Part shown: one piece after another, positions 1 to 64,000 of the stretch
Layout of the letters: each line of letters begins with the position of its first letter
Numbering within the stretch: the stretch's first letter is position 1
From: Candidatus Magasanikiibacteriota bacterium
Lineage (GTDB): Bacteria; Patescibacteriota; Patescibacteriia; Magasanikbacterales; GWA2-37-8
Length of the DNA stretch: 64,000 bases
Assembly (NCBI GenBank): GCA_963840935.1
Contig: CAWJAS010000001.1
Span: 384,875 to 448,874, forward strand
Reading direction: 5' to 3'
Position numbers and translations under genes: made by a program
Notes under the pieces: model-generated
What the model was told of the DNA's origin: nothing
The model's input: only the letters and a program-made list of their open reading frames with translations
Databases searched by the model: none

Positions 1-393
1 ATTTTGGTTGTTATGGGTGTTTTTGCAATTTTGGGACATTTATACGGTACGGAAATTGACACGGCATTTGTTGTCGCCACCTTAACAATTTTGGGTTATT
101 CGGTAAACGACACCATTGTGGTTTATGACCGTATCCGAGAAAGATTGCTCAAAAGAACCGGAGAATCTTTTTCCGATTTGGTAAATATCGGATTGAATCA
201 AACACTATCCAGGTCATTAAATACCGTCTTGACTACCTTATTACCATTAATTGCCTTGTATTTCTTTGGCGGGGCAACAATACATAATTTTGCCTTGGCG
301 CTCATAATTGGTATTGTGAGCGGAGCTTATTCATCAATTTTTATTGCCGGCCCGCTCCTTGCTATGGTTGAAAGACTTCAAAAAAGAGCCTAG
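1..393 (+). CDS. secF: Protein translocase subunit SecF/SecD family, C-terminal part (5' end cut by window edge)
   Basis: ORF 4-393 is in frame from base 1; conserved SecD/SecF C-terminal membrane motifs (VNDTIVVYDRIRE, NQTLSRSLNT, IIGIVSGAYSSIFIAGP); hairpin plus T-run follows. Confidence 0.8.
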   Translation: MLVVMGVFAILGHLYGTEIDTAFVVATLTILGYSVNDTIVVYDRIRERLLKRTGESFSDLVNIGLNQTLSRSLNTVLTTLLPLIALYFFGGATIHNFALALIIGIVSGAYSSIFIAGPLLAMVERLQKRA

Positions 394-414
394 TTTATTG
401 TTATTAGGCAAAAA

Positions 415-447
415 ATCCGCTTTTTAAAGGCGGGTTTTTTGTTTTTT
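415..447 (+). terminator. Rho-independent terminator after secF
   Basis: CCGC(TTT)...(AAAG)GCGG stem followed by a T-run (tttttt gttttttt). Confidence 0.55.
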
Positions 448-490
448 TAATATATGGTATAATAAGTATAAGAAATATATATAAAATTTT

Positions 491-649
491 ATGTCTGACA
501 GTTCAACTCGTCATTTTGTGGCATTCATTATCACCTTGATTGCCTTATTAAGTTTTTTGGCCGGTTATTTTTCCGCCGGATTTAATTGGTGGTGGACTGC
601 TTTTGCGGTTTTAATTGTTTATGGCGGAGTATTTAATGCCCTAAAATAG
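491..649 (+). CDS. Small hydrophobic protein (52 aa, two predicted TM helices), not in ORF track
   Basis: ATG at 491, TAG at 647-649; translation MSDSSTRHFVAFIITLIALLSFLAGYFSAGFNWWWTAFAVLIVYGGVFNALK; fills the secF-to-next-gene gap. Confidence 0.3.
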   Translation: MSDSSTRHFVAFIITLIALLSFLAGYFSAGFNWWWTAFAVLIVYGGVFNALK

Positions 650-654
650 TTCTT

Positions 655-2037
655 ATGCAGCCGTTGCTGATTGACACCCCTTTTGGCATCACTATTGATT
701 TATCCTTTTGGCAGGATTTTATTTTGTTTTCGCCTTATGAAAAAATAATAGCGATTTTTGTGATTGTTTTGTGGTGGATATTAGTAATAGCACTTTTCAC
801 AAAAGCGCTATCCGAATGGCAGAGTGCAAAACAAAAAGAATACACCGATACTTGGAAATGGTCTGTTTTGGCGGTAGATGTTCCCGCACCGTTCATAGGT
901 TCGCCAAAATCAGTTGAACAAATATTTGTTCAACTGTCCGGTGCCCACGTTAATTATGGCGTTTATGAAAGATATTTTTTGGGAAAAGTTCCAAAATGGT
1001 TTAGTTTTGAAATCATTTCCATTGAAGGATATATCCAATTTTTAGTAAGAGTTGAGTCGGAACTTCGAGATTTGGTTGAGGCGGCCATTTACGCGCAATT
1101 TGCTGAAGCTGAAATTACCGAAGTTGAAGATTACACGGCCGGTGTTCCGGATGACATGGCAAAAAACGGATATGAAGCGCAAGGAATAGAATTTTCTTTG
1201 GCTGAAAACGAAGTATATCCGATCCGAACATATCCGGATTTTGAATACTCAATTAGCAAAGATATGGTTTTTACCGACCCGATGGGAGCGATATTGGAAA
1301 ATTTTACCCGAGTGGGGGCCGGTGAACATTTGTGGATGCAGTTAGTGATTGTGCCGGTGGATAACAGTTGGAAGCAGGCGGGTATAAGTTTGGTAAAAAA
1401 AATAATTGCCGGAAAAAAAGAAGCGCCAAAAAGCGGTTTGGCGAGCATGGTTGGTAACGCTCCGGAAGCCATATTAAAAACAGCCATTCAAGCCTGGACA
1501 TATAATTTTGAAACCGATGAAAAGGCAAAGAAAAAAGAAGAGACACCGGGTAAAATTTCTGATTTAACGCCCGGCACCAAAGCGGTGGTTGAATCAATTG
1601 AAGACAAGATTTCCAAAATTGGTTTCAAATCATTTTTGCGCGCGGTTTATGTTTCAAAAAAAGAAAATTTTCAACCTCACAAATGCACGCATGGTTTGAT
1701 TGGTTCAATGAATCAATTCTACATAAATAACCGTAATGGTTTTAAGGCCAAATTAACCTCAGGTGAAAGTATCGTCTCAGCATTCAAAAGCAGGCAATTA
1801 AAGAGTATGGATAAATCGTATGTTTTAAATATTGAAGAACTTGCCACTATTTGGCATTTCCCAATGCCGACCGTAAAAACTCCACTTTTGCAGAAAGCCG
1901 ATATTAAACACGGCGAACCGCCGATTAATTTACCGATGGAAAATTTTGAAGCCCCTTTGAGACGCATACCTGTTATTCAGGGTGCCAAACAAGAAGAGGT
2001 AAAATCCGTTGAAGATGAAGATTTGCCCTACGCTTAA
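655..2037 (+). CDS. Membrane-anchored protein, paralog of the N-terminal ~400 aa of the ATPase encoded at 6502-9042 (no ATPase domain)
   Basis: N-terminal TM helix; shared blocks with the 846-aa protein (FEIISIEGYIQFLVRVESELRDLVEAAIYAQF vs FEIVVKNGKISFYVAVPDKLKEFIEHQINAQY; ELATIWHFPMPTVKTP..PPINLPME vs ELASLWHLPLASTETP..PPLNMPTE). Confidence 0.6.
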   Translation: MQPLLIDTPFGITIDLSFWQDFILFSPYEKIIAIFVIVLWWILVIALFTKALSEWQSAKQKEYTDTWKWSVLAVDVPAPFIGSPKSVEQIFVQLSGAHVNYGVYERYFLGKVPKWFSFEIISIEGYIQFLVRVESELRDLVEAAIYAQFAEAEITEVEDYTAGVPDDMAKNGYEAQGIEFSLAENEVYPIRTYPDFEYSISKDMVFTDPMGAILENFTRVGAGEHLWMQLVIVPVDNSWKQAGISLVKKIIAGKKEAPKSGLASMVGNAPEAILKTAIQAWTYNFETDEKAKKKEETPGKISDLTPGTKAVVESIEDKISKIGFKSFLRAVYVSKKENFQPHKCTHGLIGSMNQFYINNRNGFKAKLTSGESIVSAFKSRQLKSMDKSYVLNIEELATIWHFPMPTVKTPLLQKADIKHGEPPINLPMENFEAPLRRIPVIQGAKQEEVKSVEDEDLPYA

Positions 2038-2043
2038 TTTTAT

Positions 2044-3000
2044 ATGCGCCTGGATTTTAATACTAATAAAAAATTACTCGCTCTCGCTCCAATGGCTGAT
2101 TATACGGATCAGCCATTTTCATTAATTTGCCGTGAAGCGAGCGGTAGTGATTTTGTAATATACAGAGAAATGATTAGCGCGGAGGCTGTTGTTAGAGGGA
2201 ATGAAAAAACGCTGGCAATGTGCAAAATTGCCAAAAAAGAAAGACCGGTTATTATCCAATTATTTGGTGATAAGCCAGAAGTTTTAGCCGAAGCCGTTTC
2301 TATAGTATATAAGGAATTTAAACCGGATGGCATAGACGTTAACATGGGTTGCCCTGTGCCCAAAATTGCTCAAAAAACGCACGCAGGAGCGGCTTTAATG
2401 CGTTATCCGGATTTAGCCGAGGATATTGTCAAAACAATCAAAAAACTCAATTTAAAAGTTCCTTTGTCAATCAAAACTCGCCTTGGCTGGAATGATAGCG
2501 ATGAAATTTTTGATTTTGCCAAGCGAATGGAAAATGCCGGAGTTGATTTTATCACTGTGCACGGGCGAACTAAAGCGCAGGGTTATTCTGGAAAAGCCGA
2601 TTGGAAAAAAATCGCCGAGCTTAAGAAAAAAATTAATTTACCGATAATTGCCAATGGCGATGTCTTAAACGCGATTGACGCAAAAAAATGTTTGGAAATT
2701 ACCGGAGCGGACGGACTGATGATCGGTCGTGGGGCTTTGGGCAATCCATGGGTATTTAAACAAATCGCGAATCCAAAATATATAATTTCAAAAAAAGAAT
2801 TCATTAAGATGATATTACGTCATGCCGATTTGCATTTGGAACGCTATGGCGAAAGGGGAATGGTTACATTCAGAAAACATTTGGTTTGGTATTTTCACGG
2901 TCAAAGAGCGTGTGAAATTGAAAACCTAAAAAAAATTCGCACCCAATTGGTGCGAATATCTTCAAAAGAAGAGCTTAACGCAATTTTATCATCAATTTAA
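2044..3000 (+). CDS. dus: tRNA-dihydrouridine synthase (Dus family)
   Basis: LAPMADYTDQPF, NMGCP catalytic-Cys region, HGRTKAQGYSGKADW, IIANGDV: canonical Dus/TIM-barrel motifs. Confidence 0.9.
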   Translation: MRLDFNTNKKLLALAPMADYTDQPFSLICREASGSDFVIYREMISAEAVVRGNEKTLAMCKIAKKERPVIIQLFGDKPEVLAEAVSIVYKEFKPDGIDVNMGCPVPKIAQKTHAGAALMRYPDLAEDIVKTIKKLNLKVPLSIKTRLGWNDSDEIFDFAKRMENAGVDFITVHGRTKAQGYSGKADWKKIAELKKKINLPIIANGDVLNAIDAKKCLEITGADGLMIGRGALGNPWVFKQIANPKYIISKKEFIKMILRHADLHLERYGERGMVTFRKHLVWYFHGQRACEIENLKKIRTQLVRISSKEELNAILSSI

Positions 3001-3673
3001 AGAATTCAAAAATATCTTTTGACGATAGTTTTGATAGGCCTTTTTTTCTATCCTCAAAAGTAACCGGAATCTCAATGATATTGTTTTTATTTTTTTGGAC
3101 TCGAAATAACATTTCTTCTTGAAAGGCGTAACCATTGCTTTTAATTTCATCCAGGTTTATATTTTTTAATACTGATGAACGGTAGCATCTGAAACCGGAG
3201 GTCACGTCTTTTGTTTTTAATTGCAAAATCAACCTCGCACAAAACATTGCGCCACGGCTGAATAAATGTCGTTTCCAATTCCATCCGATTATTTTTCCGC
3301 CCTTTATACGCCTGGAACCAATGGCTAAATCCGCTCCTTTTTGGCAAGCGAGCAATAAGCGAGTAATATCTTCCGGCACATGAGACAAGTCCGCGTCCAT
3401 CTCAAAGATATAATCGGCATTTAGCGATAAAGCTTTTTTAAATCCTTCAATATAGGCGGAACCAAGGCCGGATTTTTTTGGTCTTTGAATCAGAAAGATT
3501 TCAGGATACGATTGTTTCGCGGTATTTATTATTTGAGCTGTATTATCCGGTGAATTATCGTCGACAAATACAATAAAAAGATTCTCAATTTTTTGGCTGA
3601 AAATTCTTTGAATTAATTCTCCGATGTTTTCTTTTTCGTTGTATGTCGGAATGACTATCGCGATTTTCTGCAT
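2975..3673 (-). CDS. GT2 glycosyltransferase, polyprenol-phosphate mannose/glucose synthase (Dpm1-like)
   Basis: IAIVIPTYNEKENI, VDDNSPDNT, EMDADLSHVPEDI: GT2 DxD signature, Dpm1-like size (232 aa). Confidence 0.85.
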   Translation of the reverse strand: MQKIAIVIPTYNEKENIGELIQRIFSQKIENLFIVFVDDNSPDNTAQIINTAKQSYPEIFLIQRPKKSGLGSAYIEGFKKALSLNADYIFEMDADLSHVPEDITRLLLACQKGADLAIGSRRIKGGKIIGWNWKRHLFSRGAMFCARLILQLKTKDVTSGFRCYRSSVLKNINLDEIKSNGYAFQEEMLFRVQKNKNNIIEIPVTFEDRKKGLSKLSSKDIFEFFKLMIKLR

Positions 3674-3707
3674 ATGTTAATAGGATAACACGAAGATTAT
3701 ATCAAAA

Positions 3708-3741
3708 TCAAATTAAAAAAACCGATACTAATCGGTTTTTG
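3708..3741 (-). terminator. Terminator downstream of tRNA-Gln (minus-strand sense, bidirectional hairpin)
   Basis: ACCGAT-ACTA-ATCGGT hairpin flanked by an A-run and a T-run. Confidence 0.5.
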
Positions 3742-3763
3742 TTTATGCGTATCATCAGCAGGG

Positions 3764-3834
3764 CTCGGGGACCTGGATTCGAACCAAGATAAGCAGATTC
3801 AGAGTCTGCTGTCCTACCATTAGACGATCCCCGA
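3764..3834 (-). tRNA. tRNA-Gln (anticodon CTG)
   Basis: Manual fold of reverse complement: acceptor TCGGGGA/TCCCCGA, anticodon stem GCAGA/TCTGC with loop CTCTGAA, T-arm GGTTCGAATCC. Confidence 0.8.
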
Positions 3835-3861
3835 ACTCTGCTGAAGATAAAAATAATATTT

Positions 3862-4800
3862 TTATTGCCAGATAATGTCTCCGGTTGGCAATTGATCGAG
3901 CCAATCTTTTTGGACTATTTTTACATTTTTCCAAAGCCAGCCGTATTTTTTAAATAAGTCGGGATGAGTGATGTAATGTTTTGCCCCATCTTTTACCAGG
4001 TAAATTCTGTTACTGCCTTCGGCTTTGACTAAAATTTCTATGGTTGAGGTTGTTGTTGCCGGCTTGTTATCAACAAAATTAAGAGGAGTATCGCTTTTTA
4101 TTGCTATGCCGTTTTTTAAAGTATCAAGCAAAGTTTTGCTAACCGACCTAACATTACCCCATTGCCAACCAAATTTCTTAAACAAATCCGGGTGTGTAAT
4201 ATAATATTTTGTGTCGTTGTTCACAAAATAAATTCTGCTACCGCCTTCAACTTTAGCTAATAAATTTCGAATCGTAAAAATTGCTCTTGGCGGCCCATCC
4301 GCTTTGCTGTCCACGTGATTGAAATCATGCAAAGTGTTCATGATTGTATCATATTTGTAGCGAAAGTCAAGACCGTTTATATTACCGGAATCTTGCACGA
4401 TAAACTCGGATTTTTCATCATCAAAACCGCTCAAAACCAGCGTGTGGTATGATGACCCTTCGCGCCTAAAACGCAATGCCGGATTGTTTAAACCAAATCC
4501 ATAATGCATGGTAATCACCGGACGATTTTGCCTGATTTCTTCTTTTATTTGTTCAAGAGTGGGGTTGTCGACCACTGTTGCCTTGAAGGACATTTTTAAA
4601 TTCGCCAATCTGGCGGTTTGTTCAGCGTCAGTATCGGTATTTTTACCGAATAATTTATTTTCTAATTCAAATAAAGGCCAAATTAAATCGCGAGATTTTT
4701 GTGCCGAAATTGTTTTTACACCAAGATAATATTGATCAATCATGGTGATGGCTAGATTCTTCACAAGCATTATTCCATGGTGCCACCCACATTCCATCAA
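3862..4800 (-). CDS. Secreted C39-like (papain-fold) peptidase-domain protein with two C-terminal ~45-aa repeats; N-terminus displaced by a +1 frameshift
   Basis: ITMIDQYYLG following the Cys-containing WNNACEESS segment from the upstream frame resembles the Peptidase_C39_2 active-site region; C-terminal repeat YITHPDLFKK(F/Y)GW.W.NV occurs twice. Confidence 0.65.
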   Translation of the reverse strand: MMECGWHHGIMLVKNLAITMIDQYYLGVKTISAQKSRDLIWPLFELENKLFGKNTDTDAEQTARLANLKMSFKATVVDNPTLEQIKEEIRQNRPVITMHYGFGLNNPALRFRREGSSYHTLVLSGFDDEKSEFIVQDSGNINGLDFRYKYDTIMNTLHDFNHVDSKADGPPRAIFTIRNLLAKVEGGSRIYFVNNDTKYYITHPDLFKKFGWQWGNVRSVSKTLLDTLKNGIAIKSDTPLNFVDNKPATTTSTIEILVKAEGSNRIYLVKDGAKHYITHPDLFKKYGWLWKNVKIVQKDWLDQLPTGDIIWQ

Positions 4801-4910
4801 TTACTTCAGCAATAAAAGGCACCGGCAATTTTACTTTTTCCGTTTCTGCTCCGGCTGATAATGGAAAAAACAAAAAAATGAATATTGATAGTAAAAAAAT
4901 TTTTTTCATA
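4736..4910 (-). other. Out-of-frame N-terminal fragment (Sec signal peptide plus start of peptidase domain) of the 3862-4800 gene
   Basis: ATG at 4910-4908 gives MKKIFLLSIFIFLFFPLSAGAETEKVKLPVPFIAEVIDGMWVAPWNNACEESS then stops; skipping one base near 4750 joins it to ITMIDQYYLG of the main ORF. Confidence 0.55.
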
Positions 4911-4920
4911 TGTAATTTAT

Positions 4921-6456
4921 TTAAGCGACGACTTCTCCGCCAAATTGAGCCGCGAGTATTGTTAAATCACTGTCATTTTTTGCGTTTGATTCTGTGTTTT
5001 CATTTACAACGCATTTTAAAATCACTTTTACGCCAAGTAGTTCACCAAAAACTTCTTCAATTTTGATTTTACATTTAATATCCTCAATCTTTTCTTTATG
5101 AAAAGAGTAGGGGAGAGAAATGATAATTTCGTTATTATTAATTTCTTTTATCTCCGCCATTTTTAGCACAAAAATAAGCGATGGAAAAACGTCGGCAAGC
5201 CGAGTAATCATTTCCGGCCATTTTTCGCGGACGGTTTCTATTTTTAAATCGTTTGTGGATTGAGTGTTAGTTATTTCTTGTTTTTTTTCTTCCTTTACCT
5301 CAGTTTTTTTTGGCGGTTGTTTGTTTTCTTTTTCGTCGTCTTTATTATTGTTTTTTGGATTGTCATTCGTGATTTGTTCAGAAAATTGAACAGCCAATAA
5401 TTCAAGAGGTAATTGCGGTACGGGAGCCAATTTCATTTCCGATTTTCTTTCGATTGCCGAGCCGATAATTTTTATTAGTTTTTCATTGCCGAATTTAACA
5501 GCGAGTTCTTTAATGGATTTCCTGTCTTTTTCCGCGTATTCCGGACCGTACGAGGCATAACCGGATAAAGATATCATACCCGCTCGCAACACTTCAATTA
5601 TTTCCAAAGCGAATTGTTCCAGATTCGAACCGTTTTTGATTAAGTTATCAATCGTTAACAATGCGTCGTCGGTGTGGCCGTCGGCAATGGCTGATAAAAA
5701 ATTAAGCACTTCCTCGATATCGGAAGACGGCAAAATCAATTCCGCGTCGGCTGTTGTAATTTTTTTTAAATTAAGCGATAAAATTTGCCCGAGTAGGCTT
5801 TCGGCGTCGCGCATGCATCCGTCGCTTTTGATGATTATTTTTTTTAATACATCTTTTTCAACTTTTATATTTTCATTCTCGGCGATCGCTTCAAGTTTTT
5901 TTATCATTATATCTTCCGGAATTTTTTTGAAATTAAATCTTTGGCATCTGGAGATTATAGTCATCGGTAGTTTTCGAAGTTCGGTTGTGGCTAAAATAAA
6001 AACCACATGACTGGGCGGTTCCTCCAAGGTTTTTAAAAGCGCGTTGAAAGCGCTGGTTGAAAGCATGTGTACCTCGTCAATGATAAATACTTTGTATTTG
6101 GATTTTGTTGGTTTAAACTGCGCGTTGTCAATAATATTTTCACGAACATTATCAACACCGGTGTTTGAAGCGGCATCAATTTCAATCACGTCGATGTTGC
6201 GCGAAGAAGCGATTTCCGAACATGAAGAGCATTCGTTACATGGTTCAAAATCTCCGGGTTTTCTGTTTTGGCAATTGACCGCTTTGGCCAATAGACGCGC
6301 CATGGTTGTTTTGCCGGTGCCTCGAGGACCGGAAAACAAATAGGCATGAGCTATTTTTTCATCGCTTATTTCATTAACAAGCGTTTGAACCAAATGTTCT
6401 TGGCCGATAAGGTCGGAAAATTTTTGTGGACGGTATTTTCTGTATAGAGTTGACAT
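4921..6456 (-). CDS. dnaX: DNA polymerase III subunit gamma/tau
   Basis: YRKYRPQKFSDLIGQEH, GPRGTGKTT Walker A, CNECSSC zinc module, clamp-loader box. Confidence 0.95.
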   Translation of the reverse strand: MSTLYRKYRPQKFSDLIGQEHLVQTLVNEISDEKIAHAYLFSGPRGTGKTTMARLLAKAVNCQNRKPGDFEPCNECSSCSEIASSRNIDVIEIDAASNTGVDNVRENIIDNAQFKPTKSKYKVFIIDEVHMLSTSAFNALLKTLEEPPSHVVFILATTELRKLPMTIISRCQRFNFKKIPEDIMIKKLEAIAENENIKVEKDVLKKIIIKSDGCMRDAESLLGQILSLNLKKITTADAELILPSSDIEEVLNFLSAIADGHTDDALLTIDNLIKNGSNLEQFALEIIEVLRAGMISLSGYASYGPEYAEKDRKSIKELAVKFGNEKLIKIIGSAIERKSEMKLAPVPQLPLELLAVQFSEQITNDNPKNNNKDDEKENKQPPKKTEVKEEKKQEITNTQSTNDLKIETVREKWPEMITRLADVFPSLIFVLKMAEIKEINNNEIIISLPYSFHKEKIEDIKCKIKIEEVFGELLGVKVILKCVVNENTESNAKNDSDLTILAAQFGGEVVA

Positions 6457-6501
6457 AATATTCGATAATTTATTTTACCCTCCTAAAAAATCCTTGATTT
6501 T

Positions 6502-9042
6502 TTATAAACTTTGTTCGCTGATGGTGTTTTGAGGCATTATTGAACCGAGTTGGGAACGCTCCATAATTTCCGCTTCAACGATTTCACGCGGTCGGCCGTA
6601 TTTGAGTCGAGATAATTCTTTGATTGCTTCACCAAGTTCTTTATTGCCCGGAGTTGGCGGATAGGTGCTCATATTAAACGGTTTTGCCGCGGTGTTGTCA
6701 ATAAGCAATTTAATATAGGCCGTGTATTGCTCAACGTTAATCAAATCATATGATGAAAATACCGGGGCAAATTCCTTTTGCAGTACCTCGGCGTCTTCAA
6801 TACCGATACGGAAAGAAACTATAGTGCCGGCATTGCCGAGAACGGCATCTCGCACGGTTGTTTTGCCCTTGTTGTCTTCAAGTTGCTTCATGTATTGGTG
6901 GGCGATAATCAAATTGAGTTTGTATTTTCGGGCTTCAGAAAGAATAGTGGCGATTGAATCAGTAATAAAGTTTTGAAACTCATCAATGTATAAATAAAAA
7001 TCATGGCGTTGTTCTTCGGGCAAAGATGCGCGTTCAAGAGCGGCCATTTGCAGTTTTGAGACAATAATCATACCAAGCAAGTTGGCATTTATTTCGCCGA
7101 TCAAACCTTTTGATAAATTAACCAAAAGTATTTTCTTTTGGTCCATCACTTCGCGAAAATTAAAACCGGAGCGTGATTGGCCGATAATATTTCGAATCAT
7201 GGAATTTTCTGTGAATCGGCCGACTTTTGAAATCAAGTAGCCAAGCATTTCAGATTTATGAAAGTCAGAAGTTTTGGCCATTTCTTTTTCCCAAAAAGAC
7301 ATTACCACCGGGTCTTTTAATTTCTTTTTCCATGATTCCACAAAGGCATCGTCTGTGAACATTCGTGGAATTTCCGCCACCGTTCCCGGGGTTTCCATAT
7401 CAGACATTAAAGTGAGCATCACATTTCGCATGTTGTGTTCAAACATCGGGCCGATCATTGACGGGTCTGTCACCATTTTATAAAAAATAGAAATCATTTC
7501 TTGGCAGGCAAAATCTTTTTGTTCTTCAGTGTGCACTTCAAGCATGTTCATGCCAATCGGACGGTCTATATCTGCCGGGCTAAAATAAATTACATCTTCA
7601 GCACGTTCTTTGGGCACATGTTGAAGCACATAATCGGCAAAATCTCCATGCGGGTCAATAACACAGACTCCATCCCCGTTCAATATATCTTGAACGGCTA
7701 AATTTTGTATGAAGACGGATTTTCCACTGCCCGATTTACCGATAGTATAAAGATGACGGCGTCGGTCGGGTCGTTTCATTTTTACAATTGTTTCCTCGCC
7801 TCTGTAAACCGCCCGGCCTAGGGTGATGCCCTCAGTCGGCATATTGAGCGGTGGCGGGGCCTTGCGCGCCCCTAGCCAGTCGATATGAGGCGTTTCAGTG
7901 GAAGCAAGGGGCAAGTGCCACAGAGAAGCCAATTCACTGGTATTGGCTACCATATAACCCTTTTCACGCATTGAGCGATAAATGGAATCTCTGATTAGTT
8001 TGGCCGGTTTTGCCGGCACGGCCGCGCCAAAAGAATTGCCATAGCGATAAATGTTGTATTGGCTAAAGGCATTAATTAAGTTTTCCAAATTTAATTTGGC
8101 TTTTTCCGTGTTTGATGAAGAACTAATCAAACGCACGGTTAATTCCAGTCCGCCCTGGCTAATTTTTTCTTCCATGTTTTTGACCATTTCTTCTTCAAGC
8201 TGGGTTAATCTATACGGTTCTTCAGAGCCTTGCTTCATCGGATCTTTTTTGGTGGTTGAAAGAGCTTTGCCGATTTTACCAAGGGATTTGGAAAGGGAGC
8301 TTTTTGATACGACATTTTCAAATTTTTCACCTTTGCGGATCGCTCTAATCATTTGCACACCTTGACTGCGCCAAGCGGTGGTTGCCGGTCTGACCACGTA
8401 TTGAATTAAAGCGCCTTCTTCTTCAAGTAGTTTGCTAAGTGGATTCAATAGCGACGACAGGGGATCGGCATCAAGATTTTTGTATGTTTTTAGTGGGAAG
8501 GCGGATCTTTGTTTGAATTTTAAATACGCGCCGACAATATGACTATTGGGCTTAAAAATATTATAATCCGGCTCAATGGTAATTTGAGCGTGTGGGTATT
8601 GAGCGTTAATTTGATGCTCGATGAATTCTTTTAATTTGTCGGGAACCGCCACATAAAAAGATATTTTTCCGTTTTTGACCACTATTTCAAAAGCTAAATG
8701 ATCGTTTCTGCCCCGAAGCCAGGCCATAAAGCCTTTTTCCGGTCGGAGGCCGGCAATGGTGGCAAAAAGAGTTTCCGCAATGGCGATTTGTTCGCGGATT
8801 TGGCTCATGGAATCGGAAGCGCCGGTGGAATCCCCCTTGTCACCTCCGCGTTCTTTTGGCACCTTAATCAGCATGACTGTTTTTTGAAAGGCCTTGCCCG
8901 TTTTTGCCTTGGCTTTAAAAATCAGTCTGATAATTTTTATAAAAATTACAAACGCGAAAAAAGCCCCGATCGCGGCCGCGGCCATAAGAAATAAATCAGA
9001 ATTTAACAGTGAACTGTCGATTTGTAATATATTCGGCTCCAT
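6502..9042 (-). CDS. Membrane-anchored P-loop ATPase of the VirB4/VirD4/FtsK-HerA (DUF87-like) class
   Basis: N-terminal TM helices; Walker A TIGKSGSGKS; Walker B LYIDEFQNF (DEaw-like); RKYKLNLIIAHQYMKQL (ATQ-like motif); N-terminal domain paralogous to ORF 655-2037. Confidence 0.6.
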   Translation of the reverse strand: MEPNILQIDSSLLNSDLFLMAAAAIGAFFAFVIFIKIIRLIFKAKAKTGKAFQKTVMLIKVPKERGGDKGDSTGASDSMSQIREQIAIAETLFATIAGLRPEKGFMAWLRGRNDHLAFEIVVKNGKISFYVAVPDKLKEFIEHQINAQYPHAQITIEPDYNIFKPNSHIVGAYLKFKQRSAFPLKTYKNLDADPLSSLLNPLSKLLEEEGALIQYVVRPATTAWRSQGVQMIRAIRKGEKFENVVSKSSLSKSLGKIGKALSTTKKDPMKQGSEEPYRLTQLEEEMVKNMEEKISQGGLELTVRLISSSSNTEKAKLNLENLINAFSQYNIYRYGNSFGAAVPAKPAKLIRDSIYRSMREKGYMVANTSELASLWHLPLASTETPHIDWLGARKAPPPLNMPTEGITLGRAVYRGEETIVKMKRPDRRRHLYTIGKSGSGKSVFIQNLAVQDILNGDGVCVIDPHGDFADYVLQHVPKERAEDVIYFSPADIDRPIGMNMLEVHTEEQKDFACQEMISIFYKMVTDPSMIGPMFEHNMRNVMLTLMSDMETPGTVAEIPRMFTDDAFVESWKKKLKDPVVMSFWEKEMAKTSDFHKSEMLGYLISKVGRFTENSMIRNIIGQSRSGFNFREVMDQKKILLVNLSKGLIGEINANLLGMIIVSKLQMAALERASLPEEQRHDFYLYIDEFQNFITDSIATILSEARKYKLNLIIAHQYMKQLEDNKGKTTVRDAVLGNAGTIVSFRIGIEDAEVLQKEFAPVFSSYDLINVEQYTAYIKLLIDNTAAKPFNMSTYPPTPGNKELGEAIKELSRLKYGRPREIVEAEIMERSQLGSIMPQNTISEQSL

Positions 9043-9050
9043 TTAAAAAA

Positions 9051-9545
9051 TTATTTTTTTAAATTTATAATGTGATCGGTTTTTATTTTAGCCTCCTGTT
9101 CCAAAAAAAACCGATTGACGTTCGGAAGGAGAGAAAGCCATTCAAGAATCAGGCGAAATATATTTTTGATTTTTACTTTTGTCGCTTTGAGGAGTTCGCC
9201 TATCTTTGAAGCGGTTTGCTCGCCTTTTAATTTGAATTCTTGCTGAACAATCGGAGGAAGTTTTTTGTAATCTTCTTCAAGTCCTTCGGCTAGTATTTTT
9301 TCTATTTTAATGGTTATTTCATCACGGGGCATGACCGGCAAAGCCGATCTTTTTTTAATCTTTGGCAGGCTAATTTTTGTTTTTTCTTTTTGTTGTTGTT
9401 CTTTTTGGGTTTCAATATCACGGTCACTTGGCTCATTTTCTTTTGAAGATTCTAAATCAACATCTGTTTCAATATTAGCCGGTTTTAATAAATCGGCCTC
9501 AGGACCATGTTGAGAGGGTGTTTTTTCTGTGGCATTTTGGTTCAT
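9051..9545 (-). CDS. Hypothetical charged (Lys/Glu-rich) protein, likely co-transcribed with the flanking genes
   Basis: ORF only; 164 aa; 6-nt gaps to both neighbours on the same strand. Confidence 0.45.
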   Translation of the reverse strand: MNQNATEKTPSQHGPEADLLKPANIETDVDLESSKENEPSDRDIETQKEQQQKEKTKISLPKIKKRSALPVMPRDEITIKIEKILAEGLEEDYKKLPPIVQQEFKLKGEQTASKIGELLKATKVKIKNIFRLILEWLSLLPNVNRFFLEQEAKIKTDHIINLKK

Positions 9546-9550
9546 AACTT

Positions 9551-11881
9551 TTATTTCAGGTTAAACTGGTAAACCTTTCCGGAATCAAGAATGTAGGCCG
9601 TATTTTTTGTTTCTTCAACAACCATGCTTACCGGTGAGGCGAGTTCGTTCGCGGTTATTTGCCGGATCAATGCGCCGTTTTTATCAAAAATAACCATTCG
9701 TTTATTGTTAGCGTCTAGCAAATAAAAATTATCAGCATCATTATATGTCCAAATTTCGTTACCTCCGTTTAATATCGGATCGATTGTTTCAAGCTCAAAC
9801 ATTTGTTCTGTTCCTTGGGTGAATTTATAAATTGCCCCATTTGATTTTTGGACAAATAAATCACCATCAATTGTTATGTCAATTCCATCTCTGATATTTA
9901 TACCGCTTGCCTGAAGCCAATCTTTTCCAATACCAAAACCCCCGATTATATTATCGTGCCTGTAAATTTGATTTGTTTGGGTATCAAGTGAATAAAGCCG
10001 TCTGTTGTAGACAACGATTGATTGGATTTTTGACTCTTGCGCGCTGTAGCTTATTTGAGCTTTTTTGAAAATGTTGGTTTGTGGTTCGTAAACAGCGATG
10101 GATTTGAAATCTGAAGCCAAGAAAGCCACATAATCGTCTTCTTTGGGCACCGTGCCGTCAATAAAACCGCTCAAAGTGTTTTCCGTCGGTTTTACCTCAT
10201 TATTTTCTTTAGTTAACAAATCATAAATTAAAAGAGAATTGGAATTCGGTGAAAATCCGATTATTTTTGTATCAAGCTTAACTATTTTTTGAATATCGGA
10301 AAATCCCATTGAATTCCAGTCCACGATCAGATCAAGTTTTACGGTTTCCATTTTCTGCAGTTTAAGAGATAGTTCGGAAAGACGGCCGTTAATGTCCTCG
10401 CAAGTCGGTTGGTCAATCGGCCTGCATTCAAAGTTGGCGATATAATTATTTGCTTCAACCATTTGGGTTTTTGCGCCTCGTTCATCGCCGTAAATCATGG
10501 CGCTTTCCGCTGAGTCGATTTTATTTTTTATCATTTGTAAGCTTTCTTCATATAGACGATTACTTTCAGTTGCGTTTTTTTGAGCTTGTAAGAATAAAAT
10601 GCTGATAATAAAAACTATAATAAAAATTACTGAAGCGATGGCTAGAATTTTTGTGAGCAATGGAAGGTCTTTGATACTTTGAAAAAAACGACGCCGGCTT
10701 TCCGACCATGATTCCAAAATTGAACGTCGGCGATTTTTGTAGTTAATCAATATAATAAAAAGCATTATAAAAAATCGCCCGATATTAACAATAGCTTTAG
10801 CCAGCGCGAAAAACAGCCAATATATGCCTAATCCGGCATATTTTAGACCTTTCCAGGCGGTTAAAATTATTATTTTTAAATAAACCGATATTTTATCTTC
10901 CGAAGAATTTGATTTTACGTGAGGTTTAATGTGGGGTGAAGAATTATCTTCTTGCTCCTGCCTGACGGCGGATGCAAAAATAATATTTTTATTTGTCGGG
11001 ATAGTTTGTTTTTTATTTGATTGTTGTTCTTCATCTTCTTCGCCATCCTCCTCATCATAATCATCATCGTGCCTTGCGTTCATCATTGTTTTAACTTTAG
11101 AGTTTAGGTCCTCCATTAAAGAAGGGGATAGAGTTCGAGCGGTCTGAGCTTCGGTATCCGATAAATTAGGTTTTTTTGCTTGTTCGGATTTGGTGACGGA
11201 TGAACCGCTGAATTCAGGAGTAAAGTGAGCGACTAGACCACCGTATGAATAACCGTTTTTTATGTTACACAAAACTTTTTCAAGATGTTCCGCGCTTTGC
11301 TCGGCAGTTCTGCCCGTAATAATTTTTTGCAGGCGGTCATGATTGAAACAATTGGCGATGTGCGCGGTGCCGGCAAAAAAATAATCACCGTCGGAAATTT
11401 TACCTTGAATAATTTGTGAAAAAAGCTTGCCGTCGTCGTTCTCTTCTTCGTTGGCCGCGATTAAATCCATTTTTTTGTATTGGCCGAATTTATTTTTGTA
11501 AAAAAGAACCGCTTCCGGAGTACCGCAAAATGAAAAAGTCAGTTCATTGCCTTTGAGGGTGCCGACCAAGCAATTCAACTCAGAGTCATCTCCGGACAAA
11601 ACGAAGTTGTCTTTGTTAATTTCTTCAAAAATTGTTTCAAGAGCGTTTGTTTCCGGCGTGTCCGGTATTTCGTAATAATCGTTTTCGATTTTATCCATTA
11701 ACGCCTGAAGGTTTAATACGTCGTTTTTATCGCTTTTATTAATTTCGCAAATAGCAAAAAAATAACCCTTTTTCTTTTCTTCTTCGGGAGTGGAGGGTTG
11801 TATTATGTGTAATAAAACATGCGACAACTCTTGTTTATCGCCTTCAACAAAAAATTCATTCAATTGTAAAATTGATGCCAT
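9551..11881 (-). CDS. Large membrane protein: cytoplasmic N-domain, central TM helices, C-terminal beta-propeller-like repeat domain
   Basis: 776-aa ORF; hydrophobic segments around aa 330-430; C-terminal repetitive beta-strand-like segments (IYRHDNIIGGFG, LFVQKSNGAIYKF, YLLDANNKRMVIFD). Confidence 0.55.
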   Translation of the reverse strand: MASILQLNEFFVEGDKQELSHVLLHIIQPSTPEEEKKKGYFFAICEINKSDKNDVLNLQALMDKIENDYYEIPDTPETNALETIFEEINKDNFVLSGDDSELNCLVGTLKGNELTFSFCGTPEAVLFYKNKFGQYKKMDLIAANEEENDDGKLFSQIIQGKISDGDYFFAGTAHIANCFNHDRLQKIITGRTAEQSAEHLEKVLCNIKNGYSYGGLVAHFTPEFSGSSVTKSEQAKKPNLSDTEAQTARTLSPSLMEDLNSKVKTMMNARHDDDYDEEDGEEDEEQQSNKKQTIPTNKNIIFASAVRQEQEDNSSPHIKPHVKSNSSEDKISVYLKIIILTAWKGLKYAGLGIYWLFFALAKAIVNIGRFFIMLFIILINYKNRRRSILESWSESRRRFFQSIKDLPLLTKILAIASVIFIIVFIISILFLQAQKNATESNRLYEESLQMIKNKIDSAESAMIYGDERGAKTQMVEANNYIANFECRPIDQPTCEDINGRLSELSLKLQKMETVKLDLIVDWNSMGFSDIQKIVKLDTKIIGFSPNSNSLLIYDLLTKENNEVKPTENTLSGFIDGTVPKEDDYVAFLASDFKSIAVYEPQTNIFKKAQISYSAQESKIQSIVVYNRRLYSLDTQTNQIYRHDNIIGGFGIGKDWLQASGINIRDGIDITIDGDLFVQKSNGAIYKFTQGTEQMFELETIDPILNGGNEIWTYNDADNFYLLDANNKRMVIFDKNGALIRQITANELASPVSMVVEETKNTAYILDSGKVYQFNLK

Positions 11882-11988
11882 ATGCTTTGACTATACTAAC
11901 ATTATACATTATACTATATATTGAAAAAAGCGTCTATTTATTGTGGATAATTATTACATTAAAAAAACATCATAATTTTATCAAAACT

Positions 11989-12573
11989 ATGCTTGAACAC
12001 CTTTTTGGTTCAAAGACCAGAATCAAGCTTTTACAGCTTTTATTAAACAACCCAGAAAAGAATTTTTTTGTCCGTGAATTATCGCGGGCAATTGGCGTGC
12101 AGTTGAATGCCGTAAGGCGAGAAATCCAAAATCTGGAAAAAATTGGTTTAATCATTCAAGTTGAGCCGAACGCCGATAATTATGAATCCGGCGAACGTTG
12201 TAAATATTATAAATTAAAAACAGACAGTTTGCTTTATCCGGAGTTCAAAGAATTAATGACAAAAGTTTCAGTTATTGAAGAAAGAGAATTTGTGGAACAA
12301 TTAAAAAAGCGCGCCGGTAAAATTAAATTTATGCTTTTAACCGGATTTTTTACCGGTGAAAAAAAAGCCGATTCGGACTTGTTGATTGTCGGCGATATTA
12401 AGCCCGCCTCTGTATCAAAAATAATAAGAGATTTTGAAAAAAGTATTAATCGTGAATTGCGTTATACCATCATGGGTGAAAAAGAATACAAGGATAGGCG
12501 CGAAATCGGAGATAAATTTATTTATAATTTGCTTGAGACGAAACATTACATTCCGGTTGACGAATATCGTTAA
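11989..12573 (+). CDS. Winged-helix (ArsR-like) transcriptional regulator with C-terminal nucleotidyltransferase-like domain
   Basis: Start moved to ATG 11989 (track ORF begins inside the upstream gene); IKLLQLLLNNPEKNFFVRELSRAIGVQLNAVRREIQNLEKIGLI is an HTH. Confidence 0.55.
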   Translation: MLEHLFGSKTRIKLLQLLLNNPEKNFFVRELSRAIGVQLNAVRREIQNLEKIGLIIQVEPNADNYESGERCKYYKLKTDSLLYPEFKELMTKVSVIEEREFVEQLKKRAGKIKFMLLTGFFTGEKKADSDLLIVGDIKPASVSKIIRDFEKSINRELRYTIMGEKEYKDRREIGDKFIYNLLETKHYIPVDEYR

Positions 12574-12584
12574 TTTTTACGGTT

Positions 12585-12929
12585 ATGAAGCTTTTGATTG
12601 ACAATAGCGAGGAAAGTGAAGTTATTATTTGCGCAAAAATTCAAAAGTGGAAAAAGTTTGTCATAAAAAACAAAGCGCAAAAACCTCTCTTGGTGATTCT
12701 CAATAATTTTTTATCAAAAAATAAAAAGAAGTTGACAGATATCACCGGTATTGCCGTGGTTGTGGGGAAGGGCCGGTTTACGGCTACGCGCATTGCCGTC
12801 ACAGTTGTAAACACTCTTGGCTACGCCCTCAAAATTCCGGTAGTGTCCGTAATTTCGAATGAGCGAGGAGTTTGCCGAAAAAGCGCTCAAAAAAGCCAAG
12901 TCGGGCGTGTTCGTCAGTGCCAAATATAG
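12585..12929 (+). CDS. tsaB: TsaB (YeaZ)-like t6A biosynthesis protein, short form
   Basis: LLIDNSEESEV and ITGIAVVVGKGRFTATRIAVTVVNTLGYALKIPVVSV match the TsaB N-terminal ASKHA core; C-terminus absent (short form). Confidence 0.5.
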   Translation: MKLLIDNSEESEVIICAKIQKWKKFVIKNKAQKPLLVILNNFLSKNKKKLTDITGIAVVVGKGRFTATRIAVTVVNTLGYALKIPVVSVISNERGVCRKSAQKSQVGRVRQCQI

Positions 12930-12965
12930 CGGTGAAGCTCATATCGGCGGTCAAAAATAATCCAT

Positions 12966-14459
12966 ATGTTTATATCCGATTACCATAAATATCGTTTTTT
13001 TGAAATATTACCCGGATTAAGCATTTGGCTTACTTTAGTACTGACAATTTTATTTTCTTTTATTCGTCCTTTATGGATGATTTATTTTATTATTGTTTTT
13101 GACCTTTATTGGGTTTTGAGAGTGGTCTATTTTTCTTTTTATTTAATATTGTCATGGCGCAGATTTCGCCGAGCCATTAGAATCGACTGGATGGCTCGCT
13201 TGAAAAACGAGTTTACCGACTGGGAGAATAAAAAGAATGTAATATTTTTACCTTTGTACAATGAAGAATTATCGGTTGTTGAGGACACGCTCGAAGCGAT
13301 ACTCCGTTCAACTTATCCGGCCGAAAAGATTTATATTGTTTTATCCGGCGAAGAAAGAAACATGAAGCATTGGCAGAGCCTGCATCCGCAAATTTTTAAC
13401 AAATATAATGGACGGTTCGCGGATTTAATTTTTTATTCTCATCCGGCCGGATTGCCCGATGAAATTCCCGGCAAGGGATCGCATTTAAACTGGATTGAGC
13501 GCCAATTCAAAAAATACGCCGATGATAAAGGTTGGAACTATATAGACATAATTGTTTCGGCTTTTGATGTTGATACCATTGTTCATCCGCAATACTTTGC
13601 CCACCTCAACTATATTTATTGTTCACATCCGAATCCCGAAAGGAGTTCCTTCCAGCCGGTTACTCTTTATAATAATAATCTTTGGGAATCACCGTCGGTT
13701 TTGCGCATTATGGCATTCGGTACTACTTTTTGGACAATGTTTTCTTTGGCGCGTTTGGATAATATGGTCACTTTTTCATCGCATTCCATGAGTTTTAAAG
13801 CGCTGGTTGATTGCGGTGGACACGCCAAAAATATCGTTAGCGAAGATTCAAGAATTTATTATCAATGTTGGTTTACATATAAAGGTAATTACGAAGTGAC
13901 TCCTTTGTATATTCCGGTTTCAATGGATACGGCGCGCGATGATAAATTTTTTAAGAGCATAAAGAATTTATATTATCAGCAAAGACGCTGGGCCTGGGGG
14001 GCGGAACATATTCCATATTTGTTTTGGCAATGGAAAAAATATCCGGATATTTCCAGGTTCAAAAAATTAGCCCTGATATTTCATGAATGGGAAGGTAAGT
14101 GGAGTTGGGCTTTGGTCGCGATTCTTATTACCGTTATCGGTCGTTTGCCTCTTTGGGTGGCCGGAGAAGAGATCCGGCAAAGCGCGCTGTTTTTTAACAC
14201 TCCGCATGTGCTTGAAGTGATGATGACTTTGGCTATGATGGGTTTGTTTTTATCGGCAATTTTAGGTATGCTTATATTACCGAGCAGGCCGGAAGGTCAT
14301 CCTCGCTACAAATATTTGTTTATGGTTTTGCAATGGCTACTTTTGCCTGTTTCATTGATTGTCTTTTCGGCACTGCCATGCATTGACGCGGTTACTCATC
14401 TGATGTTCGGCAAATATTTGGGTTTTAATGTATCCGCAAAAAAAAGAGTTTCCACATAA
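12966..14459 (+). CDS. Integral-membrane GT2 glycosyltransferase, processive type
   Basis: LPLYNEE, FDVDT (D.D), and the QQRRWAWG (QxxRW) motif; TM helices at both ends. Confidence 0.7.
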   Translation: MFISDYHKYRFFEILPGLSIWLTLVLTILFSFIRPLWMIYFIIVFDLYWVLRVVYFSFYLILSWRRFRRAIRIDWMARLKNEFTDWENKKNVIFLPLYNEELSVVEDTLEAILRSTYPAEKIYIVLSGEERNMKHWQSLHPQIFNKYNGRFADLIFYSHPAGLPDEIPGKGSHLNWIERQFKKYADDKGWNYIDIIVSAFDVDTIVHPQYFAHLNYIYCSHPNPERSSFQPVTLYNNNLWESPSVLRIMAFGTTFWTMFSLARLDNMVTFSSHSMSFKALVDCGGHAKNIVSEDSRIYYQCWFTYKGNYEVTPLYIPVSMDTARDDKFFKSIKNLYYQQRRWAWGAEHIPYLFWQWKKYPDISRFKKLALIFHEWEGKWSWALVAILITVIGRLPLWVAGEEIRQSALFFNTPHVLEVMMTLAMMGLFLSAILGMLILPSRPEGHPRYKYLFMVLQWLLLPVSLIVFSALPCIDAVTHLMFGKYLGFNVSAKKRVST

Positions 14460-14462
14460 ATT

Positions 14463-15956
14463 ATGACATTCGCCAGATTTATCAAAATTTCATTCATGGT
14501 ATTAGCGGCGCTTTTGATTGCCACCGCAACTTTTTTCTTTTTATGGTATCGTTCGGGCAATTTACAAATGACTGTTGTATCGGAAATTGGAAAAAGATTT
14601 TTATTAATTGACGCGAATAATTTGCCTCCGGAAAGCGAAGACGGTTCCTTGGTGATTTCGCCAACAGTGGGCGCGAATTTTATTCAGAAATTTTTTGGTT
14701 TGGAAGAGCCTCGAACGTATTTGATTTTATTTTTAAACAACACAGAGCTTCGGCCCGGTGGAGGATTTATCGGCACATACGCGGTGGTAAAAATGGTTAA
14801 TGCCAATCCGGAAATAATAAAAGTTGAAGGCACGGAAATATTAGACAATTTGGCTCCAACGAATTTTGCTTCCGAACCGCCGGCGCCGATAAAAGAATAT
14901 TTGGGAGTGGAAAGATGGTTTTTTAGGGATTCCAATTGGTCACCCGATTTTACTTCTGCCGCGGCCAAATCGCTTGAATTATACAAAAAACAAAAAGGAG
15001 TTGGCGCGGAAGAAATCGATACTGTGATTGCTTTTACCCCAACCGTGATTGAAGGACTTCTGCGTATTATCGGTCCGGTTGAAGTTAACGGTGTTCAATT
15101 CACGGCCGACAATTTTATTGAAAAAATGAATTATGAAGTGGAGTTTGGTTTTGAACAAAGAGGAATCTCGTTTGATGAAAGAAAGTTGATGCTTTTGGAA
15201 ATGACAAAAATAGTGATTCATAATACGGCAAAAAATATTTTCAAACATTGGAACGATTACAAAACATTGGTCGAAAAAATGTTAATTGAAAAACAAGTGG
15301 TGATGTATTCCACTTATCTTGATTCGCAGGTGGTTTTGGAAGCAAAAAATTGGGCCGGCAAAATGTCTGGAGTTAATTATGATTATTTGCTTTGGGCGGA
15401 CGCGAATTTGGGCGCGCTAAAAACCGATGCGGCGATAAAAAGGTCTCTTTCATACGAAATATATCAGAATAACGAAGGAAGATGGATCGGGCGGGCAAAA
15501 ATGACGCTTCAGCATAAAGGCGTGTTTGATTGGCGAACGACTCGTTATCGCGATTATGCCAGAGTTTTTGTGCCCATGGGCAGTGAATTAATCAGAGGAA
15601 TCGGAGTGATGAAAACCGATCGTTCTTCGGAAGCCGGGCCGGTCTCCAAAGGAATTGAAAACGGACGACAATGGTTTGGCGGGTTTATTTCTGTTGAACC
15701 TGGCAAGACCGGCGAAATTGCTTTTGAATACTATTTGGCGTCAGAAGTGGTTGATAGAATAAAAGCCAATAATTATCGCTTATTAGTACAAAAACAAATC
15801 GGTACCAATGATGTAAGGTTGACTCTTGACCTGAATTTTGCTAATAAACTAGTATTCGCGATGCCGGTGGAAAGATCTGATAAATTTGGCGATAATCGTT
15901 ATAACTACAACGCGGTTTTATTAAAAGATATTGATTTTGAAGTGAGAACACAATAA
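14463..15956 (+). CDS. N-terminally membrane-anchored protein of unknown function (DUF4012-like size and topology)
   Basis: ORF plus N-terminal TM helix; adjacent to and likely co-transcribed with the membrane GT2. Confidence 0.45.
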   Translation: MTFARFIKISFMVLAALLIATATFFFLWYRSGNLQMTVVSEIGKRFLLIDANNLPPESEDGSLVISPTVGANFIQKFFGLEEPRTYLILFLNNTELRPGGGFIGTYAVVKMVNANPEIIKVEGTEILDNLAPTNFASEPPAPIKEYLGVERWFFRDSNWSPDFTSAAAKSLELYKKQKGVGAEEIDTVIAFTPTVIEGLLRIIGPVEVNGVQFTADNFIEKMNYEVEFGFEQRGISFDERKLMLLEMTKIVIHNTAKNIFKHWNDYKTLVEKMLIEKQVVMYSTYLDSQVVLEAKNWAGKMSGVNYDYLLWADANLGALKTDAAIKRSLSYEIYQNNEGRWIGRAKMTLQHKGVFDWRTTRYRDYARVFVPMGSELIRGIGVMKTDRSSEAGPVSKGIENGRQWFGGFISVEPGKTGEIAFEYYLASEVVDRIKANNYRLLVQKQIGTNDVRLTLDLNFANKLVFAMPVERSDKFGDNRYNYNAVLLKDIDFEVRTQ

Positions 15957-15958
15957 TT

Positions 15959-16966
15959 ATGTTTATAAAAAAAGTCGGAATTGACTTGGGTACAAATAAC
16001 GCGCGTGTTTACGTTCCAAAAAAGGGAACGGTTATTGATGAACCGTCAGTGGTCGCTATTTCAAAAAACGATGGAAAAATTTTGGCGGTTGGTCTTGAAG
16101 CAAAAGACATGCTTGGTAGAACTCCGGACACAATTTCTGCCGAACACCCGCTCAAAGAAGGTGTAATCGCAAATTACAAAACAACCGAAGCAATGCTCCG
16201 TTATTTTATCAACAAAGCTTTGGGCGGTGTTCATCTTTTTCGGCCCGAAGTAATGGTGGCGGTGCCAAGCGGAATTACTTCAACCGAACGCAGAGCGGTA
16301 ATTGACGCCACAATCGCAGCCGGCGCTCGCGCCGCATATTTGATAAAAGCCCCGTTGGTCGCGGCTATTGGAGCAGATATTCCCATTGGCGCCGCTTCCG
16401 GTCACATGGTGATTGATATTGGAGGAGGCACATCAGAAATCGCCGTAATTTCTCTTGGTGGCATAGTCGCTTCTGGCTCGGTAAGAATCGGCGGTAATAG
16501 ATTTGATTTGGCAATTAGCGATTTTATTCGCAGAAAATATAATTTGGCTATTGGTGTACACACGTCCGAAGAAATAAAAACCAGCGTCGGTTCGGCAATG
16601 TATATGAGTAAACCCCTGACAGTTGATATTAAAGGGCGTGATATGGTCAGCGGACTGCCGAGAATCGTCACTGTAACATCCGATGACGTGACCGAAGCTT
16701 TACAACATGATTTGGAATTGCTTATGAAAGCGATTAAAGAAGTTCTTCACGACACTCCGCCGGAATTATCGGCCGATGTAATGGATAAAGGAATCGTCTT
16801 GACCGGAGGTTCGGCGCAACTCAGAAATATCGCCGAATTGGTCGCCGACACCACCGGAGTCCCAACTTATGTTGCGGAAGACCCGATGTTTTGCGCTGTA
16901 AAAGGCACGGGCATCGCGCTTGAAAATATAGATAATTATAAACGAAGTATTTTAGCCACTAAATAA
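15959..16966 (+). CDS. mreB: Rod-shape determining protein MreB
   Basis: GIDLGTNNARVYV, actin-fold ATPase motifs along the full length. Confidence 0.95.
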   Translation: MFIKKVGIDLGTNNARVYVPKKGTVIDEPSVVAISKNDGKILAVGLEAKDMLGRTPDTISAEHPLKEGVIANYKTTEAMLRYFINKALGGVHLFRPEVMVAVPSGITSTERRAVIDATIAAGARAAYLIKAPLVAAIGADIPIGAASGHMVIDIGGGTSEIAVISLGGIVASGSVRIGGNRFDLAISDFIRRKYNLAIGVHTSEEIKTSVGSAMYMSKPLTVDIKGRDMVSGLPRIVTVTSDDVTEALQHDLELLMKAIKEVLHDTPPELSADVMDKGIVLTGGSAQLRNIAELVADTTGVPTYVAEDPMFCAVKGTGIALENIDNYKRSILATK

Positions 16967-16970
16967 TTCT

Positions 16971-18092
16971 ATGTTGCTCGGGATTGAGGCCAGCCATGCC
17001 AACCGACAAAAACGCACAGGCGTTGAAGAATATTGTTTTCAAATAATCGAGCGCTTGAAAAAAATCATACCCGCGGATACGCGGGTAGTTTTGTATAGTG
17101 AAAAAAAATTGTTATCGCCTTTGTCGGACCTTCCACCGAATTGGGAAGCAAAGGTTATTAAATGGCCTTTCAAAAAGGGTTGGAGCCAATTCGCCCTATC
17201 TAAATATTTTTTGAAAAATTCTCCGGATGTATATTTCGCGCCCGGTCAGCTTGTTCCCTTTATCTGCCCAAAAAATACCGTCACCATGGTCCATGATAGC
17301 GCCTTTAAAGTTTTTCCCAAGGCCTATCGTTTTTTTGGCAGACAATATTTGAAATTAATGAACCGATTAGTATTAAAAAAATCAAAATTAATAATTACCC
17401 CGTCTGAGTTTTCAAAAAATGAATTAATTAGAATTTATAATTTTTCAAATCCGCAAAATATTAAAGTTGTTTATCACGGATATGACAGCCAAAAATACAA
17501 ACAGCGTCAAATAACCGAAAATGAAAAGCAAAAATTATTCGACAAATACAACATAAAAAAACCATTCTATATTTTTATCGGTCGTTTGGAAGAAAAGAAA
17601 AATATAATTAATATTGTCCGCGCTTTTGAACAGATAAAAAATAAAATCGACGGGCAATTGGTATTGGCCGGACAATTCGGCCAAGGTGGCGAAGAAATAA
17701 AATCAGTTATTAATCAAAGCGAATACAAACAAGATATTATTATGCCGGGATGGGTGGACGAAAGCGATTTGCCTTTGCTTTTGAATTTATCTTTAGCTTT
17801 GGTTTTTCCCACAAAATACGAAGGTTTTGGTTTTCCTCTTTTGTATGCCATGGCTTCAGGATGCCCGAATTTGGCTTCAAAAGGCCATAGCTTGGAAGAA
17901 ATAGGGGGTAACGCCTCTATTTATGTGGATAGCAATTCCATCCAACAAATTTCTGAAGCGGTTCAAAAAATCTATTTTGATAAGGATTTTCGCGCTATGA
18001 TGATAAAAAACGGCCTCGAACAAGCCCGTTTATTCTCTTGGGAGAAGTCGGCGCGCGAAACATGGGAGATATTGCGGAATGCCGAGAAATAG
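16971..18092 (+). CDS. GT4 family glycosyltransferase
   Basis: EGFGFPLLYAMASGCP and E..G motif typical of the GT-B/GT4 C-terminal domain. Confidence 0.85.
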   Translation: MLLGIEASHANRQKRTGVEEYCFQIIERLKKIIPADTRVVLYSEKKLLSPLSDLPPNWEAKVIKWPFKKGWSQFALSKYFLKNSPDVYFAPGQLVPFICPKNTVTMVHDSAFKVFPKAYRFFGRQYLKLMNRLVLKKSKLIITPSEFSKNELIRIYNFSNPQNIKVVYHGYDSQKYKQRQITENEKQKLFDKYNIKKPFYIFIGRLEEKKNIINIVRAFEQIKNKIDGQLVLAGQFGQGGEEIKSVINQSEYKQDIIMPGWVDESDLPLLLNLSLALVFPTKYEGFGFPLLYAMASGCPNLASKGHSLEEIGGNASIYVDSNSIQQISEAVQKIYFDKDFRAMMIKNGLEQARLFSWEKSARETWEILRNAEK

Positions 18093-18152
18093 GGTAATCT
18101 AATATGTATGGTTAGCCTAATCGGCAAGACAATTTTTTGAATATAAGGCGCT

Positions 18153-19061
18153 ATGATTATTGGACATTCTAAAAATGTGTGTTTTTTGGAAAATGCGCTA
18201 AAAAGCGGTTGTTTAAGCCATGCTTTTTGTTTTACCGGTCCGGAGCAAGTGGGCAAGCGAACAGTAGCCGAGCATTTGGCGTCATTGGTTTTAAACGTGG
18301 AACCGGAAAAATTATTTTCCCATGGTGATTACCATTATGTTAAACGCGAAGTGGATGAAAAAAAAGATAAGTTGAAAAAAGACATTAGCATTGCCCAAGC
18401 AAAATTAATAAACGCATTTTTGGCCAATCGTTCATGGTTTGGCGGAAGAAAAGTGGTTGTGATTGATGAGGCCGAGACGTTGAATATTGAAGCATCGAAC
18501 GCGCTTTTAAAATCGCTTGAAGAGTCGGTGGAAGATAGTTTGATAATTTTGTTAACTGTCGACGACCGGCTTTTGCCAAGCACCATAAGATCAAGATGCC
18601 AAATGGTTCATTTTTCATTATTATCGCCTGAAGAAATGGCTGAGGGGTTGGGACCGTTAGGTTTTGCCAAAGAAAAAATTCCACAAGCGATTGAATATTC
18701 GTGGGGCCGTCCGGGGCGGGCGATAGACCTGCTATCGGATGAAGAAAAATTTATTAATGAAATAAACGAAATAAACAGAATTAAATCATTGGCCGGCGCC
18801 CCTTTTTATAAAAAATTAGCTGCGATTGAAGATGTTTTTGGCGACAAAGAAGACGCCATACGCGGTCGCGACCGGATTCGGCTGATTATAAATACATGGA
18901 CAATGGTCTGGCGCGATTATTTGCGCGGTGGTTCATTAGATTCAAATTTTGACCGCCGTCAGGCGATAACCGTAATTGATGAATTTGGCCGGATTCAGGA
19001 ATTGATAAAGCAGAATGTTCATCCAAGATTATTAATTGAAAAAATAATTCTAAAAATTTAA
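18153..19061 (+). CDS. holB: DNA polymerase III delta-prime subunit
   Basis: HAFCFTGPEQVGKRT, VVVIDEAETLN, SRC motif (TIRSRCQ). Confidence 0.85.
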   Translation: MIIGHSKNVCFLENALKSGCLSHAFCFTGPEQVGKRTVAEHLASLVLNVEPEKLFSHGDYHYVKREVDEKKDKLKKDISIAQAKLINAFLANRSWFGGRKVVVIDEAETLNIEASNALLKSLEESVEDSLIILLTVDDRLLPSTIRSRCQMVHFSLLSPEEMAEGLGPLGFAKEKIPQAIEYSWGRPGRAIDLLSDEEKFINEINEINRIKSLAGAPFYKKLAAIEDVFGDKEDAIRGRDRIRLIINTWTMVWRDYLRGGSLDSNFDRRQAITVIDEFGRIQELIKQNVHPRLLIEKIILKI

Positions 19062-19069
19062 ATATTTTT

Positions 19070-20152
19070 ATGAAAAAAAATTTGTTGGGTATTTTTTTGG
19101 TCATAGCAACGATTATTTTTGGCGGAGCCGGATGTATTAGTTTTAAAAAAACGGCTGAAGCCGGGCCGATGGGTGTTTATCGTTCGCCGGACAAAGGCGA
19201 AAACTGGGTTCATGCTTCTGTTTTTCCGACAGCCCAGGGCGCAAAGAGTTTGAGCGATATAAAAGTCCACCGTTTATTTGAAGACCCGAGCGATGTTAAC
19301 GCGATGTATTTGGGCAGTCGCGGGCAAGGATTATTTTTTACATACAATAACGGCGATACATGGCAGTCCGTTCCATTTTTTAACGGGCGATTTGTTTACG
19401 CTCTGGCCGTGGACCCGAAAGACAAATGCAATATTTACGCTAGCGACGGCACTAATATTTATAAAACAGAAGATTGCTCCAGAACTTGGCGCCTGGTGTT
19501 CACCGAACAGAGGACGGGGGAAAGACTAACCGCATTAGATATCGACCCGGTTGACGGCACTGTTTGGGGCGCGCTGGTCGGCGGTGATGTGATGGCGAGC
19601 AGAGACAATGGTTACAGCTGGACCGTTACAAAAAGATTTAATTTTAAACTTCAGGATTTGGTGGTTGATAAAAAACAATCAGGCCGTGTTTATGTCGCTG
19701 CCCAAAGAAACGGGCTTTATCGCAGTGATGATGGCGGAATAAATTGGGTTGATTTGCGCGAAGGAATGGAAAGCTTTAAAGACAGCTCCAATTGTTATCG
19801 AATTTATCTTAATCCTTCAAAAGAAAATAGTTTATTTTGGATTTCCAAATACGGCATTTTACGTTCCGATGATTCAGGCGTGACATGGGCTGATTTGAAA
19901 CTTCTAACTCCGCCCGGGTCTGTATCTATTTTTTCGTTCACCACAAATCCAAAAAATCAAAATGAGCTTTATTACACCGGAACAGTACTTGGCGAAAAAG
20001 AAGTTCATGTGCGCTCCACATTCTATAAAAGCGCTGATGGCGGGAACACATGGGTGACAAAAAAATTACCGACCAATTCCATGCCGTTCGCAATGAGAGT
20101 GCATCCGCAAAACGACAGCGTCTTGTTTATCGGTTTTTCGTCGCTTCAATAA
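19070..20152 (+). CDS. Lipoprotein with BNR/Asp-box (sialidase-like) beta-propeller repeats
   Basis: Lipobox LVIATIIFGGAGC; seven S/Y-x-D-x-G-x-T/N-W repeats (SPDKGENW, NNGDTWQ, SRDNGYSW, SDDGGINW, SDDSGVTW, SADGGNTW). Confidence 0.8.
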   Translation: MKKNLLGIFLVIATIIFGGAGCISFKKTAEAGPMGVYRSPDKGENWVHASVFPTAQGAKSLSDIKVHRLFEDPSDVNAMYLGSRGQGLFFTYNNGDTWQSVPFFNGRFVYALAVDPKDKCNIYASDGTNIYKTEDCSRTWRLVFTEQRTGERLTALDIDPVDGTVWGALVGGDVMASRDNGYSWTVTKRFNFKLQDLVVDKKQSGRVYVAAQRNGLYRSDDGGINWVDLREGMESFKDSSNCYRIYLNPSKENSLFWISKYGILRSDDSGVTWADLKLLTPPGSVSIFSFTTNPKNQNELYYTGTVLGEKEVHVRSTFYKSADGGNTWVTKKLPTNSMPFAMRVHPQNDSVLFIGFSSLQ

Positions 20153-20166
20153 ATTATTTAAATATT

Positions 20167-20718
20167 ATGAATTTAGTAGAAAAAAAATCAGATTTTAGCA
20201 AGGCAATTGATTTTTTGAAAAGTGATATCACCGGTTTGCGCACCGGTCGGGCTTCCGGTGCCATGGTTGAAGATTTGCAAGTGGAGGTTTATGGTACCAG
20301 ACAACCGCTCAAAGCGGCCGCTTCCATTTCTGTGTCCGATGCCAAAACCGTGGTGATTGAGCCTTGGGACAAATCTCTTCTCGGCGCCATTGAAAAATCC
20401 ATCAGGGATTCCGGTTTGGGCATAAACCCGGTTAACGACGGTCGTTTGATTCGATTAAGCATGCCCGAACTCACGGTTGAAAGACGGCAAGAGTTGATCA
20501 AAGTTCTGCATTCAAAATTGGAGAACGCGAGGATATCGGTCAGGCAAATCAGAGAAGATATTCGCAATCAAATTGCCGAAGAAGAAAAAAATAAAGAAAT
20601 TAGCGAAGATGAAAAATATCGCATGCAGGAAGAATTAGACAAAATGGTCAAAGATTTTAACGAACAAATCAAACAGATTGGAGACAACAAAGAACAAGAA
20701 ATTACTAGCATAACATAA
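20167..20718 (+). CDS. frr: Ribosome recycling factor
   Basis: Start set to ATG 20167 (MNLVEKK...); full-length RRF similarity (VEVYGTRQPLKAAASISV, RLIRLSMPELTVERR). Confidence 0.9.
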   Translation: MNLVEKKSDFSKAIDFLKSDITGLRTGRASGAMVEDLQVEVYGTRQPLKAAASISVSDAKTVVIEPWDKSLLGAIEKSIRDSGLGINPVNDGRLIRLSMPELTVERRQELIKVLHSKLENARISVRQIREDIRNQIAEEEKNKEISEDEKYRMQEELDKMVKDFNEQIKQIGDNKEQEITSIT

Positions 20719-20719
20719 A

Positions 20720-21358
20720 ATGAAAAATATTTTTTTTACCAAAATTGTTATTTTTGTCGTTTTTACGGCGCTTGTTTTTATGTTTTCCGGTTGTGGTAAA
20801 ACAATCGAAAATAACACCATACAAGAGCCGGAATTTTCGGCTGGTGAATTCAAAGAATTCGGCGACCCAAAATATAATGTTTCAATCAAATATCCGGATG
20901 AATTGATTTCCGACTTCAGTAATGGAGTGTATTATTTGGAATTCCCAGAAGTCTATTCCACAGGCACAAATTTGCTTGGCGCGCTTGTTCGTTTTGACGG
21001 GGAATTGACTGAATGCGAAGGTTTTGGAAGCAATGAAAGCATTTCGACATCGTGGAATAATTCCGAAGCCCTTGAACCTACCGGAAATTTGGCGGAAAAA
21101 TTTATCGTCAATGGAATTGATTTTAAGCGGTTTAAATGCAGTCAAAAATTTGATGACGGTGTTTTTTCTGAATCTGTTTCATATACGGCTAATTTGGAAA
21201 AAGGAAACTATACGCTTTCATTATTTTTTTTCTCGGTTGACCCGGTTGAATGCGACCCTGAAGTATGCAAAAAAAAGTTTGACCCAACGGGATTTGAAAA
21301 GACATTTTTGAGAATATTAAATAGTTTTAAAACATTTAACCCGGAAATTTATGACTGA
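20720..21358 (+). CDS. Lipoprotein, unknown function
   Basis: Signal peptide with lipobox FMFSGC; ORF only. Confidence 0.5.
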   Translation: MKNIFFTKIVIFVVFTALVFMFSGCGKTIENNTIQEPEFSAGEFKEFGDPKYNVSIKYPDELISDFSNGVYYLEFPEVYSTGTNLLGALVRFDGELTECEGFGSNESISTSWNNSEALEPTGNLAEKFIVNGIDFKRFKCSQKFDDGVFSESVSYTANLEKGNYTLSLFFFSVDPVECDPEVCKKKFDPTGFEKTFLRILNSFKTFNPEIYD

Positions 21359-22721
21359 CCTTGAGACAATAGTGTCTTTGTGTAAAAGAAGGGGATTTAT
21401 TTTTCCCGGCTCGGAAATTTATGGAGGGCTCGCCAATAGCTGGGATTACGGTCCTCTCGGTCATTTGCTAAAACAAAATATAAAAAAGGCATGGTGGAAA
21501 TTTTTTGTCCAAAGCAGAGGAGACATGGTGCCTTTTGACTCGGCGGTAATTATGAACCCAAAGGCTTGGGAAGCGTCCGGTCATTTGGAAAATTTTTCCG
21601 ACGAGTTGGTCGAATGCAAAGACTGCCATCATCGATTCCGCGCCGACCACTTGCTTGAAGCAAAAAGTTTGGAGCCAAAATACGACAAAGAAAAGCCGGC
21701 TGATATTTCTGATTTGGTTTGTCCGGATTGCTCGGGCAAATTGACCGCGCCCAAGTCGTTCAATTTAATGTTTAAAACTTTTTTGGGCACAACCGACGAC
21801 AACACAACTGTCGCTTATTTGCGTCCGGAAACAGCCGGTGGCATGTTTATTAATTTCAAAAATGTTCAGCAAGCAACGCGTCGAAAACTGCCTTTTGGCA
21901 TTGCCCAAATCGGCAAATGTTTTCGCAACGAAATTACTCCGGGCAATTTTATTTTCCGCACGCGCGAATTTGAAATTGCCGAATTTGAATATTTTATTAA
22001 GCCCGATCAGTGGGAGCAGATTTTTGAAATGTGGGTAAATGAAATAAAGATTTGGTGGCACGATATTATGAAAGTTAATCCGGATAAATTAGTTTGGCAT
22101 GAAATCGAAAAAGATGATTTGGCTCATTACAGCAAACGCACCATTGACGTGGAATACAAATATCCGTTTGGTCTCAAAGAATTGCACGGCATTGCGTATC
22201 GCACAGATTTTGATCTTTCTCGGCACGAAAAAGTCAGTGGAGAAGATTTGCATTATGCCGATCAGGAGACGGGTGAAAAATATTTACCGCATGTGATTGA
22301 ACCGTCGTTTGGCGTTGATAGAATGCTTTTGGTCGCTTTGTTTGAGGCCTTTCACGAAGAAGAAGCTCCCACGGCCGAAGAAGGAGAAACCGAAAAACGC
22401 GTGGTAATGAAATTCCCGGCCTATTTGGCTCCGTATCAAGTGGCGGTTTTGCCTTTATCCAAAAAAGAAGAATTGTCGGAATTATCACATTCAATTACAG
22501 CTGATTTGCGCAAAGAATTTATGGTTGATTATGATGAAACGCAGAGCATCGGCAAACGCTATAGACGGCAAGATGAAATTGGCACGCCGTTTTGCGTTAC
22601 AGTTGACTTTGATTCGCTTGAGGATGGCAAAGTGACTGTGCGTGACCGCGACTCAATGAAACAAGAGAGAATTAGCAAAGATGAATTATTAAATTATTTA
22701 AAAAGTAAAATTAATTATTAA
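21351..22721 (+). CDS. glyQS: Glycine--tRNA ligase (alpha2 dimeric type)
   Basis: IFPGSEIYGGLANSWDYGPLG, class II aaRS motifs, anticodon-binding C-domain. Confidence 0.95.
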   Translation: MTDLETIVSLCKRRGFIFPGSEIYGGLANSWDYGPLGHLLKQNIKKAWWKFFVQSRGDMVPFDSAVIMNPKAWEASGHLENFSDELVECKDCHHRFRADHLLEAKSLEPKYDKEKPADISDLVCPDCSGKLTAPKSFNLMFKTFLGTTDDNTTVAYLRPETAGGMFINFKNVQQATRRKLPFGIAQIGKCFRNEITPGNFIFRTREFEIAEFEYFIKPDQWEQIFEMWVNEIKIWWHDIMKVNPDKLVWHEIEKDDLAHYSKRTIDVEYKYPFGLKELHGIAYRTDFDLSRHEKVSGEDLHYADQETGEKYLPHVIEPSFGVDRMLLVALFEAFHEEEAPTAEEGETEKRVVMKFPAYLAPYQVAVLPLSKKEELSELSHSITADLRKEFMVDYDETQSIGKRYRRQDEIGTPFCVTVDFDSLEDGKVTVRDRDSMKQERISKDELLNYLKSKINY

Positions 22722-22725
22722 ATAT

Positions 22726-22944
22726 ATGGATAAAACAGAGCAATTTTTTGGATCAAATGTTGGCAGTGAAAATGTTTTTGAGAATGTCGGATTGGCTGAT
22801 AAATACAAAACTCCCGCGGAAGTAAAAGAAGCGATAGCCAAGCTTCAAGAAGTAAAGACTGACTCAACCTCTGACAGCGAGTTTATCGTGGAAAAAATCG
22901 CCGAATTGGAAAAATATCTTAAATTTCTGGAAACTCAAGAATAA
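22726..22944 (+). CDS. Hypothetical small acidic protein
   Basis: ORF only (72 aa), tightly packed between glyQS and the M16 peptidase gene. Confidence 0.4.
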   Translation: MDKTEQFFGSNVGSENVFENVGLADKYKTPAEVKEAIAKLQEVKTDSTSDSEFIVEKIAELEKYLKFLETQE

Positions 22945-22948
22945 GAAA

Positions 22949-24229
22949 ATGAAAAAGATTAAGTTGGAAAATGGATTAACAGTAATAAATATACCGCTTT
23001 CGGGAACCAAAGCAGTCACTTTTTTTGTTTTGGTTCCGATTGGTTCGCGTTATGAAAACGCTCGTATAAGCGGAGCGTCGCATTTTGTTGAACATTTAAT
23101 GTTTAAAGGAACGAAAAAACGGCCCACTTCGCTTGATATTTCGCGCGAACTTGATTCAGTCGGAGCGCAGTTCAACGCTTTCACCGGCAAAGATTACACC
23201 GGTTATTGGATAAAAATTAATAGTATAAAAAATGAATTAGCCCTGGATGTTTTGTCTGACATGCTTTTTAATTCTGTTTTTGACGCCCAAGAAATAAAAA
23301 AAGAAAAAGGAGTGATAATCGAAGAAATAAAAATGTATGAAGACAATCCTTCGTTCGCGGTGGAAAATGTTTTTGATGATTTGATGTTTGCTAATCACCC
23401 GCTTGGCAGAAATATTGCCGGGTCGGCCAATGGCATAAAACAAATTACTCGCGGGCAATTGTATGATTACTACAAGCGAGCATATTGCCCAAAGAATATG
23501 ATTTTGGCCGTTGCCGGCAATCTTGATCGCGGTGTTACAAAGTTAATAAAAAAATATTTTTCCCCCAAAATAAATCAGATATCCGCAATTAACAAAGATG
23601 GTTACCAAAAATTTAATTGGTCAAAAAAAGCATTGCCGATTGAAAAAAGAATAAGTGTTCAAAAAAGAAAAATTGACCAAGCCCATGTTATTATTGGATA
23701 TCCGGGTATTAAAATTACCGATAGGCGACGGCACGCAATGGCGGTGATGCTTAATATTTTGGGTGGAAGCATGAGTTCAAGATTGTTTGTGGAAGTGCGT
23801 GAAAAAAACGGCTTGGCATATAAAATTCGCACAAATAGTTTTGCGCATCGCGATGTTGGTGGAGTGCAAATAGAATCCGGTCTCGACGCAAGCCGTTTGC
23901 CCGAAGCGTTCAAAATAATAAATAGTGAATGCGCCAAAATGAAAAATGAAGAAGTAACAAAAAAAGAATTAAATGACGCCAAAAATAACTTGGCCGGTCG
24001 ACTATCGTTAGCCATGGAAGATTCAAGCACGCAAGCCAACTGGTACGCCTTAAAATATTGGTTTGAAAATGACTTGAATAATTATCAAAAAGAAATTAAA
24101 AAAATTCGGCAAGTTACGGCTAAAGATATAAAAAAATTAGCGAATGAAATATTTGATCAAGCAAAAATTTATTACGCGGTAATTAGTCCCTTTGAAAAAA
24201 AGGAAATAGTTAAATTCATAAAAAACTAA
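22949..24229 (+). CDS. M16 family (pitrilysin/insulinase-like) zinc peptidase
   Basis: HFVEHLMFKGT inverted zinc-binding motif (HxxEH); M16 N- and C-domains. Confidence 0.85.
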   Translation: MKKIKLENGLTVINIPLSGTKAVTFFVLVPIGSRYENARISGASHFVEHLMFKGTKKRPTSLDISRELDSVGAQFNAFTGKDYTGYWIKINSIKNELALDVLSDMLFNSVFDAQEIKKEKGVIIEEIKMYEDNPSFAVENVFDDLMFANHPLGRNIAGSANGIKQITRGQLYDYYKRAYCPKNMILAVAGNLDRGVTKLIKKYFSPKINQISAINKDGYQKFNWSKKALPIEKRISVQKRKIDQAHVIIGYPGIKITDRRRHAMAVMLNILGGSMSSRLFVEVREKNGLAYKIRTNSFAHRDVGGVQIESGLDASRLPEAFKIINSECAKMKNEEVTKKELNDAKNNLAGRLSLAMEDSSTQANWYALKYWFENDLNNYQKEIKKIRQVTAKDIKKLANEIFDQAKIYYAVISPFEKKEIVKFIKN

Positions 24230-24231
24230 AT

Positions 24232-25011
24232 ATGAGCATTGCCAAAAAAATTCATTTATTCGCCAATTGGAAAATGTATTTGGATTATGATGAAAGCAAT
24301 ATTTTGGCCAATGATTTTGCCGATAAGTTCAAAAAAAGACCTGATAACATTAAAATAGCCGTTTTTCCGAGCGCACTTTCACTTTATCCGGTTGGACAGG
24401 TTTTGCGTGATGTGAAAATAGACATTGGCGCTCAAAACGCTTATTGGGTTGACAGGGGAGGATATACCGGTGAAATATCCGCCGAGTCTTTTAAAGATGC
24501 CGGCTGTAATTATTTGCTTATCGGTCATTCGGAACGTCGCCATGTATTTGGCGAAACAAATGAAGAGGTGAGAAAAAAATTGGAATCAGCCATCGCCATT
24601 GGTTTAACCCCGGTTGTTTGTGTTGGTGAAACTGCCGATGAGAGAAAAAATGATCGAGCGGATGACGCGATAGAAATTCAACTACGGGCAGTTTTTGAAA
24701 ACTTGACGGTTAACGGATGCAACTCCATGTTTATTGCCTATGAACCCGTTTGGGCGATCGGCACGGGCGATGCTTGCCCCGCGGAAGAAGCGGAAAGAAT
24801 GCACAAAAAAATAAAAGAAATAACTCAAACATTTTTGCCAAATTTATCTTTAACTTTGTTATACGGCGGTAGCGTAAGACCGGATAATATAGCTGGTTAT
24901 TTATCGGCGCAAGATATTGACGGCGTTTTGATAGGTAACGCTTCGGCAAAAATGGAAACATTCGCTGAAATTTATCAAAAGGCCGTTGCCTTCTTGTCGG
25001 TTTCAAAATAA
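24232..25011 (+). CDS. tpiA: Triosephosphate isomerase
   Basis: ANWKMY, IGHSERR, YEPVWAIGTG, GGSV. Confidence 0.95.
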   Translation: MSIAKKIHLFANWKMYLDYDESNILANDFADKFKKRPDNIKIAVFPSALSLYPVGQVLRDVKIDIGAQNAYWVDRGGYTGEISAESFKDAGCNYLLIGHSERRHVFGETNEEVRKKLESAIAIGLTPVVCVGETADERKNDRADDAIEIQLRAVFENLTVNGCNSMFIAYEPVWAIGTGDACPAEEAERMHKKIKEITQTFLPNLSLTLLYGGSVRPDNIAGYLSAQDIDGVLIGNASAKMETFAEIYQKAVAFLSVSK

Positions 25012-25016
25012 TTTAT

Positions 25017-25922
25017 ATGAATTATATATTCCTAATTATTATTGCCGTTGCTTTTATCACTATTGTTGTGGTGGTGCTTAGAAAATTTCCTATTTTAGCG
25101 AATTTAGATTTGAAAAATTTGGCGGAAGAACAGGAGTCAAGAAAGAAAAAACAACTGCTTTCTCACCGGATTATGGAAAAAGAAAAAGAGGCGGGCGAAA
25201 GTTTTGTTAATAAAATTGAGCCATTAAAAAAATTATGGCATATTGTTCAATCAAAATTTCGTCTTTATGTTGGCAAAATTGAAAAGTTGCTTCATTATGA
25301 AGAGCTGATAAAAAATCGCACAAAAGAAAAACAAATGACCGATGCGGAGAGAACAAATAAATTTAATGAAATGATATTTCAGGCGCAGAATCAATTAGCT
25401 GAAGGTAAATATGAAAGCGCCGAGGAATTTTTTATCGCCGCCATTAAATTAGATAAAAAATCATCGATTGCATACCGAGGACTCGGGGATACGTATATGG
25501 CCAAAGGAGTGGAGGAAGAAGCAATGCAAACTTATGATTTCTTGGCAAAATTAACGCCTGAAGACGATGCTCTTTTGGTAAGATTGTCTGAGTTGTCTGA
25601 AGGCAGAGGTTTGACTAACGACGCGATTGGCTATTTGGAAAGAGCTATCGCCGTTAATGACTCATTATCCACGCGTTTTTTCCGTTTAGCCGAATTATAT
25701 GCCAAAAACGGGCATTTGGATTTGGCGCTTGACGCGGCCGGCCAAGCAGTGGAACTGGAACCAAAGAATCCCAAATACCTTGACTTATTGGTTGAAACTG
25801 CTATAATATGCGGGAATCGAGAAATGGCAGAGAAGAATTTTAATGAATTACGCTTGGTTAACCCGGAAAACAACAAATTAATTGAGCTGAAAGAAAAAAT
25901 AGATAAAATTCCAAAAAATTAA
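25017..25922 (+). CDS. TPR-repeat protein with N-terminal TM anchor
   Basis: Hydrophobic N-terminus; several TPR-like helical repeats (AYRGLGDTYMAKG.., LAELYAKNGHLDLALD..). Confidence 0.65.
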   Translation: MNYIFLIIIAVAFITIVVVVLRKFPILANLDLKNLAEEQESRKKKQLLSHRIMEKEKEAGESFVNKIEPLKKLWHIVQSKFRLYVGKIEKLLHYEELIKNRTKEKQMTDAERTNKFNEMIFQAQNQLAEGKYESAEEFFIAAIKLDKKSSIAYRGLGDTYMAKGVEEEAMQTYDFLAKLTPEDDALLVRLSELSEGRGLTNDAIGYLERAIAVNDSLSTRFFRLAELYAKNGHLDLALDAAGQAVELEPKNPKYLDLLVETAIICGNREMAEKNFNELRLVNPENNKLIELKEKIDKIPKN

Positions 25923-25933
25923 AAAATATCTTT

Positions 25934-26006
25934 GCCGTTGTAGCTCAGTTGGTAGAGCAACGCCATGGTAAGGCGTAGGTCTCGGGTTCAAATCCCGACA
26001 ACGGCT
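25934..26006 (+). tRNA. tRNA-Thr (anticodon GGT)
   Basis: Manual fold: acceptor GCCGTTG/CAACGGC, D-arm TAGCTCAGTTGGTAGAGC, anticodon stem ACGCC/GGCGT with loop ATGGTAA, T-arm TCGGGTTCAAATCCCGA. Confidence 0.85.
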
Positions 26007-26019
26007 CGGAATGAAAAAT

Positions 26020-26092
26020 GCCGCCTTAGCTCAGCTGGCAGAGCAACACTTTTGTAAAGTGAAGGTCCTCGGTTCGAGTCCGAGAGGCGGCT
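26020..26092 (+). tRNA. tRNA-Thr (anticodon TGT)
   Basis: Manual fold: acceptor GCCGCCT/AGGCGGC, anticodon loop TTTGTAA, T-arm CTCGGTTCGAGTCCGAG; the first anticodon-stem pair is an A:A mismatch. Confidence 0.7.
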
Positions 26093-26105
26093 CGGATCGA
26101 AAAAT

Positions 26106-26187
26106 GGGCAGGTACCAAAGTGGTCAACTGGGGCAGACTGTAAATCTGCTGGCTCCGCCTTCGTAGGTTCAAATCCTACCCTGCCCA
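26106..26187 (+). tRNA. tRNA-Tyr (anticodon GTA), class II with long variable arm
   Basis: Acceptor GGGCAGG/CCTGCCC, anticodon stem GCAGA/TCTGC with loop CTGTAAA, 13-nt variable arm, T-arm GTAGGTTCAAATCCTAC. Confidence 0.85.
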
Positions 26188-26229
26188 CAACGCTTAGCGT
26201 TTCTAGTAATAAAAATTAATTAAAAAAAT

Positions 26230-26394
26230 ATGCCATCCAAAGAAAGAGAGAACATGATTAAGTTGGAATGTTCGGAATGCAAGCGAGTGAATTATTTTTC
26301 TCGCAAAAATAAAAAACTTCTCAAGAATCGTTTGGAGTTGATTAAATATTGCCGACATTGCCGAAAGCACGTAATGCATAAAGAAACGAAGTAA
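26230..26394 (+). CDS. rpmG: 50S ribosomal protein L33 (54 aa; absent from supplied ORF track because <60 aa)
   Basis: Translation [54 protein letters not shown] has the L33 zinc-ribbon pattern; RBS-like A-rich leader. Confidence 0.9.
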
Positions 26395-26400
26395 AAAAGA

Positions 26401-26424
26401 ACGCGGGCTTCGCCTGCGTTTTTG
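26401..26424 (+). terminator. Rho-independent terminator after rpmG
   Basis: ACGCGGG-CTTCG-CCTGCGT hairpin followed by TTTTT. Confidence 0.6.
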
Positions 26425-26426
26425 AT

Positions 26427-26484
26427 GGGGGGTTCGTATAGTGGTATAAACCCGTCGCTCGCGAGCGACGGGTGTCTCCAAAAC
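26427..26484 (+). pseudogene. Truncated, diverged copy of the tRNA-Trp 5' part (acceptor, D-arm, anticodon loop) with a 22-nt GC palindrome replacing the 5' strand of the anticodon stem
   Basis: GGGGGGTTCGTATAGTGGTATAA aligns 17/23 to GGGAGCTTAGTTAAGTGGTATAA of the intact tRNA-Trp; GTCTCCAAAAC is identical (11 nt); CCCGTCGCTCGCGAGCGACGGG inserted between them; no T-arm. Confidence 0.55.
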
Positions 26485-26496
26485 AATCCAAATAGT

Positions 26497-26748
26497 ATGC
26501 ATTATGTGTATTTATTAAGAATAAGTGGAATAAAAAATAAAAATTATTATATTGGTTATACTTCTGATTTAAGAAAAAGAATGTTTGAACATTTGTCTGG
26601 CAACACAAAAACAACTTGCGATCGCAAACCGCAGTTATTATATTATGAAGCTTTTAGTGATAAAATATTAGCAATTAGACGTGAAAGAGGTTTAAAAAAT
26701 AGCGGGTCAGTGTATAATGCATTATTAAAAAGATTAGGGTTAAAGTAA
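26497..26748 (+). CDS. Mini GIY-YIG nuclease, UPF0213/YhbQ-like (copy 1 of 3)
   Basis: Start moved to ATG 26497; HYVYLLRISGIKNKNYYIGYTSDLRKRMFEHLSG is the GIY-(10)-YIG block with R and E/H catalytic residues; the track ORF's longer N-terminus overlaps the tRNA-like fragment. Confidence 0.75.
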   Translation: MHYVYLLRISGIKNKNYYIGYTSDLRKRMFEHLSGNTKTTCDRKPQLLYYEAFSDKILAIRRERGLKNSGSVYNALLKRLGLK

Positions 26749-26754
26749 TAATAC

Positions 26755-26825
26755 GGGAGCTTAGTTAAGTGGTATAACTACGGTCTCCAAAACCGTTGTC
26801 GGGGGTTCGATTCCCTCAGCTCCTG
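26755..26825 (+). tRNA. tRNA-Trp (anticodon CCA)
   Basis: Acceptor GGGAGCT/AGCTCCT, D-arm GTTAAGTGGTATAAC, anticodon stem ACGGT/ACCGT with loop CTCCAAA, T-arm GGGGGTTCGATTCCCTC. Confidence 0.85.
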
Positions 26826-26837
26826 CAAAAACAAAAA

Positions 26838-26869
26838 AAGCCCCGATATTATTCGGGGCTTTCTTGTTT
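26838..26869. terminator. Bidirectional rho-independent terminator (after tRNA-Trp; also serves convergent gene 26872-27450)
   Basis: AAAGCCCCGA-TATTAT-TCGGGGCTTT hairpin with an A-run upstream and a T-rich tract downstream. Confidence 0.6.
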
Positions 26870-26871
26870 AT

Positions 26872-27450
26872 TTACCGAGCCAAAGCTCGGAATTTAATGA
26901 TCGGGAAATAGTATATCTCCACCTCATTCAGCAAAGTGTTGATCCAAGCAATGAATTCTGCCGTCGCGTTCATGCTGGTGGCAACTTCATTTGCTCGGCC
27001 AAAGTGATGGGAATATTCATCCTCAGGATTTTCACCTTGCGTGATGGAGGCGATGATGCCGGGGAAGCCAAGGTCATGAAGCCTTTCCACAATATCGAAA
27101 CCGGTCGTCCCTTCCAAATTATTGTCGATAAGAATGATATCCGCCTCGCAAACCGTATTGAGCGAATGAGAAGTATTGCGTTGCTGGGTAGCCGCAACCA
27201 ATATTTCCGTACCCCAACAAGCAGACAGAATTTTGAGCATTCCTTCGATTTTTGAAAAAGAGCTTGTAAAGAACAAAATTTTTACCAATCCGCTTGGATG
27301 GCAACAAAGCGATTTCAAGCGCGAAATATCATGGTCGGAAAGTGCGTTTGCCATTATCTTACCTTTCTTTTGGATTGTTATTGAGCGCATTTTATTGCGA
27401 TGCTTCAATATACAATAAAAAAAACGGGTTGTCAACCCGTCATCAGACAC
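26872..27450 (-). CDS. Receiver (CheY-like) domain protein, atypical N-terminal region
   Basis: ADIILIDNNLEGTTGFDIVERLHDLGFPGIIAS fits the receiver phospho-acceptor loop/alpha-3 region; the acidic pocket (DD) is not obvious, so possibly a pseudo-receiver; true start uncertain. Confidence 0.5.
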   Translation of the reverse strand: MSDDGLTTRFFYCILKHRNKMRSITIQKKGKIMANALSDHDISRLKSLCCHPSGLVKILFFTSSFSKIEGMLKILSACWGTEILVAATQQRNTSHSLNTVCEADIILIDNNLEGTTGFDIVERLHDLGFPGIIASITQGENPEDEYSHHFGRANEVATSMNATAEFIAWINTLLNEVEIYYFPIIKFRALAR

Positions 27451-27455
27451 ATTTT

Positions 27456-28862
27456 TTATTCTTTGTTTGATAATAATTTTTCTAATTTTTCCGCGTGTTT
27501 CTTCATTTTTTCAAAATAAAATGTTTTTTGAAGCGCCATGGCAAATTGACCGGAAAATGTTTGTAAAATTTGACGATCTTCCGGCAAATAAATATCACCT
27601 GATAATTTTTCTCCGATAAAAATTTGCGCCAATGTGTTTGAATCATATTCAGCATTAACAAGCATCGAATCGTCATCAATGGGCAAAATTTCAAAATCAG
27701 CTTCGTTAATAATTGTAATTCTTGAGTTGTGAGAATTTTTTTTGTGTAACAAAATTTTCTCTCTGTTTAAAAATATTTTTATTTCATTAGGTTTAAAAAC
27801 AGTGCAGAGAGTTTCCGCGGTTCTTTTTAATAAATCATGCAAATCCAAACTCAAGTTCATTGCCGAACTTAGCGCGTGGACGGCATCAGTATATGGTACG
27901 CGATCCTTGAAGAATATTTTGGTTGTTTTTTTCTGCAATAATTTTTTTAAGGGAGGGACTCCGATTGCGCCGAATAGCGCGGCGAATAATGAAGCGATGA
28001 AGTGATATTTTATGTCGGTAAAAGTGATTAAACTTGTGATTAAACTAATAAATAATAAATATAATCCGACCACTACTATTATGAGCAACGAGTATATTAA
28101 TGATTTTTGAATTATTATTTTAATATTTAATAATCCATGTTTGAGAATTGAATAGGTGAGTGTAATGCTTAAAAAAACAATGCTCTGGGGCCCGAGAGTG
28201 AAGTAAGATGTATTGCCAAATAATGGTAAAATTGCGTTACAAAACATGGTACAAAGAGACGCGATGCCAAAACCGACAAATATATAACTTATTTGAGCTT
28301 TTTGCGTTATCGTTGCTTTCCGACGCATTTGAATTACCCTGATTAAACTAAATATCCATAATAATACTGTGTAAACAAGCACATAATAATAAAGAGAGCC
28401 GGCGGTGGATTCCGCTACCATATTATATGGGAAATTTATTTCGGATATACTGTATTTTGAATAGGCAAATAAAGATAATATTATTCCCGGAGTATATATT
28501 AAGGCGATTTTAAGCTTGGTGATCGGGTGGCCGGTGAAAACCTCGATAAGATTGGCATACACCGCCATCGCAAAAATTGCTCCGACCAATGATGTGCCGG
28601 CCCAAAAAATAAATAAATTTTCAGTATATGAAATATCGGCAAATACATTTCCCACCAAGCAAATTGTGCTGGTCAAAAAAAGCGCCACCAAGTATCTTGC
28701 CAGCTTAATTTCCCATTTTTTAAAAATAAGAAAAGCCGCAAATCCCAAATTGATTATTACTAGAATTGCGGCTGAATAGGTGAAGGCGAACATAAAAAGT
28801 TTTTGATATATCAACGAAGATAAAACGGGTTGCGATATACAACAATCACCGAGAAATCGCAA
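27456..28862 (-). CDS. Polytopic membrane protein (7-8 TM) with cytoplasmic C-terminal domain; putative sensor
   Basis: Multiple hydrophobic helices over aa 20-300; soluble C-terminal ~170 aa; adjacent to the receiver-like gene. Confidence 0.45.
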   Translation of the reverse strand: MRFLGDCCISQPVLSSLIYQKLFMFAFTYSAAILVIINLGFAAFLIFKKWEIKLARYLVALFLTSTICLVGNVFADISYTENLFIFWAGTSLVGAIFAMAVYANLIEVFTGHPITKLKIALIYTPGIILSLFAYSKYSISEINFPYNMVAESTAGSLYYYVLVYTVLLWIFSLIRVIQMRRKATITQKAQISYIFVGFGIASLCTMFCNAILPLFGNTSYFTLGPQSIVFLSITLTYSILKHGLLNIKIIIQKSLIYSLLIIVVVGLYLLFISLITSLITFTDIKYHFIASLFAALFGAIGVPPLKKLLQKKTTKIFFKDRVPYTDAVHALSSAMNLSLDLHDLLKRTAETLCTVFKPNEIKIFLNREKILLHKKNSHNSRITIINEADFEILPIDDDSMLVNAEYDSNTLAQIFIGEKLSGDIYLPEDRQILQTFSGQFAMALQKTFYFEKMKKHAEKLEKLLSNKE

Positions 28863-29545
28863 CTTTGTGTATCTTTTAAGAAATTGGGGTATATGGTGTA
28901 CATAGAGAGTCCATTCCCCGTATAAAAACCAAGAATAGGATCTGATTTTTCAGGTTCCGGCAGGTCAAGGGCGGGGATGGGAGGGCAGGTAGCATCAAAC
29001 GTTCCGCGGGTTCGTTTTACAGTTTGAGCCGCGTACCAAAGAGCAATTTTAAATTCAGCATCTTTGTCTAACGAGTTCCTATTGATTATACCAAGATTAT
29101 GAATTTTCTCCAAGTAAGCATCAAAACCGGTGATACGCGATGTCCCAATCGCATACGGTTTTCCGCGAGATGTAATGTGCTTACCCAGATTTTTGATCAA
29201 AATTAATCCCACTCCGGGCGATATGGAGTCGAGTGTGATCATGCAAAAAGTGTTGCCATTGGGTTTGTGAGTATTCTTTGAATAACCACAGTCCGTAAGC
29301 TCGTCGTAGGTTTTGCATGAAATTGACTCTCCCGGATTAAAATCAATCAGCTGAAGATAACAGAAAGCCTTTACTTCCTCGTTTTTTTCAGCCACCAAAA
29401 AACCATCGGGATGGGTTTCGAGCCAGCACCTGACATGTTCCTCTCCAAACGGCGTACAGCCGGTGTGGGCAAACAATTGGTTTTCAATACTGACTATACT
29501 TGGAATGTCTTTTTCAGTTCCGTGTCTGATTGTGATACCCGCCAT
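28811..29545 (-). CDS. Hypothetical protein with N-terminal GNAT-like acetyltransferase fold
   Basis: ITIRHGTEKDIPSIVSIENQLF...GFLVAE pattern resembles a GNAT N-terminus; weak. Confidence 0.35.
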   Translation of the reverse strand: MAGITIRHGTEKDIPSIVSIENQLFAHTGCTPFGEEHVRCWLETHPDGFLVAEKNEEVKAFCYLQLIDFNPGESISCKTYDELTDCGYSKNTHKPNGNTFCMITLDSISPGVGLILIKNLGKHITSRGKPYAIGTSRITGFDAYLEKIHNLGIINRNSLDKDAEFKIALWYAAQTVKRTRGTFDATCPPIPALDLPEPEKSDPILGFYTGNGLSMYTIYPNFLKDTQSCDFSVIVVYRNPFYLR

Positions 29546-29672
29546 AGGGTCCTCCTTTTATGAGTTTCAGCTGAGTTATGTTGTGCCTTTTGAGTTTTAA
29601 AAAGAGCAGTCTTGGGATTTATCCACAGGACGGCTTCATTATACCACACTTTTTTTATTTTTTATGCACAGT

Positions 29673-30971
29673 TCAGATTTTGGCAAAAAGCATGGGGATG
29701 CCAAGTCGGCGACGCCCGTTTTCTCCGAGCAGTTTTTCTTTCTGTCGTTCGGATATGTCACCCCTGTCACCCAAGTGCGCGCCGAATTTTTGCGCCTCAA
29801 AACTGGAACCCAAAAAAACCGAGTGTTTGCCGAATCTGCCGGCCAGTTCATCAACACTTTCATAAAGCTTGACCATTTTTTGCATTTTGGCGCCCGAACT
29901 GAAAAGATCGGGTTGAAGTACAGCCGGATTTAAATCAGATAACACAACACCGGTGGCGCGAAAAATTTTACCTTTGCGAATAAGCGAGCCAAAAATATCA
30001 CGCGTTTGAGCGACAATTTCTTGCGGAATATTGGTTGGACGTAACAAGGCCATCTCCGCGCCAAAGTGACGGAAGTCCTGCGTGTGCAAAACAACAGTCG
30101 CCGAGCCGGCGTTCAATTTGTGTCGGCGCGCTTTGATGCAGGCGTTTTCAATATTTTTGGAAAGTTGTGAAAAAATAAAATCAGGATTTTCGGACGGGGG
30201 AGTGAATGTTTTGAATTTTTGAACCGAATAATATGATGACTTTTCTTCCATATGCAAAGGCATAACCGAAGCGCCGTTAAGTTCCTGCCAAATTTCCCAA
30301 AACGGTCGAGCGAGATTGCTCTTTACCCACCACTCATTGGCTCTGGCAAAATCTCCGGCAGTATAAAAATTATGCCGATTCAAAAATGAAGTGGTTGCTT
30401 CACCAATGCCCCAAACTTTTTCTACTGGCCATTTATCCAAAAATTTCCAACGGTCGCGAGTAGTAATAGCAGTCAGTCCGGATGGCTTTTTCCATTTGGA
30501 ACCGACTTTGGCGAGCACCTTGCTTGGCGCGAGCCCCATGGAAAAAGTGAAACCCAATTCACTATCCAAATCTTGTTTAATTTTTTGCGCCAAAGATAAA
30601 TAACCGGAGCCGTGGAGTTTGCCATAGCCGGTTAAGTCGGCAAAGCATTCGTCTATGCCATATTCTTCCACCGCATGCGTGTAGCGACGTACAATGGCGT
30701 ACAAACGGCGGGAGAGCAGGGAATAGGTTTCATAGTCGGACGGCAAAATGACTGCCTCAGGACAAATTCTGCGGATTTGAAATAACGGCATTCCGCGGGT
30801 GACCCCACGCGCCTTGGCTTCATAACTCATCGAAGAGGCAATCCCACGCTCCTTGCCGGTCACCACGGGTCGGCCTTTTAATTCCGGCCGGCGCGACTGT
30901 TCGCAAGAAGCAAAAAAAGCATCGCCGTCGACGTGCATAATCGCTTTTGGATAAGAAGATATGGCGAACAT
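29673..30971 (-). CDS. Y-family translesion DNA polymerase (DinB/UmuC-like)
   Basis: IMHVDGDAFFASCEQ (catalytic DxD...E), SMSYEAKARGV, VWGIG; immediately downstream of lexA on the same strand. Confidence 0.9.
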   Translation of the reverse strand: MFAISSYPKAIMHVDGDAFFASCEQSRRPELKGRPVVTGKERGIASSMSYEAKARGVTRGMPLFQIRRICPEAVILPSDYETYSLLSRRLYAIVRRYTHAVEEYGIDECFADLTGYGKLHGSGYLSLAQKIKQDLDSELGFTFSMGLAPSKVLAKVGSKWKKPSGLTAITTRDRWKFLDKWPVEKVWGIGEATTSFLNRHNFYTAGDFARANEWWVKSNLARPFWEIWQELNGASVMPLHMEEKSSYYSVQKFKTFTPPSENPDFIFSQLSKNIENACIKARRHKLNAGSATVVLHTQDFRHFGAEMALLRPTNIPQEIVAQTRDIFGSLIRKGKIFRATGVVLSDLNPAVLQPDLFSSGAKMQKMVKLYESVDELAGRFGKHSVFLGSSFEAQKFGAHLGDRGDISERQKEKLLGENGRRRLGIPMLFAKI

Positions 30972-30984
30972 AATTTTTTATTTC

Positions 30985-31046
30985 CCTCTCCTTTATAAGG
31001 AGAGGGTTAGGGTGAGGTAAATTTGTTTCCCCCTCTTACAAAGAGG
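30985..31046. repeat. Two adjacent GC-rich perfect hairpins (CCCTCTCCTT-TATA-AGGAGAGGG and CCCCCTCTT-ACA-AAGAGGGGG), each followed by TTAGGG(G)(T)GAG
   Basis: Read directly in the lexA / Y-polymerase intergenic region; related motif GGGAAGAGGGTTGGGGTGAGG recurs at 38243-38262. Confidence 0.6.
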
Positions 31047-31064
31047 GGGTTAGGGGGAGTCGAA

Positions 31065-31637
31065 TTATACTCTATATTTCCTCACCATTCCCACCACCAC
31101 CGCGGCGATATTTAATTCCTCGGTCGGCACAATCGGGCGATAACGGCGGTTGGCCGGAGCGAGCATGATTTTTTGACCGCTTTTGCGAAAATATTTGAGC
31201 GTCCAAGCATGATCAACTTCAGCCACCACCACATCGCCTTCGCGTGGTTGGCGTCCGCGTTCAACAAGCACCAAATCACCCGGCATGATTCCGGCTTCAA
31301 TCATGGAGTCGCCCGTAACTTTCAGCATATAGGTTGCTTCTTTGCGATTGATTAAATATTCTTCCAAATTCATGGTGTCGCATAATTCTTCTTCAGCCGG
31401 AGTGGGGAAGCCGGCGGCGATGTCGCCCAATAATGGCAATTCCAAAAATCTGCGACCCGGGGCAAGCCGTCCGCCGTCATCACGGCGCAAAAAACCTTCG
31501 TCAGCCAGTTTGGCCACGATTTTGTGCACCGCGTTTGTTGATTTGAGCCCGGCTTCGGCCATAAATTCGCGGTAGCTGGGCAATCGGCGATGTCTTTTAT
31601 AAAATTTGGTGAAGGTTGCCAGGTAATTTTTTCCCAT
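31065..31637 (-). CDS. lexA: LexA repressor (S24 peptidase)
   Basis: N-terminal HTH; cleavage-site AG in LGDIAAGFP; S24 catalytic region GDSMIEAGIMPGDLVLVER...K. Confidence 0.9.
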   Translation of the reverse strand: MGKNYLATFTKFYKRHRRLPSYREFMAEAGLKSTNAVHKIVAKLADEGFLRRDDGGRLAPGRRFLELPLLGDIAAGFPTPAEEELCDTMNLEEYLINRKEATYMLKVTGDSMIEAGIMPGDLVLVERGRQPREGDVVVAEVDHAWTLKYFRKSGQKIMLAPANRRYRPIVPTEELNIAAVVVGMVRKYRV

Positions 31638-31696
31638 ATAATTAATAGTTGTGTATAATTAGCATTGCTCACTTCATTCCCATGTGGTAGTATAGT

Positions 31697-31708
31697 GAAC
31701 ATGTGTTC
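31697..31708. promoter_or_regulatory. Cheo-box-type LexA operator GAAC-N4-GTTC within the palindrome GTGAACATGTGTTCAC
   Basis: Located in the divergent intergenic region between lexA (minus) and the Pif1-like helicase gene (plus); matches the Gram-positive-type SOS box consensus. Confidence 0.6.
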
Positions 31709-31745
31709 ACCTTGTCAATGTGGATAACTTTACCCCCAAAAAATT

Positions 31746-33137
31746 ATGTACAAAAAATACGCCAAGAAAAAGAAAAAAGAAAAGGCCTATGTCAGCCGGC
31801 CGACCAAAGAAGACCCCAATCGTTTTGACCATTTAATAATTAACGATGAATGGCAGACGGTTCTTGACGCGCTTGAAAACAGTCCGGAAAATATTTTTAT
31901 CACCGGACGGGCCGGCACCGGCAAATCCACCTTGCTTGATTATTGGCGGGCGCAAACCAAACAAAATATTGTGGTGCTCGCGCCAACAGGCGTAGCGGCG
32001 CTTAATGTTCGCGGTCAAACCATTCATTCATTTTTTGTGTTTCATCCGGGTATTACTCCGGCTGATGTGCGCCGTTATCCCACAAAAAAAGACGGTGAAA
32101 GCATTTACAAAAAAATCGACACCATTGTGATTGACGAAGTTTCCATGGTCAGAGCCGACCTTCTTGATTGCGTGGATAAATTTATGCGCTTGAACGGCCG
32201 AGACAAAGGCAAAGCTTTTGGCGGAGCGCGTCTCGTTGTTTTTGGCGATTTGCACCAGCTTCCGCCCGTTGTCACCGAAGCTGAGCGCGAAGCGTTTTTT
32301 TCACTTTATCGCACGCCGTATTTTTTTTCCGCCAATGTTTTGTGCGACCGTCGTTTAATCCAAATGGATAATGATTTTATCAAATATGAATTAACAGAAA
32401 TTCATCGTCAAAAAGACGCCAATTTTATCAAGCTATTAAATCGCGTGCGCGACAATGAAGCCACGGCCGAAGACCTATCAGAGCTTAATCAAAGACATGA
32501 CCCGGAATTCATATTTGACGAAGACGATTACCGAATTTATCTCACTGCCACCAATTATGTGGCGGCAGAAATAAACAACGCTCGCCTTAATCGTTTGTCC
32601 GAAAAACCGCAAATTTTTAAAGCCGATAAGTACGGGCACTTTGACGACCGAGTTCATCCGACCGACGAAGTTCTGCAACTCAAAGTCGGCGCGCAAGTGA
32701 TGCTTATCAACAACGATTCGGCCAAGCGATGGGTCAATGGCACAATCGGTCGAGTGGCGGAATTAAAAAAAGACACCTACAACTTGCCAATCGTAAAAGT
32801 AAAATTATCGGACGGTGAAGTGGTGGAAGTGGAGCCGTTCACCTGGAAATCGCATCGCTATCATTTTAATGTTTCAGCGCAAAAAGTGGAAGCCGAAGAA
32901 ATCGGTTCGTTCACTCAATTGCCTATCAAATTGGCTTGGGCGGTAACTATTCACAAAGCGCAGGGCAAAACTTTTGACCGTGTGGCTTTGGATATCGGCC
33001 GTGGCGCCTTTGCTTCGGGTCAACTCTATGTGGCGCTTTCGCGCTGTACCTCGCTTGAAGGATTAACCTTGGTCGCTCCGTTAATGCCACGCGACATCAT
33101 TACCGACCCGGTGGTGGTGGAATTTTTGCGCGGATAA
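31746..33137 (+). CDS. Pif1/RecD-family 5'-3' DNA helicase
   Basis: IFITGRAGTGKST Walker A, VVLAPTGVAALNV, VIDEVSM Walker B, AVTIHKAQGKTFDRV C-terminal motif. Confidence 0.85.
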   Translation: MYKKYAKKKKKEKAYVSRPTKEDPNRFDHLIINDEWQTVLDALENSPENIFITGRAGTGKSTLLDYWRAQTKQNIVVLAPTGVAALNVRGQTIHSFFVFHPGITPADVRRYPTKKDGESIYKKIDTIVIDEVSMVRADLLDCVDKFMRLNGRDKGKAFGGARLVVFGDLHQLPPVVTEAEREAFFSLYRTPYFFSANVLCDRRLIQMDNDFIKYELTEIHRQKDANFIKLLNRVRDNEATAEDLSELNQRHDPEFIFDEDDYRIYLTATNYVAAEINNARLNRLSEKPQIFKADKYGHFDDRVHPTDEVLQLKVGAQVMLINNDSAKRWVNGTIGRVAELKKDTYNLPIVKVKLSDGEVVEVEPFTWKSHRYHFNVSAQKVEAEEIGSFTQLPIKLAWAVTIHKAQGKTFDRVALDIGRGAFASGQLYVALSRCTSLEGLTLVAPLMPRDIITDPVVVEFLRG

Positions 33138-33181
33138 ATATTAATAATAAAAACCCTGTTAAATAATTTAACAGGGTAAAC

Positions 33182-33217
33182 AAAAACCCCTCTACCAGTT
33201 GGCGGAGGGGTTTTTTT
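33182..33217. terminator. Bidirectional terminator between the helicase gene and csp
   Basis: CCCCTC-TACCAGTTGGCG-GAGGGG hairpin flanked by an A-run and a T-run. Confidence 0.6.
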
Positions 33218-33227
33218 GAAATCATTA

Positions 33228-33431
33228 TTAGGCGCGAGCGACATTGATGGCGCGCGGACCTTTTTCTGATTGCTCAACCTCAAAGGTTACAGCGTCTCCT
33301 TCACGTAATTCGTTGAAGGTGACACCTTGAAGAGATGAAGAATGAAAGAAAAGATCTTTTCCTTCTTCACCACCTTCAGTGGCGATAAAACCAAACCCTT
33401 TGTCGGTCAATCTTGCGATTTTTCCGTTCAT
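33228..33431 (-). CDS. csp: Cold-shock protein (CspA family)
   Basis: KGFGFI RNP1 motif and VFFHSS RNP2-like motif; 67 aa. Confidence 0.9.
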   Translation of the reverse strand: MNGKIARLTDKGFGFIATEGGEEGKDLFFHSSSLQGVTFNELREGDAVTFEVEQSEKGPRAINVARA

Positions 33432-33575
33432 AGATAGATTTTAGTGAACTAAGCTGCAAAGAAGGCCTCTGCAGAAATTCGACTAATTTCCACGTGGAAG
33501 CTTACTTTTTAGGTGTTTATTATAGCATAAAAATGGGGTTTTGTCAAGGGGGGCAACTAAAATATACCAATATTA

Positions 33576-33603
33576 TTGACATTCCTTCATAAAACTGTAT
33601 AAT
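33576..33603 (+). promoter_or_regulatory. Sigma-70-like promoter for the 33659 gene: TTGACA -N16- TATAAT
   Basis: Perfect consensus hexamers at 33576-33581 and 33598-33603; AGGAG RBS precedes ATG 33659. Confidence 0.5.
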
Positions 33604-33658
33604 CAAACCAAACGTTCATTACAAAAATACGGTAAAACACAGCAGAATAGGAGCAAAT

Positions 33659-34843
33659 ATGACAGGAATTGTAGCAAAGGTTCCGTGGGTAGAATTCGGT
33701 CATAAATTCAGGGAGACAGCGTTCGCTTTGATTAGGTGTGGAAATATTATTAGTTGGCCATTTTTTTCCAAAAAGGCCGGCAAGACCTACTGCGAATATA
33801 TGGCGGGTGAGTATGGCTTGGATATCGCGGATTTTTCCGGTGCCGTGGCCATGCTTGAAGCCTCTGACTTGTCTGATGGTTTGACTGAATTCGACATTTT
33901 GGTAGCGGATCTTTACGCCGGTCTTATCAAGGATGAGGTTCGGCCATCGCCTTTGGAGTTTATGGAAATTCTAGAAAAAACGATGAACCGACTCGAGCTT
34001 GGTACACCCGAACCGGAAGAGGATAAAGAGCCGGAGGGTGACATCGTTTTTAATGCGGTGTACGATGAGCAGTCTTTTTCTATAGCATGTTGCCGTTTTG
34101 TGGCAGACCACAACGGCCAGAAAATTTCTACTGAGCCGTTTTTTTCCCGGAATGCCGGCGATAGGATTATTATGAACATGAGAGATAATCTCAACATGTC
34201 GCGGGGTGCCATGAAGCGGATGGTTCGTGAACTCAACAGCAAGGGTTTGCCCATTCGAACAACCGAAATGGACTTGGCTCTCAGAAATTTTATCGCCTTT
34301 ACTCATCTTTGCAGAAGGTCAAAGCAGGCCAATAGACATTTGGAGACTTTGATTAAGGAAGATATGATGCTCAACCTTTTTGGGCCAAGGGGTTGGGGGA
34401 TTGACCAAGCGCCGGTATTGGATTTGTCTTTTGCTAACGGTAAACAAGGTATGATCGTCGGTCATGTTGACGACGGCGCTCCTGCTGATGTTTCGGAAGA
34501 TATTTGTCTTATGATTGAAAACAGCGTTGTGCTGTACGGCGTGCTCAAATGTGGCAATGTTCAGACTCAACCCTTCTTTTCCAAGCACTGCGCTTGGAAT
34601 TGTCTTACAGCCATGGTTTCTCAGTACGAGTTGAATGAAGACGATGTTGCCAAGACAGAGGTTGCTATTAATATGCTGGATATTTTTCCAGAAGAACCGG
34701 TCAATTATGATCGCGCGGCTTCCAGATTCATTCAGTTGTGTATAAAAACGAATCGGTCCAATCAAGCCTTTAACCACATATACAAACTGATAGAACTAGG
34801 TATCTTTTTAGATATGTTCGGCGACGAAAGCGATCCGTCGTAG
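33659..34843 (+). CDS. Hypothetical protein (394 aa) with internal duplication, no recognisable family; GC-richer than surroundings
   Basis: Repeats CGNIISWPFFSKKAGKTYCEYMAGEYGLD and CGNVQTQPFFSKHCAWNCLTAMVSQYELN; strong promoter, RBS and terminator. Confidence 0.5.
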   Translation: MTGIVAKVPWVEFGHKFRETAFALIRCGNIISWPFFSKKAGKTYCEYMAGEYGLDIADFSGAVAMLEASDLSDGLTEFDILVADLYAGLIKDEVRPSPLEFMEILEKTMNRLELGTPEPEEDKEPEGDIVFNAVYDEQSFSIACCRFVADHNGQKISTEPFFSRNAGDRIIMNMRDNLNMSRGAMKRMVRELNSKGLPIRTTEMDLALRNFIAFTHLCRRSKQANRHLETLIKEDMMLNLFGPRGWGIDQAPVLDLSFANGKQGMIVGHVDDGAPADVSEDICLMIENSVVLYGVLKCGNVQTQPFFSKHCAWNCLTAMVSQYELNEDDVAKTEVAINMLDIFPEEPVNYDRAASRFIQLCIKTNRSNQAFNHIYKLIELGIFLDMFGDESDPS

Positions 34844-34879
34844 CCGTTAAATTAATTCGTTCATTTTTTGAAAGTTTTG

Positions 34880-34909
34880 TGCCTGCGGGGTAACCGCAGG
34901 CGTTTTTTT
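34880..34909 (+). terminator. Rho-independent terminator of the 33659-34843 gene
   Basis: GCCTGCGG-GGTAA-CCGCAGGC followed by TTTTTTTT. Confidence 0.65.
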
Positions 34910-34943
34910 TAAAAAACCCCCACAACTTTTTAAAGCAGTGGGG
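34910..34943 (-). terminator. Terminator for the minus-strand gene 35014-35223
   Basis: CCCCCAC...GTGGGGG hairpin with a T-run on the minus strand (A-run 34910-34915 on plus). Confidence 0.55.
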
Positions 34944-35013
34944 GATTGTTTGCCCTTTGCGGGGGCAAAAATTGTCGAGCAAAATGATTTGCTGAATGAA
35001 CGGAAGGGGCGAA

Positions 35014-35223
35014 CTAGAACTCCATGATCCTGTCGTTCGGGCAGTGGATGCGGAAGTGCGCCGGTTCGGGGCAGGTGATTTTCCGATAACGCAGGAATTC
35101 CTTGTGCCGTTCCAAAAATTCCTTTTTGGCTTCGGCCAGGCTTTCGGCCTTGAGCGCACCGCTCATTCCACAAGCGTGGCAGTTGTAAAGGTAGTAACCG
35201 CTATATTCATTTTTGCTTTCCAT
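35014..35223 (-). CDS. Small Cys-rich (CxxC...C/H...C zinc-ribbon-like) protein, copy A
   Basis: 69 aa; CHAC..., CPEPAHFRIHC; paralog of 35370-35588; both end in EF and share 3' UTR CCCGCAAAG(G/A)GCAAACA plus terminator. Confidence 0.5.
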   Translation of the reverse strand: MESKNEYSGYYLYNCHACGMSGALKAESLAEAKKEFLERHKEFLRYRKITCPEPAHFRIHCPNDRIMEF

Positions 35224-35369
35224 TGCGCGAACCTCCTTTCAAATGAATATTTTTAACCTAGCATATTTTTTGTGTTTTGTAAAGCATTGGCGGATGAATG
35301 AGGAAAACGGCATAAAAGAAAAACCCCGCTTGTTTACGGGGTTTGTTTGCTCTTTGCGGGCAAGAAAGG

Positions 35370-35588
35370 TCAGAACTCGGTCGATGTTCCGTCAGGACTT
35401 TTGCAACGGTAGTGCGTAGCATCGCAGTGCGGGGCCTTGTGCACCATGTTGAAGTCGTCATGCAGGCGGAAGAACTTCACCTTGGCGGTATCAATATCCG
35501 AAGCATTATCAACGGTAACTCGCAGTCCGCATCCAATGCAAAAGAAAAAATACGAACCAATCTCGGCCGATTCATTCTCCATCGCCAT
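35370..35588 (-). CDS. Small Cys-rich zinc-ribbon-like protein, copy B
   Basis: 72 aa; CIGC..., HCDATHYRC; alignable to copy A (C.xCG...AK..F..H..F...C....H.RC). Confidence 0.5.
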   Translation of the reverse strand: MAMENESAEIGSYFFFCIGCGLRVTVDNASDIDTAKVKFFRLHDDFNMVHKAPHCDATHYRCKSPDGTSTEF

Positions 35589-35610
35589 TCTCCTTGTAAA
35601 ATGAACGTGT

Positions 35611-36096
35611 TTAAAGAGCGCGCCTTTTCATTTCTTCTTTGGCGCTGTTTAGCTTCTTATTGTACGATTCAAATTCCTTGGCCAAGATAATGTTCGCCCC
35701 TATCCAAATAATGACAGCAACCACGCAAGCCTGGATACCGCTCATTATTTCTTGGGTTACAAAATCATAAACCACAAAAGTAGTGAACATAGTAAAACAC
35801 AGCATCGCGCCGGCAATCATTCCCGTTGTCAGTCTATCAAGCGTAAACTTGTACGCTCCATCGCGATATTTACTTCTTGAATAAAAAGCCCGCAATAATC
35901 CGACAAACATACAAATGCAAAATAAAAAAATATAAGATGTACCAGAAAATGGTGGAGTGGTGTCAGCCGACTGTTGAAATATTCTATCAAGGATGGTTCT
36001 GGTTATGAAAATTGTAGGCAAAATAGTCAGCATCATAGTAATTTCTTCCAACAGAAAGATTTCCCAAGCCAACCGGCCGAGTTTTTTATTATCCAT
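35611..36096 (-). CDS. Small polytopic membrane protein (about 4 TM)
   Basis: ORF plus hydrophobicity; last gene of the minus-strand trio. Confidence 0.45.
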   Translation of the reverse strand: MDNKKLGRLAWEIFLLEEITMMLTILPTIFITRTILDRIFQQSADTTPPFSGTSYIFLFCICMFVGLLRAFYSRSKYRDGAYKFTLDRLTTGMIAGAMLCFTMFTTFVVYDFVTQEIMSGIQACVVAVIIWIGANIILAKEFESYNKKLNSAKEEMKRRAL

Positions 36097-36266
36097 TTTG
36101 GGCCCCTTTTCCTTTTTTTAAAGGAATTTGAAATGTAAAAGTGCAAAAACACATAAGCAAATTAGCAATTATTAAGGCTTTTGTCAATAGAGCATCTTTT
36201 GACTTTTTGGGTTCAAAAGAGTATAATTAACACAAGTTTTCATTATAAATAAGCTAAAAAAGGCCT

Positions 36267-37208
36267 ATGGAAAGACCAAGAGAGTTTGTGCCACTCGACC
36301 GCCTAAAACCGCGCCAATCACCGGAAAAAAGAAAATCTCCGGAATTTTTTGCCAACCAACTTTTGGGAATGATGAAAAAAATTTCCGAACAAGTGAATAA
36401 AGAAGTTGAGAAAAAATACGGCTTGAATAATTTTTTGAATTCCGACGGCTCACTCAACATGAACGGCTATGCCGAGGGCCCACACACAGCCAAACAAGTC
36501 AAAGAAGATAAAGAATGGGTGCGCGAAAGGGAAGTGGAATTCAGTCGAGCCAAAGTCCCGCAAGTGCAATTATTTTACCGCGAGAAATTCGGCGACAAAA
36601 CCGAAGAAGCAATTGTGGAGCGTTGGCGACAAGAAAAAGCCAAAAACAAAAACGGATTGATGGAAATGGCGGTCACCGGATTGTTCCACAAAATTTTGAA
36701 AGATGATTTTTTGGTGGTGCGCGCTTCGGCCTATGATGATTACAACAAAAATGGCGGAGTGGACAATATTATTGTGAACAAAAGCACCGGCGAGGCGATT
36801 TGCGCTTTTGACGAAGTGCATGAAGGCGGAGCCGGCGAGCGCACGGGCGAGAAGATTAAAAAAATTAAAGAAGTGGCGGGTCGGGGCGGAGCCAGAGTGC
36901 GCTATGGTATCAAATTGGAAAACAACAAGCTCAAACGCGCCGAAATGACCACATTGCCGGTTTTCTATTTGGGATTGAAAAGCGCGGAGCTGGAAGAATT
37001 GCTCGCGAATATGAATTGCGACCCGGACAGCAAAGTGACAAACGCGGAATACCAGGTCTTTGCCAAATTGACGGCATCGCTCAAAGAACAAAAACAAATT
37101 TTGGATGGAACCAACGCCACGCCGGCGGTCAGAAACAAGTTGGAAACATTCGAGGGCTTGCTCGCGGAGTTCGAGGAACGGTGCGAGGGTTTTGATATGG
37201 CGGCGTAA
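36267..37208 (+). CDS. Hypothetical protein (313 aa), no recognisable family; GC-richer
   Basis: ORF only; charged, Lys/Glu-rich. Confidence 0.45.
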   Translation: MERPREFVPLDRLKPRQSPEKRKSPEFFANQLLGMMKKISEQVNKEVEKKYGLNNFLNSDGSLNMNGYAEGPHTAKQVKEDKEWVREREVEFSRAKVPQVQLFYREKFGDKTEEAIVERWRQEKAKNKNGLMEMAVTGLFHKILKDDFLVVRASAYDDYNKNGGVDNIIVNKSTGEAICAFDEVHEGGAGERTGEKIKKIKEVAGRGGARVRYGIKLENNKLKRAEMTTLPVFYLGLKSAELEELLANMNCDPDSKVTNAEYQVFAKLTASLKEQKQILDGTNATPAVRNKLETFEGLLAEFEERCEGFDMAA

Positions 37209-37231
37209 GGGGTAGCCATTATTTTTTATCT

Positions 37232-38200
37232 ATGGCCAAAAAAAGAACAAACAAAAATCAAATCGTAATTTATCAATCAAAAAATGGTGGGATTGAAATT
37301 AAAAAAGACATAAATCTGGATACTCTTTGGGCTACTCAGGTGGATATTGGTAAATTATTTGAAAAAGACCAATCGGTAATTTCGCGTCATATCAAGGGTA
37401 TTTTCAAAGATAAAGAAATAGACCAAAAAAGCAATATGCAAAAAATGCATATTGCAAATTCGGATAAACCGGTTGTTTTCTATAGTTTGGACATTATTTT
37501 AGCCGTCGGTTATCGCGCTAATTCAAAACGAGCGATTGAATTTCGCAGATGGGCAACTAAAATTTTGAAAGCGCACATCACCAAGGGCTTCACCATTAAC
37601 CCCAAAGTAATAAAAAACAATTACGCCGAATTTCAAAAAGCGATAGAAAATATTAAACAATTATTACCCGCGAGTTCAAGTGTTGACCGCGAAAGCGTTT
37701 TGGAATTGGTTTCCGCTTTTGCCGACACCTGGCTGTCTCTTGAAGCGTATGATAAAGACGATTTGATCGGCAAGGGCGAAACAAAAAAATCAGTGGACTT
37801 AACAGCCAAACAATTGCATGAAGCGCTTGTTCAATTCAAAAATGAATTGCAAAAGAATAAAACAATATCAAAAATCTTTGCGCTGGAAAAACAAAGTGGT
37901 TCCGTTGATGGCATTGTCGGTAATATCATGCAGTCATTCGGGGGTAAACAATTTTATGCGACCGTGGAAGAAAAAGCGGCTCATCTTTTGTATTTTATGG
38001 TCAAAAATCATCCTTTTACAGACGGCAACAAGCGTTGCGGAGCTTTTGCTTTCGCCTGGTTTTTGAAAAAGGCCGGTTTGCTTGAATCCCGCCAAATCAC
38101 TTCTCCGGCATTAACCGCGTTGACTATTATTGTGGCGGAAAGCGCGCCCAAACAAAAAGAAAAAATTATTCGCCTGATTCTTCAATTGTTGAAAAAATAA
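37232..38200 (+). CDS. RhuM-family N-terminal domain fused to a Fic/Doc (death-on-curing-type) domain
   Basis: N-terminus IVIYQSKNGGIEI...FYSLDIILAVGYRANSKRAIEFRRWATKIL (RhuM-like); C-terminus HPFTDGNKRCG matches the Doc/Fic core motif HxFx(D/N)GNKR. Confidence 0.75.
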   Translation: MAKKRTNKNQIVIYQSKNGGIEIKKDINLDTLWATQVDIGKLFEKDQSVISRHIKGIFKDKEIDQKSNMQKMHIANSDKPVVFYSLDIILAVGYRANSKRAIEFRRWATKILKAHITKGFTINPKVIKNNYAEFQKAIENIKQLLPASSSVDRESVLELVSAFADTWLSLEAYDKDDLIGKGETKKSVDLTAKQLHEALVQFKNELQKNKTISKIFALEKQSGSVDGIVGNIMQSFGGKQFYATVEEKAAHLLYFMVKNHPFTDGNKRCGAFAFAWFLKKAGLLESRQITSPALTALTIIVAESAPKQKEKIIRLILQLLKK

Positions 38201-38207
38201 CCCTCCT

Positions 38208-38262
38208 CTCCTAAACAAGGCGAAGTCCCGCATTCATTGCGGGAAGAGGGTTGGGGTGAGGT
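38208..38262. repeat. GC-rich hairpin element related to 30985-31046 (contains CCCGCATTCATTGCGGG and GGGAAGAGGGTTGGGGTGAGG)
   Basis: Read directly; lies immediately 3' of the Doc-like gene. Confidence 0.5.
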
Positions 38263-38280
38263 CTGGGGGTCAAAAAATTT

Positions 38281-38308
38281 CAACACTTCACCCTAGGGTG
38301 AAGTGTTT
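38281..38308. repeat. 26-28-nt perfect palindrome AACACTTCACCCTAGGGTGAAGTGTT flanked by an A-run and a T-run (bidirectional terminator-like); copy 1 of 2
   Basis: Read directly; a near-identical copy lies at 43479-43508. Confidence 0.65.
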
Positions 38309-38367
38309 GTTTTGGCTTGAATTATTGATGATCTGGGGGTATGATATATTAGATTAAATATTCAGGC

Positions 38368-38997
38368 ATGTCATACATAAAACGAAAAATCGCAAAATAT
38401 GATTTTATTCATAGTATTGTAGTGACCGTTTTAGTAATGGGCGCATTACTTTTTGGCAAATATTTTTTTACTTCTGATTGGCATTCGTTTCTTTATTACA
38501 TTCAGATTTTTATTTTGGCAGTTGGCTCGGTTATTTTGATAGAATTTGTTTTGCGTCTTGTTAATAAAGCCAAAAATTATGAAAAAGGCAAAGAGGGCGA
38601 AGATTATGTTGAAAAAATATTAAAAAATATTTCGAATTTGGAATACACAAGAAATTTTAGAACAAAAAATGGTGATTTGGATTTTTTGGTGAAAAAGAAT
38701 GGAAAATATTATGGTCTAGAAGTAAAAAATTGGTCAGGCAGAATAACTTATTGCGCGGAAGATGATATTATAGAAAAAAATGGATATCCGCAGAATGTTA
38801 TAAAACAAGTAAAAACTGCTTCAAAAAAAGCGCAACAAAAATTGGCAAAAGAAAATCCCGCAATAACATTTGTGCAACCGGTAATAGTTTTTTGCGACCA
38901 TGTGGCATGTGTGGATATGCCGGGTAATATTATCAAATACGATAATATGGAGGTTTATGCGATTGGGTCGAGTCAGATAAATAATTTTTTTAGATAA
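38368..38997 (+). CDS. NERD (nuclease-related domain) protein with N-terminal TM helices
   Basis: GKEGEDYVEKILK...FRTKNGDLDFLVKKNGKYYGLEVKNW fits the NERD PD-(D/E)xK-like core; two N-terminal hydrophobic helices. Confidence 0.7.
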   Translation: MSYIKRKIAKYDFIHSIVVTVLVMGALLFGKYFFTSDWHSFLYYIQIFILAVGSVILIEFVLRLVNKAKNYEKGKEGEDYVEKILKNISNLEYTRNFRTKNGDLDFLVKKNGKYYGLEVKNWSGRITYCAEDDIIEKNGYPQNVIKQVKTASKKAQQKLAKENPAITFVQPVIVFCDHVACVDMPGNIIKYDNMEVYAIGSSQINNFFR

Positions 38998-39001
38998 AAA
39001 T

Positions 39002-42000
39002 ATGACAAATAATTGCGTATCTGAATTTGTAAAATCAGTAATAGAAAAATATAAATCAGGTCAAGCCAAAGAGCATGCTTATCGTCCGGCTTTAGAAAAG
39101 TTGTTCGGCGACATCTCTGGCCTTAATGTGATCAACGACCCCAAACGGAGCGAATACGGTGCGCCGGATTTTGTGTTTATGAAAGGAAAAGTGGCCGCCG
39201 CCTATGCCGAAGCCAAAGATATAGGCGTATCGCTTGGCGAAACAGAAAAAGGTGAACAACTTGCTCGTTATTTTGGCTATTCCAATTTAATTCTCACGGA
39301 TTGTTTAGAGTTTCGTTTTTTTCGCAACGGTCAAAAATACGAAACAGTGAAGATCGCCGAAATAAAGGACGGTGAAATAGTGGCGGACGAAAACAATTTT
39401 TCGCATTTAGAAGATACAATTAAAGAATTTATCAATGAAGCCAAAGAACCGATAAAATCCGGCGCCGTACTCGCCAAAGTCATGGCCGGCAAGGCGCGTC
39501 GCATTCGAGACAACATCAAAAAGTATCTGAACGAAAAAAACGAAGTTAAGAACGCGAGTTTATTGTCAATATACAATGCTATAAAAAATTTGTTACTCAA
39601 TGATTTGGATTATGAAAAATTTGCAGACATGTACGCGCAGACGGTTGTTTATGGTTTGTTTGTCGCTCGTTTTCACGACCAAACACCCGACACTTTCTCT
39701 CGGCAAGAAGCGCGCGATTTAGTGCCGAAATCCAATCCATTTTTACGTAAATTTTTTGACCATATCACCGGCGAGGATTTTGATGAACGCATCGGCTTTA
39801 TTGTTACGGAACTGTGTGAGGAATTCGTGCACGCCGATGTTCGCGCGATAATAAACAATTATTACAAAGTGGAAAAAGACGATAGCCGCGACCCCATTAT
39901 TCATTTCTACGAAGATTTTTTGCAGGAATATGATCCGGCGGAACGCAAGAAAATGGGTGTGTTTTATACGCCATTGCCGGTGGTACGATTTATCGTGCGC
40001 GCAATAGACGAAATTTTAAAAATCGAATTTGGCTTGAGCGGACTTGTCGATGCTATGAAAGAGGACATTGTTAAGGAGTCTCAGGGTAAAAAATACAAAG
40101 ACAAGATCCATAAAGTTCAAATTCTAGATCCAGCCACCGGCACAGGGACATTTTTGAATGAGGTCATTAGGCAAATCAAAGAATCGTTTAAGGGCCAGGA
40201 GGGTCGTTGGCAGAGTTATATCAAAGAGGACTTAATCCCGCGGCTTTATGGTTTTGAATTAATGATGGCGCCGTACACTATCGCGCATTTAAAAATCTCT
40301 TCTTTTTTGAAAGAGAACGGTGTTCATATCGGCGACGAACGGATCGGTCTGTATCTCACAAATTCTCTTGAAAAAGGCGACAAAGAACACGACACCCTTT
40401 TTGATTTTGGTTTGGCCAAAGCAATTTCTGATAAATCCAGAAAAGCTAACATTATTAAAGTTAAGGTGCCGATAATGGTAGTTTTAGGAAATCCGCCGTA
40501 TTCTGGTGAGTCTAGTAATAATTTTGAGAGTGCGAATAGATTAGTAGACAAATATAAATTTGAGCCAGGAGGCTTACTTAAATTAAAAGAAAAAAATCCA
40601 AAATGGTTAAATGATGATTATGTTAAGTTTATTGCCTTTTCAGAAAATTTAATAGATAAAAACGGTGAAGGCGTTTTAGGGTTTATTACTAATCATAGTT
40701 ATCTGGACAATACAACCTTTAGAGGAATGCGTTGGGAACTTGCACAGACTTTTGATGAAATTCATATAGTAGATCTTCACGGAAATGTTAAGAAAAAAGA
40801 AAAGCACCCAGATGGAAGTGTAGACGAAAATATTTTCGGTATACAGCAGGGTGTAGCTATTATAATTGCTGTGAAAAAGAAAAATAAAGGCGCTAAAAAG
40901 GATGCCAAGGTTTTCGTCTCTGATTTGTACGGTACGAAAAAGGTTAAATTTAATGCATTGAATAATGACGAAATAAAATATACAGAAATTAAATTAGATC
41001 AGCATCAGTACTATTTTGTAAACAAAAATTTTCAAGGAAAAGATGAATACGATAAGGGGTTTTTTGTAAATGATTTGTTTATTGTTTCTAATGTTGGCAT
41101 TGTCACTTCGGCTGATAGTATTTTGGTGGCACCAACTAAAGAGGAATTACTCAAACAATTATATAGCGCTAAAGAGGAAAATAGCGCTAAGAAAACAATT
41201 CAAAAGTTGAAAAATGAATCTATCGAAGAAAGAAAAATGCAAAAAGTAACTTATAGGCCATTTGATAATCAGTATGTTTATTATGAACCAAATGTTATTG
41301 AACGTGCCCGGTATAAAGTGATGAAAAATTTTATAGCCAAAGATAATGTTGGTCTAATATTTATGAGAGGTGGTATAGAGGTAAAATCCTCACCAATTTT
41401 CCTTTCTAAATATATTAGCAAATCCAGGAGCTGGTCGCGTCCAGGAATGCAAGGTGTCAAATCATTAGCACCACTTTATTTATATATGGAAGATGGATCA
41501 AAAATTCCAAATTTCAATAAAGAGATCGTAAAGCAAATAGAAAAAATTATTGGGCAAGCGACTCCCGAAAACATATTTGATTATATATACGCGATTTTGA
41601 ACAGTCCGAGTTATGGTGAAAAATATAAAGAGTTTTTGAAAATAGATTTTCCGCGCGTGCCGTACCCGAAAGATGAAAAACAATTTTTTGATTTAGCAAA
41701 ATTGGGCGAGGAATTGCGCCATTTGCATTTGTTTGAGAGTCCAAAAATAAATAATTTTATCACGACCTATTCAGAACCCGGCGATAATTTGGTTGAAAAG
41801 GTTATTTATAATGAAGAAAATGTGTTTATTAACAAAGCACAATTTTTTGGCGATGTTCCTAAAATCGCCTGGGAATTTTACATCGGTGGCTATCAACCTG
41901 CCCAAAAATGGCTCAAAGATCGCAAAGGTCGCAATTTATCAAACTCCGATATTGAACATTATCAAAAAATTATCGTGGCGCTTGTTGAGACAGGTAGAAT

Positions 42001-42034
42001 AATGAAAGAAATTGATAAAATTAAATATGAATAA
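39002..42034 (+). CDS. Type IIG restriction-modification enzyme (fused PD-ExK endonuclease + N6-adenine methyltransferase + specificity domain), MmeI/Eco57I-like
   Basis: N-terminal APDFVF...EAKD (PD-ExK); FYTP motif I; VLGNPPYSG motif IV (NPPY); 1010 aa single polypeptide. Confidence 0.85.
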   Translation: MTNNCVSEFVKSVIEKYKSGQAKEHAYRPALEKLFGDISGLNVINDPKRSEYGAPDFVFMKGKVAAAYAEAKDIGVSLGETEKGEQLARYFGYSNLILTDCLEFRFFRNGQKYETVKIAEIKDGEIVADENNFSHLEDTIKEFINEAKEPIKSGAVLAKVMAGKARRIRDNIKKYLNEKNEVKNASLLSIYNAIKNLLLNDLDYEKFADMYAQTVVYGLFVARFHDQTPDTFSRQEARDLVPKSNPFLRKFFDHITGEDFDERIGFIVTELCEEFVHADVRAIINNYYKVEKDDSRDPIIHFYEDFLQEYDPAERKKMGVFYTPLPVVRFIVRAIDEILKIEFGLSGLVDAMKEDIVKESQGKKYKDKIHKVQILDPATGTGTFLNEVIRQIKESFKGQEGRWQSYIKEDLIPRLYGFELMMAPYTIAHLKISSFLKENGVHIGDERIGLYLTNSLEKGDKEHDTLFDFGLAKAISDKSRKANIIKVKVPIMVVLGNPPYSGESSNNFESANRLVDKYKFEPGGLLKLKEKNPKWLNDDYVKFIAFSENLIDKNGEGVLGFITNHSYLDNTTFRGMRWELAQTFDEIHIVDLHGNVKKKEKHPDGSVDENIFGIQQGVAIIIAVKKKNKGAKKDAKVFVSDLYGTKKVKFNALNNDEIKYTEIKLDQHQYYFVNKNFQGKDEYDKGFFVNDLFIVSNVGIVTSADSILVAPTKEELLKQLYSAKEENSAKKTIQKLKNESIEERKMQKVTYRPFDNQYVYYEPNVIERARYKVMKNFIAKDNVGLIFMRGGIEVKSSPIFLSKYISKSRSWSRPGMQGVKSLAPLYLYMEDGSKIPNFNKEIVKQIEKIIGQATPENIFDYIYAILNSPSYGEKYKEFLKIDFPRVPYPKDEKQFFDLAKLGEELRHLHLFESPKINNFITTYSEPGDNLVEKVIYNEENVFINKAQFFGDVPKIAWEFYIGGYQPAQKWLKDRKGRNLSNSDIEHYQKIIVALVETGRIMKEIDKIKYE

Positions 42035-42287
42035 ACATGAAAAAATATATCCGACACAAGGATATTCCGATAAAGAATTAATTACTCAGGTTGGTGATTA
42101 TGCGAATCAGGTAGTTGGTGATCCGAATAAAAAAACAGAAATACTTATGCAACATTTTGCAAAGGCGAATGTCGGAGTCGCGGAGTTGCAAAGACGCTAC
42201 ACTAAAAGAGCTTTATATATTGCCTTTTTTGCTTTGTTGCTAAGTGTCGCATCCATTATACTGTCTTTATTTGATAAATTTTTTTAA
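42012..42287 (+). CDS. Small protein with C-terminal TM helix
   Basis: ORF only; overlaps the R-M gene end by 23 nt. Confidence 0.3.
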   Translation: MIKLNMNKHEKIYPTQGYSDKELITQVGDYANQVVGDPNKKTEILMQHFAKANVGVAELQRRYTKRALYIAFFALLLSVASIILSLFDKFF

Positions 42288-42299
42288 AATATTAATTTT

Positions 42300-42653
42300 A
42301 TGCCTCTCACCCTCGTCATCCTATTCGCCATCATCATCATCCTCGCCGGATTTAAAATCTATACCCTTAAGCGCGAGGTGCTTGCCTTGAGCAGAGAGCT
42401 TGAAGATGAAAAAAAGGAATTTGCCGAAGTTGCCGTGTACAACGAAAGGCAAAAGGAAATCAAAAATCAGAACAAGGCAAAAGTGATGGCTTTGTTTGAA
42501 CACCAAAAAAAGATTGCCAACAATGATGTGCAAAAAGAATTGGGCATTTCGAGCGCCACCGCCTTCCGCTATTTGGAGGAATTGGAGAAGGAAGGTAAAT
42601 TAAAGCAGAATAATAAATTTGGGAGGTTTGTTTATTATACGAAAGCAAGTTAA
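42300..42653 (+). CDS. N-terminal TM plus C-terminal winged-helix DNA-binding protein
   Basis: Hydrophobic N-terminus; KKIANNDVQKELGISSATAFRYLEELEKEGKL is an HTH. Confidence 0.5.
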   Translation: MPLTLVILFAIIIILAGFKIYTLKREVLALSRELEDEKKEFAEVAVYNERQKEIKNQNKAKVMALFEHQKKIANNDVQKELGISSATAFRYLEELEKEGKLKQNNKFGRFVYYTKAS

Positions 42654-42686
42654 TTGAAATATTGCAATATTATAAAAATATGAATT

Positions 42687-43301
42687 ATGCTTGTTTTTAT
42701 TGACGACTCTGGCGATCCGGGCTTTAAATTAAACAAAGGTTCCACCAGATATTTTCTAATCGCTCTCGTAATTTTTGAAGATGAATTAGAGGCGGAAAAA
42801 ACAGCAGTCGCGATTAAGGAGCTTAAAAGGGGATTAAAATTTCCTGATGATATGGAATTTAAATTTTTTAAATCAAGCAAAGATGTCAGAATGAAATTTT
42901 TATCGACAGTAAAAAAGTTTAATTTTTATTATAGATGCTTGGCGATAGATAAGATGGTAATTAAAAGCGATGAATTAAAAAATAACAAAAGCTCATTTTA
43001 CAGTTATGCTATTAAAACCGTATTAAAGCATAGTAATGCCATTAATAACGCCAAGGTCAAAATTGATGGAAGCGGAGACAGGGTTTTCCGAAAAAATTTT
43101 TTGGCATATTTAAAAAAACAATTAAACAGTGGAGATAAAAAAATAATTAAAAATTGTAAATTGGTCGATTCAAAAGGCAATCAACTTATCCAATTGGCTG
43201 ATATGATTGCTGGTAGTGTTCGGCGGTCTTTTGAAGCGAATGATTATATTTATAGGAATCTTATAAAAAATAAGGAGAATGATGTTTGGAATTTTAAATA
43301 A
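42687..43301 (+). CDS. DUF3800 family protein
   Basis: N-terminal MLVFIDDSGDPG and C-terminal QLADMIAG are the hallmark DUF3800 segments. Confidence 0.7.
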   Translation: MLVFIDDSGDPGFKLNKGSTRYFLIALVIFEDELEAEKTAVAIKELKRGLKFPDDMEFKFFKSSKDVRMKFLSTVKKFNFYYRCLAIDKMVIKSDELKNNKSSFYSYAIKTVLKHSNAINNAKVKIDGSGDRVFRKNFLAYLKKQLNSGDKKIIKNCKLVDSKGNQLIQLADMIAGSVRRSFEANDYIYRNLIKNKENDVWNFK

Positions 43302-43478
43302 AAAACAACCCCTTACGGGGTGTTTCCAACCATGCATTCTATACTGGTTGTCCCAGTCACGCCACCGTCCGGTGACAGTTCGATATGCAGGTTTAGGTAT
43401 TTCCATTATAGCATAAAACTCGTAAAATTGGAATAGGTTTGTGTGTATAACTATATATTTATTTAATTTTAGCCAAAA

Positions 43479-43508
43479 ATCAACACTTCACCCTAGGCTG
43501 AAGTGTTG
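43479..43508. repeat. Palindrome CAACACTTCACCCTAGGCTGAAGTGTTG, copy 2 of the 38281-38308 element (one central mismatch)
   Basis: Read directly; A-run upstream. Confidence 0.6.
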
Positions 43509-43582
43509 AAATTAGTTAAATTTACATATAATTTTCGAGAGGAATGTGCAAAAAATGCACAATCCAAAAAATCAAACGTAAA

Positions 43583-43800
43583 AGAAATAAAAAAGTCCTG
43601 GCTGGACATTGCACAAGTCGTTTTTGACACGCGCCCTCTCGTCCAGCCAGAACAAAGGAATATATCATAAAACGAGCTATTTGTCAATATGAAATAAAAA
43701 AGTCCTGGCTGGGACAGTATTTATATCGTGTCAAACAGAACTACCTTCGTCCAGCCAGGACAGAGAAGTATATGATAATATAATTATTTTGTCAATATTA
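43583..43800 (+). repeat. Two tandem ~110-nt structured units, each a 13-bp inverted repeat (GTCCTGGCTGG(G)AC ... GTCCAGCCAG(A/G)AC) enclosing a ~33-nt divergent loop, followed by the conserved tail TATTTTGTCAATAT(G/T)AAATAAAA; candidate small RNAs
   Basis: Read directly; unit 1 at 43583-43690, unit 2 at 43692-43800; immediately followed by a strong terminator. Confidence 0.55.
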
Positions 43801-43804
43801 AATA

Positions 43805-43836
43805 AAACCCCGCAATCGCGGGGCTTCATTTTTTTT
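43805..43836 (+). terminator. Rho-independent terminator directly after the tandem structured repeats
   Basis: CCCCGC-AATC-GCGGGG then CTTCATTTTTTTT; no protein gene upstream on this strand. Confidence 0.6.
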
Positions 43837-43893
43837 AAGCTTGTCCAAAGGCAATAAAAGTGGGATAATATATAAAATTAGCTATAAAAATCT

Positions 43894-45345
43894 ATGCTAA
43901 CAAAATCCAATTTTAATCTATATATCAAATGCCCGATTTGGTTGTGGTTGAAAATTCATCGACCGGATTTGTTGCCGGCAGATTCGCTGGATACATTGCG
44001 CCGGTTTGCGGAGGGCAGGGAGGTGGATGTGCTGTCGCGCCAAGTTTATCCGGGTGGAGTTGAAGCAAAAGGTTTCAATAAAGAGGGTTTCAAAAACACA
44101 AAAGAGCTTTTGAGTGGCACGGCCAAAGTGATTTACCAGCCCACGATTATGACCGAGTTTTTGACTTGCCGGGCGGATATTTTGACACGCGATGGCGAGA
44201 AGTGGGATTTGCGCGAAGTAAAAATGACAACTAAAGTAAAACCGGAGCATATTTATGATGTTGGTTTTCAGCGGATTTGTTTTGAAGAGGCGGGCGTAAA
44301 AATCGGCCGAACTTTTTTGGTCCATTTGAATAATGAGTATGTTCGACATGGCGCGATTGAACCGGAAAAATTATTTATCAGTGAAGATATTACCGACGAA
44401 GTTTTGGAAAAAATGGATGAAATAAAAGAAGAAATAAACAAGGCGCTTGCGATGTTTGAATGGCGGGAAGCGCCGGACAAGCGTTTGATTGAATTGTGTG
44501 CCACTCCCAAAAATTGCGAGTATATCAAATATTATTGTGAGGGTGTGGGCGGTGTGGCGGAAATGGCCGAGCAAATTGACCCCAAAAAATTATTGATTTT
44601 GTTGAGGCGGGGGATTGTGGCGCCGGAAAATTTGTCTGATGATTTGCTTGATCGGATCGGGTACGCGCCGGAAGAGCCGTTCACAAAAATAAACGCGCCG
44701 GTCATTCGGCGGGAATTGGAAAAGCTGGAATATCCGTTGTATTTTTTTGATTATGAAACTTATGGTGTGGCCATCCCTTTGTTTGATGGCACGCGTCCGT
44801 ATCAGGCCATCCCTTTCCAATATTCTTTGCATGTGCAAGACAAGCCCGATGGTGAAATTAAACACTTGGAATTTTTGGCCACAAAGTTTGAGAATCCGGT
44901 GCCGGAATTGCTCGCGCAATTGAAGCGAGACATTGGGCCGGTTGGCAGTGTGATTGTGTGGTTCAAAAATTTTGAAAAGACGCGCAATGAAGAAATGGCA
45001 AAAATGATGCCCGAGTACGCTGATTTTTTGGATGATGTGAATGAACGGATTTTTGATTTGTATGATATCTTTAAAATAAAGAATGAGATGTATGCTGACA
45101 GCGAGTTTCAAGGTAGCGCTTCGCTGAAGTCGGTTTTGCCTGTTCTTTGCCCCGAACTTTCATACAAATCTTTGGCCATTCAAGAAGGCGGGACGGCTTC
45201 GGCCAGTTGGCCGGTTTTGACCAGTGAAAAAACGCCGGAAGCCGAGCGAGAGAAATTAAAAAATGACATGTTGGCGTATTGCGAGCGCGATACCGAAGCG
45301 ATGGTTGGCATTCTTGAGAAGTTGAAAAGGGAGATTGAAAATTAA
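43894..45345 (+). CDS. DUF2779 family protein (predicted RecB/Cas4-like PD-(D/E)xK nuclease with C-terminal Cys cluster and exonuclease-like domain)
   Basis: N-terminus MLTKSNFNLYIKCPIWLWLK typical of DUF2779; D..E.K triad (RADILTRDGEKWDLREVK); CEYIKYYCEG. Confidence 0.65.
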   Translation: MLTKSNFNLYIKCPIWLWLKIHRPDLLPADSLDTLRRFAEGREVDVLSRQVYPGGVEAKGFNKEGFKNTKELLSGTAKVIYQPTIMTEFLTCRADILTRDGEKWDLREVKMTTKVKPEHIYDVGFQRICFEEAGVKIGRTFLVHLNNEYVRHGAIEPEKLFISEDITDEVLEKMDEIKEEINKALAMFEWREAPDKRLIELCATPKNCEYIKYYCEGVGGVAEMAEQIDPKKLLILLRRGIVAPENLSDDLLDRIGYAPEEPFTKINAPVIRRELEKLEYPLYFFDYETYGVAIPLFDGTRPYQAIPFQYSLHVQDKPDGEIKHLEFLATKFENPVPELLAQLKRDIGPVGSVIVWFKNFEKTRNEEMAKMMPEYADFLDDVNERIFDLYDIFKIKNEMYADSEFQGSASLKSVLPVLCPELSYKSLAIQEGGTASASWPVLTSEKTPEAEREKLKNDMLAYCERDTEAMVGILEKLKREIEN

Positions 45346-45420
45346 TGCAGTTGTGGTCTTTATGTTTCATGAATAGGTCTGGCACTGTGCAAAGTTAAGA
45401 AAATATTAAATGTTATTTTC

Positions 45421-47907
45421 ATGGATTTAATATATTTATTGATCGTAATTGCCGTAGTATTGGGTTTATTTATAGTACGCCTTGTTTATATTCACCAAAG
45501 AGATAATGAACTATTGTTAATTTTAAATGATTATAGAGACGATTTCGAACAAGCACTAAAGGAATTCGATGAATTATTATCGAATTCTTTTTATTTATCA
45601 GACATGCAATATCAATTATGGCGTGGCACGCACAATCATTTATACGAGTTAATTCCTACAAAATTTGAAAAAATAAAAAATAAGAATCCCCTGATTTTGA
45701 AAGTACGAACCTTTTTAGATTGTTATTTGCGAGGTCGAGAATTATTTATTGACCCGCATAATACTAATTTTGTTCAGAATGAAATCCCAATCATTAAGCA
45801 TGTATTGAATGAAAAGAAAATTCCTTGTAATAACGACCAATTAAACGCGATTGCATCTGATGAAAATAATACCTTGCTCGTTGCGGGTGCCGGTACCGGA
45901 AAAACCACAACGATAATTGGCAAACTGGCTTATTTAATTGAACGGCTGGATGTTCAGCCGAAAGATATTTTGCTATTATCCTTTACTGGTCGCGCCGTTA
46001 ATGAGTTATCAGAAAGAGTCATAAAAAAATTCGGTAATAAAAATTTGGAAGTCCGCACTTTCCATAGCTTCGGCTTGTCTGTAATAGGGCAGGTTCGCGG
46101 TAAAAAGCCTGAGATGGCTTTTGACGGCGACAGTTTAAAACGCAGAATTTTTTTGAATAACAAATTTAATAATTTATTATCGGACAAATCATACATATGG
46201 AATGTTTTGCAATATTTTGCTTATTATTTTAAACCGATTAATGCCGAGCCTGTATTTGAAAACCTTGATGAATATTATCAAAAGAATTTAGTAAAAGAAT
46301 ATATTTCTTTAAAAAATGAAAAAATGAAAAGCCAGCAGGAGGTGATGATTGCCAATTATTTGTTTATAAACGGCATTAATTATATATATGAAGCGCCGTA
46401 CAAGCATGAAACGGCGACAAAATTTTTTCGCCAATATAAGCCGGATTTTTATTTGCCTGATTTTGATATTTATCTAGAACATTTTGGCATCAATAAAAAT
46501 GGCATGGTTCATTTTACTCGCAACGAAGAACAGAATTATAAAGAATCTATTAAATATCGTGCTGATATGGAATGGAAACGCAACCTGCATAAGCAGTATC
46601 AAACTAAATTAATTGAAACCTATAGTTATGATTTTTTTGAAAATGATTGGGAAAAAATTTTAAAGGAGAAATTATTATCGGAAAAAGTTTTGATAAAAAG
46701 CATGAGTACAGAGGAAATAATTTCGATTATCAAAAAGGAAAATTATGATATTAAGAAAATAGCGGAATTGTTTGCGACATTTTTGGATTTAAGCAAATCA
46801 AGGTGTTACACGCCGGAAATATTGAGAGAAAAAATTATAGAAAGGCAGAGCCCGAGAGAGATGGCTTTTTTGAAAATCTTCGTACCTCTATATGAGGAGT
46901 ACGAAAATTATATTAAGGAATCCGGCACTGTTGATTTTCACGACATGCTTCTTGAAGCGGCGAATTATATTTCTGATGGTCGTTATCCGATTAATTTTAA
47001 GTATGTTATTATCGATGAATTTCAGGATTTTTCAGAGAGTAAATCAAAATTAATCAAGGCAATTTGCGCGCAAAATCCGTTTGTAAAATTATTTTGCGTG
47101 GGAGATGATTGGCAATCTATTTTCCGTTTCGCTGGTTCAGATGTTTCTTTAATGTCCGAATTTCAAGATAATTATGGATTTACAAGAAAAAATCAGCTTG
47201 CTGTCACAAATCGATTTAATAATCAATTGGCAATTATTTCTAATCAGTTTATTTTGAAAAACCCCAGTCAAATTCATAAAGAAGTTTGTTCCGGTACTAT
47301 TGTAAATTTTGATCCTATTAAAATAATACATGAAAAAAATTATAATGATACCATTTATTTTTTGCGTGAGATATTGAGTGATTTAAATAAACAAGCAAAG
47401 TGCGCGAATAAGAAAGTTTCTGTTTTACTTTTAGGGCGTTATAGACATAACGCACCTGAAAATTGGCAAAAATTCAATAACGAGTTTGGTAATTTATCAG
47501 TCGAATTTCTTACTATACACGCCGCTAAAGGTTCTGAGGCGGATTATGTTATAATACTTGATGTAAATTCCGGTAGGCTTGGTTTTCCCTCGGAGATATC
47601 CGATGACCCTATTTTGGATATTGTTTTAAGCAAGCGTGAAGGATATCCGAATGCTGAGGAAAGGCGCTTGATGTATGTTGCCATGACCCGAGCGAAGCAA
47701 AAGGTTTTTATTATGACAAAAGATGGCGCTGAATCAATATTTGTGATGGAATTGGAGCGGTCGAATAAGAAAAATAAGGAAAAAATAATTTGTCCGGAAT
47801 GCGGTGGTAATATGGTTCGTCGCAAAGGTCCTTATGGGGTATTCCTTAGTTGTAAGAATTTTCCAAAATGTAAATACAAAATAAATATTAGGCGCTATAA
47901 TGTATGA
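45421..47907 (+). CDS. UvrD/Rep-family SF1 helicase with N-terminal TM, inserted nuclease-like domain and C-terminal topoisomerase-type C4 zinc ribbon (helicase IV-like)
   Basis: LVAGAGTGKTTTIIGKLAYLI Walker A; VIIDEFQDF Walker B; HAAKGSEADYVII; LMYVAMTRAKQ; CPECGGNMVRRKG...CKNFPKCKY. Confidence 0.8.
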   Translation: MDLIYLLIVIAVVLGLFIVRLVYIHQRDNELLLILNDYRDDFEQALKEFDELLSNSFYLSDMQYQLWRGTHNHLYELIPTKFEKIKNKNPLILKVRTFLDCYLRGRELFIDPHNTNFVQNEIPIIKHVLNEKKIPCNNDQLNAIASDENNTLLVAGAGTGKTTTIIGKLAYLIERLDVQPKDILLLSFTGRAVNELSERVIKKFGNKNLEVRTFHSFGLSVIGQVRGKKPEMAFDGDSLKRRIFLNNKFNNLLSDKSYIWNVLQYFAYYFKPINAEPVFENLDEYYQKNLVKEYISLKNEKMKSQQEVMIANYLFINGINYIYEAPYKHETATKFFRQYKPDFYLPDFDIYLEHFGINKNGMVHFTRNEEQNYKESIKYRADMEWKRNLHKQYQTKLIETYSYDFFENDWEKILKEKLLSEKVLIKSMSTEEIISIIKKENYDIKKIAELFATFLDLSKSRCYTPEILREKIIERQSPREMAFLKIFVPLYEEYENYIKESGTVDFHDMLLEAANYISDGRYPINFKYVIIDEFQDFSESKSKLIKAICAQNPFVKLFCVGDDWQSIFRFAGSDVSLMSEFQDNYGFTRKNQLAVTNRFNNQLAIISNQFILKNPSQIHKEVCSGTIVNFDPIKIIHEKNYNDTIYFLREILSDLNKQAKCANKKVSVLLLGRYRHNAPENWQKFNNEFGNLSVEFLTIHAAKGSEADYVIILDVNSGRLGFPSEISDDPILDIVLSKREGYPNAEERRLMYVAMTRAKQKVFIMTKDGAESIFVMELERSNKKNKEKIICPECGGNMVRRKGPYGVFLSCKNFPKCKYKINIRRYNV

Positions 47908-48299
47908 TTAAAATCCCACCATCCGAACTCCGCGTCACATTTGCTCGGTCATCGGGTGCGGGCGGGCAGAATGTGAATAAGACATCGACCAAAGCGACTG
48001 TGCATTGGCCGGTGGGGCGTTCGCGGGTTTTGTCTGACGATGAAAAAGCGAGGGTGCGGGTGAAATTGACGAGCCGGATTAATTCAAACGACGAGGTGGT
48101 GGTAATGTCGGAAGAAGAGAGAACGCAACCGCAAAATCGCGCCTTGGCCGTTGCTCGGTTGCAGGCGCTCGTTGTCCGCGCTTTGCATGTGCCAAAAAAG
48201 CGCAAAGCGACCCGACCGACCTTGGCTTCCAAATTACGCCGATTGGAATCCAAAACACGTCGGTCGCGGGTGAAGGCAGGAAGACGTCAAACCGAATAA
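47904..48299 (+). CDS. arfB: Alternative ribosome-rescue factor ArfB (peptidyl-tRNA hydrolase, YaeJ family)
   Basis: GAGGQNVNKTSTKA GGQ motif; basic C-terminal tail; ~131 aa; ATG overlaps helicase stop (ATGTATGA). Confidence 0.85.
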   Translation: MIKIPPSELRVTFARSSGAGGQNVNKTSTKATVHWPVGRSRVLSDDEKARVRVKLTSRINSNDEVVVMSEEERTQPQNRALAVARLQALVVRALHVPKKRKATRPTLASKLRRLESKTRRSRVKAGRRQTE

Positions 48300-48316
48300 T
48301 TTTTTAATTTAGGAAT

Positions 48317-48409
48317 ATGATTATTATAATTGGCGTGGTGTTGCTCATTGTAGTCGTCATTATTTTGGCCATTGTTCATGAGCACGACCAGAATCCAACA
48401 CAAAAATAA
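48317..48409 (+). CDS. Possible 30-aa hydrophobic micro-protein (single TM)
   Basis: MIIIIGVVLLIVVVIILAIVHEHDQNPTQK with AGGAAT 6 nt upstream; below ORF-track cutoff; speculative. Confidence 0.2.
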   Translation: MIIIIGVVLLIVVVIILAIVHEHDQNPTQK

Positions 48410-48412
48410 ATT

Positions 48413-48658
48413 ATGTATTATTTGTATATTGTTGAATGCGCCGATAAAACGTTATATACTGGAGTTACGGTTGATGTGGAAAGGCGCGTGCGCGAACATA
48501 ATAATTTGAAGCTTGGCGCAAAATACACACGCGCTCGACGGCCGGTGAAATTGGTTTACGTGAAAAAGTTTCGTAATCGCTCGCTTGCTTCCAAAGCCGA
48601 GTGCAAAATAAAAAATTTATCGCGCGAAGAGAAGTTGAAGATGATTAAAAATATTTAA
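48413..48658 (+). CDS. Mini GIY-YIG nuclease, UPF0213/YhbQ-like (copy 2 of 3; free-standing)
   Basis: YYLYIVECADKTLYTGVTVDVERRVREHN is the GIY...YTG...R...EH core; 81 aa. Confidence 0.8.
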   Translation: MYYLYIVECADKTLYTGVTVDVERRVREHNNLKLGAKYTRARRPVKLVYVKKFRNRSLASKAECKIKNLSREEKLKMIKNI

Positions 48659-48674
48659 TTTAATTTATTTATCT

Positions 48675-49205
48675 ATGACCAAAAAAATCATATTCGCCCT
48701 TGTTGGCGTGGTGGTAGTGGCGGTCGTGTCATTTTTTTTGATGCGATTTGATAAAGCCAAGGAGCCGGCCGATGAACAGGCAGTGCAAACCACCGAAGAG
48801 AATGGCGCGACTCCGGAGGTTGCGGACGAGGAACAAACTTCGCCGGTTGGTTTGGCTAATCCGGCGAGTGTGAACTGCGCAGAAAAAGGCGGGAATTTAT
48901 CTATACAAAAAAGACCCGACGGTGGAGAATATGGAGTATGTTATTTTGAAGACAACCGACAGTGCGAAGAATGGGCGTTATTCCGTGGCGAATGTCCGGT
49001 GGGCGGAGTAAAAGTCACCGGATACGAAGATGAAGCTCAGGTATATTGCGCCATTACCGGCGGAGAGGTGCAAGGTGTTGGCACGGAAATACCGATGTGC
49101 AAACGCATAGATGGCACCCTTTGCAACGCGCAAGCGAATTTTGAAGGGGCTTGTCCCGATCCGCACGACCCGAATCCGAGCGCCGGGAATGTTGAAGCGC
49201 CGTAA
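48675..49205 (+). CDS. Membrane-anchored protein with two DUF333 (putative hemolysin-like Cys-containing) domains
   Basis: N-terminal TM; duplicated NCAEKGG...GVCYFEDNRQCEEWALFRGEC and YCAITGGEVQG...CKRIDGTLCNAQANFEGAC. Confidence 0.65.
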   Translation: MTKKIIFALVGVVVVAVVSFFLMRFDKAKEPADEQAVQTTEENGATPEVADEEQTSPVGLANPASVNCAEKGGNLSIQKRPDGGEYGVCYFEDNRQCEEWALFRGECPVGGVKVTGYEDEAQVYCAITGGEVQGVGTEIPMCKRIDGTLCNAQANFEGACPDPHDPNPSAGNVEAP

Positions 49206-49215
49206 AATTTTGGTT

Positions 49216-49698
49216 ATGCGACAATTGTTCGACATTTCCAAATCCGAACAAAAAATTTTCAAAAACCTGCGGACACCCATCAAAATCCAGGATTTTTTGG
49301 ACACAATTCCGATGAACCACGAGAAAAACGGTGAAACATATATGTCGCCCCGATTCTCACTCAAAGCGCGCAAAATGCATTGTTTGGAGGGTGCGCTTGT
49401 GGCAGCCGTGGCTCTTTGGTATCATGGCAAAAAACCGTTACTTCTTGACCTCAAAACAAAGGGCGACGATGATCATGTGGTTGTGCTTTTTCGGCAAAAC
49501 GGATATTGGGGGGCTATTAGCAAAACCAACCACGCGGTTCTGCGTTTCCGCGACCCGGTGCACAAAACAATTCGCGAGTTGGTCTTGTCGTATTTTCATG
49601 AATATTTCAAGAACAGCGATGGTAAAAAAGTGCTCGTTAGTTATTCGGCAAAGCCGTTTGATTTGCGTCAGATTCAAAACCGATTGGGTAACATCTGA
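49216..49698 (+). CDS. Hypothetical protein (160 aa)
   Basis: Start moved to ATG 49216 (the track ORF's earlier part overlaps the previous gene); no recognisable motifs. Confidence 0.45.
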   Translation: MRQLFDISKSEQKIFKNLRTPIKIQDFLDTIPMNHEKNGETYMSPRFSLKARKMHCLEGALVAAVALWYHGKKPLLLDLKTKGDDDHVVVLFRQNGYWGAISKTNHAVLRFRDPVHKTIRELVLSYFHEYFKNSDGKKVLVSYSAKPFDLRQIQNRLGNI

Positions 49699-49857
49699 TA
49701 AAAATTTGCACTATATTGCCGAAGCGATTGACAGGGCTCTGCACAAGCGGATTTATCCCAAAAAGAATCAAAAATATTTGCGTCTGGCCGACAAAATGGA
49801 ACGCCGAGCCGGCCGGATTATTGAGTGGAATAAATCCGATAAAAGAACATAATTAAT

Positions 49858-50544
49858 ATGCCAAAAAAGTTCGCCATATTTGATGTTGACGGAACGATAT
49901 TTCGTTCCAGTTTGTTGATTGAAATTACCGAAGCCATGGTGCAAGATGGATTGTTTCCGATTGAGGCGCGCTGTGCTTACGAAAAGGCCTACAAAAAATG
50001 GTCGGACCGACAGGGGGGCTATGAAAAATATTTGTTTGCGGTGGTTCGTTCGTTTGAAAAGCACATCAAAGGAATTAAGCATGATGATTTTATTAAAATT
50101 GTGGAAAGTGTCGCCAAGTTCCATAAAAATCGCGTGTATCGTCACACCAGAGGCTTGGTCAAAAAATTAAAAAAGCAAAAATATTTTCTTTTAGCCATTT
50201 CCGGTTCGCCGTTTGAATTGGTTAATCGATTTTGCGTCGGTTGGGGTTTTGATAAAGTTTATGGCCGTGTTTTTGAAATGGATAAAAATAAAAAATACAC
50301 CGGTCGTGTTTTGCGAGAAGAGCTTATTGGCGACAAAGAAAAAATTTTGAAGCGAGCGATAAAAAAAGAGAATTTGACTCTTGCCGGTTCAATCGGAGTG
50401 GGCGACTCGGAAGTGGACATCGCTTTTTTGAAAATGGTTGAAAATCCGATTTGCTTTAATCCCAACAAAAAATTATATATTTATGCTCGCCGAGCCGGTT
50501 GGGATATCGCGGTTGAAAGAAAAGATGTGGTGTATAAAATTTAA
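49858..50544 (+). CDS. HAD-superfamily hydrolase, subfamily IB (phosphoserine phosphatase-like)
   Basis: FAIFDVDGTI (motif I DxDGT), ISGS (motif II), GVGDSEVD (motif IV). Confidence 0.8.
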   Translation: MPKKFAIFDVDGTIFRSSLLIEITEAMVQDGLFPIEARCAYEKAYKKWSDRQGGYEKYLFAVVRSFEKHIKGIKHDDFIKIVESVAKFHKNRVYRHTRGLVKKLKKQKYFLLAISGSPFELVNRFCVGWGFDKVYGRVFEMDKNKKYTGRVLREELIGDKEKILKRAIKKENLTLAGSIGVGDSEVDIAFLKMVENPICFNPNKKLYIYARRAGWDIAVERKDVVYKI

Positions 50545-50609
50545 AAAAAATGTGGTATAATAAACAAGTTGGAAAAACAATAATTTTTAATAACTTCTAA
50601 TTTTTTTAT

Positions 50610-51146
50610 ATGGAGAAAAAGGAGGCAAAAAAAAGCGCGCCCTCGAGCGCGTCAAAATGTTGCGTGGCGGAGACGTCAATCGGGCATTTTGTGATCAAAA
50701 TGTTTTTGGCATTGGTGATGATTGGACTTGGTTTGGTTGTTGCTATCGTTGTGGTGATGAGTATGGGCAAGGGGTGGAAGCCCGCTTGCAAGAATTATGC
50801 CTATTTGAAAGCCGGTGGCGCGTCGCCAGTGAGCATGACGGGCGAGAGATTTGAAGGCAAAATAATGATGCAGGACGGTTCGGGTATGATGTATAATTTA
50901 GCAAAAGAAGATTCGGAATTACCGGTGAGAATATTCGGCAGTATATTAAATATTGAATCAAACCGAATTACCATTTTGAATAATGCGTCTGAAGCGCAAG
51001 TTGTTTTGTCGGAAGCCGGCACGATAATTGTTACTTCTTCAACCGAAGTCGGTTTGTCCGCTTTGGCTCCTGGTCAAAATATTATCGTTTTTGGGTCAAA
51101 GAACGATGAAGAAGTGTTGGTAGCAAAAATGATAAATATTCAATAA
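50610..51146 (+). CDS. Membrane-anchored hypothetical protein
   Basis: ORF plus one TM helix (VIKMFLALVMIGLGLVVAIVVVM). Confidence 0.45.
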   Translation: MEKKEAKKSAPSSASKCCVAETSIGHFVIKMFLALVMIGLGLVVAIVVVMSMGKGWKPACKNYAYLKAGGASPVSMTGERFEGKIMMQDGSGMMYNLAKEDSELPVRIFGSILNIESNRITILNNASEAQVVLSEAGTIIVTSSTEVGLSALAPGQNIIVFGSKNDEEVLVAKMINIQ

Positions 51147-51160
51147 GTAAATAGAAAATA

Positions 51161-51193
51161 AATCCCGTCATTGAAAAGTGGCGGGATTTTTGT
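51161..51193 (+). terminator. Rho-independent terminator
   Basis: ATCCCGTCA...TGGCGGGAT hairpin followed by TTTTTG. Confidence 0.5.
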
Positions 51194-51232
51194 TATGCTT
51201 AAATAAAGTTTATTCAATATATAATATTTTAT

Positions 51233-51763
51233 ATGAAAAAAATACTGGTTTTTTTGCCGGTTTTTATTATATTTGTGGGAGCGGGTTGCAGGACCGAACC
51301 GGTTGTGAAAGAGCCGGCTCAGGAAAGTAAAGTCGTTTGTTCGGAGTTTACGGTTGAGGCCTGCCCCGACAATTGCGTTGTTTGCCCGCCTTGTGATTAT
51401 TGCAGTTCGATTAGTTGCCAAACAGAAGAATTCTGCGCGAATATGGGTTTTGACAAAGATTGGTATGATGAAAATGTGTTTAAACCGGGTGATGGAGACG
51501 ATGAGCCGGTTGCTTCGGACGATTGCGGAATCGAAAATTGCCACGGTATGGATATTGTTTGTGGGCCGAATCCGGCCGAGGTTTGCACCGAGATATATAT
51601 GCTTGGCGATAAATGTCGACAGTTCGCCTCTTGCGGTATGGTTCAGGGTGAGTGCGAGCTGATTTTGAGCGATGAATTTGTCGCCTGCAAGGCGTGTGTA
51701 GAAAATTGCGCTTCCGAGTATGGCGATGCAATAGAAATGTTTAATTGCGAAAGCAATTGTTAA
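51233..51763 (+). CDS. Secreted Cys-rich lipoprotein (about 20 Cys)
   Basis: Signal peptide with lipobox FVGAGC; many CxxC/CxC pairs. Confidence 0.5.
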   Translation: MKKILVFLPVFIIFVGAGCRTEPVVKEPAQESKVVCSEFTVEACPDNCVVCPPCDYCSSISCQTEEFCANMGFDKDWYDENVFKPGDGDDEPVASDDCGIENCHGMDIVCGPNPAEVCTEIYMLGDKCRQFASCGMVQGECELILSDEFVACKACVENCASEYGDAIEMFNCESNC

Positions 51764-51788
51764 TTAGATAATTAATTTTTTTATATAT

Positions 51789-52010
51789 ATGTGTTTTAGA
51801 AAAAAAATCACACCGCTCTATTTTATTAAAAATATTGGCACAGTTATTGGGCTAGTGTTAATTTGGCGCGGTATTTGGTATGTATTTGATGCTTTTGATT
51901 ATTTTGTGATGAATGGCGAGCATATTTACAGCGCGGTGGGTGGAATTATAATCGGCCTTGCCATATTGTATTTTCCGGACAAAGATTTAAAGGAAATTGA
52001 AAAATTATGA
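51789..52010 (+). CDS. Small membrane protein (two TM)
   Basis: ORF plus hydrophobicity; overlaps the next gene by 4 nt (ATGA). Confidence 0.35.
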   Translation: MCFRKKITPLYFIKNIGTVIGLVLIWRGIWYVFDAFDYFVMNGEHIYSAVGGIIIGLAILYFPDKDLKEIEKL

Positions 52011-52336
52011 GGGTTTGGGATATTGCCCCAAAACATTTGTGTCGAGAGCACCTGCTCGGCGAGCATCGTGAGGTGCACGCCATTTGGACGGTTTTAATTG
52101 AAAATAAAAAGGGGTACAGTCAGCATCCGGAAACTCTGCGCTGGCGTGGAAAATTAAAAGCGTTATTTTTGCGTCATGAGAAATTGGTTAAAGAAATGGC
52201 GCGTCGAGGGTATAGCCACAATTCACCGCTTGATAAAAAATTTGCCAAAGGCAAAGCGGTTCAGGTAAAATACTTGCATACGCCCCGGCAACAAAAAGAA
52301 ATTTTGCGCAAAAAGCCGTGTGGGTGTTTTGTTTGA
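52007..52336 (+). CDS. Pyrimidine-dimer DNA glycosylase (T4 endonuclease V / DenV-like)
   Basis: MRVWDIAPKHLCREHLLGEHREVHAIWTVL..HPETLRWRGKL..LFLRHEKLVKEMARRGYSHNSPL matches the Pyr_excise family signature. Confidence 0.75.
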   Translation: MRVWDIAPKHLCREHLLGEHREVHAIWTVLIENKKGYSQHPETLRWRGKLKALFLRHEKLVKEMARRGYSHNSPLDKKFAKGKAVQVKYLHTPRQQKEILRKKPCGCFV

Positions 52337-52380
52337 TAATATTAATTTGGATTTTTTAATATTAATTTAACTCGGTAAAT

Positions 52381-52956
52381 ATGCTCAAAAAATATATTTT
52401 TGGAGCGATGGCTCTCACAATGGCCATAACACTTGCCGGTTGTGGTGGTCCGCCGTCCGGTGGTCCGGGTCCTGAACCGGGCAAAGAAACCGCGGAGAAA
52501 AGTAAAGGGCTTTCGGCCATGGAAGATGTTTGTAAATATTTTCCAAAAGAAATTGTTGAAGAGGCGATTGGCAAGCCGATCGTTAGAGCGGCAGACGATA
52601 GTATGGTGAGCGACGCTATTTGCAGTTATTATACAGAATACAGCGAAGATTTTGACCATACACCGTATGGCGATAAACCGGGTGGCCCGCATATTATTGT
52701 GGTGCTTAACGATGAAAACGAAGCGGATGAAAGAATGGAGTATGAAAAAAAAGGTTATAAATTTGAAAAAGATGAAAGTTATTCGTGGGAGCATTATCTG
52801 GTTACCTCGAGAGGCAGTAAAACGCCTTTCCGAGTTGATTTGTTGATTGACGAAAATCATTATTATATGATTAAGTCCAATCATTTTGGAGCGACTGATG
52901 AAGAAATAGTGAAAATTGGCAAGAGGTTATCGGAGAGAATGAAAAACGGAAAATAA
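52381..52956 (+). CDS. Lipoprotein, unknown function
   Basis: Lipobox ITLAGCGG; ORF only. Confidence 0.5.
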   Translation: MLKKYIFGAMALTMAITLAGCGGPPSGGPGPEPGKETAEKSKGLSAMEDVCKYFPKEIVEEAIGKPIVRAADDSMVSDAICSYYTEYSEDFDHTPYGDKPGGPHIIVVLNDENEADERMEYEKKGYKFEKDESYSWEHYLVTSRGSKTPFRVDLLIDENHYYMIKSNHFGATDEEIVKIGKRLSERMKNGK

Positions 52957-52969
52957 TCATAATAAAATC

Positions 52970-53881
52970 ATGTCGATAGACAAAATTACGAGTAAAAAAT
53001 GTAGTTGGATTCATATTAGCGAGGTGGATGAAAAAACCGCAGATTTTTTGAAAGAGAATTACAAATTCCACACTCTTGATATTGAAGATGTAATGTCGGA
53101 ATGGCAAAGACCGAAGGTAGAAATTTATAAATACTATTTATTCTTGATTGCTGTTTTACCTTACTATGATACTGAAAGAAGAAAAATTCGTGGACGTGAG
53201 GTTGATATATTTTTGACTAAAGATTGCTTAATAACTATTTGTAAAAACCCTAACCCATATCTGGATCATATTTTTGAAAGAGTTACACAGAGCGCGAAAA
53301 TAAAAAAAATGTGGTTTGGCAAGGGGTCGAGCTATTTGCTTTATGTTCTTCTGGAAAAACTTTTTCGAGAAGCAAATTCATGTTTGAAGATAATCGCTAA
53401 AGATTTATCCGAAGCCGAAGATGATGTTTATGAAAATGAATTACGAAGTGTGGCGCGAGAATTGGCCTTGACTCGTCGTTCTGTTTTGACCACCAGGCGC
53501 ATTTTGGAACCACAGCGTTTTACAATGAATATTATGGCGAGCGTTGATCGAGAATTTTTGCCAAAAGAATTAAATAATTATTTTGATAATGTGCGCGATG
53601 AAATTGAAAAAATGTGGTCGGAAGCCAACGGTTATAGGGATGTAATTGAAGGATTGCACCGTGTAAACGCCACCCTTGTTTCGGAACGAACTAATCGGGT
53701 TATCACTATTTTAACCGTTATTTCAGCTTTTCTTTTGCCAATGACTTTGCTCTCTGGAATTTATGGAATGAATTTGATAAGATTACCTTGGCAAAATGAA
53801 CCGCAAATTGTATTGGGTTTGTTTATTACGGTTTCTGTTTTTACAGCGGGAATTATCGCTTATATTTTTAGAAAAAAATAA
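52970..53881 (+). CDS. corA: CorA-family Mg2+/Co2+ transporter
   Basis: YGMN signature (SGIYGMNLI) before two C-terminal TM helices. Confidence 0.85.
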   Translation: MSIDKITSKKCSWIHISEVDEKTADFLKENYKFHTLDIEDVMSEWQRPKVEIYKYYLFLIAVLPYYDTERRKIRGREVDIFLTKDCLITICKNPNPYLDHIFERVTQSAKIKKMWFGKGSSYLLYVLLEKLFREANSCLKIIAKDLSEAEDDVYENELRSVARELALTRRSVLTTRRILEPQRFTMNIMASVDREFLPKELNNYFDNVRDEIEKMWSEANGYRDVIEGLHRVNATLVSERTNRVITILTVISAFLLPMTLLSGIYGMNLIRLPWQNEPQIVLGLFITVSVFTAGIIAYIFRKK

Positions 53882-53900
53882 TTTATTTATTTATACACAT

Positions 53901-54587
53901 ATGACCAAAAAAATCATGGTGTTCGCGCTTGCCTTTGGTTTGATTTTTTTTGCCGTTGGTTGCGGTAAAAAGGAAGCCAAGACAGGAGAAGAAAATTTAA
54001 AAGGCACGGCCGAATCTTCGGTTGAAGAATTCCAATCAACGATTGAGGATATGGCAAAATCCGGTAAGCCATACAAATGCAATTACTCAATGAAAATTGA
54101 GAATATTAGCCAAGAAGGAGTTTTGTATTTTGGTGGTAAAGATATGATGCGTGGCGATATCGCGATTGATATGCCGGAAATTGGCAAAAATAACACACAT
54201 TTCATTAAAACCGGCGAGACTCAATATGTGTGGACTGACGAACAGCCGAACAGCGGTATTAAAATGACTATTACCGAGGAAGAGATGGAAGAAATGCAGG
54301 CTGAAGCCGATGAATATCAACAGCAAGGTGTTGATATGGACACAATCATGGATTTAAAATGTGTTAAGTGGTCGCCGGACGCCAATATGTTCAAACCGCC
54401 GAGCAATGTTCAATTTCAGGATTTGTCGGCCATGATGGAAGGTATGGGGGCTTCAATGGGTTCGGGCGGGTCAGGTTACCAGGGTGGTTCGGCGCCTTCG
54501 GCCGATGAAATTGATATGTGCTATATTTGCGCGCAAATTCCGGCCGGTTCAGCCAGAGATGCTTGCATGAAAGAAAATTGCAATTAA
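53901..54587 (+). CDS. Lipoprotein, unknown function (Met/Gly-rich C-terminus)
   Basis: Start moved to ATG 53901 giving MTKKIMVFALAFGLIFFAVGCGKK (lipobox); the track ORF begins inside corA. Confidence 0.5.
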   Translation: MTKKIMVFALAFGLIFFAVGCGKKEAKTGEENLKGTAESSVEEFQSTIEDMAKSGKPYKCNYSMKIENISQEGVLYFGGKDMMRGDIAIDMPEIGKNNTHFIKTGETQYVWTDEQPNSGIKMTITEEEMEEMQAEADEYQQQGVDMDTIMDLKCVKWSPDANMFKPPSNVQFQDLSAMMEGMGASMGSGGSGYQGGSAPSADEIDMCYICAQIPAGSARDACMKENCN

Positions 54588-54588
54588 T

Positions 54589-55185
54589 ATGAATAAAAAG
54601 TTTTTATTCGGGCTTGCGGTGGCGCTCGTTATTTTGGGAGCCGGCATCACAATTGGCTGGCTCGTGGGGCGTGATTCAAAAAATGCGCGTCAAGTTTCCG
54701 GTCAGACCATTATCTCGGCTTTTCAGGAGAAAGGATTTTTGGTGACAGAAACCGCCGTGTCGATGGTGTCCGCCACAATCAGCACAGATAACAGCAGTAT
54801 TTGGCGAAAGTTATTGTGGGGGCAAGAGATAAAAGCATCGGGAGTAGTTGAAGTGAATGTTGGCGTGGATTTGACCAAGACTTCGGCTGATGATATTCAA
54901 GTTTCCGGCAAAAAAATATCAGTCGCCATTGCTTCTTCGGAAATATTCAATTCACGGTTGGTTGGAGACATTAATGTTGAGAACAAACAGGGGATATTCA
55001 AGCGAATTTTGGAAAACGACGATGGTTACAACCAAGCAATGACAGAATTGGTTAAACAAGCTGATGAGGCGGCGATATCGGCTCAAACGATTGAAATGGC
55101 AAATGGCAAAGCCATTGAAGAAATAAAGCGCTTGGTTGAGTATATGGCGCCGGATAAAGAAGTAATCGTAACTATTAAAGAGTAA
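54589..55185 (+). CDS. N-terminally membrane-anchored hypothetical protein
   Basis: ORF plus TM helix. Confidence 0.45.
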   Translation: MNKKFLFGLAVALVILGAGITIGWLVGRDSKNARQVSGQTIISAFQEKGFLVTETAVSMVSATISTDNSSIWRKLLWGQEIKASGVVEVNVGVDLTKTSADDIQVSGKKISVAIASSEIFNSRLVGDINVENKQGIFKRILENDDGYNQAMTELVKQADEAAISAQTIEMANGKAIEEIKRLVEYMAPDKEVIVTIKE

Positions 55186-55204
55186 AGAAGATTATAATTA
55201 TAAA

Positions 55205-55236
55205 AAACCGCCATGATTTGAATGGCGGTTTTTTGA
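55205..55236 (+). terminator. Rho-independent terminator
   Basis: AACCGCCAT-GATTTGA-ATGGCGGTT followed by TTTTTG. Confidence 0.65.
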
Positions 55237-55301
55237 TTGACATTTTTTGTAAAAAATGCTATTTTTTGAATTAATGGATAAAACAAAAAGGAGGGAGCAT
55301 A

Positions 55302-55916
55302 ATGTTGTTTGAAATTTCTTCCAAGGAATTGCTGGCCGGCACAAGAGCTCACCGGCGAAACCATCCGGAGGAAAAGGAACAAAGATTGGCGTGGCTTCGT
55401 CGGGAGCGTAGCGCCAACGCTTCTTTTGACGAACCGGATGTGAAGGAGTTTTTGAATATTTATGGCGTAGATCTTTTAGAGGCCGTGGCAAGGGAAGCGG
55501 AGGAGCCATATGACCTGCTTGCACAGTGTGCCACGCCGATCGATCGAATCGAGATTCAGTTCTGGCTTAGCCAGTTGAGGAATCCGGAATCTCGCCGAGC
55601 ACTCTATTCTCTTTTTAACGATCGTGTCGTGGTACTGTATTGCCTTCTCGGCGGAAGGCAGATATTGTCTTTTGTTCAAGGCCGTGTTTATCCATCACTT
55701 TCCCCCTATTGCGTCTACCCGCCGGATACGTCAACCGATTTTTTGGCGGATGATTTTGAAGAGGTTGTCGATTACGACCGTTTCTGCGAGCCGGCCGATT
55801 ACAACCATATTCTTTCGGCGATTTTCGCCGAGTGGGTGAATGGTCGTCCGAAGAGCGCTTTCGCTCGCGATTTCATCTGTACGGCGTGCGAACGAGTCGA
55901 AAACACAGGGTGCTGA
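55302..55916 (+). CDS. Hypothetical protein (204 aa), GC-richer, no family recognised
   Basis: ORF with RBS GGAGGGAG upstream and terminator downstream. Confidence 0.4.
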   Translation: MLFEISSKELLAGTRAHRRNHPEEKEQRLAWLRRERSANASFDEPDVKEFLNIYGVDLLEAVAREAEEPYDLLAQCATPIDRIEIQFWLSQLRNPESRRALYSLFNDRVVVLYCLLGGRQILSFVQGRVYPSLSPYCVYPPDTSTDFLADDFEEVVDYDRFCEPADYNHILSAIFAEWVNGRPKSAFARDFICTACERVENTGC

Positions 55917-55938
55917 ATAGTTCATTTTTGTAGCATAA

Positions 55939-55967
55939 CCGGCAGGTTTCTCTGCCGGTTTTTTTAT
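55939..55967 (+). terminator. Rho-independent terminator
   Basis: CCGGCAG-GTTTCT-CTGCCGG followed by TTTTTTTAT. Confidence 0.65.
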
Positions 55968-56027
55968 TTTTCCCGAATTATGGTATAATTATATATACAA
56001 GGCCTTTATTAATCAGCTTGATTATTT

Positions 56028-59000
56028 ATGGCATCATTTCCTTTTGAACAAGAGAAAAAAATCGATAAAAACGAGATTTCTTGTGATATCAGCAAGGAAT
56101 ATTTTTTGAATTTTATAAACAGCATATTGGACGGAGTGGCGGTAATTGATTTTAAAGGAACCATTACTTTTTTTAATGATTCTGCGGCAAAAATTTTGGA
56201 AATAGAAAAACCAAAAAAATGGATTGGCAAAAATATTATTGAATTTTTGCCTAAAGAAACCCACGGTGAAGTAATAAAAGATATGATTAAGGTCAAGCTC
56301 GGAAAGGGCGGTTATTTGAGAACATATAAAATGAAAACTGCCAAAGGCAGAGAAGTTTATATCGAAAATATCGGTACCAAAACCACTTTTTTTAATCGTT
56401 CTGTAATTTTAATTTCTTTTCGCGACGTGTCGGAGCGTGTTCAAAATGAATTAAATTTAAAAAAAGAGATAGAACAATCAAATTTTTTAAGAGACATTAT
56501 TTTTTCGGTTAATAAATTCGATAATTTGAATTTATTGCTTGATAACATATTAAATTTGGTAATTAAATTTTTTGATTTTGACGGCGGTGGAATTTATTTG
56601 ATTGATAAAAATAAAAAAATGGCAACGGTGGTAGTTGACCATAATCTGCCAAAAAAATTTTTGGAACAGGTAAGATGCGTTCCAATTAATAAAAAACCGT
56701 ATAACCAAATATTTGTTAAGGGTAAGCCGATAGTTTCAGAAAATTATTCGGAAGTTCATCGGGAACGGGCCAAGAAATTCGGCTTTAAATCATTAGCGAG
56801 CATACCGCTTATCGCAGGCACAGAAATTATCGGAGCTTTAAATATAACTAGCATGAGGCGATCGTTTTTTACTGACTCCGAAAAACAGCTTCTTTCTTCC
56901 GTTGGGAATCAATTGGGTGGAGCAATTAAACGAACTTGGTCTGAGATTGAACTGAAACACAGTAAAGAAAGGTATAAAATGATATTGGATAATATTATGG
57001 ACATTGTTTATTCGATTGACACTTCAGGCAAGATAATTTTTATCAGTCCAAATGTATCTTTATGGGGCTATCGAATGGAGGATATTTTAGGCAGAAATAT
57101 GAACGATTTTGTTCACCCGGACGATATTAAGATTGTTCAAAAATCGCTCAAGAAATCTTTGGTGGACAACAAGCCTTTTTACACGACTTTTCGGTTATTA
57201 AAAAAAGATGGAACCTCGATTTATGCGGAAGAATTTGGTCGTGCCGCCCTAAATGAAAAGGGTGAATTTATTATGTTTTCCGGTATTATTCGCGACGTAT
57301 CAGAAAGGTACGCTTTTATGGAGCAGTTAAAAAATTATAATAATCGTTTAAGAATTATTTTTGAAAATGCGCCGGAACCTTATTACTTGAGCGACATGAA
57401 AGGCGTTTTGATAGACGGAAATATTGCGGCTCAAAAGTTATTGGGTTACAAAAAAGAAGAGTTGGTCGGTCAAAGTTTTTTAAAAATGAAAAGATTGCTG
57501 GCACCGGGGCAAACTTTAAAAATTATTTCCTTATTAAGGCATAATAAACGCGGTAAATCGACCGGTCCCGATGAATTTGTTTTATTAAAAAAGAATGGGG
57601 AGCCGATTACGGTGGAAATAAGCACTCACCCTGTTATTATTGATGGTAAAAAACTTGTTTTGGGGATTGCCAGAGATATCAGCGCTCGCAAACAAGCGGA
57701 AATTGCTTTGCAATACGAACGAGACAGAAATGCTCTTTATTTGAATATTGTGGGAGTGATGATCGTTATTATTGGTGCTGATGGTAAAGTTATTTCCGTC
57801 AATCGAAAGACCTGTGAGATTTTGGGTTATTCGGAAGACAAAATAATCGGGAAAGATTGGTTTGATAATTTTATACCAAAAAAGTACCGCAAAGATGTTG
57901 GTGGTTTATTTAGGATGATTTTATCCGGAAAAAAAGAAATGCCTAATTTTCATGAAAATTCCATTCTGACGGCAGACGGAAATGAAAGAGTGACAGCGTG
58001 GAACAATACCGTAATTAAGGATGTTAATGGGAAAATTATTGCTTCCCTGAGTTCCGGCGAAGATATAACTGAAAGAAAAAAATCGGAAGAAATATTGGCG
58101 CGGCATGTGAATGATTTGGAAAAAACAAAAAATACCTTAAGTTCAGCTCTTGCTGAAGTAAAACGTGAAAAAATAATTTCTGAAAATTTGGCTTCCGATT
58201 TGAAAAAATTCAAATTAGCTGTTGATGGCGCATCTGACCATATAATTATAACTGATATTGATTCCAATATCGTTTATGCTAATGGAGCGGCTGAAAGAAT
58301 TACCGGATATAAGATTAGCGAAATGATTGGCAATAATCCGGGTAAATTATGGGGCGGACAAATGAAAAAAGAATTTTTTAAACAAATGTGGCGAATAATT
58401 AAGGAAGAAAAAAAGATTTACAGCGGAGAGTTAAAAAATAAACGAAAAAATGGCGAAATATACGATGCGGAGGTGAGGATTTCTCCGATTAAAGACAAAA
58501 AAAATAATGTTTTATTTTTTGTTGGAATTGAAAGAGATATAACCGAAGCAAAAAATATTGACCAGGCAAAAACCGAGTTCATCTCTATTGCCTCGCATCA
58601 ATTGCGAACCCCTTTAACCGGAATTAAATGGTTTGCCGAATTGCTTTTATCAGATGAAGGTCAATTAACAGACAAGCAACACGATTATATTAAAAAAATA
58701 TACAATAGCAATCAAAAAATGCTTAATTTAGTAAAAGATTTGCTTGATGTATCTCATATCGAAAGCGGGAAAAAATTCAGCATTCAAAAGAAAAATATTA
58801 ATTTGGCGCTTGTTATTAAGCGAGCGGTCAGCGATCATATGCAGGCGGGAAAAGTTAAAAGAGTCACAATAGAGAAGGTCCAATTGTCAAAATCGTTGCC
58901 AATTTATGCCGATGGCGATAAAATATACCAAGTGTTGCAGAATTTACTTACCAATGCCATAAAGTACTCAAAAATTGGAGGTACAATTGAAATTGGGGTT

Positions 59001-59201
59001 CAAAAAAATAAAAACTCATATTTATTATTCGTGCGCGATTATGGCTTGGGAATTCCCGCGACTTCAAAAGATAAAATTTTTGATAAATTTTATCGAGCAA
59101 AAAATGTTGTTGAAGCGGGTAGTGCCGGAACGGGACTTGGTCTTTATATTGCCAAATCAATTGTTGTGGCACATGGCGGAAAAATTTGGTTTGAAATTTG
59201 A
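56028..59201 (+). CDS. Multi-PAS/GAF sensor histidine kinase (1057 aa, cytoplasmic)
   Basis: Several PAS-like repeats plus a GAF-like segment; H-box ASHQLRTPLTGI; HATPase_c G-boxes (GTGLGLYIAKSIVVAHGGKIW). Confidence 0.9.
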   Translation: MASFPFEQEKKIDKNEISCDISKEYFLNFINSILDGVAVIDFKGTITFFNDSAAKILEIEKPKKWIGKNIIEFLPKETHGEVIKDMIKVKLGKGGYLRTYKMKTAKGREVYIENIGTKTTFFNRSVILISFRDVSERVQNELNLKKEIEQSNFLRDIIFSVNKFDNLNLLLDNILNLVIKFFDFDGGGIYLIDKNKKMATVVVDHNLPKKFLEQVRCVPINKKPYNQIFVKGKPIVSENYSEVHRERAKKFGFKSLASIPLIAGTEIIGALNITSMRRSFFTDSEKQLLSSVGNQLGGAIKRTWSEIELKHSKERYKMILDNIMDIVYSIDTSGKIIFISPNVSLWGYRMEDILGRNMNDFVHPDDIKIVQKSLKKSLVDNKPFYTTFRLLKKDGTSIYAEEFGRAALNEKGEFIMFSGIIRDVSERYAFMEQLKNYNNRLRIIFENAPEPYYLSDMKGVLIDGNIAAQKLLGYKKEELVGQSFLKMKRLLAPGQTLKIISLLRHNKRGKSTGPDEFVLLKKNGEPITVEISTHPVIIDGKKLVLGIARDISARKQAEIALQYERDRNALYLNIVGVMIVIIGADGKVISVNRKTCEILGYSEDKIIGKDWFDNFIPKKYRKDVGGLFRMILSGKKEMPNFHENSILTADGNERVTAWNNTVIKDVNGKIIASLSSGEDITERKKSEEILARHVNDLEKTKNTLSSALAEVKREKIISENLASDLKKFKLAVDGASDHIIITDIDSNIVYANGAAERITGYKISEMIGNNPGKLWGGQMKKEFFKQMWRIIKEEKKIYSGELKNKRKNGEIYDAEVRISPIKDKKNNVLFFVGIERDITEAKNIDQAKTEFISIASHQLRTPLTGIKWFAELLLSDEGQLTDKQHDYIKKIYNSNQKMLNLVKDLLDVSHIESGKKFSIQKKNINLALVIKRAVSDHMQAGKVKRVTIEKVQLSKSLPIYADGDKIYQVLQNLLTNAIKYSKIGGTIEIGVQKNKNSYLLFVRDYGLGIPATSKDKIFDKFYRAKNVVEAGSAGTGLGLYIAKSIVVAHGGKIWFEI

Positions 59202-59270
59202 CGAAAATAAAGAAACAACTTTTTATTTTGAATTGCCGAAAAAATAAAATTTATTTATTTATATTTTTTT

Positions 59271-59645
59271 ATGAAAAAAATATTAATTGTGGAGGATGAA
59301 ATTGATTTGTGCGACATTATCGCGGATCAGTTTAAACATGAATCGTTTGATGTTTTAGTCGCTCGCGACGGAGAAGAGGGGTTGGAAAAAGCTATAAAGC
59401 ATCATCCCGATATTACTTTGCTTGATATTGTTATGCCAAAAATGGATGGATTATCGATGCTTAAAAAATTACGTGAAGATAAATGGGGGGCAACTGCCAA
59501 CGTGATATTACTCACTAATTTAAGCGATAATGAAAAAGTGGCGGAAGCGATGAAAAATAAAACTTATGATTATCTGGTTAAATCCGATTGGAATATTAAG
59601 GATGTTGTAAAATTGGTTAGCGAAAAATTGGCAAAACAAAAATAG
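59271..59645 (+). CDS. Stand-alone response-regulator receiver domain (CheY-like)
   Basis: KILIVEDE, phospho-acceptor D in ITLLDIVMPKMDG, conserved K (LVKSD). Confidence 0.85.
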   Translation: MKKILIVEDEIDLCDIIADQFKHESFDVLVARDGEEGLEKAIKHHPDITLLDIVMPKMDGLSMLKKLREDKWGATANVILLTNLSDNEKVAEAMKNKTYDYLVKSDWNIKDVVKLVSEKLAKQK

Positions 59646-59687
59646 TTGCCTTGTTCGCTTCCTTTTGGTATAGTTGAACCGTATTTT

Positions 59688-59993
59688 ATGGCTTTATCAA
59701 TTGCAGAAATTAAGAAAATTGCTTTTTTAGCGCGCCTTAATTTGACTCCGGAAGAAGAAGCGCGCCACGCCGAAACTATTTCGGCGGTTTTGAATTACAT
59801 GGAATTATTGGATGAAGTTGACACGGAGAAAATTGAGCCGACTTTTACCGTGACGGGTCTTGTTAATATAGTGCGCGACGATGAACCGGAGCCTTCTTTG
59901 AATAAAGAACAGCTTATTGGTGCCATGCCAAAAGTTAAAGCGGGTTTGCTGGAAGTGCCTGGTGTTTTTAAAAACGAGGATAATTCGCATTGA
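59688..59993 (+). CDS. gatC: Asp/Glu-tRNA amidotransferase subunit C
   Basis: Start set to ATG 59688 (MALSIAEIKKIAFLARLNLTPEE...); GatC-length (101 aa); stop TGA overlaps gatA ATG (TGATATG). Confidence 0.8.
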   Translation: MALSIAEIKKIAFLARLNLTPEEEARHAETISAVLNYMELLDEVDTEKIEPTFTVTGLVNIVRDDEPEPSLNKEQLIGAMPKVKAGLLEVPGVFKNEDNSH

Positions 59994-59994
59994 T

Positions 59995-61426
59995 ATGAAT
60001 TTGAATGAACTGACAATCAAGGAAGCTGGAACGGGCTTGCGAAAGAAGGAGTTTAGCGCTTTAGAATTAACCGAGGCTTGTTTAAAACGGGCTAAAAAAA
60101 GTAGTAAAGATTTAAATAATTACATTACCATCGTCGACGAAGACGCTGTAATGGCGGCTAAAAATGCCGATGAGATATTAAAAAACAAAAAGGCCGGTGC
60201 CTTGGTCGGAATTCCATTTTCTGTCAAAGATGCTATTTGCACTATAGGCGTGCGTTCAACTGGTTCGGCAAAAATTCTTGATAATTACGTTCCTCCCTAT
60301 GAAGCCACTGTAATTAAAAAAATTCGGCAAAGCGGGGGAGTATTAATCGGAAAAAATAATTGCGATGCTTTTGGGCACGGAGCCAGCAATGAAAACAGCA
60401 TGTACGGTCCGGTTAAAAATCCTCATGATTTAAAAAAAGTTGCCGGAGGTTCAAGTGGCGGTTCAGCGGCGGCCGTTGCTGATAATTCTTGTTTGTATGC
60501 AATTGCTGAAGACACCGGAGGCTCTATCAGACAACCAGCTTCATTTTGCGGTGTTGCCGGTTTACGCCCAAGCTATGGACGTAATTCCAGATATGGCATA
60601 ATGCCGATGGCTTCATCGCTTGATACGGTCGGACCGATTGCCAAAACAGTTGAAGATATTGCTATAATCATGGAAGAAATCGCCGGTGTTGATCGCAAAA
60701 GATGCTACCACCGCGCACGCACCGGTGCCAAAATATTCGGAATTAATTGATAAAAAAATTGACGGGCTGGTAATAGGTGTGCCAAAAGAATATTTTGAAA
60801 TCGCGGGAATGGATAATGAAGTGGCCGAAAGAACCGGCCTTGCCATTGAAACGCTAAAAAAGCTTGGTTGTAAAATTATGCCGGTTAGTCTGCCTCATAC
60901 AAAATATGCTATTGCTGTTTACTATATAATTGTGCCGTCTGAAGATAGTTCAAATTTGGCGCGTTTAGATGGTGTGCGTTACGGTGTTCGCGTTCCTAGT
61001 GATGACCTGTTTAATTTATACGCCCAATCGCGAGCGACCGGTTTCCCGGAAGAAGTAAAGCGCAGAATTCTTATTGGTGCGTACGCATTATCGGCCGGAT
61101 ATTATGATGCCTATTACAAAAAAGCGCAAAAAGTTAGAACGTTAATTATTGATGATTTTAAAAAAGTGTTCAAAAAAGTTGACGCTTTGATTACGCCTAC
61201 TTCTCCTTTTCCGGCTTTTAATATTGGAGAAAAAATTAATGACCCGATATCTTTGTATTTATCGGATGCCATGGTTTCGCCGGCAGCTGTTGCCGGAATG
61301 CCGGCTTTGTCTGTTCCGGCAGGTACCACAAAAAAAGGTTTGCCAATCGGAGTACAAATTATCGGCAGTAGCTTGGATGAAACGACAGTGCTTAATGTCG
61401 GTCATTGGCTTCAAAAAAGTTTATAA
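59995..61426 (+). CDS. gatA: Asp/Glu-tRNA amidotransferase subunit A, interrupted by a +1 frameshift in an AAAA run at 60697-60700
   Basis: N-part (59995-60750) and C-part (60686-61426) are both clear amidase-signature GatA halves (GGSSGGSAAAVA, catalytic Ser region); deleting one A restores IAGVDRKDATTAHAPVPKY. Confidence 0.85.
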
Positions 61427-61443
61427 ATTTAATTATTTATAAG

Positions 61444-62793
61444 ATGAAAGATTCAAATAAAAAAATTGAAGAAGAAAACCTTGGCTCATCGGAAGCGCCT
61501 TTGATTACGGCCGGTGCCATGGTTGATTATCGTGAATCATGGAGAGTGTTCAAAATAATGTCCGAATTTGTGGAAGGTTATCATTTTTTGGGTGAATTAA
61601 AAAACGAAGTGACTATTTTGGGTTCCGCCAGATTGGCGCCAAACAATAAATATTACAAAATTGCCGTTGATTTAGGGCGTTTACTTGGTAAAAACGGTTT
61701 TACCACCATAACGGGCGGAGGCCCCGGAATTATGGAAGCGGCAAATCGCGGTGCTTATGAAGTCGGCGGTGAATTGGTTGGAATCAATATTCAATTGCCG
61801 TTTGAACAACGCATCAACCCTTATGTAAAAAAATCAGTTGCTTTTTATTATTTTTTCACTCGCAAGGTAATGTTGACGGCGCCGGCTAACGCGTTTGTCT
61901 TTTTTCCCGGTGGTTTTGGTACTTTAGATGAATTTTTTGAAGTCGTTGATTTGATAGAACAAGGATATTTGCCTGATTCGCCGATTATATTGGTGGGTTC
62001 GGAATTTTGGCAACCGGTTTTGAATTTTTTGAAGGACAAATCATTAAAAATGATCAATGCGATTTCCGAAGAGAATATGGCAAATTGGTATTTGGTTGAT
62101 ACCGCGGAAGACGCATTTGAGCACATAAAAGACACGGCCGACCGTCCGAATACCTATAGTCCGGCTTTGGGTCCGGATCAATCTCGCGAGGCCGAGTGGA
62201 GAATATTTCGAATAATGTCCGAGTTGGTTGAAGGTTTTGATTTTTTGAGTGGATTAAAAAATAATATCAGTGTTTTGGGAACAAAAAGCATCACCTCAAA
62301 ATCAAAGTATTACGAAGTTGCTTTAGAAATGGGACGCCATTTTGCCAAAGCGGGGTATTCCGTAGCGACCGGCGGGGGGCCGGGCATCATGGAAGCGGCA
62401 AATCGCGGAGCTTATGAAGCCGGTGGCGAGAGTATCGGGATAAATATGCATGTCAGCGGTCTTGAGAGAAGAAATAAATATTTAACGTCCTCGGCCAGTT
62501 TTTCTTATCCTTTTGTTAGAAAATTAATTATCACCACTCCGTCAAACGGTTTTATATTTTTTCCGGGAGGATTTGGAACTTTGCATCAACTTTTTGAATT
62601 ATTAACATTGGTAGAAACGGGTAAAATCAAAAAGATTCCCTTGTGTTTATATGACAGTGATTTTTGGAAGCCACTTCAAGATTTAATAAATAAAATGTTT
62701 GTTGATTTTCACACAATTAGCACCGGAGACAGGGATTTGTGCAAGATTGTAGAAAATATCGAGGAGGCATATAACTGTTTTGATTCCAAATGA
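61444..62793 (+). CDS. Tandem fusion of two LOG-family (TIGR00730, cytokinin riboside 5'-monophosphate phosphoribohydrolase-like) domains
   Basis: Two copies of GGGPGIMEAANRGAYE...PGGFGTL(D/H)E; start set to ATG 61444 to avoid overlap with gatA. Confidence 0.8.
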   Translation: MKDSNKKIEEENLGSSEAPLITAGAMVDYRESWRVFKIMSEFVEGYHFLGELKNEVTILGSARLAPNNKYYKIAVDLGRLLGKNGFTTITGGGPGIMEAANRGAYEVGGELVGINIQLPFEQRINPYVKKSVAFYYFFTRKVMLTAPANAFVFFPGGFGTLDEFFEVVDLIEQGYLPDSPIILVGSEFWQPVLNFLKDKSLKMINAISEENMANWYLVDTAEDAFEHIKDTADRPNTYSPALGPDQSREAEWRIFRIMSELVEGFDFLSGLKNNISVLGTKSITSKSKYYEVALEMGRHFAKAGYSVATGGGPGIMEAANRGAYEAGGESIGINMHVSGLERRNKYLTSSASFSYPFVRKLIITTPSNGFIFFPGGFGTLHQLFELLTLVETGKIKKIPLCLYDSDFWKPLQDLINKMFVDFHTISTGDRDLCKIVENIEEAYNCFDSK

Positions 62794-63566
62794 TACCTTA
62801 TTTTTCTTGGCAAACAATAAGTTTGGGCCCGTTGACTTTTCAAGTTTGGGGTATTTTTGTTTCGCTCGGTTTTTTGGTTGCTTTGCTTTTGGGATTGCAT
62901 TTTGTGAAAAAAAGAAATTTAGATAAAGAAATTTTGACTGATTTATTTATTTGGCTATTACTTGGCGGGATATTGATGGCGAGAGTTTTCCATATTATTT
63001 TTTACGAACCCGCTTATTATATTAATTATCCTTCGGAAATTTTGAAATTTTGGAATGGCGGAGCCTCGTCGCTCGGTGGGCTTGTCGGCGCTTTTGCCGC
63101 GCTGTTGATTTATGCCAGAGTAAAAAAATTTAGTTTTAGAGAGTTTTTGCCATATGGCGATATTATCGGCCTTGTTTTTTGGCTCGGTTGGGGAATAGGC
63201 AGGATTGGTTGTTTTTTTATTCACGATCACCCCGGCAGATTAACTGACTTTTTTTTGGCGGTTAATTTTCCGTCAGGCGCGCGGTTTGATATGGGACTTA
63301 TGGAATCAATTCTTTCTTTTGCTATTTTTGCCGTTGTTTATGTTTTGTATAAAAAAATTCATAATACAATACCGGGAATGTCATTGCTTGCCGGTTTTTG
63401 GATATATTTTGCGGTTCGGTTTTTTATGGATTTTTTGCGCGCTGATGATTTGACTATGGCTGACGCGAGATATTTTTATTTAACCCCGGCGCAATGGGGG
63501 ATGGGAATATTATTTTTTACGTTGACGGCGTTGTATTTGCGTGTTAGAATGCGACAGCAAAATTAA
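62790..63566 (+). CDS. lgt: Prolipoprotein diacylglyceryl transferase
   Basis: Seven-TM profile; Lgt signature GRIGCFFIHDHPG and G-rich loop GGASSLGGLVGA. Confidence 0.85.
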   Translation: MIPYFSWQTISLGPLTFQVWGIFVSLGFLVALLLGLHFVKKRNLDKEILTDLFIWLLLGGILMARVFHIIFYEPAYYINYPSEILKFWNGGASSLGGLVGAFAALLIYARVKKFSFREFLPYGDIIGLVFWLGWGIGRIGCFFIHDHPGRLTDFFLAVNFPSGARFDMGLMESILSFAIFAVVYVLYKKIHNTIPGMSLLAGFWIYFAVRFFMDFLRADDLTMADARYFYLTPAQWGMGILFFTLTALYLRVRMRQQN

Positions 63567-63602
63567 CCCTGGAGGGTTCGCCTAGTGGTCGATGGCGCAC
63601 GT
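63559..63602 (+). repeat. Direct repeat copy 1 (44 bp: 12 bp upstream + first 31-32 nt of tRNA-Ser), identical to 63900-63943
   Basis: AAAATTAACCCTGGAGGGTTCGCCTAGTGGTCGATGGCGCACG read at both positions. Confidence 0.85.
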
Positions 63603-63659
63603 CCCGAAGGGACCCCCTTGGGGTCCCGAAGGGATCCCTTCGGGACTTGGAAAGCTTGT
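63571..63659 (+). pseudogene. Truncated tRNA-Ser copy (acceptor, D-arm, anticodon arm, start of variable arm) with a 45-nt GC-rich insert (63602-63646, including the perfect 24-nt palindrome GTCCCGAAGGGATCCCTTCGGGAC) in the 5' strand of the anticodon stem; no T-arm
   Basis: After the insert, CTTGGAAAGCTTGTAT matches the intact tRNA's CTTGGAAAGCGTGTAT; the sequence then diverges into the GIY-YIG ORF, whose ATG (63660) lies where the variable arm would be. Confidence 0.6.
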
Positions 63660-63926
63660 ATGAAATTTTATTTGTATATAATATTTAGTCAAAGCGCCAA
63701 TCGATGGTATGTTGGCTCATCGAATAATATACAAGATAGGTTAAGACGTCATAATTCCGGTAGTAGTAAATCAACAAAACCGTATTGCCCATGGGTACTG
63801 GCTTATTTTGAAGAGTACAATACTCGTTCTGAGGCCGTAAGAAGAGAATATTATTTAAAATCAACAAAAGGATATAAGGATTTATTAGAAATTAAATATA
63901 AAATTAACCCTGGAGGGTTCGCCTAG
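63660..63926 (+). CDS. Mini GIY-YIG nuclease, UPF0213/YhbQ-like (copy 3 of 3)
   Basis: Start set to ATG 63660: MKFYLYIIFSQSANRWYVGSSNNIQDRLRRHNSG has the GIY-YIG core; the stop codon TAG lies inside the D-arm of the downstream intact tRNA-Ser. Confidence 0.7.
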   Translation: MKFYLYIIFSQSANRWYVGSSNNIQDRLRRHNSGSSKSTKPYCPWVLAYFEEYNTRSEAVRREYYLKSTKGYKDLLEIKYKINPGGFA

Positions 63927-63996
63927 TGGTCGATGGCGCACGCTTGGAAAGCGTGTATACCGAAAGGTATCGAGAGTTCGAATCTCTCACCCTCCG
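63912..63996 (+). tRNA. tRNA-Ser (anticodon GGA), class II
   Basis: Acceptor GGAGGGT/ACCCTCC, anticodon stem CACGC/GCGTG with loop TTGGAAA, 16-nt variable arm TATACCGAAAGGTATC, T-arm GAGAGTTCGAATCTCTC. Confidence 0.85.
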
Positions 63997-64000
63997 CTTA

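Follow-up and report, generated by a model that had tools for sequence, protein, structure and literature searches.

The locus between rpmG and tRNA-Trp raises the question of why a gene for a small GIY-YIG protein should stand directly before a working tRNA gene and behind a broken piece of the same tRNA that is interrupted by a GC-rich palindrome. It lies in a 64,000-nt stretch of DNA from a Candidatus Magasanikiibacteriota bacterium, which was analysed as a whole and is called the window below; related loci elsewhere carry L-numbers.

Layout of the rpmG–tRNA-Trp locus

The left neighbour of the insertion site is rpmG, encoding ribosomal protein L33 (26230–26394, forward strand; Pfam PF00471 Ribosomal_L33, E 1.7e-18). 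It is followed by a terminator-type hairpin, predicted by RNA folding at 26397–26423 on the same strand, which has the same sequence in the close relative L002 and whose T-run TTTTTGAT continues into the displaced tRNA fragment. This 5' fragment (26420–26449, forward strand) consists of the 7-nt flank TTTTGAT and positions 1–23 of the native tRNA-Trp. A GC-rich palindrome or hairpin, ACCCGTCGCTCGCGAGCGACGGGT (26450–26473, strand-neutral), stands in place of tRNA positions 24/25–29, and the displaced copy ends with an anticodon stem/loop remnant, GTCTCCAAAAC (26474–26484, forward strand), corresponding to tRNA positions 29–39. The ORF for an 83-aa single-domain GIY-YIG protein, a predicted nuclease (26497–26748, forward strand; PF01541), is followed by the working tRNA-Trp(CCA) at 26755–26826 on the forward strand, detected by ARAGORN and by Rfam with 65.9 bits, and a terminator-like hairpin (26837–26862, forward strand) closes the unit. 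The total insert measures about 330 nt and contains no integrase gene; its single ORF, that for the GIY-YIG protein, has a promoter-like match within its 3' end. On the side away from rpmG the cassette is neighboured by an ORF and then by a histidine-kinase-like ORF. An earlier sequence-only reading of the window had named these parts, and their order and coordinates were all confirmed; the palindrome, which it had given as 22 nt long, was found to be perfect over 24 nt (12 + 12, no spacer), with the 22-nt core inside. The insertion leaves, ahead of the ORF, a displaced 5' part of the tRNA together with some bases of the host flank, and directly after it a complete tRNA on the same strand.

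Positions 26427–26449 are identical to the first 23 nt of the window's tRNA-Trp at 18 of 23 sites, where 17 had been counted before, and the remnant at 26474–26484 equals 26783–26793 of tRNA-Trp at 11 of 11, as had been claimed for the anticodon-loop region. When the first 39 nt of tRNA-Trp were aligned to the 360 nt upstream, the gapped local alignment scored 19.3, a value reached by none of 2000 dinucleotide shuffles (8.9 ± 1.25, maximum 14.3), and the best score elsewhere in the 64-kb window was 13. The Rfam tRNA model, run on 26380–26860 at E ≤ 10, did not detect the displaced fragment, as is expected of half a tRNA carrying an insert. No tRNA signal is thus seen by the covariance model, yet the similarity is far above chance, and the tRNA-like character first ascribed to the fragment stands. 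Since no Rfam family was found on the fragment and hairpin region, either in the window (E ≤ 10) or in 20 related loci (gathering threshold), a known RNA motif, a group I intron and a tmRNA were dropped as candidates. A group I intron within the tRNA gene was likewise rejected, with no Rfam intron family at the gathering threshold or at E ≤ 10 and with a complete, uninterrupted tRNA-Trp present.

Comparison with L002 suggests which of the two copies is native. Positions 26420–26446 are identical, at 27 of 27 sites, to the functional tRNA-Trp of L002 together with its 7-nt 5' flank, and the block of fragment plus hairpin carries 2 mismatches in 65 nt against a background identity of 79.6% (P about 6e-5). 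The window's working tRNA-Trp agrees with that of L002 at 56 of 72 positions, and its nearest matches belong to other lineages (L113, 85%; L018, 82%). As judged from these alignments, the displaced fragment represents the native tRNA-Trp allele and the working gene a foreign-type allele. The repeats at this locus had been taken for older and diverged ones, which does not hold: fragment and hairpin are the conserved part and the working tRNA-Trp is the changed copy. Between the window and L002, tRNA-Thr(GGT) and tRNA-Tyr are 100% identical, whereas tRNA-Thr(TGT), without an adjoining nuclease, is identical at only 60 of 74 positions, so that replacement of tRNA alleles in this lineage does not need the cassette. 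The same remnant is found 3' of the hairpin in L002, L009, L010, L013 and L014, and a shorter core of it, TCTCCAAAAC, in L036.

The GIY-YIG protein and the GC-rich hairpins

The Trp-locus protein matches PF01541 with 47.6 bits (cut-off 22.6; E 2.1e-12), the two other copies in the window scoring 67.2 bits (Ser locus) and 64 bits (third copy). The match covers residues 1–69, and the only other Pfam signal is a sub-threshold one to T5orf172. Residues Y3, Y5, Y18, G20, R28, H32, E51 and E63 are invariant across 15 sequences; the catalytic roles of the conserved GIY-YIG residues are established for this fold. The AF2 model (pLDDT 90.8) contains the beta-beta-alpha-beta-alpha GIY-YIG core, with strands at 2–8, 17–22 and 46–53 and helices at 25–34, 56–68 and 70–79. 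The top Foldseek matches of this model were 1ZG2 (UPF0213), Slx1, I-TevI and UvrC, with TM 0.56–0.66 to Slx1, and the profile search against PDB gave 1ZG2 (E 1.4e-14), 1YWL (1.2e-10) and Slx1 (3e-3). Sequence profile and predicted fold place the protein in the UPF0213/Slx1-like branch. No DNA-recognition module was found by Pfam beside the catalytic domain, TIGR01453 reached 20.8 bits against a cut-off of 56, and the C-terminal RING domain of eukaryotic-type Slx1 is absent, with PF01541 alone found by Pfam. A dN/dS of 0.14 against L002 indicates purifying selection, and the ORF is an intact, selectively maintained gene for a single-domain GIY-YIG protein. Its identity to L002 is about 92% over the first 80 nt and about 80% after, as a recombination breakpoint within the ORF might produce, but that region also codes for the variable loop. 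PADLOC gave no defence-system match, PHROGs gave only marginal matches to phage endonucleases, and no relatives were found on viral contigs.

The Trp palindrome is conserved at 24 of 24 positions in L002, and its core GTCGCTCGCGAGCGAC is common to L006, L013 and L016, compensatory variants being present in other members of the clade. With a minimum arm length of 10 bp, only two GC-rich palindromes occur in 64 kb, those of the Trp and Ser cassettes, and beyond these two no dispersed hairpin repeats of the REP or mitochondrial GC cluster/DHE type were found in the window. Upstream of the related ORFs, within 200 nt, GC-rich hairpins are enriched 13-fold. Both window loci and the whole Trp clade have the hairpin in the anticodon-arm region, which agrees with the shared insertion position claimed earlier for the Trp and Ser loci; across loci the positions vary and include the D-loop, position 7/8, position 26, the anticodon arm and the T-loop. 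Several fragments contain repeated modules of equal length (3 x 22 nt in L050, 2 x 38 nt in L048, 2 x 25 nt in L029 and 2 x 22 nt at the window's Ser locus). Short duplications lie beside the inserts, namely CG at TTCG^AA in the anticodon loop or T-loop (L046, L063, L070, L076, L022) and GTCTC in the Trp clade. Among stem pairs, 8 of 10 are changed on both sides, in sequences that had been selected as palindromes, and the strand of G-T pairs, read by eye as an indication of an RNA or a DNA hairpin, gave an uninformative split of 3 sense and 2 antisense cases. In L006, L011, L012 and L015 the hairpin is retained without tRNA-like flanks. A fold-back (P-nucleotide-like) origin of the palindrome was rejected, since the flanks do not recur in inverted form in its arms.

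Distribution among relatives and beside other tRNA genes

Loci anchored on rpmG (n = 37) came from a metagenome scan with an rpmG alignment; a metagenome scan with the neighbouring TPR protein gave no matches. Orthologous cassettes are present in independent assemblies (L001–L008), rpmG is the upstream neighbour in most Trp-clade loci, and the order rpmG–GIY–tRNA-Trp is retained across deep lineages of Patescibacteria. Empty sites make up 18 of the 37 rpmG-anchored loci, with tRNA-Trp 2–154 nt after rpmG and no ORF, and L087 has a relic fragment only. The filled locus L010 and its empty counterpart L107 share almost the same tRNA-Trp. It is clear that the Trp insert is present in some relatives and absent from others at an otherwise conserved rpmG|tRNA-Trp junction, with clean boundaries. 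The earlier claim that an insertion separates rpmG from tRNA-Trp is borne out by at least 18 rpmG-anchored relatives with rpmG directly before tRNA-Trp and by the pair L107 and L010, and the arrangement is far from universal, the insert being missing from many relatives. The absence of the usual secE–nusG neighbours, likewise remarked on earlier, is not a consequence of the insertion: in relatives with an empty site, too, tRNA-Trp is followed by different genes. In the rpmG tree, which is too short to resolve discordance between nuclease and host, filled loci are mixed with empty ones, and the identities of GIY and rpmG correlate with an r of 0.56. One locus, L006, has a 147-aa ORF between nuclease and tRNA-Trp that is HNH-like by eye and has no Pfam match.

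A second cassette of the same architecture is located at tRNA-Ser(GGA) in the window (63559–63997, forward strand). It is composed of a perfect repeat of 43 nt (63559–63601), a hairpin insert of 44 nt (2 x 22 nt; 63602–63645), a 16-nt tRNA piece 3' of the insert (63646–63661; 15/16 matching), the GIY-YIG ORF (63660–63926), whose stop codon is inside tRNA-Ser, and the intact tRNA-Ser (63912–63997), in the order that had been described for it. The third GIY-YIG copy of the window (48413–48658) is of the plain UPF0213 type, with no tRNA and no hairpin.

In a census of 76 loci with related small GIY-YIG genes, 30 have a tRNA on the same strand whose start lies no more than 60 nt to either side of the ORF stop, compared with 0.9 expected. 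The adjoining tRNA is on the same strand in 48 of the 76 loci and on the opposite strand in 1. An upstream partial copy of that tRNA was found in 21 of 29 testable loci, each scoring above every control; these copies are often 100% identical to the local tRNA, flank included, and most of those looked at are interrupted by modular GC hairpins. A mirror form, with the tRNA first, then the ORF and then a displaced 3' part, is seen in L018, L074 and L077, and the ORF stop codon is inside the tRNA in 10 of 30 D-type loci. The association of partial tRNA copy, ORF and hairpin spans several tRNA types and phyla, and in the tree the nuclease clades follow tRNA identity; the phylogeny proposed in the sequence-only reading shows lineages that appear to go with their tRNA rather than with the genome. 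The suspicion that this is a recurring class of element, not a one-off rearrangement, proved right: dozens of uncultured bacteria have the layout, next to many of their tRNA genes. Literature searches found no published description of a tRNA fragment–hairpin–GIY-YIG–tRNA architecture, and the recurrence suggests a form of selfish DNA living on tRNA genes that seems not to have been described before.

Interpretation and known systems

The reading preferred here, for which the chances are about even, is that the Trp locus is a compact selfish cassette, in which a free-standing, homing-type GIY-YIG gene sits in or against tRNA-Trp and regenerates a working tRNA. The putative nuclease would break a tRNA gene still free of the cassette, at or near its anticodon arm, a target suggested by the position of the hairpin, and repair from the occupied allele would copy in the hairpin, the ORF and the duplicated part of the tRNA, sometimes with the whole donor tRNA. 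The ORF has the native upstream region on one side and, on the same strand, an essential, single-copy tRNA on the other; this position may lead to its co-transcription with tRNA-Trp, in which case it would be difficult to silence. Alternatively, the promoter-like match in the 3' end of the ORF could drive transcription of the tRNA. The hairpin might mark and destroy the target in the displaced copy, break up the direct repeat, or stabilise or regulate the transcript. Several points count against homing: the 83-aa protein consists of the catalytic domain only, which leaves sequence-specific recognition unaccounted for; the regenerated tRNA would retain the presumed target, which leaves self-immunity unaccounted for; viral contigs yielded no relatives; and tRNA-Thr(TGT) has changed too, with no nuclease beside it. 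Retention in deep lineages, purifying selection and the correlation of 0.56 mean that long vertical residence fits as well as mobility. A bolder and rather doubtful extension is that of a new class of bacterial mobile element, in which a minimal Slx1-like GIY-YIG nuclease with GC-rich hairpin modules of about 22 nt would insert at tRNA loops and regenerate the tRNA by partial duplication. Such an element would owe its target specificity to the tRNA homology that it carries and to the structure of nucleic acids, not to a DNA-binding domain, and through it tRNA alleles would be replaced horizontally in Patescibacteria, Omnitrophota and Bacteroidota.

The same purifying selection (dN/dS 0.14), together with a fragment-plus-hairpin block conserved far above background, would also suit a domesticated, host-serving nuclease, one acting on tRNA, its precursors or, where tRNA genes are strongly transcribed, branched nucleic acid, and inherited vertically with the tRNA; fragment and hairpin would then be a 5' leader or operator serving regulation or RNA stability, and the absences would be losses. 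Hairpins retained where the tRNA-like flanks are gone, the strict same-strand order with tight spacing to the tRNA, and the occupation of one genomic site across deep lineages agree with such a role, as do the reported fusions of prokaryotic Slx1-like GIY-YIG domains with a TrmH-type tRNA methyltransferase and with a COG4123 methyltransferase (PMC1564403). It is nevertheless unlikely, given the patchy presence among close relatives, the many tRNA identities each with its own nuclease clade, and the ORF stop inside the tRNA in about a third of D-type loci; moreover, a local tRNA copied with non-conserved flank, and in both polarities, is what an insertion would produce, not what a leader would require.

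If the hairpins themselves were the true cis sites, as modules of about 19–25 nt cut by a structure-specific nuclease at hairpins or cruciforms, mobility would resemble protein-hairpin transposition, loosely like that of REP/RAYT or of mitochondrial GC-cluster and double-hairpin elements. The repeated modules of equal length, the short duplications (CG, GTCTC) flanking inserts, the stem pairs changed on both sides (8/10, although in sequences picked as palindromes) and the closest solved relatives, which are UPF0213 proteins and the branched-DNA nuclease Slx1, favour this view, and a variant of it, integration of a circle by Campbell-type homologous crossover in the carried tRNA fragment, predicts a partial copy, the ORF and an intact copy in both polarities. 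However, the modules do not spread, being confined in the 64-kb window to the two cassettes, and a break at the element's own hairpin would favour its loss through annealing of the repeats, so that this explanation is regarded as quite improbable. Mere debris, that is, a decayed tandem tRNA duplication next to an unrelated small ORF and unrelated palindromic repeats with no linking mechanism, would explain why hairpin positions vary among loci, dead copies being tolerant of insertions. It is hard to reconcile with a three-part association in 21 of 29 testable loci of several tRNA types and phyla, with a block conserved above background, with purifying selection on the ORF and with an orientation that is nearly always same-strand; it is very improbable, being already strongly disfavoured by the recurrence statistics.

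If the selfish-cassette reading is true, tRNA genes of free-living and episymbiotic bacteria join the habitats of homing-type endonuclease genes, and some of the stand-alone bacterial GIY-YIG (UPF0213-like) proteins, a very large and uncharacterised family, gain a function or at least a life-style. It would also provide a source of hairpin-interrupted tRNA pseudogenes, which gene finders miss or could miscall, and suggests a route for the exchange of tRNA alleles between lineages. Enzymologists and tool builders would also be interested in so small a nuclease, of about 80 aa, with the possible ability to recognise a defined hairpin or the structure of a tRNA gene.

Among known systems, genomic islands and prophages with integration sites in tRNA genes share with the cassette the tRNA target, the regenerated gene and a partial copy flanking the insert, whereas the cassette has no integrase, an insert of only about 330 nt, a mostly 5' duplicate that includes upstream flank, and hairpin inserts. 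In collaborative homing (cyanophage psbA), a free-standing endonuclease acts together with an ORF-less intron that disrupts its target. The cassette likewise has a nuclease gene beside a copy of the presumed target interrupted by a short structured insert, but this insert is no group I intron, and beside the interrupted copy, which does not function, stands an uninterrupted one. The UPF0213 proteins (BH0048, 1ZG2; EF2693, 1YWL) and Slx1 share with the cassette protein one GIY-YIG domain and its conserved residues and are the best matches in sequence and fold, although eukaryotic Slx1 contains a RING domain and depends on Slx4. SegB of phage T4 is much larger than the 83-aa protein and has DNA-binding modules; it is phage-borne, and no hairpin-interrupted partial tRNA copy has been described for it. 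It resembles the present nuclease in being a GIY-YIG homing endonuclease encoded in a tRNA gene cluster (PMC2330249). There it cuts at tRNA gene DNA and causes the region to be inherited preferentially, and with its help anti-defence loci undergo segmental amplification (PMC13096335). Mitochondrial GC clusters, double-hairpin elements (DHE) and other repetitive hairpin-forming elements (reviewed in PMC2800124) are similarly short, GC-rich single or double hairpins in AT-rich DNA, often tandem and presumed mobile; they exist as many dispersed copies, whereas the modules described here are confined to the displaced tRNA copy beside the nuclease gene.

The closest analogue, on the best reading, would be the mobile endonuclease ORFs (mORFs) of fungal mitochondria, whose protein genes are so far the only ones for which this layout has been described. 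These mORFs form gene hybrids in Allomyces atp6 and in Glomus atp6, atp9, cox2 and nad3, in which the native gene end is displaced, the functional end is divergent and inserted, and the endonuclease ORF lies between them (PMC3630166). In both systems a free-standing endonuclease ORF, of the GIY-YIG type in the mORF of atp9, is inserted into a gene and appears to bring a substitute for the displaced gene end; the native end remains close by, non-functional and matching close relatives, and the functional end is divergent, as at the window's Trp locus. The cassette differs from the mORFs in its bacterial chromosomal host and its tRNA gene target, in a nuclease of only 83 aa with no extra domain, in a displaced piece that is usually the 5' part and is interrupted by GC hairpin modules, and in the identity of the two tRNA copies in most loci.

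The tRNA-Trp locus and its two tRNA alleles

Three tRNA genes (tRNA-Thr, tRNA-Thr and tRNA-Tyr, in that order) precede rpmG (26230–26394) in the AT-rich window (39% G+C), which judging by its relatives seems to be patescibacterial, and rpmG is followed by a terminator-type hairpin. Downstream lies a displaced tRNA-Trp start, composed of TTTTGAT and a 23-nt stretch matching the start of the window's tRNA-Trp at 18 of 23 positions, then a perfect 24-nt palindrome (26450–26473) and a remnant of the anticodon stem/loop, GTCTCCAAAAC, identical to tRNA-Trp (11/11). A 12-nt spacer leads to the GIY-YIG ORF (26497–26748; 83 aa), and the intact tRNA-Trp (26755–26826), with a terminator directly after it, closes the cassette. 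Gapped local alignment of the upstream 360 nt with the 5' half of tRNA-Trp gave a score of 19.3, compared with 8.9 ± 1.25 for dinucleotide shuffles (0/2000 reached 19.3) and 13 for the next-best match elsewhere in the window. The tRNA-Trp-like stretch noticed in the sequence-only reading, there counted as 17/23, is thus real. The Rfam tRNA model does not detect the fragment, as expected for half a tRNA carrying an insert, yet the similarity is far above chance.

The origin of the two tRNA copies is indicated by L002 and L003, related loci with the same layout and a nuclease 83% identical to that of the window, in which the upstream fragment, together with its 7-nt flank, exactly matches the tRNA-Trp of that genome. 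The window fragment agrees with the functional tRNA-Trp of L002 at 27/27 positions. Over 3.3 kb the window and L002 are 79.6% identical, while the 65-nt block of flank, fragment, hairpin and loop remnant contains only 2 mismatches (binomial P about 6e-5), and tRNA-Thr(GGT) (74/74) and tRNA-Tyr (83/83) are identical. The working tRNA-Trp, in contrast, matches at 56/72 positions, with compensatory stem changes. The closest relative of the L002 tRNA-Trp is found in L085, the nearest relative with an empty site (89%), whereas for the window's tRNA-Trp the best matches come from other lineages (L113, 85%; L018, 82%). Because the fragment is identical to the L002 gene and the working gene is nearest to other lineages, the former is the native allele and the latter a replacement, which reverses the earlier description of the fragment as an older, diverged repeat. 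A second swapped allele, tRNA-Thr(TGT) (window 26020–26093 versus L002 2492–2565; only 60/74 identical), has no nuclease gene beside it, so that allele replacement is not limited to nuclease-linked tRNAs.

Filled and empty sites between rpmG and tRNA-Trp

Among 37 loci sampled through rpmG, independently of the nuclease, 18 carry tRNA-Trp 2–154 nt past rpmG without any ORF, five hold other, unrelated genes in the gap, and one (L098, on the same contig as L006) contains the nuclease. Filled and empty loci are interspersed in a tree of the short rpmG. The empty locus L107 and the filled locus L010 are closely related and have practically identical tRNA-Trp genes, and L010 differs by the addition of a copy of tRNA positions -2 to 39, with one hairpin in its D-loop and a second one, flanked by a GTCTC repeat, in its anticodon loop; after this copy come a spacer of 11 nt, the ORF and a further 4 nt. 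The proposed insertion between rpmG and tRNA-Trp is borne out by this pair and by the 18 sites lacking the ORF. One of these, L087, retains a relic 5' tRNA-Trp fragment (1648–1754), its allele unlike that of the resident tRNA, and looks like a decayed cassette. The absence of secE-nusG, mentioned earlier alongside the insertion, is not a consequence of it, as the genes past tRNA-Trp in empty-site relatives are varied and are not secE-nusG. MazG-like or DUF5674 ORFs occupy the gap in other relatives, and it therefore appears to be an insertion hot spot. In L006/L098 (L006 3334–3777), a Cys/His-rich ORF of 147 aa, without a Pfam match and HNH-like by eye (DFDH...CANCH), is positioned between the GIY-YIG gene and tRNA-Trp.

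Cassettes at other tRNA genes, their nucleases and hairpins

Scanning the Trp-clade alignment against one genome per species yielded 76 loci, mostly from Patescibacteria, with some from Omnitrophota, Bacteroidota and others. A same-strand tRNA starts within ±60 nt of the ORF stop in 30 of them, where the tRNA density of the flanks would predict 0.9; 48/76 have an adjacent same-strand tRNA on either side, compared with a single locus that has a nearby tRNA on the opposite strand. With annotated tRNAs masked, a partial copy of the downstream tRNA, scoring above every control region, was present upstream in 21 of 29 testable loci, often 100% identical and including non-conserved flank. These counts support a recurring element class rather than a one-off rearrangement. 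In the mirror form, seen at L018, L074 and L077, the displaced part is the 3' one; at L018, intact tRNA-Trp is followed at once by the ATG of the ORF and then by a 3' tRNA copy interrupted at the anticodon loop by a palindrome of the Trp family. L077, from Bacteroidales, represents a tandem arrangement outside Patescibacteria: its positions 2240–2950 comprise a 5' partial tRNA-Val copy with hairpin, intact tRNA-Val, the GIY-YIG ORF, a 3' partial copy in which this hairpin returns in opposite loop orientation, and a repeat of the flank and first ORF codons. Five loci of the clade with the tRNA upstream (L056, L059, L060, L083 and L039) have a long GC-rich self-complementary spacer from tRNA to ORF, e.g. 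CACACTTCGCCAAGGC...GCCTTGGCGAAGTGTG, present again past the next tRNA in L083.

The tRNA-Ser locus at the window end has the same order as the Trp locus, as the sequence-only reading had it, with a perfect 43-nt repeat that takes in the final 8 nt of lgt, the gene upstream, and a hairpin insert of 2 × 22 nt. At 63900–63926 its GIY-YIG ORF runs through the duplicated flank and stops at a TAG in the D-loop of tRNA-Ser, so that RNase P processing would remove the stop codon; the ORF also stops inside the tRNA in about a third of related loci. A third GIY-YIG ORF (48413–48658, + strand; 81 aa, PF01541 E 1.5e-17), between an RF-1-domain (ArfB-like) ORF and a DUF333 ORF, has neither an adjacent tRNA nor a hairpin. 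Elsewhere in the window, a match to the Rfam DUF3800-IX RNA motif (43324–43393, - strand; 46.3 bits, gathering score 36.8) and perfect 25–26-nt palindromes that are low or moderate in G+C and have no relation to the cassettes (911–936, 33153–33177 and 38282–38307) were observed.

The Trp-locus protein consists of one GIY-YIG domain, with motif residues invariant across 15 sequences and a confident structure model (pLDDT 90.8). Among solved structures, two uncharacterised UPF0213 proteins, 1ZG2 and 1YWL, come closest to it, ahead of Slx1, I-TevI and UvrC. Compared with L002, dN/dS is 0.14 for the ORF and 0.10 for rpmG. The neighbour-joining tree, which bears on the question raised earlier of whether copies track their tRNA, separates clades for Trp, Ser(CGA/GGA), Met and Leu and the tRNA-upstream clade; the Trp and Ser copies of the window, 26–32% identical, belong to separate clades, and its third copy groups with tRNA-less genes. 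The nuclease had no defence-system match and no convincing phage family match, and none of its relatives was on a viral contig.

The 200 nt preceding the ORFs show a 13-fold enrichment in GC-rich hairpins. The inserts are modular (3 × 22 nt in L050, 2 × 38 nt in L048, 2 × 25 nt in L029) and lie mostly at cloverleaf loops or junctions. At about 2400–2500 of L050, a pseudo-tRNA-Ser is split into 7–10-nt pieces by its three inserts, all of the GGTC-N4-GACC type. One hairpin family has TTCG^AA as its insertion site, be it part of the anticodon loop or of the T-loop, with CG duplicated on both sides; the Trp family is flanked by the GTCTC repeat. In the Trp clade, 8/10 stem pairs show changes on both sides, among sequences that had been selected as palindromes, and a 16-nt hairpin core is unchanged across several lineages despite a nuclease identity of only 63–66%. 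No Rfam model matches the leader of fragment and hairpin region. The hairpin could abolish the target within the displaced copy or interrupt the direct repeat; alternatively, it might be what a structure-specific nuclease acts on, or have a stabilising or regulatory role in the RNA.

A proposed selfish cassette resident on tRNA genes

The best-supported reading is that of a selfish, homing-type cassette resident on the tRNA gene. Its parts are those that a tRNA gene cut at the anticodon arm would acquire through double-strand-break repair. An unoccupied tRNA gene would be cleaved there and repaired from an occupied allele; it would thereby receive the hairpin with a short remnant of tRNA, the ORF, and a 5' tRNA part as replacement (the 3' part in the mirror form), and the host's own part would be left displaced. 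The ORF lies almost exclusively on the strand of the tRNA, an essential one, and abuts or overlaps it closely, which suggests that the two may be transcribed together. Alternatively, tRNA transcription could start from a promoter-like TTTAAA-16-TATAAT inside the 3' end of the ORF (26691–26718), about 37 nt before tRNA-Trp, a consensus match only.

Several points weigh against homing: the protein lacks a recognition domain, the tRNA once regenerated ought still to be a target, and the cassette has long resided at the site under purifying selection. One rival explanation is a tRNA-linked nuclease that has been domesticated and has a conserved leader, which is supported by bacterial Slx1-like domains reported fused to tRNA methyltransferases (PMC1564403); insertion might also be hairpin-directed or circle-mediated. 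Neutral debris would be a further reading, but the conservation of the hairpin argues that it is more than that.

Full-text literature searches, which took in recent surveys dealing with tRNA introns in Patescibacteria and with rRNA insertions in CPR bacteria, found no description of this architecture. A GIY-YIG enzyme able to target tRNA gene DNA is known in SegB of phage T4, and segmental amplification of anti-defence loci is likewise promoted by SegB (PMC2330249, PMC13096335). In fungal mitochondrial genes, mobile endonuclease ORFs leave the native end displaced next to a functional end that is divergent (PMC3630166), and the cassette shares both their logic and this signature. We place it with the free-standing homing endonuclease genes bearing a replacement target segment; if the nuclease and the hairpin modules turn out to work together mechanistically, the cassette would go beyond such a gene.

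Follow-up and report, generated by a model that had tools for sequence, protein, structure and literature searches.

Genes of three different histories beside the DNA-damage locus of a Magasanikbacteria genome

The SOS core of Patescibacteria is reportedly formed by lexA, with a GAAC-N4-GTTC-type box, and a Y-family polymerase, and polymorphic-toxin loci are said to contain tandem arrays of orphan immunity genes. Other described systems with which the present locus can be compared are the prokaryotic zinc-finger or zinc-ribbon 'micro-proteins' (HVO_2753 family, NCBIfam NF041909), enzymes of the PD-(D/E)xK fold and defence islands or integration hot spots. The locus lies within a 64 000-nucleotide stretch of DNA (the window) from a Magasanikbacteria (Patescibacteria) genome about 0.77 Mb in size and contains five genes, A, B1, B2, M and E, of 394, 69, 72, 161 and 313 codons, respectively. 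These five open reading frames, which had been recognized in a sequence-only reading of the window, are real genes with three different histories and not one imported defence cassette: B1, B2, M and E are inherited, clade-conserved genes beside the DNA-damage (lexA-dinB) locus, and gene A is the sole strain-specific insertion among the five. As that reading had supposed, none of the five proteins found a match in Pfam, NCBIfam, PHROGs or PADLOC, and PDB sequences gave no match for A, E or the B profile; to judge from their sequences, the proteins would fit no described family.

The five genes are physically part of a conserved lexA-dinB-pif1-cspA block and form the right-hand end of a GC-richer segment (28811..37208) that contains h244, dinB, lexA, the PIF1 helicase gene pif1, cspA, A, B1, B2, M and E. 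The LexA box GAACATGTGTTC (31697..31708) in the divergent promoter region of lexA and pif1 marks the SOS core; it is a perfect palindrome, is conserved in every relative and is the sole exact GAAC-N4-GTTC in the window. The sequence TATAGTGAAC-N4-GTTCACCTTG likewise lies upstream of lexA in the sister genomes L001, L002, L011 and L015, and CCTGT replaces CCTTG in the box of L007 and L008. The locus differs from the SOS core described for Patescibacteria in that the five gene families have not been described and no LexA box was found in the promoters of A, B, M and E.

The GC content of the block is 0.448, compared with 0.385 in the rest of the window, so that the compositional rise reported earlier is real; its extent is not the proposed 33430-37210, and M (GC 0.39) is not GC-rich. 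A foreign origin had been read from this rise. However, in the distribution of gene GC across the window no single gene lies beyond 2 SD (z between −0.33 and +1.88). The orthologous blocks of three of the four relatives (L001, L002 and L011) are likewise raised (0.44-0.50 versus 0.37-0.42), so that the composition gives no sign of recent foreign origin. Since three sister Magasanikbacteria genomes show both this gene order and the raised GC, the block is old and inherited; because its composition differs from that of the flanks in three of the four lineages, the whole 8.4 kb block may be an ancient acquisition. In sister genomes B, M and E keep their order alongside cspA-pif1-lexA-dinB, the window being collinear with L001, L002, L011 and L015, and the segments aligned to L001 share 77-89% nucleotide identity (blastn). 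Relative to these collinear loci, the only extra segment in the window is 33551-34955, which holds gene A. Of the gain that had been proposed for all five genes, a strain-specific insertion of A is upheld; the other four are inherited.

The surroundings had also been described as a larger defence island, which is correct for the right side only, where RhuM-Fic/PDC-S23, NERD, Type ISP R-M, DUF3800, DUF2779 and UvrD genes are found; the left side consists of the SOS locus and housekeeping genes. The variable island begins directly downstream of E, 2.4 kb past the stop codon of A, and the DNA to the right of E is different in every relative, carrying R-M, NERD, Fic, RadC/NYN and similar genes. 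This variability and gene content resemble those of defence islands and integration hot spots, but the five genes lie outside the variable segment, with B, M and E on its conserved flank.

Gene E (36267..37208, plus strand) encodes a 313-residue conserved, enzyme-like Patescibacteria protein and is preceded by a promoter at 36199..36227 on the same strand (TTGACT-17-TATAAT, 11 of 12 consensus positions) that is divergent from the M promoter. Homologs form 70 clusters and occur in 43 GTDB species-representative Patescibacteria genomes in unrelated contexts, with no conserved neighbour of E outside the clade. With a dN/dS of 0.09 the protein is constrained, and E would be an old, single-copy protein under purifying selection that is spread across Patescibacteria and is not part of a cassette. 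Thirteen alignment columns are invariant and mostly acidic or basic, the invariant residues including Glu133, Arg152, Asp157, Asp158, Asp166, Asp182, Val184, Lys196 and Lys199. In the confident AF2 model (pLDDT 89.4, pTM 0.85) the predicted order of elements is helix 128-144, strands 148-152, 167-171 and 177-186, helix 191-205 and strand 209-218, and the acidic invariant cluster lies on this predicted core.

The helix-strand-strand-strand-helix-strand order of E is that of the PD-(D/E)xK enzymes, as are the positions of an invariant glutamate in the first helix, an aspartate that opens strand 2 and a pair of acidic residues within strand 3. E differs from them in its motif (D166...D182-E183-V-H185), in which the canonical (D/E)xK lysine is replaced, and in its long all-helical N-terminal half (residues 25-144), which has no counterpart. 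Comparison of E with the PDB and BFVD produced no significant fold or sequence match (best Foldseek E-value 0.07); the weak top fold matches repeatedly include restriction endonucleases (BstEII, EcoT38I, PfoI, 3ijm, BpuSI, Mrr and DUF2726), and alignment with the NERD profile (hhalign) gave a probability of 0.2%. The model is consistent with a possible restriction-endonuclease-like core, and we infer that E is a housekeeping enzyme of metal-dependent phosphoesterase or nuclease type.

B1 (35014..35223) and B2 (35370..35588), both on the minus strand, encode paralogous Cys-rich mini-proteins (27% identity, BLASTP E-value 1e-8), as had been recognized from the sequence. B1 is preceded by a GGAGG ribosome-binding site (35232-35236) and a promoter region at about 35255-35283. 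Its 3' UTR (34911..35013; folding energy −32.9 kcal/mol, z −3.4) contains a small hairpin (34949-34969) and, after it, an intrinsic terminator (34917-34944) with a U-run, and that of B2 (35300..35369) contains the small-hairpin sequence followed by an intrinsic terminator at 35321-35344. The 3' UTR conservation noted earlier resides in a 23-nt repeat, D3 (34941-34963 in B1 and 35338-35360 in B2, 91% identity), which folds as the small hairpin just upstream of the terminator. A four-ligand C-x2-C...H...C pattern is present in nine of the nine family members read, and the C-terminal EF is kept in divergent orthologs. B1 retains 97% amino-acid identity to its L001 ortholog at a dS of 0.56 (dN/dS 0.027), and the dN/dS of B2 is 0.225. 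The family comprises six clusters among 5.8 billion proteins and is confined to one clade.

B2 starts 22 nt downstream of M (35611..36096, minus strand), a 161-residue membrane protein for which hydropathy analysis bears out the four hydrophobic segments noticed earlier (13-32, 49-74, 91-112 and 116-143). M is fast-evolving (dN/dS 0.41); its homologs in L001 are M (47%) and M2 (27%), and the L002 protein is linked to it through L001 M2 only (24%). The adjacency of M and B is kept in L001 and L002, and the first B copy always lies downstream of a gene for a membrane or secreted protein. B2 and M are probably co-transcribed, and together they look like a clade-specific operon. The number of B copies is one in L002 and L011, two in the window and L008 and three in L001, each copy having its own terminator. 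The founding copy would have been co-transcribed downstream of a membrane-protein gene (M here), and extra copies would have arisen by tandem duplication of a promoter-ORF-hairpin-terminator unit of ∼395 nt, giving one to three copies per genome.

The B proteins share with the zinc 'micro-proteins' a length of about 70 residues, a cytoplasmic location, a C-x2-C knuckle with two distal ligands, strong constraint and transcription of their own. In contrast to these, which have two C(P)xCG pairs, they have a single CCHC set, and the family is limited to its single clade, tandemly amplified and adjoined to membrane-protein genes. Assignment of B to NF041909 itself was rejected, the NCBIfam match being noise (E-value 0.039, 13.8 bits against a cut-off of 80). 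The protein presumably binds zinc and could serve membrane proteins as a small, zinc-ribbon-like partner or regulator in the cytoplasm.

Gene A occupies a strain-specific 1.4 kb module (33551..34955, plus strand) of promoter, gene and convergent terminators between the cspA promoter and the 3' end of B1. The blastn alignment to L001 stops at 33550 and restarts at 34956, and the matching site in L001 holds 48 nt. In four relatives, L001, L002, L011 and L015, the interval from csp to B or E contains no A gene, and no direct or inverted repeats were found at the module flanks. The expression signals are as first described: a promoter at 33576..33603 (TTGACA-16-TATAAT) that matches the σ70 consensus at 12 of 12 positions, an AGGAG ribosome-binding site (33649-33653) upstream of the coding sequence (33659..34843) and an intrinsic terminator (34879..34911; 10 bp stem with seven GC pairs followed by T8; −21.9 kcal/mol, z −3.46), all on the plus strand. 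After the promoter lies a conserved leader motif, CCAAACGTTCATTACA (33608-33623, plus strand), that is unique in the window. The promoter and leader are 79% identical to those of the L007 homolog, compared with 61% nucleotide and 36% amino-acid identity over the coding sequence. A would be driven by this strong promoter of its own and would not be under LexA control.

The A protein is acidic (pI 4.8, 59 Asp and Glu residues) and cytoplasmic. The internal repeat reported previously is real, although it is not a duplication but a set of three 'PFFSK' units of about 120 residues (1-115, 127-243 and 293-394); units 1 and 3 are related with a BLASTP E-value of 2e-7, the gene contains a 39-nt DNA repeat, and the unit is backed by a 15-unit alignment. 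The AF2 model is of low overall confidence (pLDDT 66), with values of about 80 for units 1 and 2 and below 50 for the linker (residues 244-292). A was a singleton in a word-indexed search, and an exhaustive search with HMMER yielded only four real homologs, which are 254-267 residues long and have two units each. Because one of these (P0072) covers residues 1-245 of A and two others (P0073 and P0074) cover residues 278-393, the coverage suggests that A may be a fusion of two tandem genes, and the gene would have been built by joining two neighbouring members of the clade-restricted PFFSK-domain family. Single-unit relatives are present in L002, L011 and L015, and tandem arrays with overlapping genes in L007 and L008.

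The PFFSK family is tiny and fast-diverging (21-38% identity between members) and has been seen in one clade only, where it occurs within the h244...E locus only, in four different slots: on either side of the SOS core and within it, and none inside the defence island. None of the family genes found is more than about 8 kb from lexA; in L007 and L008 one directly adjoins lexA in divergent orientation, next to the LexA box, and in L002 the members are paired with REC-like genes. Since all A-containing genomes belong to one clade, this constant proximity to lexA may reflect phylogenetic inertia and not function. Local duplication or recombination within the lineage is the most likely source of the module, as the GC content of A (0.452) equals that of the block. 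We infer that this acidic repeat protein of the cytoplasm acts by binding proteins.

The earlier proposal of a single novel toxin/immunity or anti-phage cassette that comprises the five genes and was gained horizontally as a block draws on the lack of family matches, the GC content above the window mean and the defence island directly downstream (PDC-S23 RhuM-Fic, NERD and Type ISP R-M). It is very improbable and is largely refuted by synteny: the distributions of the genes are discordant, E being Patescibacteria-wide, B and M clade-wide and syntenic, and A strain-specific; the GC rise also covers dinB-lexA-pif1-csp; the genes are spread over both strands, with separate promoters for A, B1, M and E and separate terminators for A, B1 and B2; and neither an integrase nor a tRNA nor a repeat borders the block. 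The toxin/immunity pairing fails in that no conserved partner gene, toxin or nuclease lies beside any A-family member, and a role in defence finds no PADLOC match among the five and no relative of A in viral contigs, phage records or plasmids (nor of E in viral contigs and phage records). Still less credible is the idea that B1 and B2 are not genes and that the real features are antisense ORFs or non-coding RNA, which could appeal to a 186-residue ORF annotated by JGI antisense to the B genes of L001, to the lack of the exact B2 sequence in the protein collection and to the structured UTRs. The low dN/dS of B1, the preserved ligands and C-terminal EF, the HMM matches in L002, L011 and L008 (4e-11 to 6e-31, with a weaker match of 2e-5 for the second L008 copy), the ribosome-binding site, promoter and terminator on each ORF and the lack of any Rfam match all argue against it.

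Two further explanations concern narrower sets of genes. A alone could be an accessory conflict gene recruited to the boundary between the SOS and defence regions, with an arms race driving the growth and divergence of its family; examples would be an orphan immunity protein or an anti-defence or defence factor acting by protein binding or DNA mimicry. Its strain-specific indel, small and rapidly diverging family, overlapping tandem arrays, acidic repeated domains and distance of only 2.4 kb from the hot spot are in keeping with this, and like orphan immunity arrays the family consists of tandem, rapidly diverging paralogs that are sometimes overlapping or fused and that, by sequence reading alone, have no apparent signal peptide. 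However, no toxin gene or domain lies near the family, no Imm, PADLOC or PHROG model matches it, its location is tied to the SOS locus and not to the defence island, and its L002 members have REC-like neighbours, so that this explanation is unlikely. A functional tie of the A and B families to the DNA-damage locus, as SOS-associated factors peculiar to the clade (they might modulate LexA, DinB or PIF1, or be effectors that DNA damage induces to act on the cell cycle or the envelope), is more doubtful again. It would account for the proximity of the A family to lexA in all four slots, for its divergent arrangement beside the LexA box in L007 and L008, for the presence of B in the same locus in five clade genomes (the window, L001, L002, L008 and L011) and for the constraint on B1, which equals that on LexA (dN/dS 0.028). 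Against this, the promoters lack LexA boxes, the genomes are all close relatives in which local duplication may explain proximity, and L001 and L012 lack A, and L012 and L015 lack B, even though lexA and/or pif1 are kept.

The best explanation, to which we give rather better than even odds, is a mosaic of three layers, situated where a conserved SOS locus meets a variable defence hot spot, in which the inherited genes B, M and E border the DNA-damage locus of this Magasanikbacteria lineage and A would be the only recent event, a self-contained module with its own promoter and terminator that separates the cspA promoter from the B1 terminator.

Five open reading frames occupy window positions 33430-37210: A (33659-34843, plus strand, 394 aa), B1 (35014-35223, minus strand, 69 aa), B2 (35370-35588, minus strand, 72 aa), M (35611-36096, minus strand, 161 aa) and E (36267-37208, plus strand, 313 aa). 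The region is a mosaic of a Patescibacteria-wide gene (E), a clade-specific M/B module with tandem amplification and a strain-specific, locally derived gene (A). Gene A has a perfect consensus promoter (TTGACA-16-TATAAT, 33576-33603), an AGGAG ribosome-binding site 5 nt upstream of its ATG and a terminator at 34879-34903 consisting of a 10-bp GC-rich stem and a T-run (-21.9 kcal/mol, z -3.5), while M contains four hydrophobic segments. The ORF, signal, BLASTP and hydropathy data agree with what the sequence-only reading had described, namely the five ORFs, the signals of A and its repeat, the paralogy of B1 and B2 and a 4-TM protein, and with its statement that none belongs to a known family: Pfam, NCBIfam, PHROGs and PADLOC returned nothing above noise for any of the five. 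The best score against PADLOC-DB v2 was E 0.038 (PDC-S32, 11.6 bits), with no system model matched, and no toxin or antitoxin domain is recognizable in Pfam, NCBIfam or PHROG, where all matches were noise. Single-sequence and profile searches of PDB sequences gave no match for A, B or E. A non-coding RNA reading of 33.4-37.2 kb was rejected, Rfam having no match there.

The upward shift in composition is real, but its limits are 28811-37208 (8.4 kb; GC 0.448 versus 0.385 in the remaining window) rather than those of the five genes, and M (0.39) is not GC-rich. The additional genes in this stretch encode a 244-aa protein, a Y-family polymerase (IMS/IMS_C), LexA (S24 and LexA DNA-binding domains), a PIF1-type helicase and CspA. 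Despite the contrast between block and background, the GC z scores of A, B1, B2, M and E are only -0.33 to +1.88 against the distribution within the 64-kb window, and equally high GC is found in native genes (MreB, 0.455; ORFs at 47.9-49.2 kb, 0.52-0.55). The orthologous blocks of three relatives (loci L001, L002 and L011) have a GC of 0.44-0.50 versus 0.37-0.42 in their flanks, as in the window; that of a fourth, L015, shows no rise (0.436 versus 0.44-0.45). The window and the relatives that share the rise have diverged by a dS of 0.5-0.9. Since it is common to their orthologous blocks, the GC rise is a compositional feature older than the split of these genomes and, judged from these alignments, cannot mark a recent import.

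Exact-protein look-ups yielded three long sister-genome contigs: L001 from a JGI metagenome (identity of E 86%), L002 from the Magasanikbacteria assembly GCA_026396515.1 (73%) and L004 (57%). L011 and L015 were added through a GTDB scan, and the species-representative loci total 43. In blastn comparisons window 25038-33550 is collinear with L001, 33551-34955 (1405 nt, holding A) is missing there with 48 nt in its place, and alignment resumes over B1-B2 (34956-35534) and M-E (35632-37203); to the right of E the two diverge as far as the NERD gene. Gene orders were obtained by HMM and phmmer scans, except that M of L002, missed by phmmer at 1e-5, was placed by other comparisons. With h244 denoting the gene for the 244-aa protein left of dinB, the order is h244-dinB-lexA-pif1-csp-A-B-B-M-E in the window, h244-dinB-lexA-pif1-csp-B-B-B-M-E-M' in L001, h244-[REC A REC A]-dinB-lexA-pif1-csp-B-M-E in L002, h244-A-dinB-lexA-pif1-csp-B-E in L011, dinB-lexA-pif1-csp-E...A in L015 and pif1-csp-E in L012. 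Thus L001 and L002 have B, M and E in collinear order and L011 has B and E; A alone is absent at the same site. The tRNA genes closest to the GC-richer block (Thr-GGT, Thr-TGT, Tyr and Trp; 25934-26826) form a cluster 2 kb to its left; this cluster is collinear with L001 and therefore does not mark an insertion border.

The DNA to the right of E (37204-48300) differs in every genome compared and carries defence genes. In the window these are RhuM-Fic/PDC-S23 (37232-38200, matching PADLOC PDC-S23 at E 2e-100), NERD, a 1010-aa Type ISP restriction-modification enzyme, DUF3800, DUF2779 and a UvrD/Zn-ribbon helicase; in the segments compared (L001 10943-20942, L002 10922-20921, L004 6988-12987) the same place holds MmeI, a PLD-SNF2 helicase, Eco57I, HNH, RadC/NYN and Type I restriction-modification genes. 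A DUF3800-IX RNA is found by Rfam at 43324-43393 (minus strand; 46.3 bits, above the gathering score), directly downstream of the DUF3800 gene (42687-43301). As the DNA right of E is variable and carries defence genes in each genome, the five genes border a defence hot spot on its conserved side. The earlier placement of the block inside a defence island needs correcting: defence genes adjoin it downstream of E, but the five genes themselves are outside the variable segment.

The interpretation of the five genes as a single toxin/immunity or defence cassette gained by horizontal transfer, suggested by their composition and their defence-gene neighbours, is not supported by these comparisons: B, M and E are collinear in relatives that lack only A at this site, the GC rise is shared, and signatures of mobility were absent, with neither flanking direct or inverted repeats nor a recombinase domain in the block. 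GC-rich unknown genes beside defence genes need not be an imported cassette; here the conserved flank is GC-rich and its variable neighbours are AT-rich. At the insertion of A, neither a target-site duplication nor terminal repeats were seen. A mobile-element origin was rejected: IMG/VR viral contigs contain no relatives of A or E, and tblastn searches with A (phage and plasmid records) and with E (phage records) returned nothing; the alignment of B is too variable for a pattern scan. Given that the GC of A (0.452) equals that of the block, together with this lack of flanking repeats and of viral, phage or plasmid relatives, A most simply arose by local duplication, recombination and fusion inside the lineage rather than by foreign import. 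The mosaic consists of undescribed families typical of these genomes, and so far there is no sign of a new kind of system.

The internal repeat of A is real (unit 1 versus unit 3, BLASTP E 2e-7), although it comprises three units (residues 1-115, 127-243 and 293-394) and not two; units 1 and 2 have a 39-nt DNA repeat in common. Alignment of 15 units from nine proteins defines a domain of ∼120 residues with the core s-x-P-F-F-S-K-x-x-G followed by a conserved L-P and an Asp (the PFFSK family). A is a singleton in a word-indexed search, and neither GTDB genomes nor JGI metagenomes gave a match in pattern scans; an exhaustive HMMER search of 1.8 billion representatives produced four real homologs (254-267 aa, two units each, E 2e-39 to 1e-8) and a fifth, spurious match. 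One homolog (P0072) spans residues 1-245 of A and two others (P0073 and P0074) span residues 278-393, the segment between being predicted to be disordered (pLDDT < 50). Because the homologs cover separate halves on either side of this segment, A appears to have arisen by fusion of two neighbouring tandem genes.

The contexts of these homologs were obtained by exact-protein look-ups. The closest one, in L007, is located beside the lexA promoter and LexA box and is followed by another family member; L008 has three, in a tandem array that diverges directly from lexA and is accompanied by two B genes. L008 (1-9242 of a contig from Logan SRR23086379) shows the accessory locus at its most expanded: lexA is followed by the three PFFSK genes, a gene for a 221-aa CxxC-rich protein with their promoter type and the two B genes, and 294-, 291- and 232-aa proteins without a Pfam match are also encoded. 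Profile searches of the fetched loci identified single-unit members in L002 (two), L011 and L015. In L002 (2083-4287) each is divergently paired with a gene for a REC-like protein of 153 or 156 aa (weak Response_reg); these REC-like genes are homologous to a 192-aa window gene (26872-27450) downstream of a HisKA_7TM gene (27456-28862). All PFFSK members found map to the h244...E locus, where they occupy four different slots, and no constant partner of A, such as a toxin-antitoxin or toxin-immunity pair would have, was found, its neighbours varying by genome (csp/B1, lexA, the 221-aa Zn-ribbon-like protein, REC-like genes, dinB). Between A and the L007 gene, promoter plus leader share 79% identity, versus 61% (nucleotide) and 36% (amino acid) for the coding sequence, and both genes carry CCAAACGTTCATTACA just past the -10 element; this motif, which is distinct from a LexA box, occurs only once in the window. 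The model of A (pLDDT 66) has no fold match. A is acidic (pI 4.8) and may be a cytoplasmic repeat protein that binds other macromolecules and would act either in conflict (immunity or anti-defence) or in a damage response.

B1 and B2 are paralogs (27% identity, E 1e-8), and 23 nt of their 3' UTRs are shared at 91% identity, in line with the proposed duplication of the genes together with 3' UTR; the shared stretch folds as a small hairpin with an intrinsic terminator directly after it. The family comprises six clusters among 5.8 billion proteins, all in this clade, and two more divergent copies in L008. All nine of the sequences read (B1, B2, three from L001, one each from L002 and L011, two from L008) contain C-x2-C, a His ∼21 residues on and a Cys 10-12 further, four conserved putative metal ligands in two sub-sites that recall zinc-ribbon/zinc-knuckle mini-proteins. 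B1 and its L001 ortholog share 97% identity at a dS of 0.56, with a dN/dS of 0.027, the same as LexA; the ratios for B2 and M are 0.225 and 0.41. The B values show that the minus-strand frames are coding, and with the conservation of the family they favour these over the 186-aa ORF annotated by JGI antisense to the B1 and B2 orthologs of L001 (8221-8781, plus strand). In every case the first B copy is directly downstream, on the same strand, of a gene for a membrane or secreted protein. This gene is M in the window (22-nt gap), L002 (3 nt) and L001, an overlapping gene for a 298-aa single-TM protein in L011 and one for a 291-aa signal-peptide protein in L008, so that no single partner accompanies B throughout. 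Extra copies are separate promoter-RBS-ORF-hairpin-terminator units of ∼395 nt, at one to three copies per genome. From these sequence features B is probably a small zinc-binding cytoplasmic partner of membrane proteins, amplified by tandem duplication.

E is an old, Patescibacteria-wide, enzyme-like gene. Its 70 homolog clusters are exclusively from Patescibacteria, and the 43 species-representative genomes that encode it carry the labels Magasanik-, Kaiser-, Falkow-, Komeili- and Liptonbacteria, Paceibacterota and Minisyncoccia. It is single-copy and constrained (dN/dS 0.09), and across 45 loci no neighbour recurs outside the clade, save for PIF1, which is loosely linked in L024 and L027. 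The alignment has thirteen invariant columns (E133, R152, D157, D158, D166, D182, V184, K196, K199, G208, P231, F233 and Q275), and conservation reaches at least 90% at E183 and H185. The AlphaFold2 model (63-sequence alignment; pLDDT 89.4, pTM 0.85) has a helical N-terminal half followed by helix(128-144)-strand-strand-strand-helix-strand, and this predicted order and the placement of E133, D166 and D182/E183 are similar to a PD-(D/E)xK core. However, the Lys position of the D...(D/E)xK motif is taken by His, with the invariant K196 and K199 in the following helix. Foldseek searches of the models of E and A gave no significant match for either; restriction enzymes or Mrr/DUF2726 recur among the best matches of E in the PDB and BFVD, none of them significant (best E 0.07 for BstEII in the PDB and 0.17 in BFVD). 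The E HMM scored no better than 0.6 against the PDB, hhalign of the E profile with that of NERD, a PD-(D/E)xK family, was negative (probability 0.2%), and a Pfam scan of 63 E homologs found no recurrent family. A kinase reading, in which the D166-x4-N171 ... D182 spacing resembles a catalytic loop, was rejected since N171 varies (N or D) and the N-terminal half is all-helical with no β-rich N-lobe. From the model and the invariant residues we infer a metal-dependent nuclease/phosphoesterase-like enzyme, its membership of the PD-(D/E)xK superfamily being unproven.

The only LexA box in the window, the perfect palindrome GTGAACATGTGTTCAC (31697-31708), is located between lexA and pif1 beside the lexA -10 element and may also control the divergent PIF1 helicase gene. 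The sequence TATAGTGAAC-N4-GTTCACC is retained upstream of lexA in L001, L002, L007, L008, L011 and L015. The promoters of A, B, M and E contain no box, one-mismatch matches nearby being a ribosome-binding site or within coding sequence, and LexA control of these genes was rejected. Between the lexA stop and the dinB start (30975-31060) are two similar GC hairpins, each followed by TTAGGGKGAG. An 86-nt copy of this element, 88% identical, occurs at a different position in L002 (4440-4521, downstream of dinB), which suggests a small relocatable palindromic element. Elsewhere in the window (6502-11881, minus strand), a TrwB/TraG-like type IV coupling protein (846 aa) is encoded beside 164- and 776-aa proteins without a Pfam match, and these may belong to an apparatus for DNA transfer or uptake.

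It appears unlikely that the A and B families are parts of an unrecognized Magasanikbacteria-specific system anchored to lexA-dinB-pif1, and that E, separately, has a new enzyme fold found throughout one large branch of Patescibacteria. In such a system the acidic repeat proteins and zinc mini-proteins would act on membrane proteins or the SOS machinery in a damage- or phage-responsive manner, and copy-number variation and gene fusion would be the outcome of an ongoing arms race. The features that stand out are the strict confinement of PFFSK proteins to an SOS-adjacent locus, the conserved motif in their leader, the association of B with membrane-protein genes and the confident but unmatched fold of E.

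In ultra-small symbionts roughly half of the genes are unknown. Three uncharacterized families now have coordinates, motifs and phyletic ranges: an enzyme-like protein of 43 species-representative Patescibacteria genomes with a confident model and no fold match (E), a strongly constrained, tandemly amplified, predicted zinc mini-protein (B) and a new ∼120-residue repeat domain found in one locus of one clade. No new biological principle is indicated so far; as well delimited families, they are reasonable targets for structural and functional study.

Follow-up and report, generated by a model that had tools for sequence, protein, structure and literature searches.

A probable recombination hotspot of defence genes abutting a nuclease-helicase pair in a Magasanikbacteria-like genome

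Seven plus-strand open reading frames (ORFs), separated by short gaps, lie between the gene for a 313-aa protein and arfB in the 64,000-nucleotide stretch of DNA analysed here (the window). We read this locus, with a probability of roughly 0.7, as a recombination hotspot in which independently exchanged defence modules abut a resident nuclease-helicase pair. The first-pass annotation had described all seven genes as one defence island; the ORFs were recovered at their original coordinates, and HMM scans (Pfam and PADLOC) confirmed the domain calls for each of them. [quoted passage not shown] What is left is a fairly ordinary defence island made of known gene families.

The site and its variability in relatives

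The host is a Candidate Phyla Radiation (CPR) bacterium, Magasanikbacteria-like, an origin that the first-pass annotation had missed, because its arfB product is 81% identical to that of a Magasanikbacteria MAG; homologues in Magasanikbacteria and Patescibacteria MAGs range from 65 to 81%. This gene (47904–48299, plus strand; NCBIfam ArfB 137.8 bits, cutoff 100) is the conserved right flank; its start and the stop of the helicase gene overlap (ATGA). The conserved left flank (36267–37208, plus strand) encodes the 313-aa protein, which has no match in Pfam, NCBIfam or PADLOC and has homologues in the relatives L071 (86%), L003 (70%) and L002 (61%). UmuC, UmuD and PIF1 are conserved directly upstream of the locus. 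The GC content is 0.335–0.407 across the interval versus 0.42–0.47 in the immediate flanks; the lowest value is that of the helicase gene, which fits poorly with a resident status.

Relatives carry quite different genes between the 313-aa gene and arfB, mostly of R-M or toxin type, so that by gene content this site truly is a variable defence hotspot. In the closest relative, L071, the flanks show 85–97% amino acid identity and the site holds an unrelated MmeI-family IIG gene; DNA homology with the window on the left-flank side stops at 37203, and within the hotspot the two have only the NERD ORF in common (81% DNA identity, with limits that are exactly those of the ORF). The L002 site contains a LexA-MTase fusion, a DndB-like gene, DUF559 and a DUF2779 remnant, and that of L001 a RhuM-Fic gene with a TdeIII R-M system, a DpnI-like gene with a methyltransferase, and a Fic gene. 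In L003, all seven genes are missing, and just a distant NERD gene and one other gene lie between the flanks. Homology to relatives is thus mosaic, gene by gene, and the variable portion is 37208–43888, comprising the RhuM-Doc fusion, 2TM-NERD, type IIG, TM-wHTH and DUF3800 genes.

Most hotspot genes of L071 match no defence model, so only some of the genes justify the term "defence hotspot"; in the window PADLOC recognises the IIG enzyme and PDC-S23 only, the latter being a predicted candidate. No integrase, transposase or clear target duplication was found at the locus to account for mobility. Two copies of a 28-nt bidirectional-terminator-like palindrome (A-run, hairpin, T-run; 38281–38308 and 43481–43508), the only ones in the whole window and with none expected by chance, bracket a 5.2-kb block from the NERD gene to the DUF3800-IX RNA.

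Modules of the variable portion

The first gene (37232–38200, plus strand) encodes a RhuM-Fic/Doc fusion (Pfam Virulence_RhuM 1.3e-18, Fic 2e-11) with the Doc-type motif HPFTDGNKRCG at aa 260–270 (38009–38041). Its match to PADLOC PDC-S23 (334 bits) spans the full length; we found no report of an experimental test of PDC-S23 in the literature searched. In L001, a homologue (50%) immediately precedes a type II R-M system. The protein would be a toxin-type effector, and because Doc-family enzymes phosphorylate EF-Tu, it may provide the adjoining R-M system with an abortive or second line of action.

The third gene (39002–42034, plus strand) encodes a single-chain type IIG/IIL R-M enzyme (PADLOC REase_MTase_IIG 891 bits) with Pfam matches to Type_ISP_C (1.5e-73), N6_Mtase (1.3e-11) and Eco57I. 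An N-terminal PD-ExK domain is followed by a gamma-class N6-adenine methyltransferase and a C-terminal target-recognition domain (TRD), and both the nuclease and the methyltransferase motifs are intact (PD56...E70-A-K72, DPATGTGTF 376–384 and NPPY 497–500). The closest PDB sequences are LlaBIII, 7LO5 and LlaGI, matched only in the methyltransferase and TRD parts. Such an enzyme would methylate an adenine within the site that it recognises, and incoming DNA without this mark would be cut at a distance.

The second gene (38368–38997, plus strand) precedes it and encodes a 2TM-NERD nuclease (Pfam NERD 2.2e-12), in which two N-terminal hydrophobic segments should form a membrane hairpin ahead of a cytoplasmic PD-(D/E)xK domain. 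The motif residues E78, D105 and E118-x-K120 are invariant in 25 relatives, and the best fold matches of an AF2 model (pLDDT 88) are all PD-ExK nucleases. That this gene and the R-M enzyme may form a two-gene system had been suggested, and the operon part of the suggestion is supported: NERD orthologues (47–100% identity) lie 2–5 nt upstream of IIG genes at four loci, and the IIG partners belong to three unrelated families, a tight operon that recurs with different IIG families. A promoter-like region 5' of NERD is conserved, as is the stop-ATG junction. The NERD gene would be co-transcribed with the IIG gene and is probably translationally coupled to it. Identities at three of the loci are discordant, with 77, 74 and 47% for NERD against none, 26% (motif only) and 73% for IIG; the 73% IIG homologue follows the NERD gene in L073. 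Two of the four loci are short contigs without flanks, and all four may correspond to a single site on the chromosomes of related organisms. This is possibly a new gene pairing.

The most likely role of the NERD protein, though one we hold tentatively and at somewhat below even odds, is that of a co-effector degrading DNA at the membrane. At close to even odds, the adjacency is positional and not functional: the 2TM-NERD gene would have long resided at the locus in a housekeeping role (e.g., as a membrane nuclease with which a nucleotide-scavenging CPR cell takes up or turns over DNA), with differing IIG cassettes inserted or replaced just downstream. With 393 representatives at E<=1e-30, the 2TM-NERD family is large, and its size is uniform. 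Distant members stand alone amid housekeeping genes, one at this same locus in L003, one after PIF1 in L084 and others beside lspA/ComM/FtsK or dNK, so IIG cassettes might simply land behind a resident gene. A resident anchor would also be expected to be the one hotspot sequence kept between the window and L071, as the NERD ORF is. Against this, the IIG-linked NERDs are a distinct subgroup (47–100% identical to each other versus 17–25% to the remaining family), without the C-terminal extension and with different core motifs; the 2–5-nt coupling is conserved with three unrelated IIG families, the identity levels of the two partners disagree in either direction, and in L072 GmrSD, not the usual flank, lies upstream of NERD.

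Downstream are a 117-aa winged-helix protein (wHTH; 42300–42653, plus strand; Pfam HTH_IclR and HTH_24, about 1e-5), anchored in the membrane by one N-terminal hydrophobic segment (1–25) and probably a regulator, and a DUF3800 protein (42687–43301, plus strand; Pfam DUF3800 1.1e-15, 59 bits) with N-terminal DDSG and C-terminal QLAD motifs and a weak match to PADLOC PDC-M04A. The earlier proposal that the two may form a pair is not supported, as the arrangement is not recurrent: the single wHTH homologue found (56%, L072) is downstream of a NERD-IIG pair and adjoins a Fic gene, not DUF3800.

The documented DUF3800 partner at the locus is instead a DUF3800-IX RNA (Rfam RF02968; 43324–43393, minus strand), which matches the full model (1–67) at 46.3 bits versus a gathering score of 36.8. 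It lies 23 nt past the DUF3800 stop codon, its fold reproduces the three helices, and a minus-strand terminator lies at 43321–43308. DUF3800 genes are associated with ncRNAs (motifs DUF3800-I to -XI; PMC5737381, Weinberg et al. 2017), and an RNase H-like fold of DUF3800 has been reported (PMC7736814, PMC10910872). We infer an RNase H-like nuclease with a cognate small RNA that would be transcribed convergently from its own promoter and would bind or control the nuclease. Two tandem units of 107 and 108 nt (43584–43807, minus strand) each carry a near-consensus minus-strand promoter (11/12 consensus positions), a hairpin of ~62 nt with a conserved stem and divergent interior, and a T-run; their fold z-scores are -6.5 and -4.6, and they match no Rfam family. 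These units and the DUF3800-IX RNA sit in a 593-bp gap and were absent from the first-pass annotation.

The nuclease-helicase pair

The sixth gene (43894–45345, plus strand) encodes a fusion of DUF2779 to a Cas4-like PD-ExK nuclease that carries a Cys cluster (Pfam DUF2779 4.3e-39, 134 bits). Its N-terminus scores 20.3 bits with Cas_Cas4, just under the gathering threshold, and its motifs include D95, E108-x-K110 and the DEDDy-exonuclease-like FFDYET and YCERD. The seventh (45421–47907, plus strand) encodes a helicase IV-like SF1 helicase (UvrD-helicase 1.7e-49, UvrD_C, Zn_ribbon_Top1 9.4e-14) with one N-terminal hydrophobic anchor, a Walker A motif (156–163), an inserted PDF...EH segment (339–356) and a CxxC...CxxxxC zinc ribbon (791–817). 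The insert and ribbon had been singled out at the outset, and both are present; the protein is, however, unexceptional within a "helicase IV + zinc ribbon" family of 1747 full-length homologues, mostly from CPR genomes, and the PD-ExK-like insert, zinc ribbon and membrane anchor are traits of that family, common to most relatives of ~820 aa.

A DUF2779-helicase-arfB-HAD block is syntenic in L079 (74, 67, 80 and 68% amino acid identity, respectively), and a decayed DUF2779 copy occupies the same position in L002. From this conservation the pair look like resident genome-maintenance genes. Synteny as core genes in relatives had been named at the outset as weakening the island reading, and for these genes that point applies in part. 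The Cas4-like/DUF2779 double nuclease and the helicase would be inherited together with arfB and would act in DNA repair or processing more likely than in phage defence.

One could extend such a role to the whole cluster, as a DNA-uptake, repair or stress module in which the membrane-anchored nuclease, helicase and wHTH protein combine with the neighbouring UmuCD and PIF1. CPR bacteria rely on external nucleotides, three proteins (NERD, wHTH and helicase) bear membrane anchors, the conserved UmuC, UmuD and PIF1 genes are next door, and both the helicase IV family and that of DUF2779 are widely distributed. We consider this extension improbable: the IIG enzyme has intact motifs and matches its R-M profile very strongly, both RhuM-Doc and DUF3800 belong to families tied to defence and mobile elements, and the left five genes vary between close relatives, with other R-M or toxin genes in their stead.

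A single horizontally acquired seven-gene island that includes the helicase and DUF2779 (e.g., as a Gabija-like or Cas4-like system) is very unlikely, for although the genes share one strand with short gaps, a GC content below the flanks and joint absence from L003, and the helicase has PADLOC GajB matches of up to 151 bits, that idea is largely refuted by the mosaic homology and by the L079 synteny, whose identities are like those of the flanking genes; the helicase scores far better against NCBIfam DNA helicase IV (407 bits, under the equivalog cutoff of 543) and has its many full-length relatives mostly in CPR genomes, and no GajA, cas gene, CRISPR array or integrase was found near the locus.

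Comparison with known systems

The IIG enzyme resembles MmeI/DrdV-type IIG (IIL) enzymes in joining PD...ExK, an N6-adenine methyltransferase and a C-terminal target-recognition region in one polypeptide. It differs in falling under the Pfam MmeI thresholds (MmeI_Mtase 26.2 bits versus 27), in a C-terminus that matches Type_ISP_C instead, and in the co-transcribed 2TM-NERD gene that precedes it; unlike true type ISP enzymes, it is without a helicase-like motor.

A co-effector role has been proposed for standalone NERD nucleases that border modification systems (Dnd neighbourhoods; PMC10853773). The likeness is that a small NERD protein of REase fold adjoins a modification-dependent restriction system, for which it is a plausible co-effector; latent second-line nucleases tied to R-M systems, such as PrrC-EcoprrI, are a further parallel. 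In contrast to the Dnd-border proteins, the NERD of the window bears a two-helix membrane anchor, is encoded upstream in the same operon, 2–5 nt before the IIG start, and stays put while the IIG family changes. R-M loci also harbour RhuM-Doc fusions (PMC3710099, Anantharaman et al. 2013); the domain order is shared and an R-M gene adjoins here too, but the PrrC/HEPN partner is absent at the present locus.

As in the DUF3800-I to -XI systems, an RNA lies by the DUF3800 gene and is followed by a Rho-independent terminator, as described for several motifs. The present case differs in that the genome is that of a CPR bacterium, the RNA is encoded on the other strand and converges with the gene, two extra promoter-bearing hairpin units are present, and a TM-wHTH gene precedes DUF3800.

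For the helicase, E. coli-type DNA helicase IV (HelD, PRK11054) is the best family match, over the motor domains, and source annotations name its homologues "DNA helicase IV". Compared with HelD, the helicase of the window adds the N-terminal membrane anchor, the conserved PD-ExK-like insert and the Top1-type zinc ribbon, and it is paired with a nuclease, DUF2779 here and in L079 and an SNase in L081.

A variable site between the 313-aa gene and arfB

The seven plus-strand ORFs called in the first-pass annotation are all present, and a Pfam scan of every ORF backs each of its domain calls with profile HMMs; the motifs that it quoted are also found in the sequence. These are a RhuM-Fic (RhuM-Doc) fusion (37232-38200; Virulence_RhuM and Fic), a NERD gene (38368-38997; NERD), a 1010-aa type IIG enzyme (39002-42034; Type_ISP_C, N6_Mtase, and Eco57I), a wHTH gene (42300-42653; HTH_IclR/HTH_24), a DUF3800 gene (42687-43301; DUF3800), a DUF2779 gene (43894-45345; DUF2779, with a Cas4-like N-terminus just under threshold), and a helicase gene (45421-47907; UvrD-helicase, UvrD_C, and Zn_ribbon_Top1). 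The run had been taken for a defence island, a description that fits the left five genes, which occupy a variable site, but not the right two, which are syntenic with arfB in L079, a locus from another genome.

The interval is flanked on the left by a conserved 313-aa gene (36267-37208) and on the right by arfB (47904-48299), the nearest relatives of which, in a scan of species-representative genomes, belong to Candidatus Magasanikbacteria/Patescibacteria MAGs (65-81% aa). An identical copy of the NERD protein has been recorded on a contig of 771 kb, and the window accordingly derives from a Candidate Phyla Radiation (CPR) bacterium. An exact-protein look-up for ArfB and the IIG enzyme returned no identical record. 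The helicase stop and the start codon of arfB share the bases ATGA (47904-47907), the ArfB match begins at profile position 10, and GC moves from ~0.34 to ~0.46 across this boundary.

Comparison of four loci from other genomes finds the same flanks with different defence-type cargo. Only ~1.3 kb separates them in L003, with a distant NERD gene and one further gene, and ~10.9 kb of other genes in L071; L002 carries a LexA-S24-methyltransferase fusion, a DndB-like gene, a fragmented DUF2779 gene, and DUF559, and L001 a RhuM-Fic fusion (50%) followed by a TdeIII-type restriction-modification (R-M) system, a DpnI-like gene with a methyltransferase, and a Fic gene. L071 is the closest locus, its UmuC, UmuD, PIF1, 313-aa, and HAD proteins being 85-97% identical to those of the window, and its DNA homology ends at 37203, returns at 38368-39007 (81%), that is, exactly the NERD ORF, and past NERD resumes only at 47922, within arfB. 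Because the cargo differs among relatives and the homology to L071 stops and resumes gene by gene, the site is truly a variable hotspot, in which R-M and toxin genes are enriched. The variable cargo spans 37208-43888. GC is 0.335-0.407 in the interval versus 0.42-0.47 in the immediate flanks.

A mobile genomic island was rejected, since 26.8-54.6 kb contains neither an integrase nor a transposase. The hotspot has no tRNA target (the nearest tRNAs lie at 25.9-26.8 kb) and no flanking direct repeats, the sole notable repeat being an internal pair of 28-nt palindromes.

Several features beside the hotspot, or in its counterparts elsewhere, deserve mention. A 1.4-kb segment (33550-34956) is missing from the otherwise collinear L071, making a second small indel adjoining the hotspot; its 394-aa ORF (33659-34843) has no Pfam, NCBIfam, or PADLOC match. 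At 29673-33137, UmuC and UmuD-like (S24/LexA-type) genes on the minus strand diverge from a PIF1-family helicase gene, an arrangement kept in L003 and L071 (75-97% aa), which indicates a stable SOS/translesion-type cluster. The L002 fusion protein (1643-3097, minus strand) joins LexA DNA-binding, S24-peptidase, and N6_N4-methyltransferase domains, and in the same locus a SAM riboswitch (4761-4861, plus strand; 67 bits) precedes a 137-aa ORF. The MAGs of L001, L004, and L007 are titled "uncultured Gammaproteobacteria", and their ArfB, GIY-YIG, and neighbouring proteins are 65-78% identical to those of the window; these taxonomic labels look doubtful.

The right-hand genes behave differently from the cargo. 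In L079, the DUF2779 (74%), helicase (67%), arfB (80%), and HAD (68%) genes stand in the same order as in the window, and L002 retains a decayed DUF2779 gene at the equivalent position. This homologue (L002 6239-7694; 74% DNA identity) is split into four short ORFs with no helicase behind it, and is evidently a decaying gene. L081 stems from a more distant CPR genome, in which the helicase (60%) lies near arfB, DUF333, and CorA (60%), with a NERD gene of 242 aa and a RhuM gene nearby; there, at 5439-8481, a SNase-family nuclease, not DUF2779, precedes the helicase IV-type gene, so a pairing of nuclease and helicase IV may be the conserved theme. DUF2779 and the helicase are best seen as resident genes, a nuclease paired with a helicase, that act in DNA processing.

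At E<=1e-10 the relatives of the helicase number 1747, and the best 120 of these are nearly all ~820 aa long, with a zinc ribbon and the source name "DNA helicase IV". The inserted nuclease-like segment singled out in the first-pass annotation (KS..E..IAN..Y.YE..Y..Y.PDF.L..EH) does exist, but it is not special, being kept across 104 aligned relatives. One N-terminal hydrophobic segment is found in the window protein, and such an anchor in 89 of 111 relatives. Against NCBIfam helicase IV (PRK11054) the score is 407.2 bits, under the equivalog cutoff of 543; the protein is a related family member, not an equivalog of the Escherichia coli helicase IV. PADLOC GajB gives generic matches (up to 151 bits), and Gabija was rejected because no GajA lies among the neighbours and the score for helicase IV far exceeds that for GajB. 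A role for the DUF2779 protein in Cas4/CRISPR adaptation was likewise rejected, given a sub-threshold Cas_Cas4 match (20.3 bits; threshold 22.7) and no CRISPR repeat family, tandem array, or cas gene near the interval.

The NERD gene and its type IIG partners

In four loci, the window included, a type IIG gene begins 2-5 nt downstream of NERD. With the window NERD as reference (100%; partner of 1010 aa, Type_ISP_C/DrdV-like), the NERD of L071 is 77% identical and its partner is a canonical MmeI-family enzyme of 902 aa, with no identity past the methyltransferase motifs; that of L072 is 74% identical, beside an Eco57I-like enzyme of 1001 aa that is 26% identical in motifs only; and that of L073 is 47% identical, beside a partner, incomplete at the contig end, that is 73% identical over 516 aa. 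The identities of NERD and IIG enzyme are discordant in both directions. Conservation extends to the junction (TAA, 2-5 nt, ATG) and to a promoter-like region 5' of NERD. A functional operon with exchangeable specificity genes would be expected to have this appearance. The earlier suggestion that NERD and the R-M enzyme form a two-gene system is supported by this tight junction before IIG genes of differing families.

The NERD protein scores 47.9 bits against PF08378 (threshold 22.1), and its residues E78, D105, E118, and K120 are invariant in 25 relatives. It has two N-terminal hydrophobic segments, and an AF2 model (pLDDT 88) consists of two long N-terminal helices and an alpha/beta domain, for which the best PDB matches, although weak (E 2e-3 to 1e-1), are all PD-(D/E)xK nucleases: Bax1, BstEII, McrC, Can2, and Hjc. 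K/R-rich segments adjoin both hydrophobic helices and, by the positive-inside rule, we infer that the nuclease domain would face the cytoplasm. Two metagenome scans using NERD alignments, run on poorly chosen peptide patterns, returned no relatives.

NERD nucleases with two N-terminal membrane helices (2TM-NERD) make up a large family, most of them 225-250 aa long, with 393 representatives at E<=1e-30 and 3889 when the cutoff is relaxed to E<=1e-10. Its distant members, at 17-25% in the family alignment and 25-31% in local alignments, are solitary: one is found at the same locus in L003, another after PIF1 in L084, and others adjoin lspA/ComM/FtsK, dNK, or an unknown gene plus Fic. Such solitary members favour a view of NERD as the resident gene, with IIG cassettes landing behind it, to which we would give nearly an even chance. 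The IIG-linked NERDs, however, are a distinct subgroup that lacks the C-terminal extension and differs in core motifs, and the conserved junction and upstream region, together with the discordant identities, also speak against that view. That NERD is a dedicated co-effector of the IIG enzyme is plausible, at somewhat under even odds; a co-effector role has earlier been proposed for standalone NERD nucleases that border Dnd modification systems (PMC10853773).

A tentative and more novel reading goes further: the 2TM-NERD subgroup would serve single-chain type IIG/IIL enzymes as a dedicated and interchangeable partner, which would make an undescribed two-component form of R-M (probability roughly 0.3). 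In this arrangement, the NERD gene would contribute a promoter, coupled translation, and nuclease activity at the membrane, and the specificity-bearing IIG gene would be exchanged between unrelated families while NERD stays. The recurring operon could represent an accessory-nuclease variant of R-M that is simple and amenable to testing.

RNA elements and repeats around the DUF3800 gene

The DUF3800 protein scores 59.1 bits against Pfam (threshold 21) and only weakly matches PADLOC PDC-M04A; the QxxD motif is present (QLAD, 169-172), and the N-terminal "DE" reads DD. A predicted RNase H-like fold has been described for the family (PMC7736814, PMC10910872), members of which are also known from type VII retrons and from the vicinity of Cas12a2/a3 and Cas13 systems. 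Eleven unrelated RNA motifs accompany DUF3800 genes on either strand (Weinberg et al., PMC5737381). One of these, DUF3800-IX RNA (Rfam RF02968), lies at 43324-43393 on the minus strand, opposite to the gene and 23 nt past its stop, in the 593-bp gap that follows DUF3800; the full model is matched at 46.3 bits (gathering threshold 36.8). The first-pass annotation did not include it. Upstream of the RNA is an extended -10 promoter (TGcTATAAT, ~43408-43416), read by hand and unreported by the promoter scan; downstream is a minus-strand terminator (43321-43308). With the gene and its adjoining RNA both present, the window therefore contains, within a CPR genome, a full instance of this association. 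Nine related loci yielded no DUF3800 RNA and viral contigs no DUF3800 relatives; phage genomes gave only a 24.5% match, from one Ralstonia phage deposited under two accessions.

The wHTH protein, with one N-terminal hydrophobic segment, had been proposed as the partner of DUF3800 in a two-gene system. This is unsupported, because the single homologue found (L072, 56%, downstream of the NERD-IIG pair) has as neighbours a 226-aa protein without a family match and a Fic gene, not DUF3800, and a conserved pair was rejected.

The gap after DUF3800 also contains an additional minus-strand terminator (43509-43480) and two tandem minus-strand units of 107/108 nt (43584-43807). Each has an 11-of-12 promoter (TTGACA-17-TATATT or TATACT), a ~62-nt hairpin whose 13-14-bp stem is conserved and whose ~33-nt interior diverges, and a T-run after the hairpin; the fold z-scores are -6.5 and -4.6, and neither unit has an Rfam family. 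The 28-nt palindrome CAACACTTCACCCTAGG(G/C)TGAAGTGTT(G/T) occurs exactly twice in 64 kb (38281-38308 and 43481-43508; 0 expected by chance), each copy having the look of a bidirectional terminator. The copies bracket a 5.2-kb block, NERD through DUF3800-IX RNA, and may be a cassette boundary or a reused bidirectional terminator. Neither the palindrome nor the interiors and stem pattern of the hairpin units have a match in viral contigs or any of the related loci compared. Directly after the RhuM-Fic stop, a G+C-rich stretch (38201-38275) without an Rfam match contains the nested complementary runs CCCTCCTCTCC...CCCGCATTCATTGCGGG...GAGGGTTGGGG and may be a structured 3' element.

It is improbable, and less likely than a two-component R-M form, that DUF3800, DUF3800-IX RNA, and the two hairpin RNAs make up an RNA-controlled or RNA-programmed nuclease.

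Significance and comparison with known systems

CPR bacteria have tiny genomes, mostly without CRISPR, and what is known of their resistance to phages and foreign DNA still comes largely from gene inventories. A clearly bounded hotspot with cargo varying among close relatives offers a good foothold for mining the defence genes of CPR bacteria, and the DUF3800/ncRNA association of 2017 gains a compact CPR example that has a terminator of its own and a hand-read promoter. Current views are not overturned by this locus: its components are for the most part ordinary representatives of known families, and the residual novelty is the NERD-IIG operon and the RNA cluster beside DUF3800.

The RhuM-Doc fusion matches the PADLOC candidate system PDC-S23 over its full length (334 bits; residues 7-321 versus 3-324 of 327 profile positions), a name with no mention in the literature searched. 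Its Fic motif is of the Doc type (HPFTDGNKR, residues 260-268, fitting HxFx(D/N)(A/G)NKR), and it scores 32.1 bits against the Doc model TIGR01550, below the cutoff of 38.65. It thus shares the Doc motif with phd-doc toxin-antitoxin systems but has no Phd-type antitoxin gene or small antitoxin ORF beside it; its start is only 24 nt from the upstream 313-aa gene, and the Doc domain is fused to RhuM. RhuM-like domains are known fused to Doc and located in R-M loci, and RhuM-Doc has been proposed as the protein-targeting arm of a multi-level defence (PMC3710099). In L001, the same kind of fusion precedes a type II R-M system.

The 1010-aa enzyme matches PADLOC REase_MTase_IIG at 891 bits and, as in type IIG/IIL systems, combines nuclease and methyltransferase in one polypeptide. 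Its motifs (P55-D56...E70-A-K72, DPATGTGTF at 376-384, and NPPY at 497-500) are kept in the L073 homologue, and its target-recognition region matches Type_ISP_C (248 bits, residues 726-1002). Pfam, PADLOC, and further profile scans detected no other methyltransferase or S-subunit gene within 36-49 kb. Pfam and PADLOC place no helicase/ATPase domain in the protein, and this lack of an ATP-dependent motor separates it from type ISP and type I/III enzymes; of LlaBIII and LlaGI, it matches just the MTase/TRD parts.
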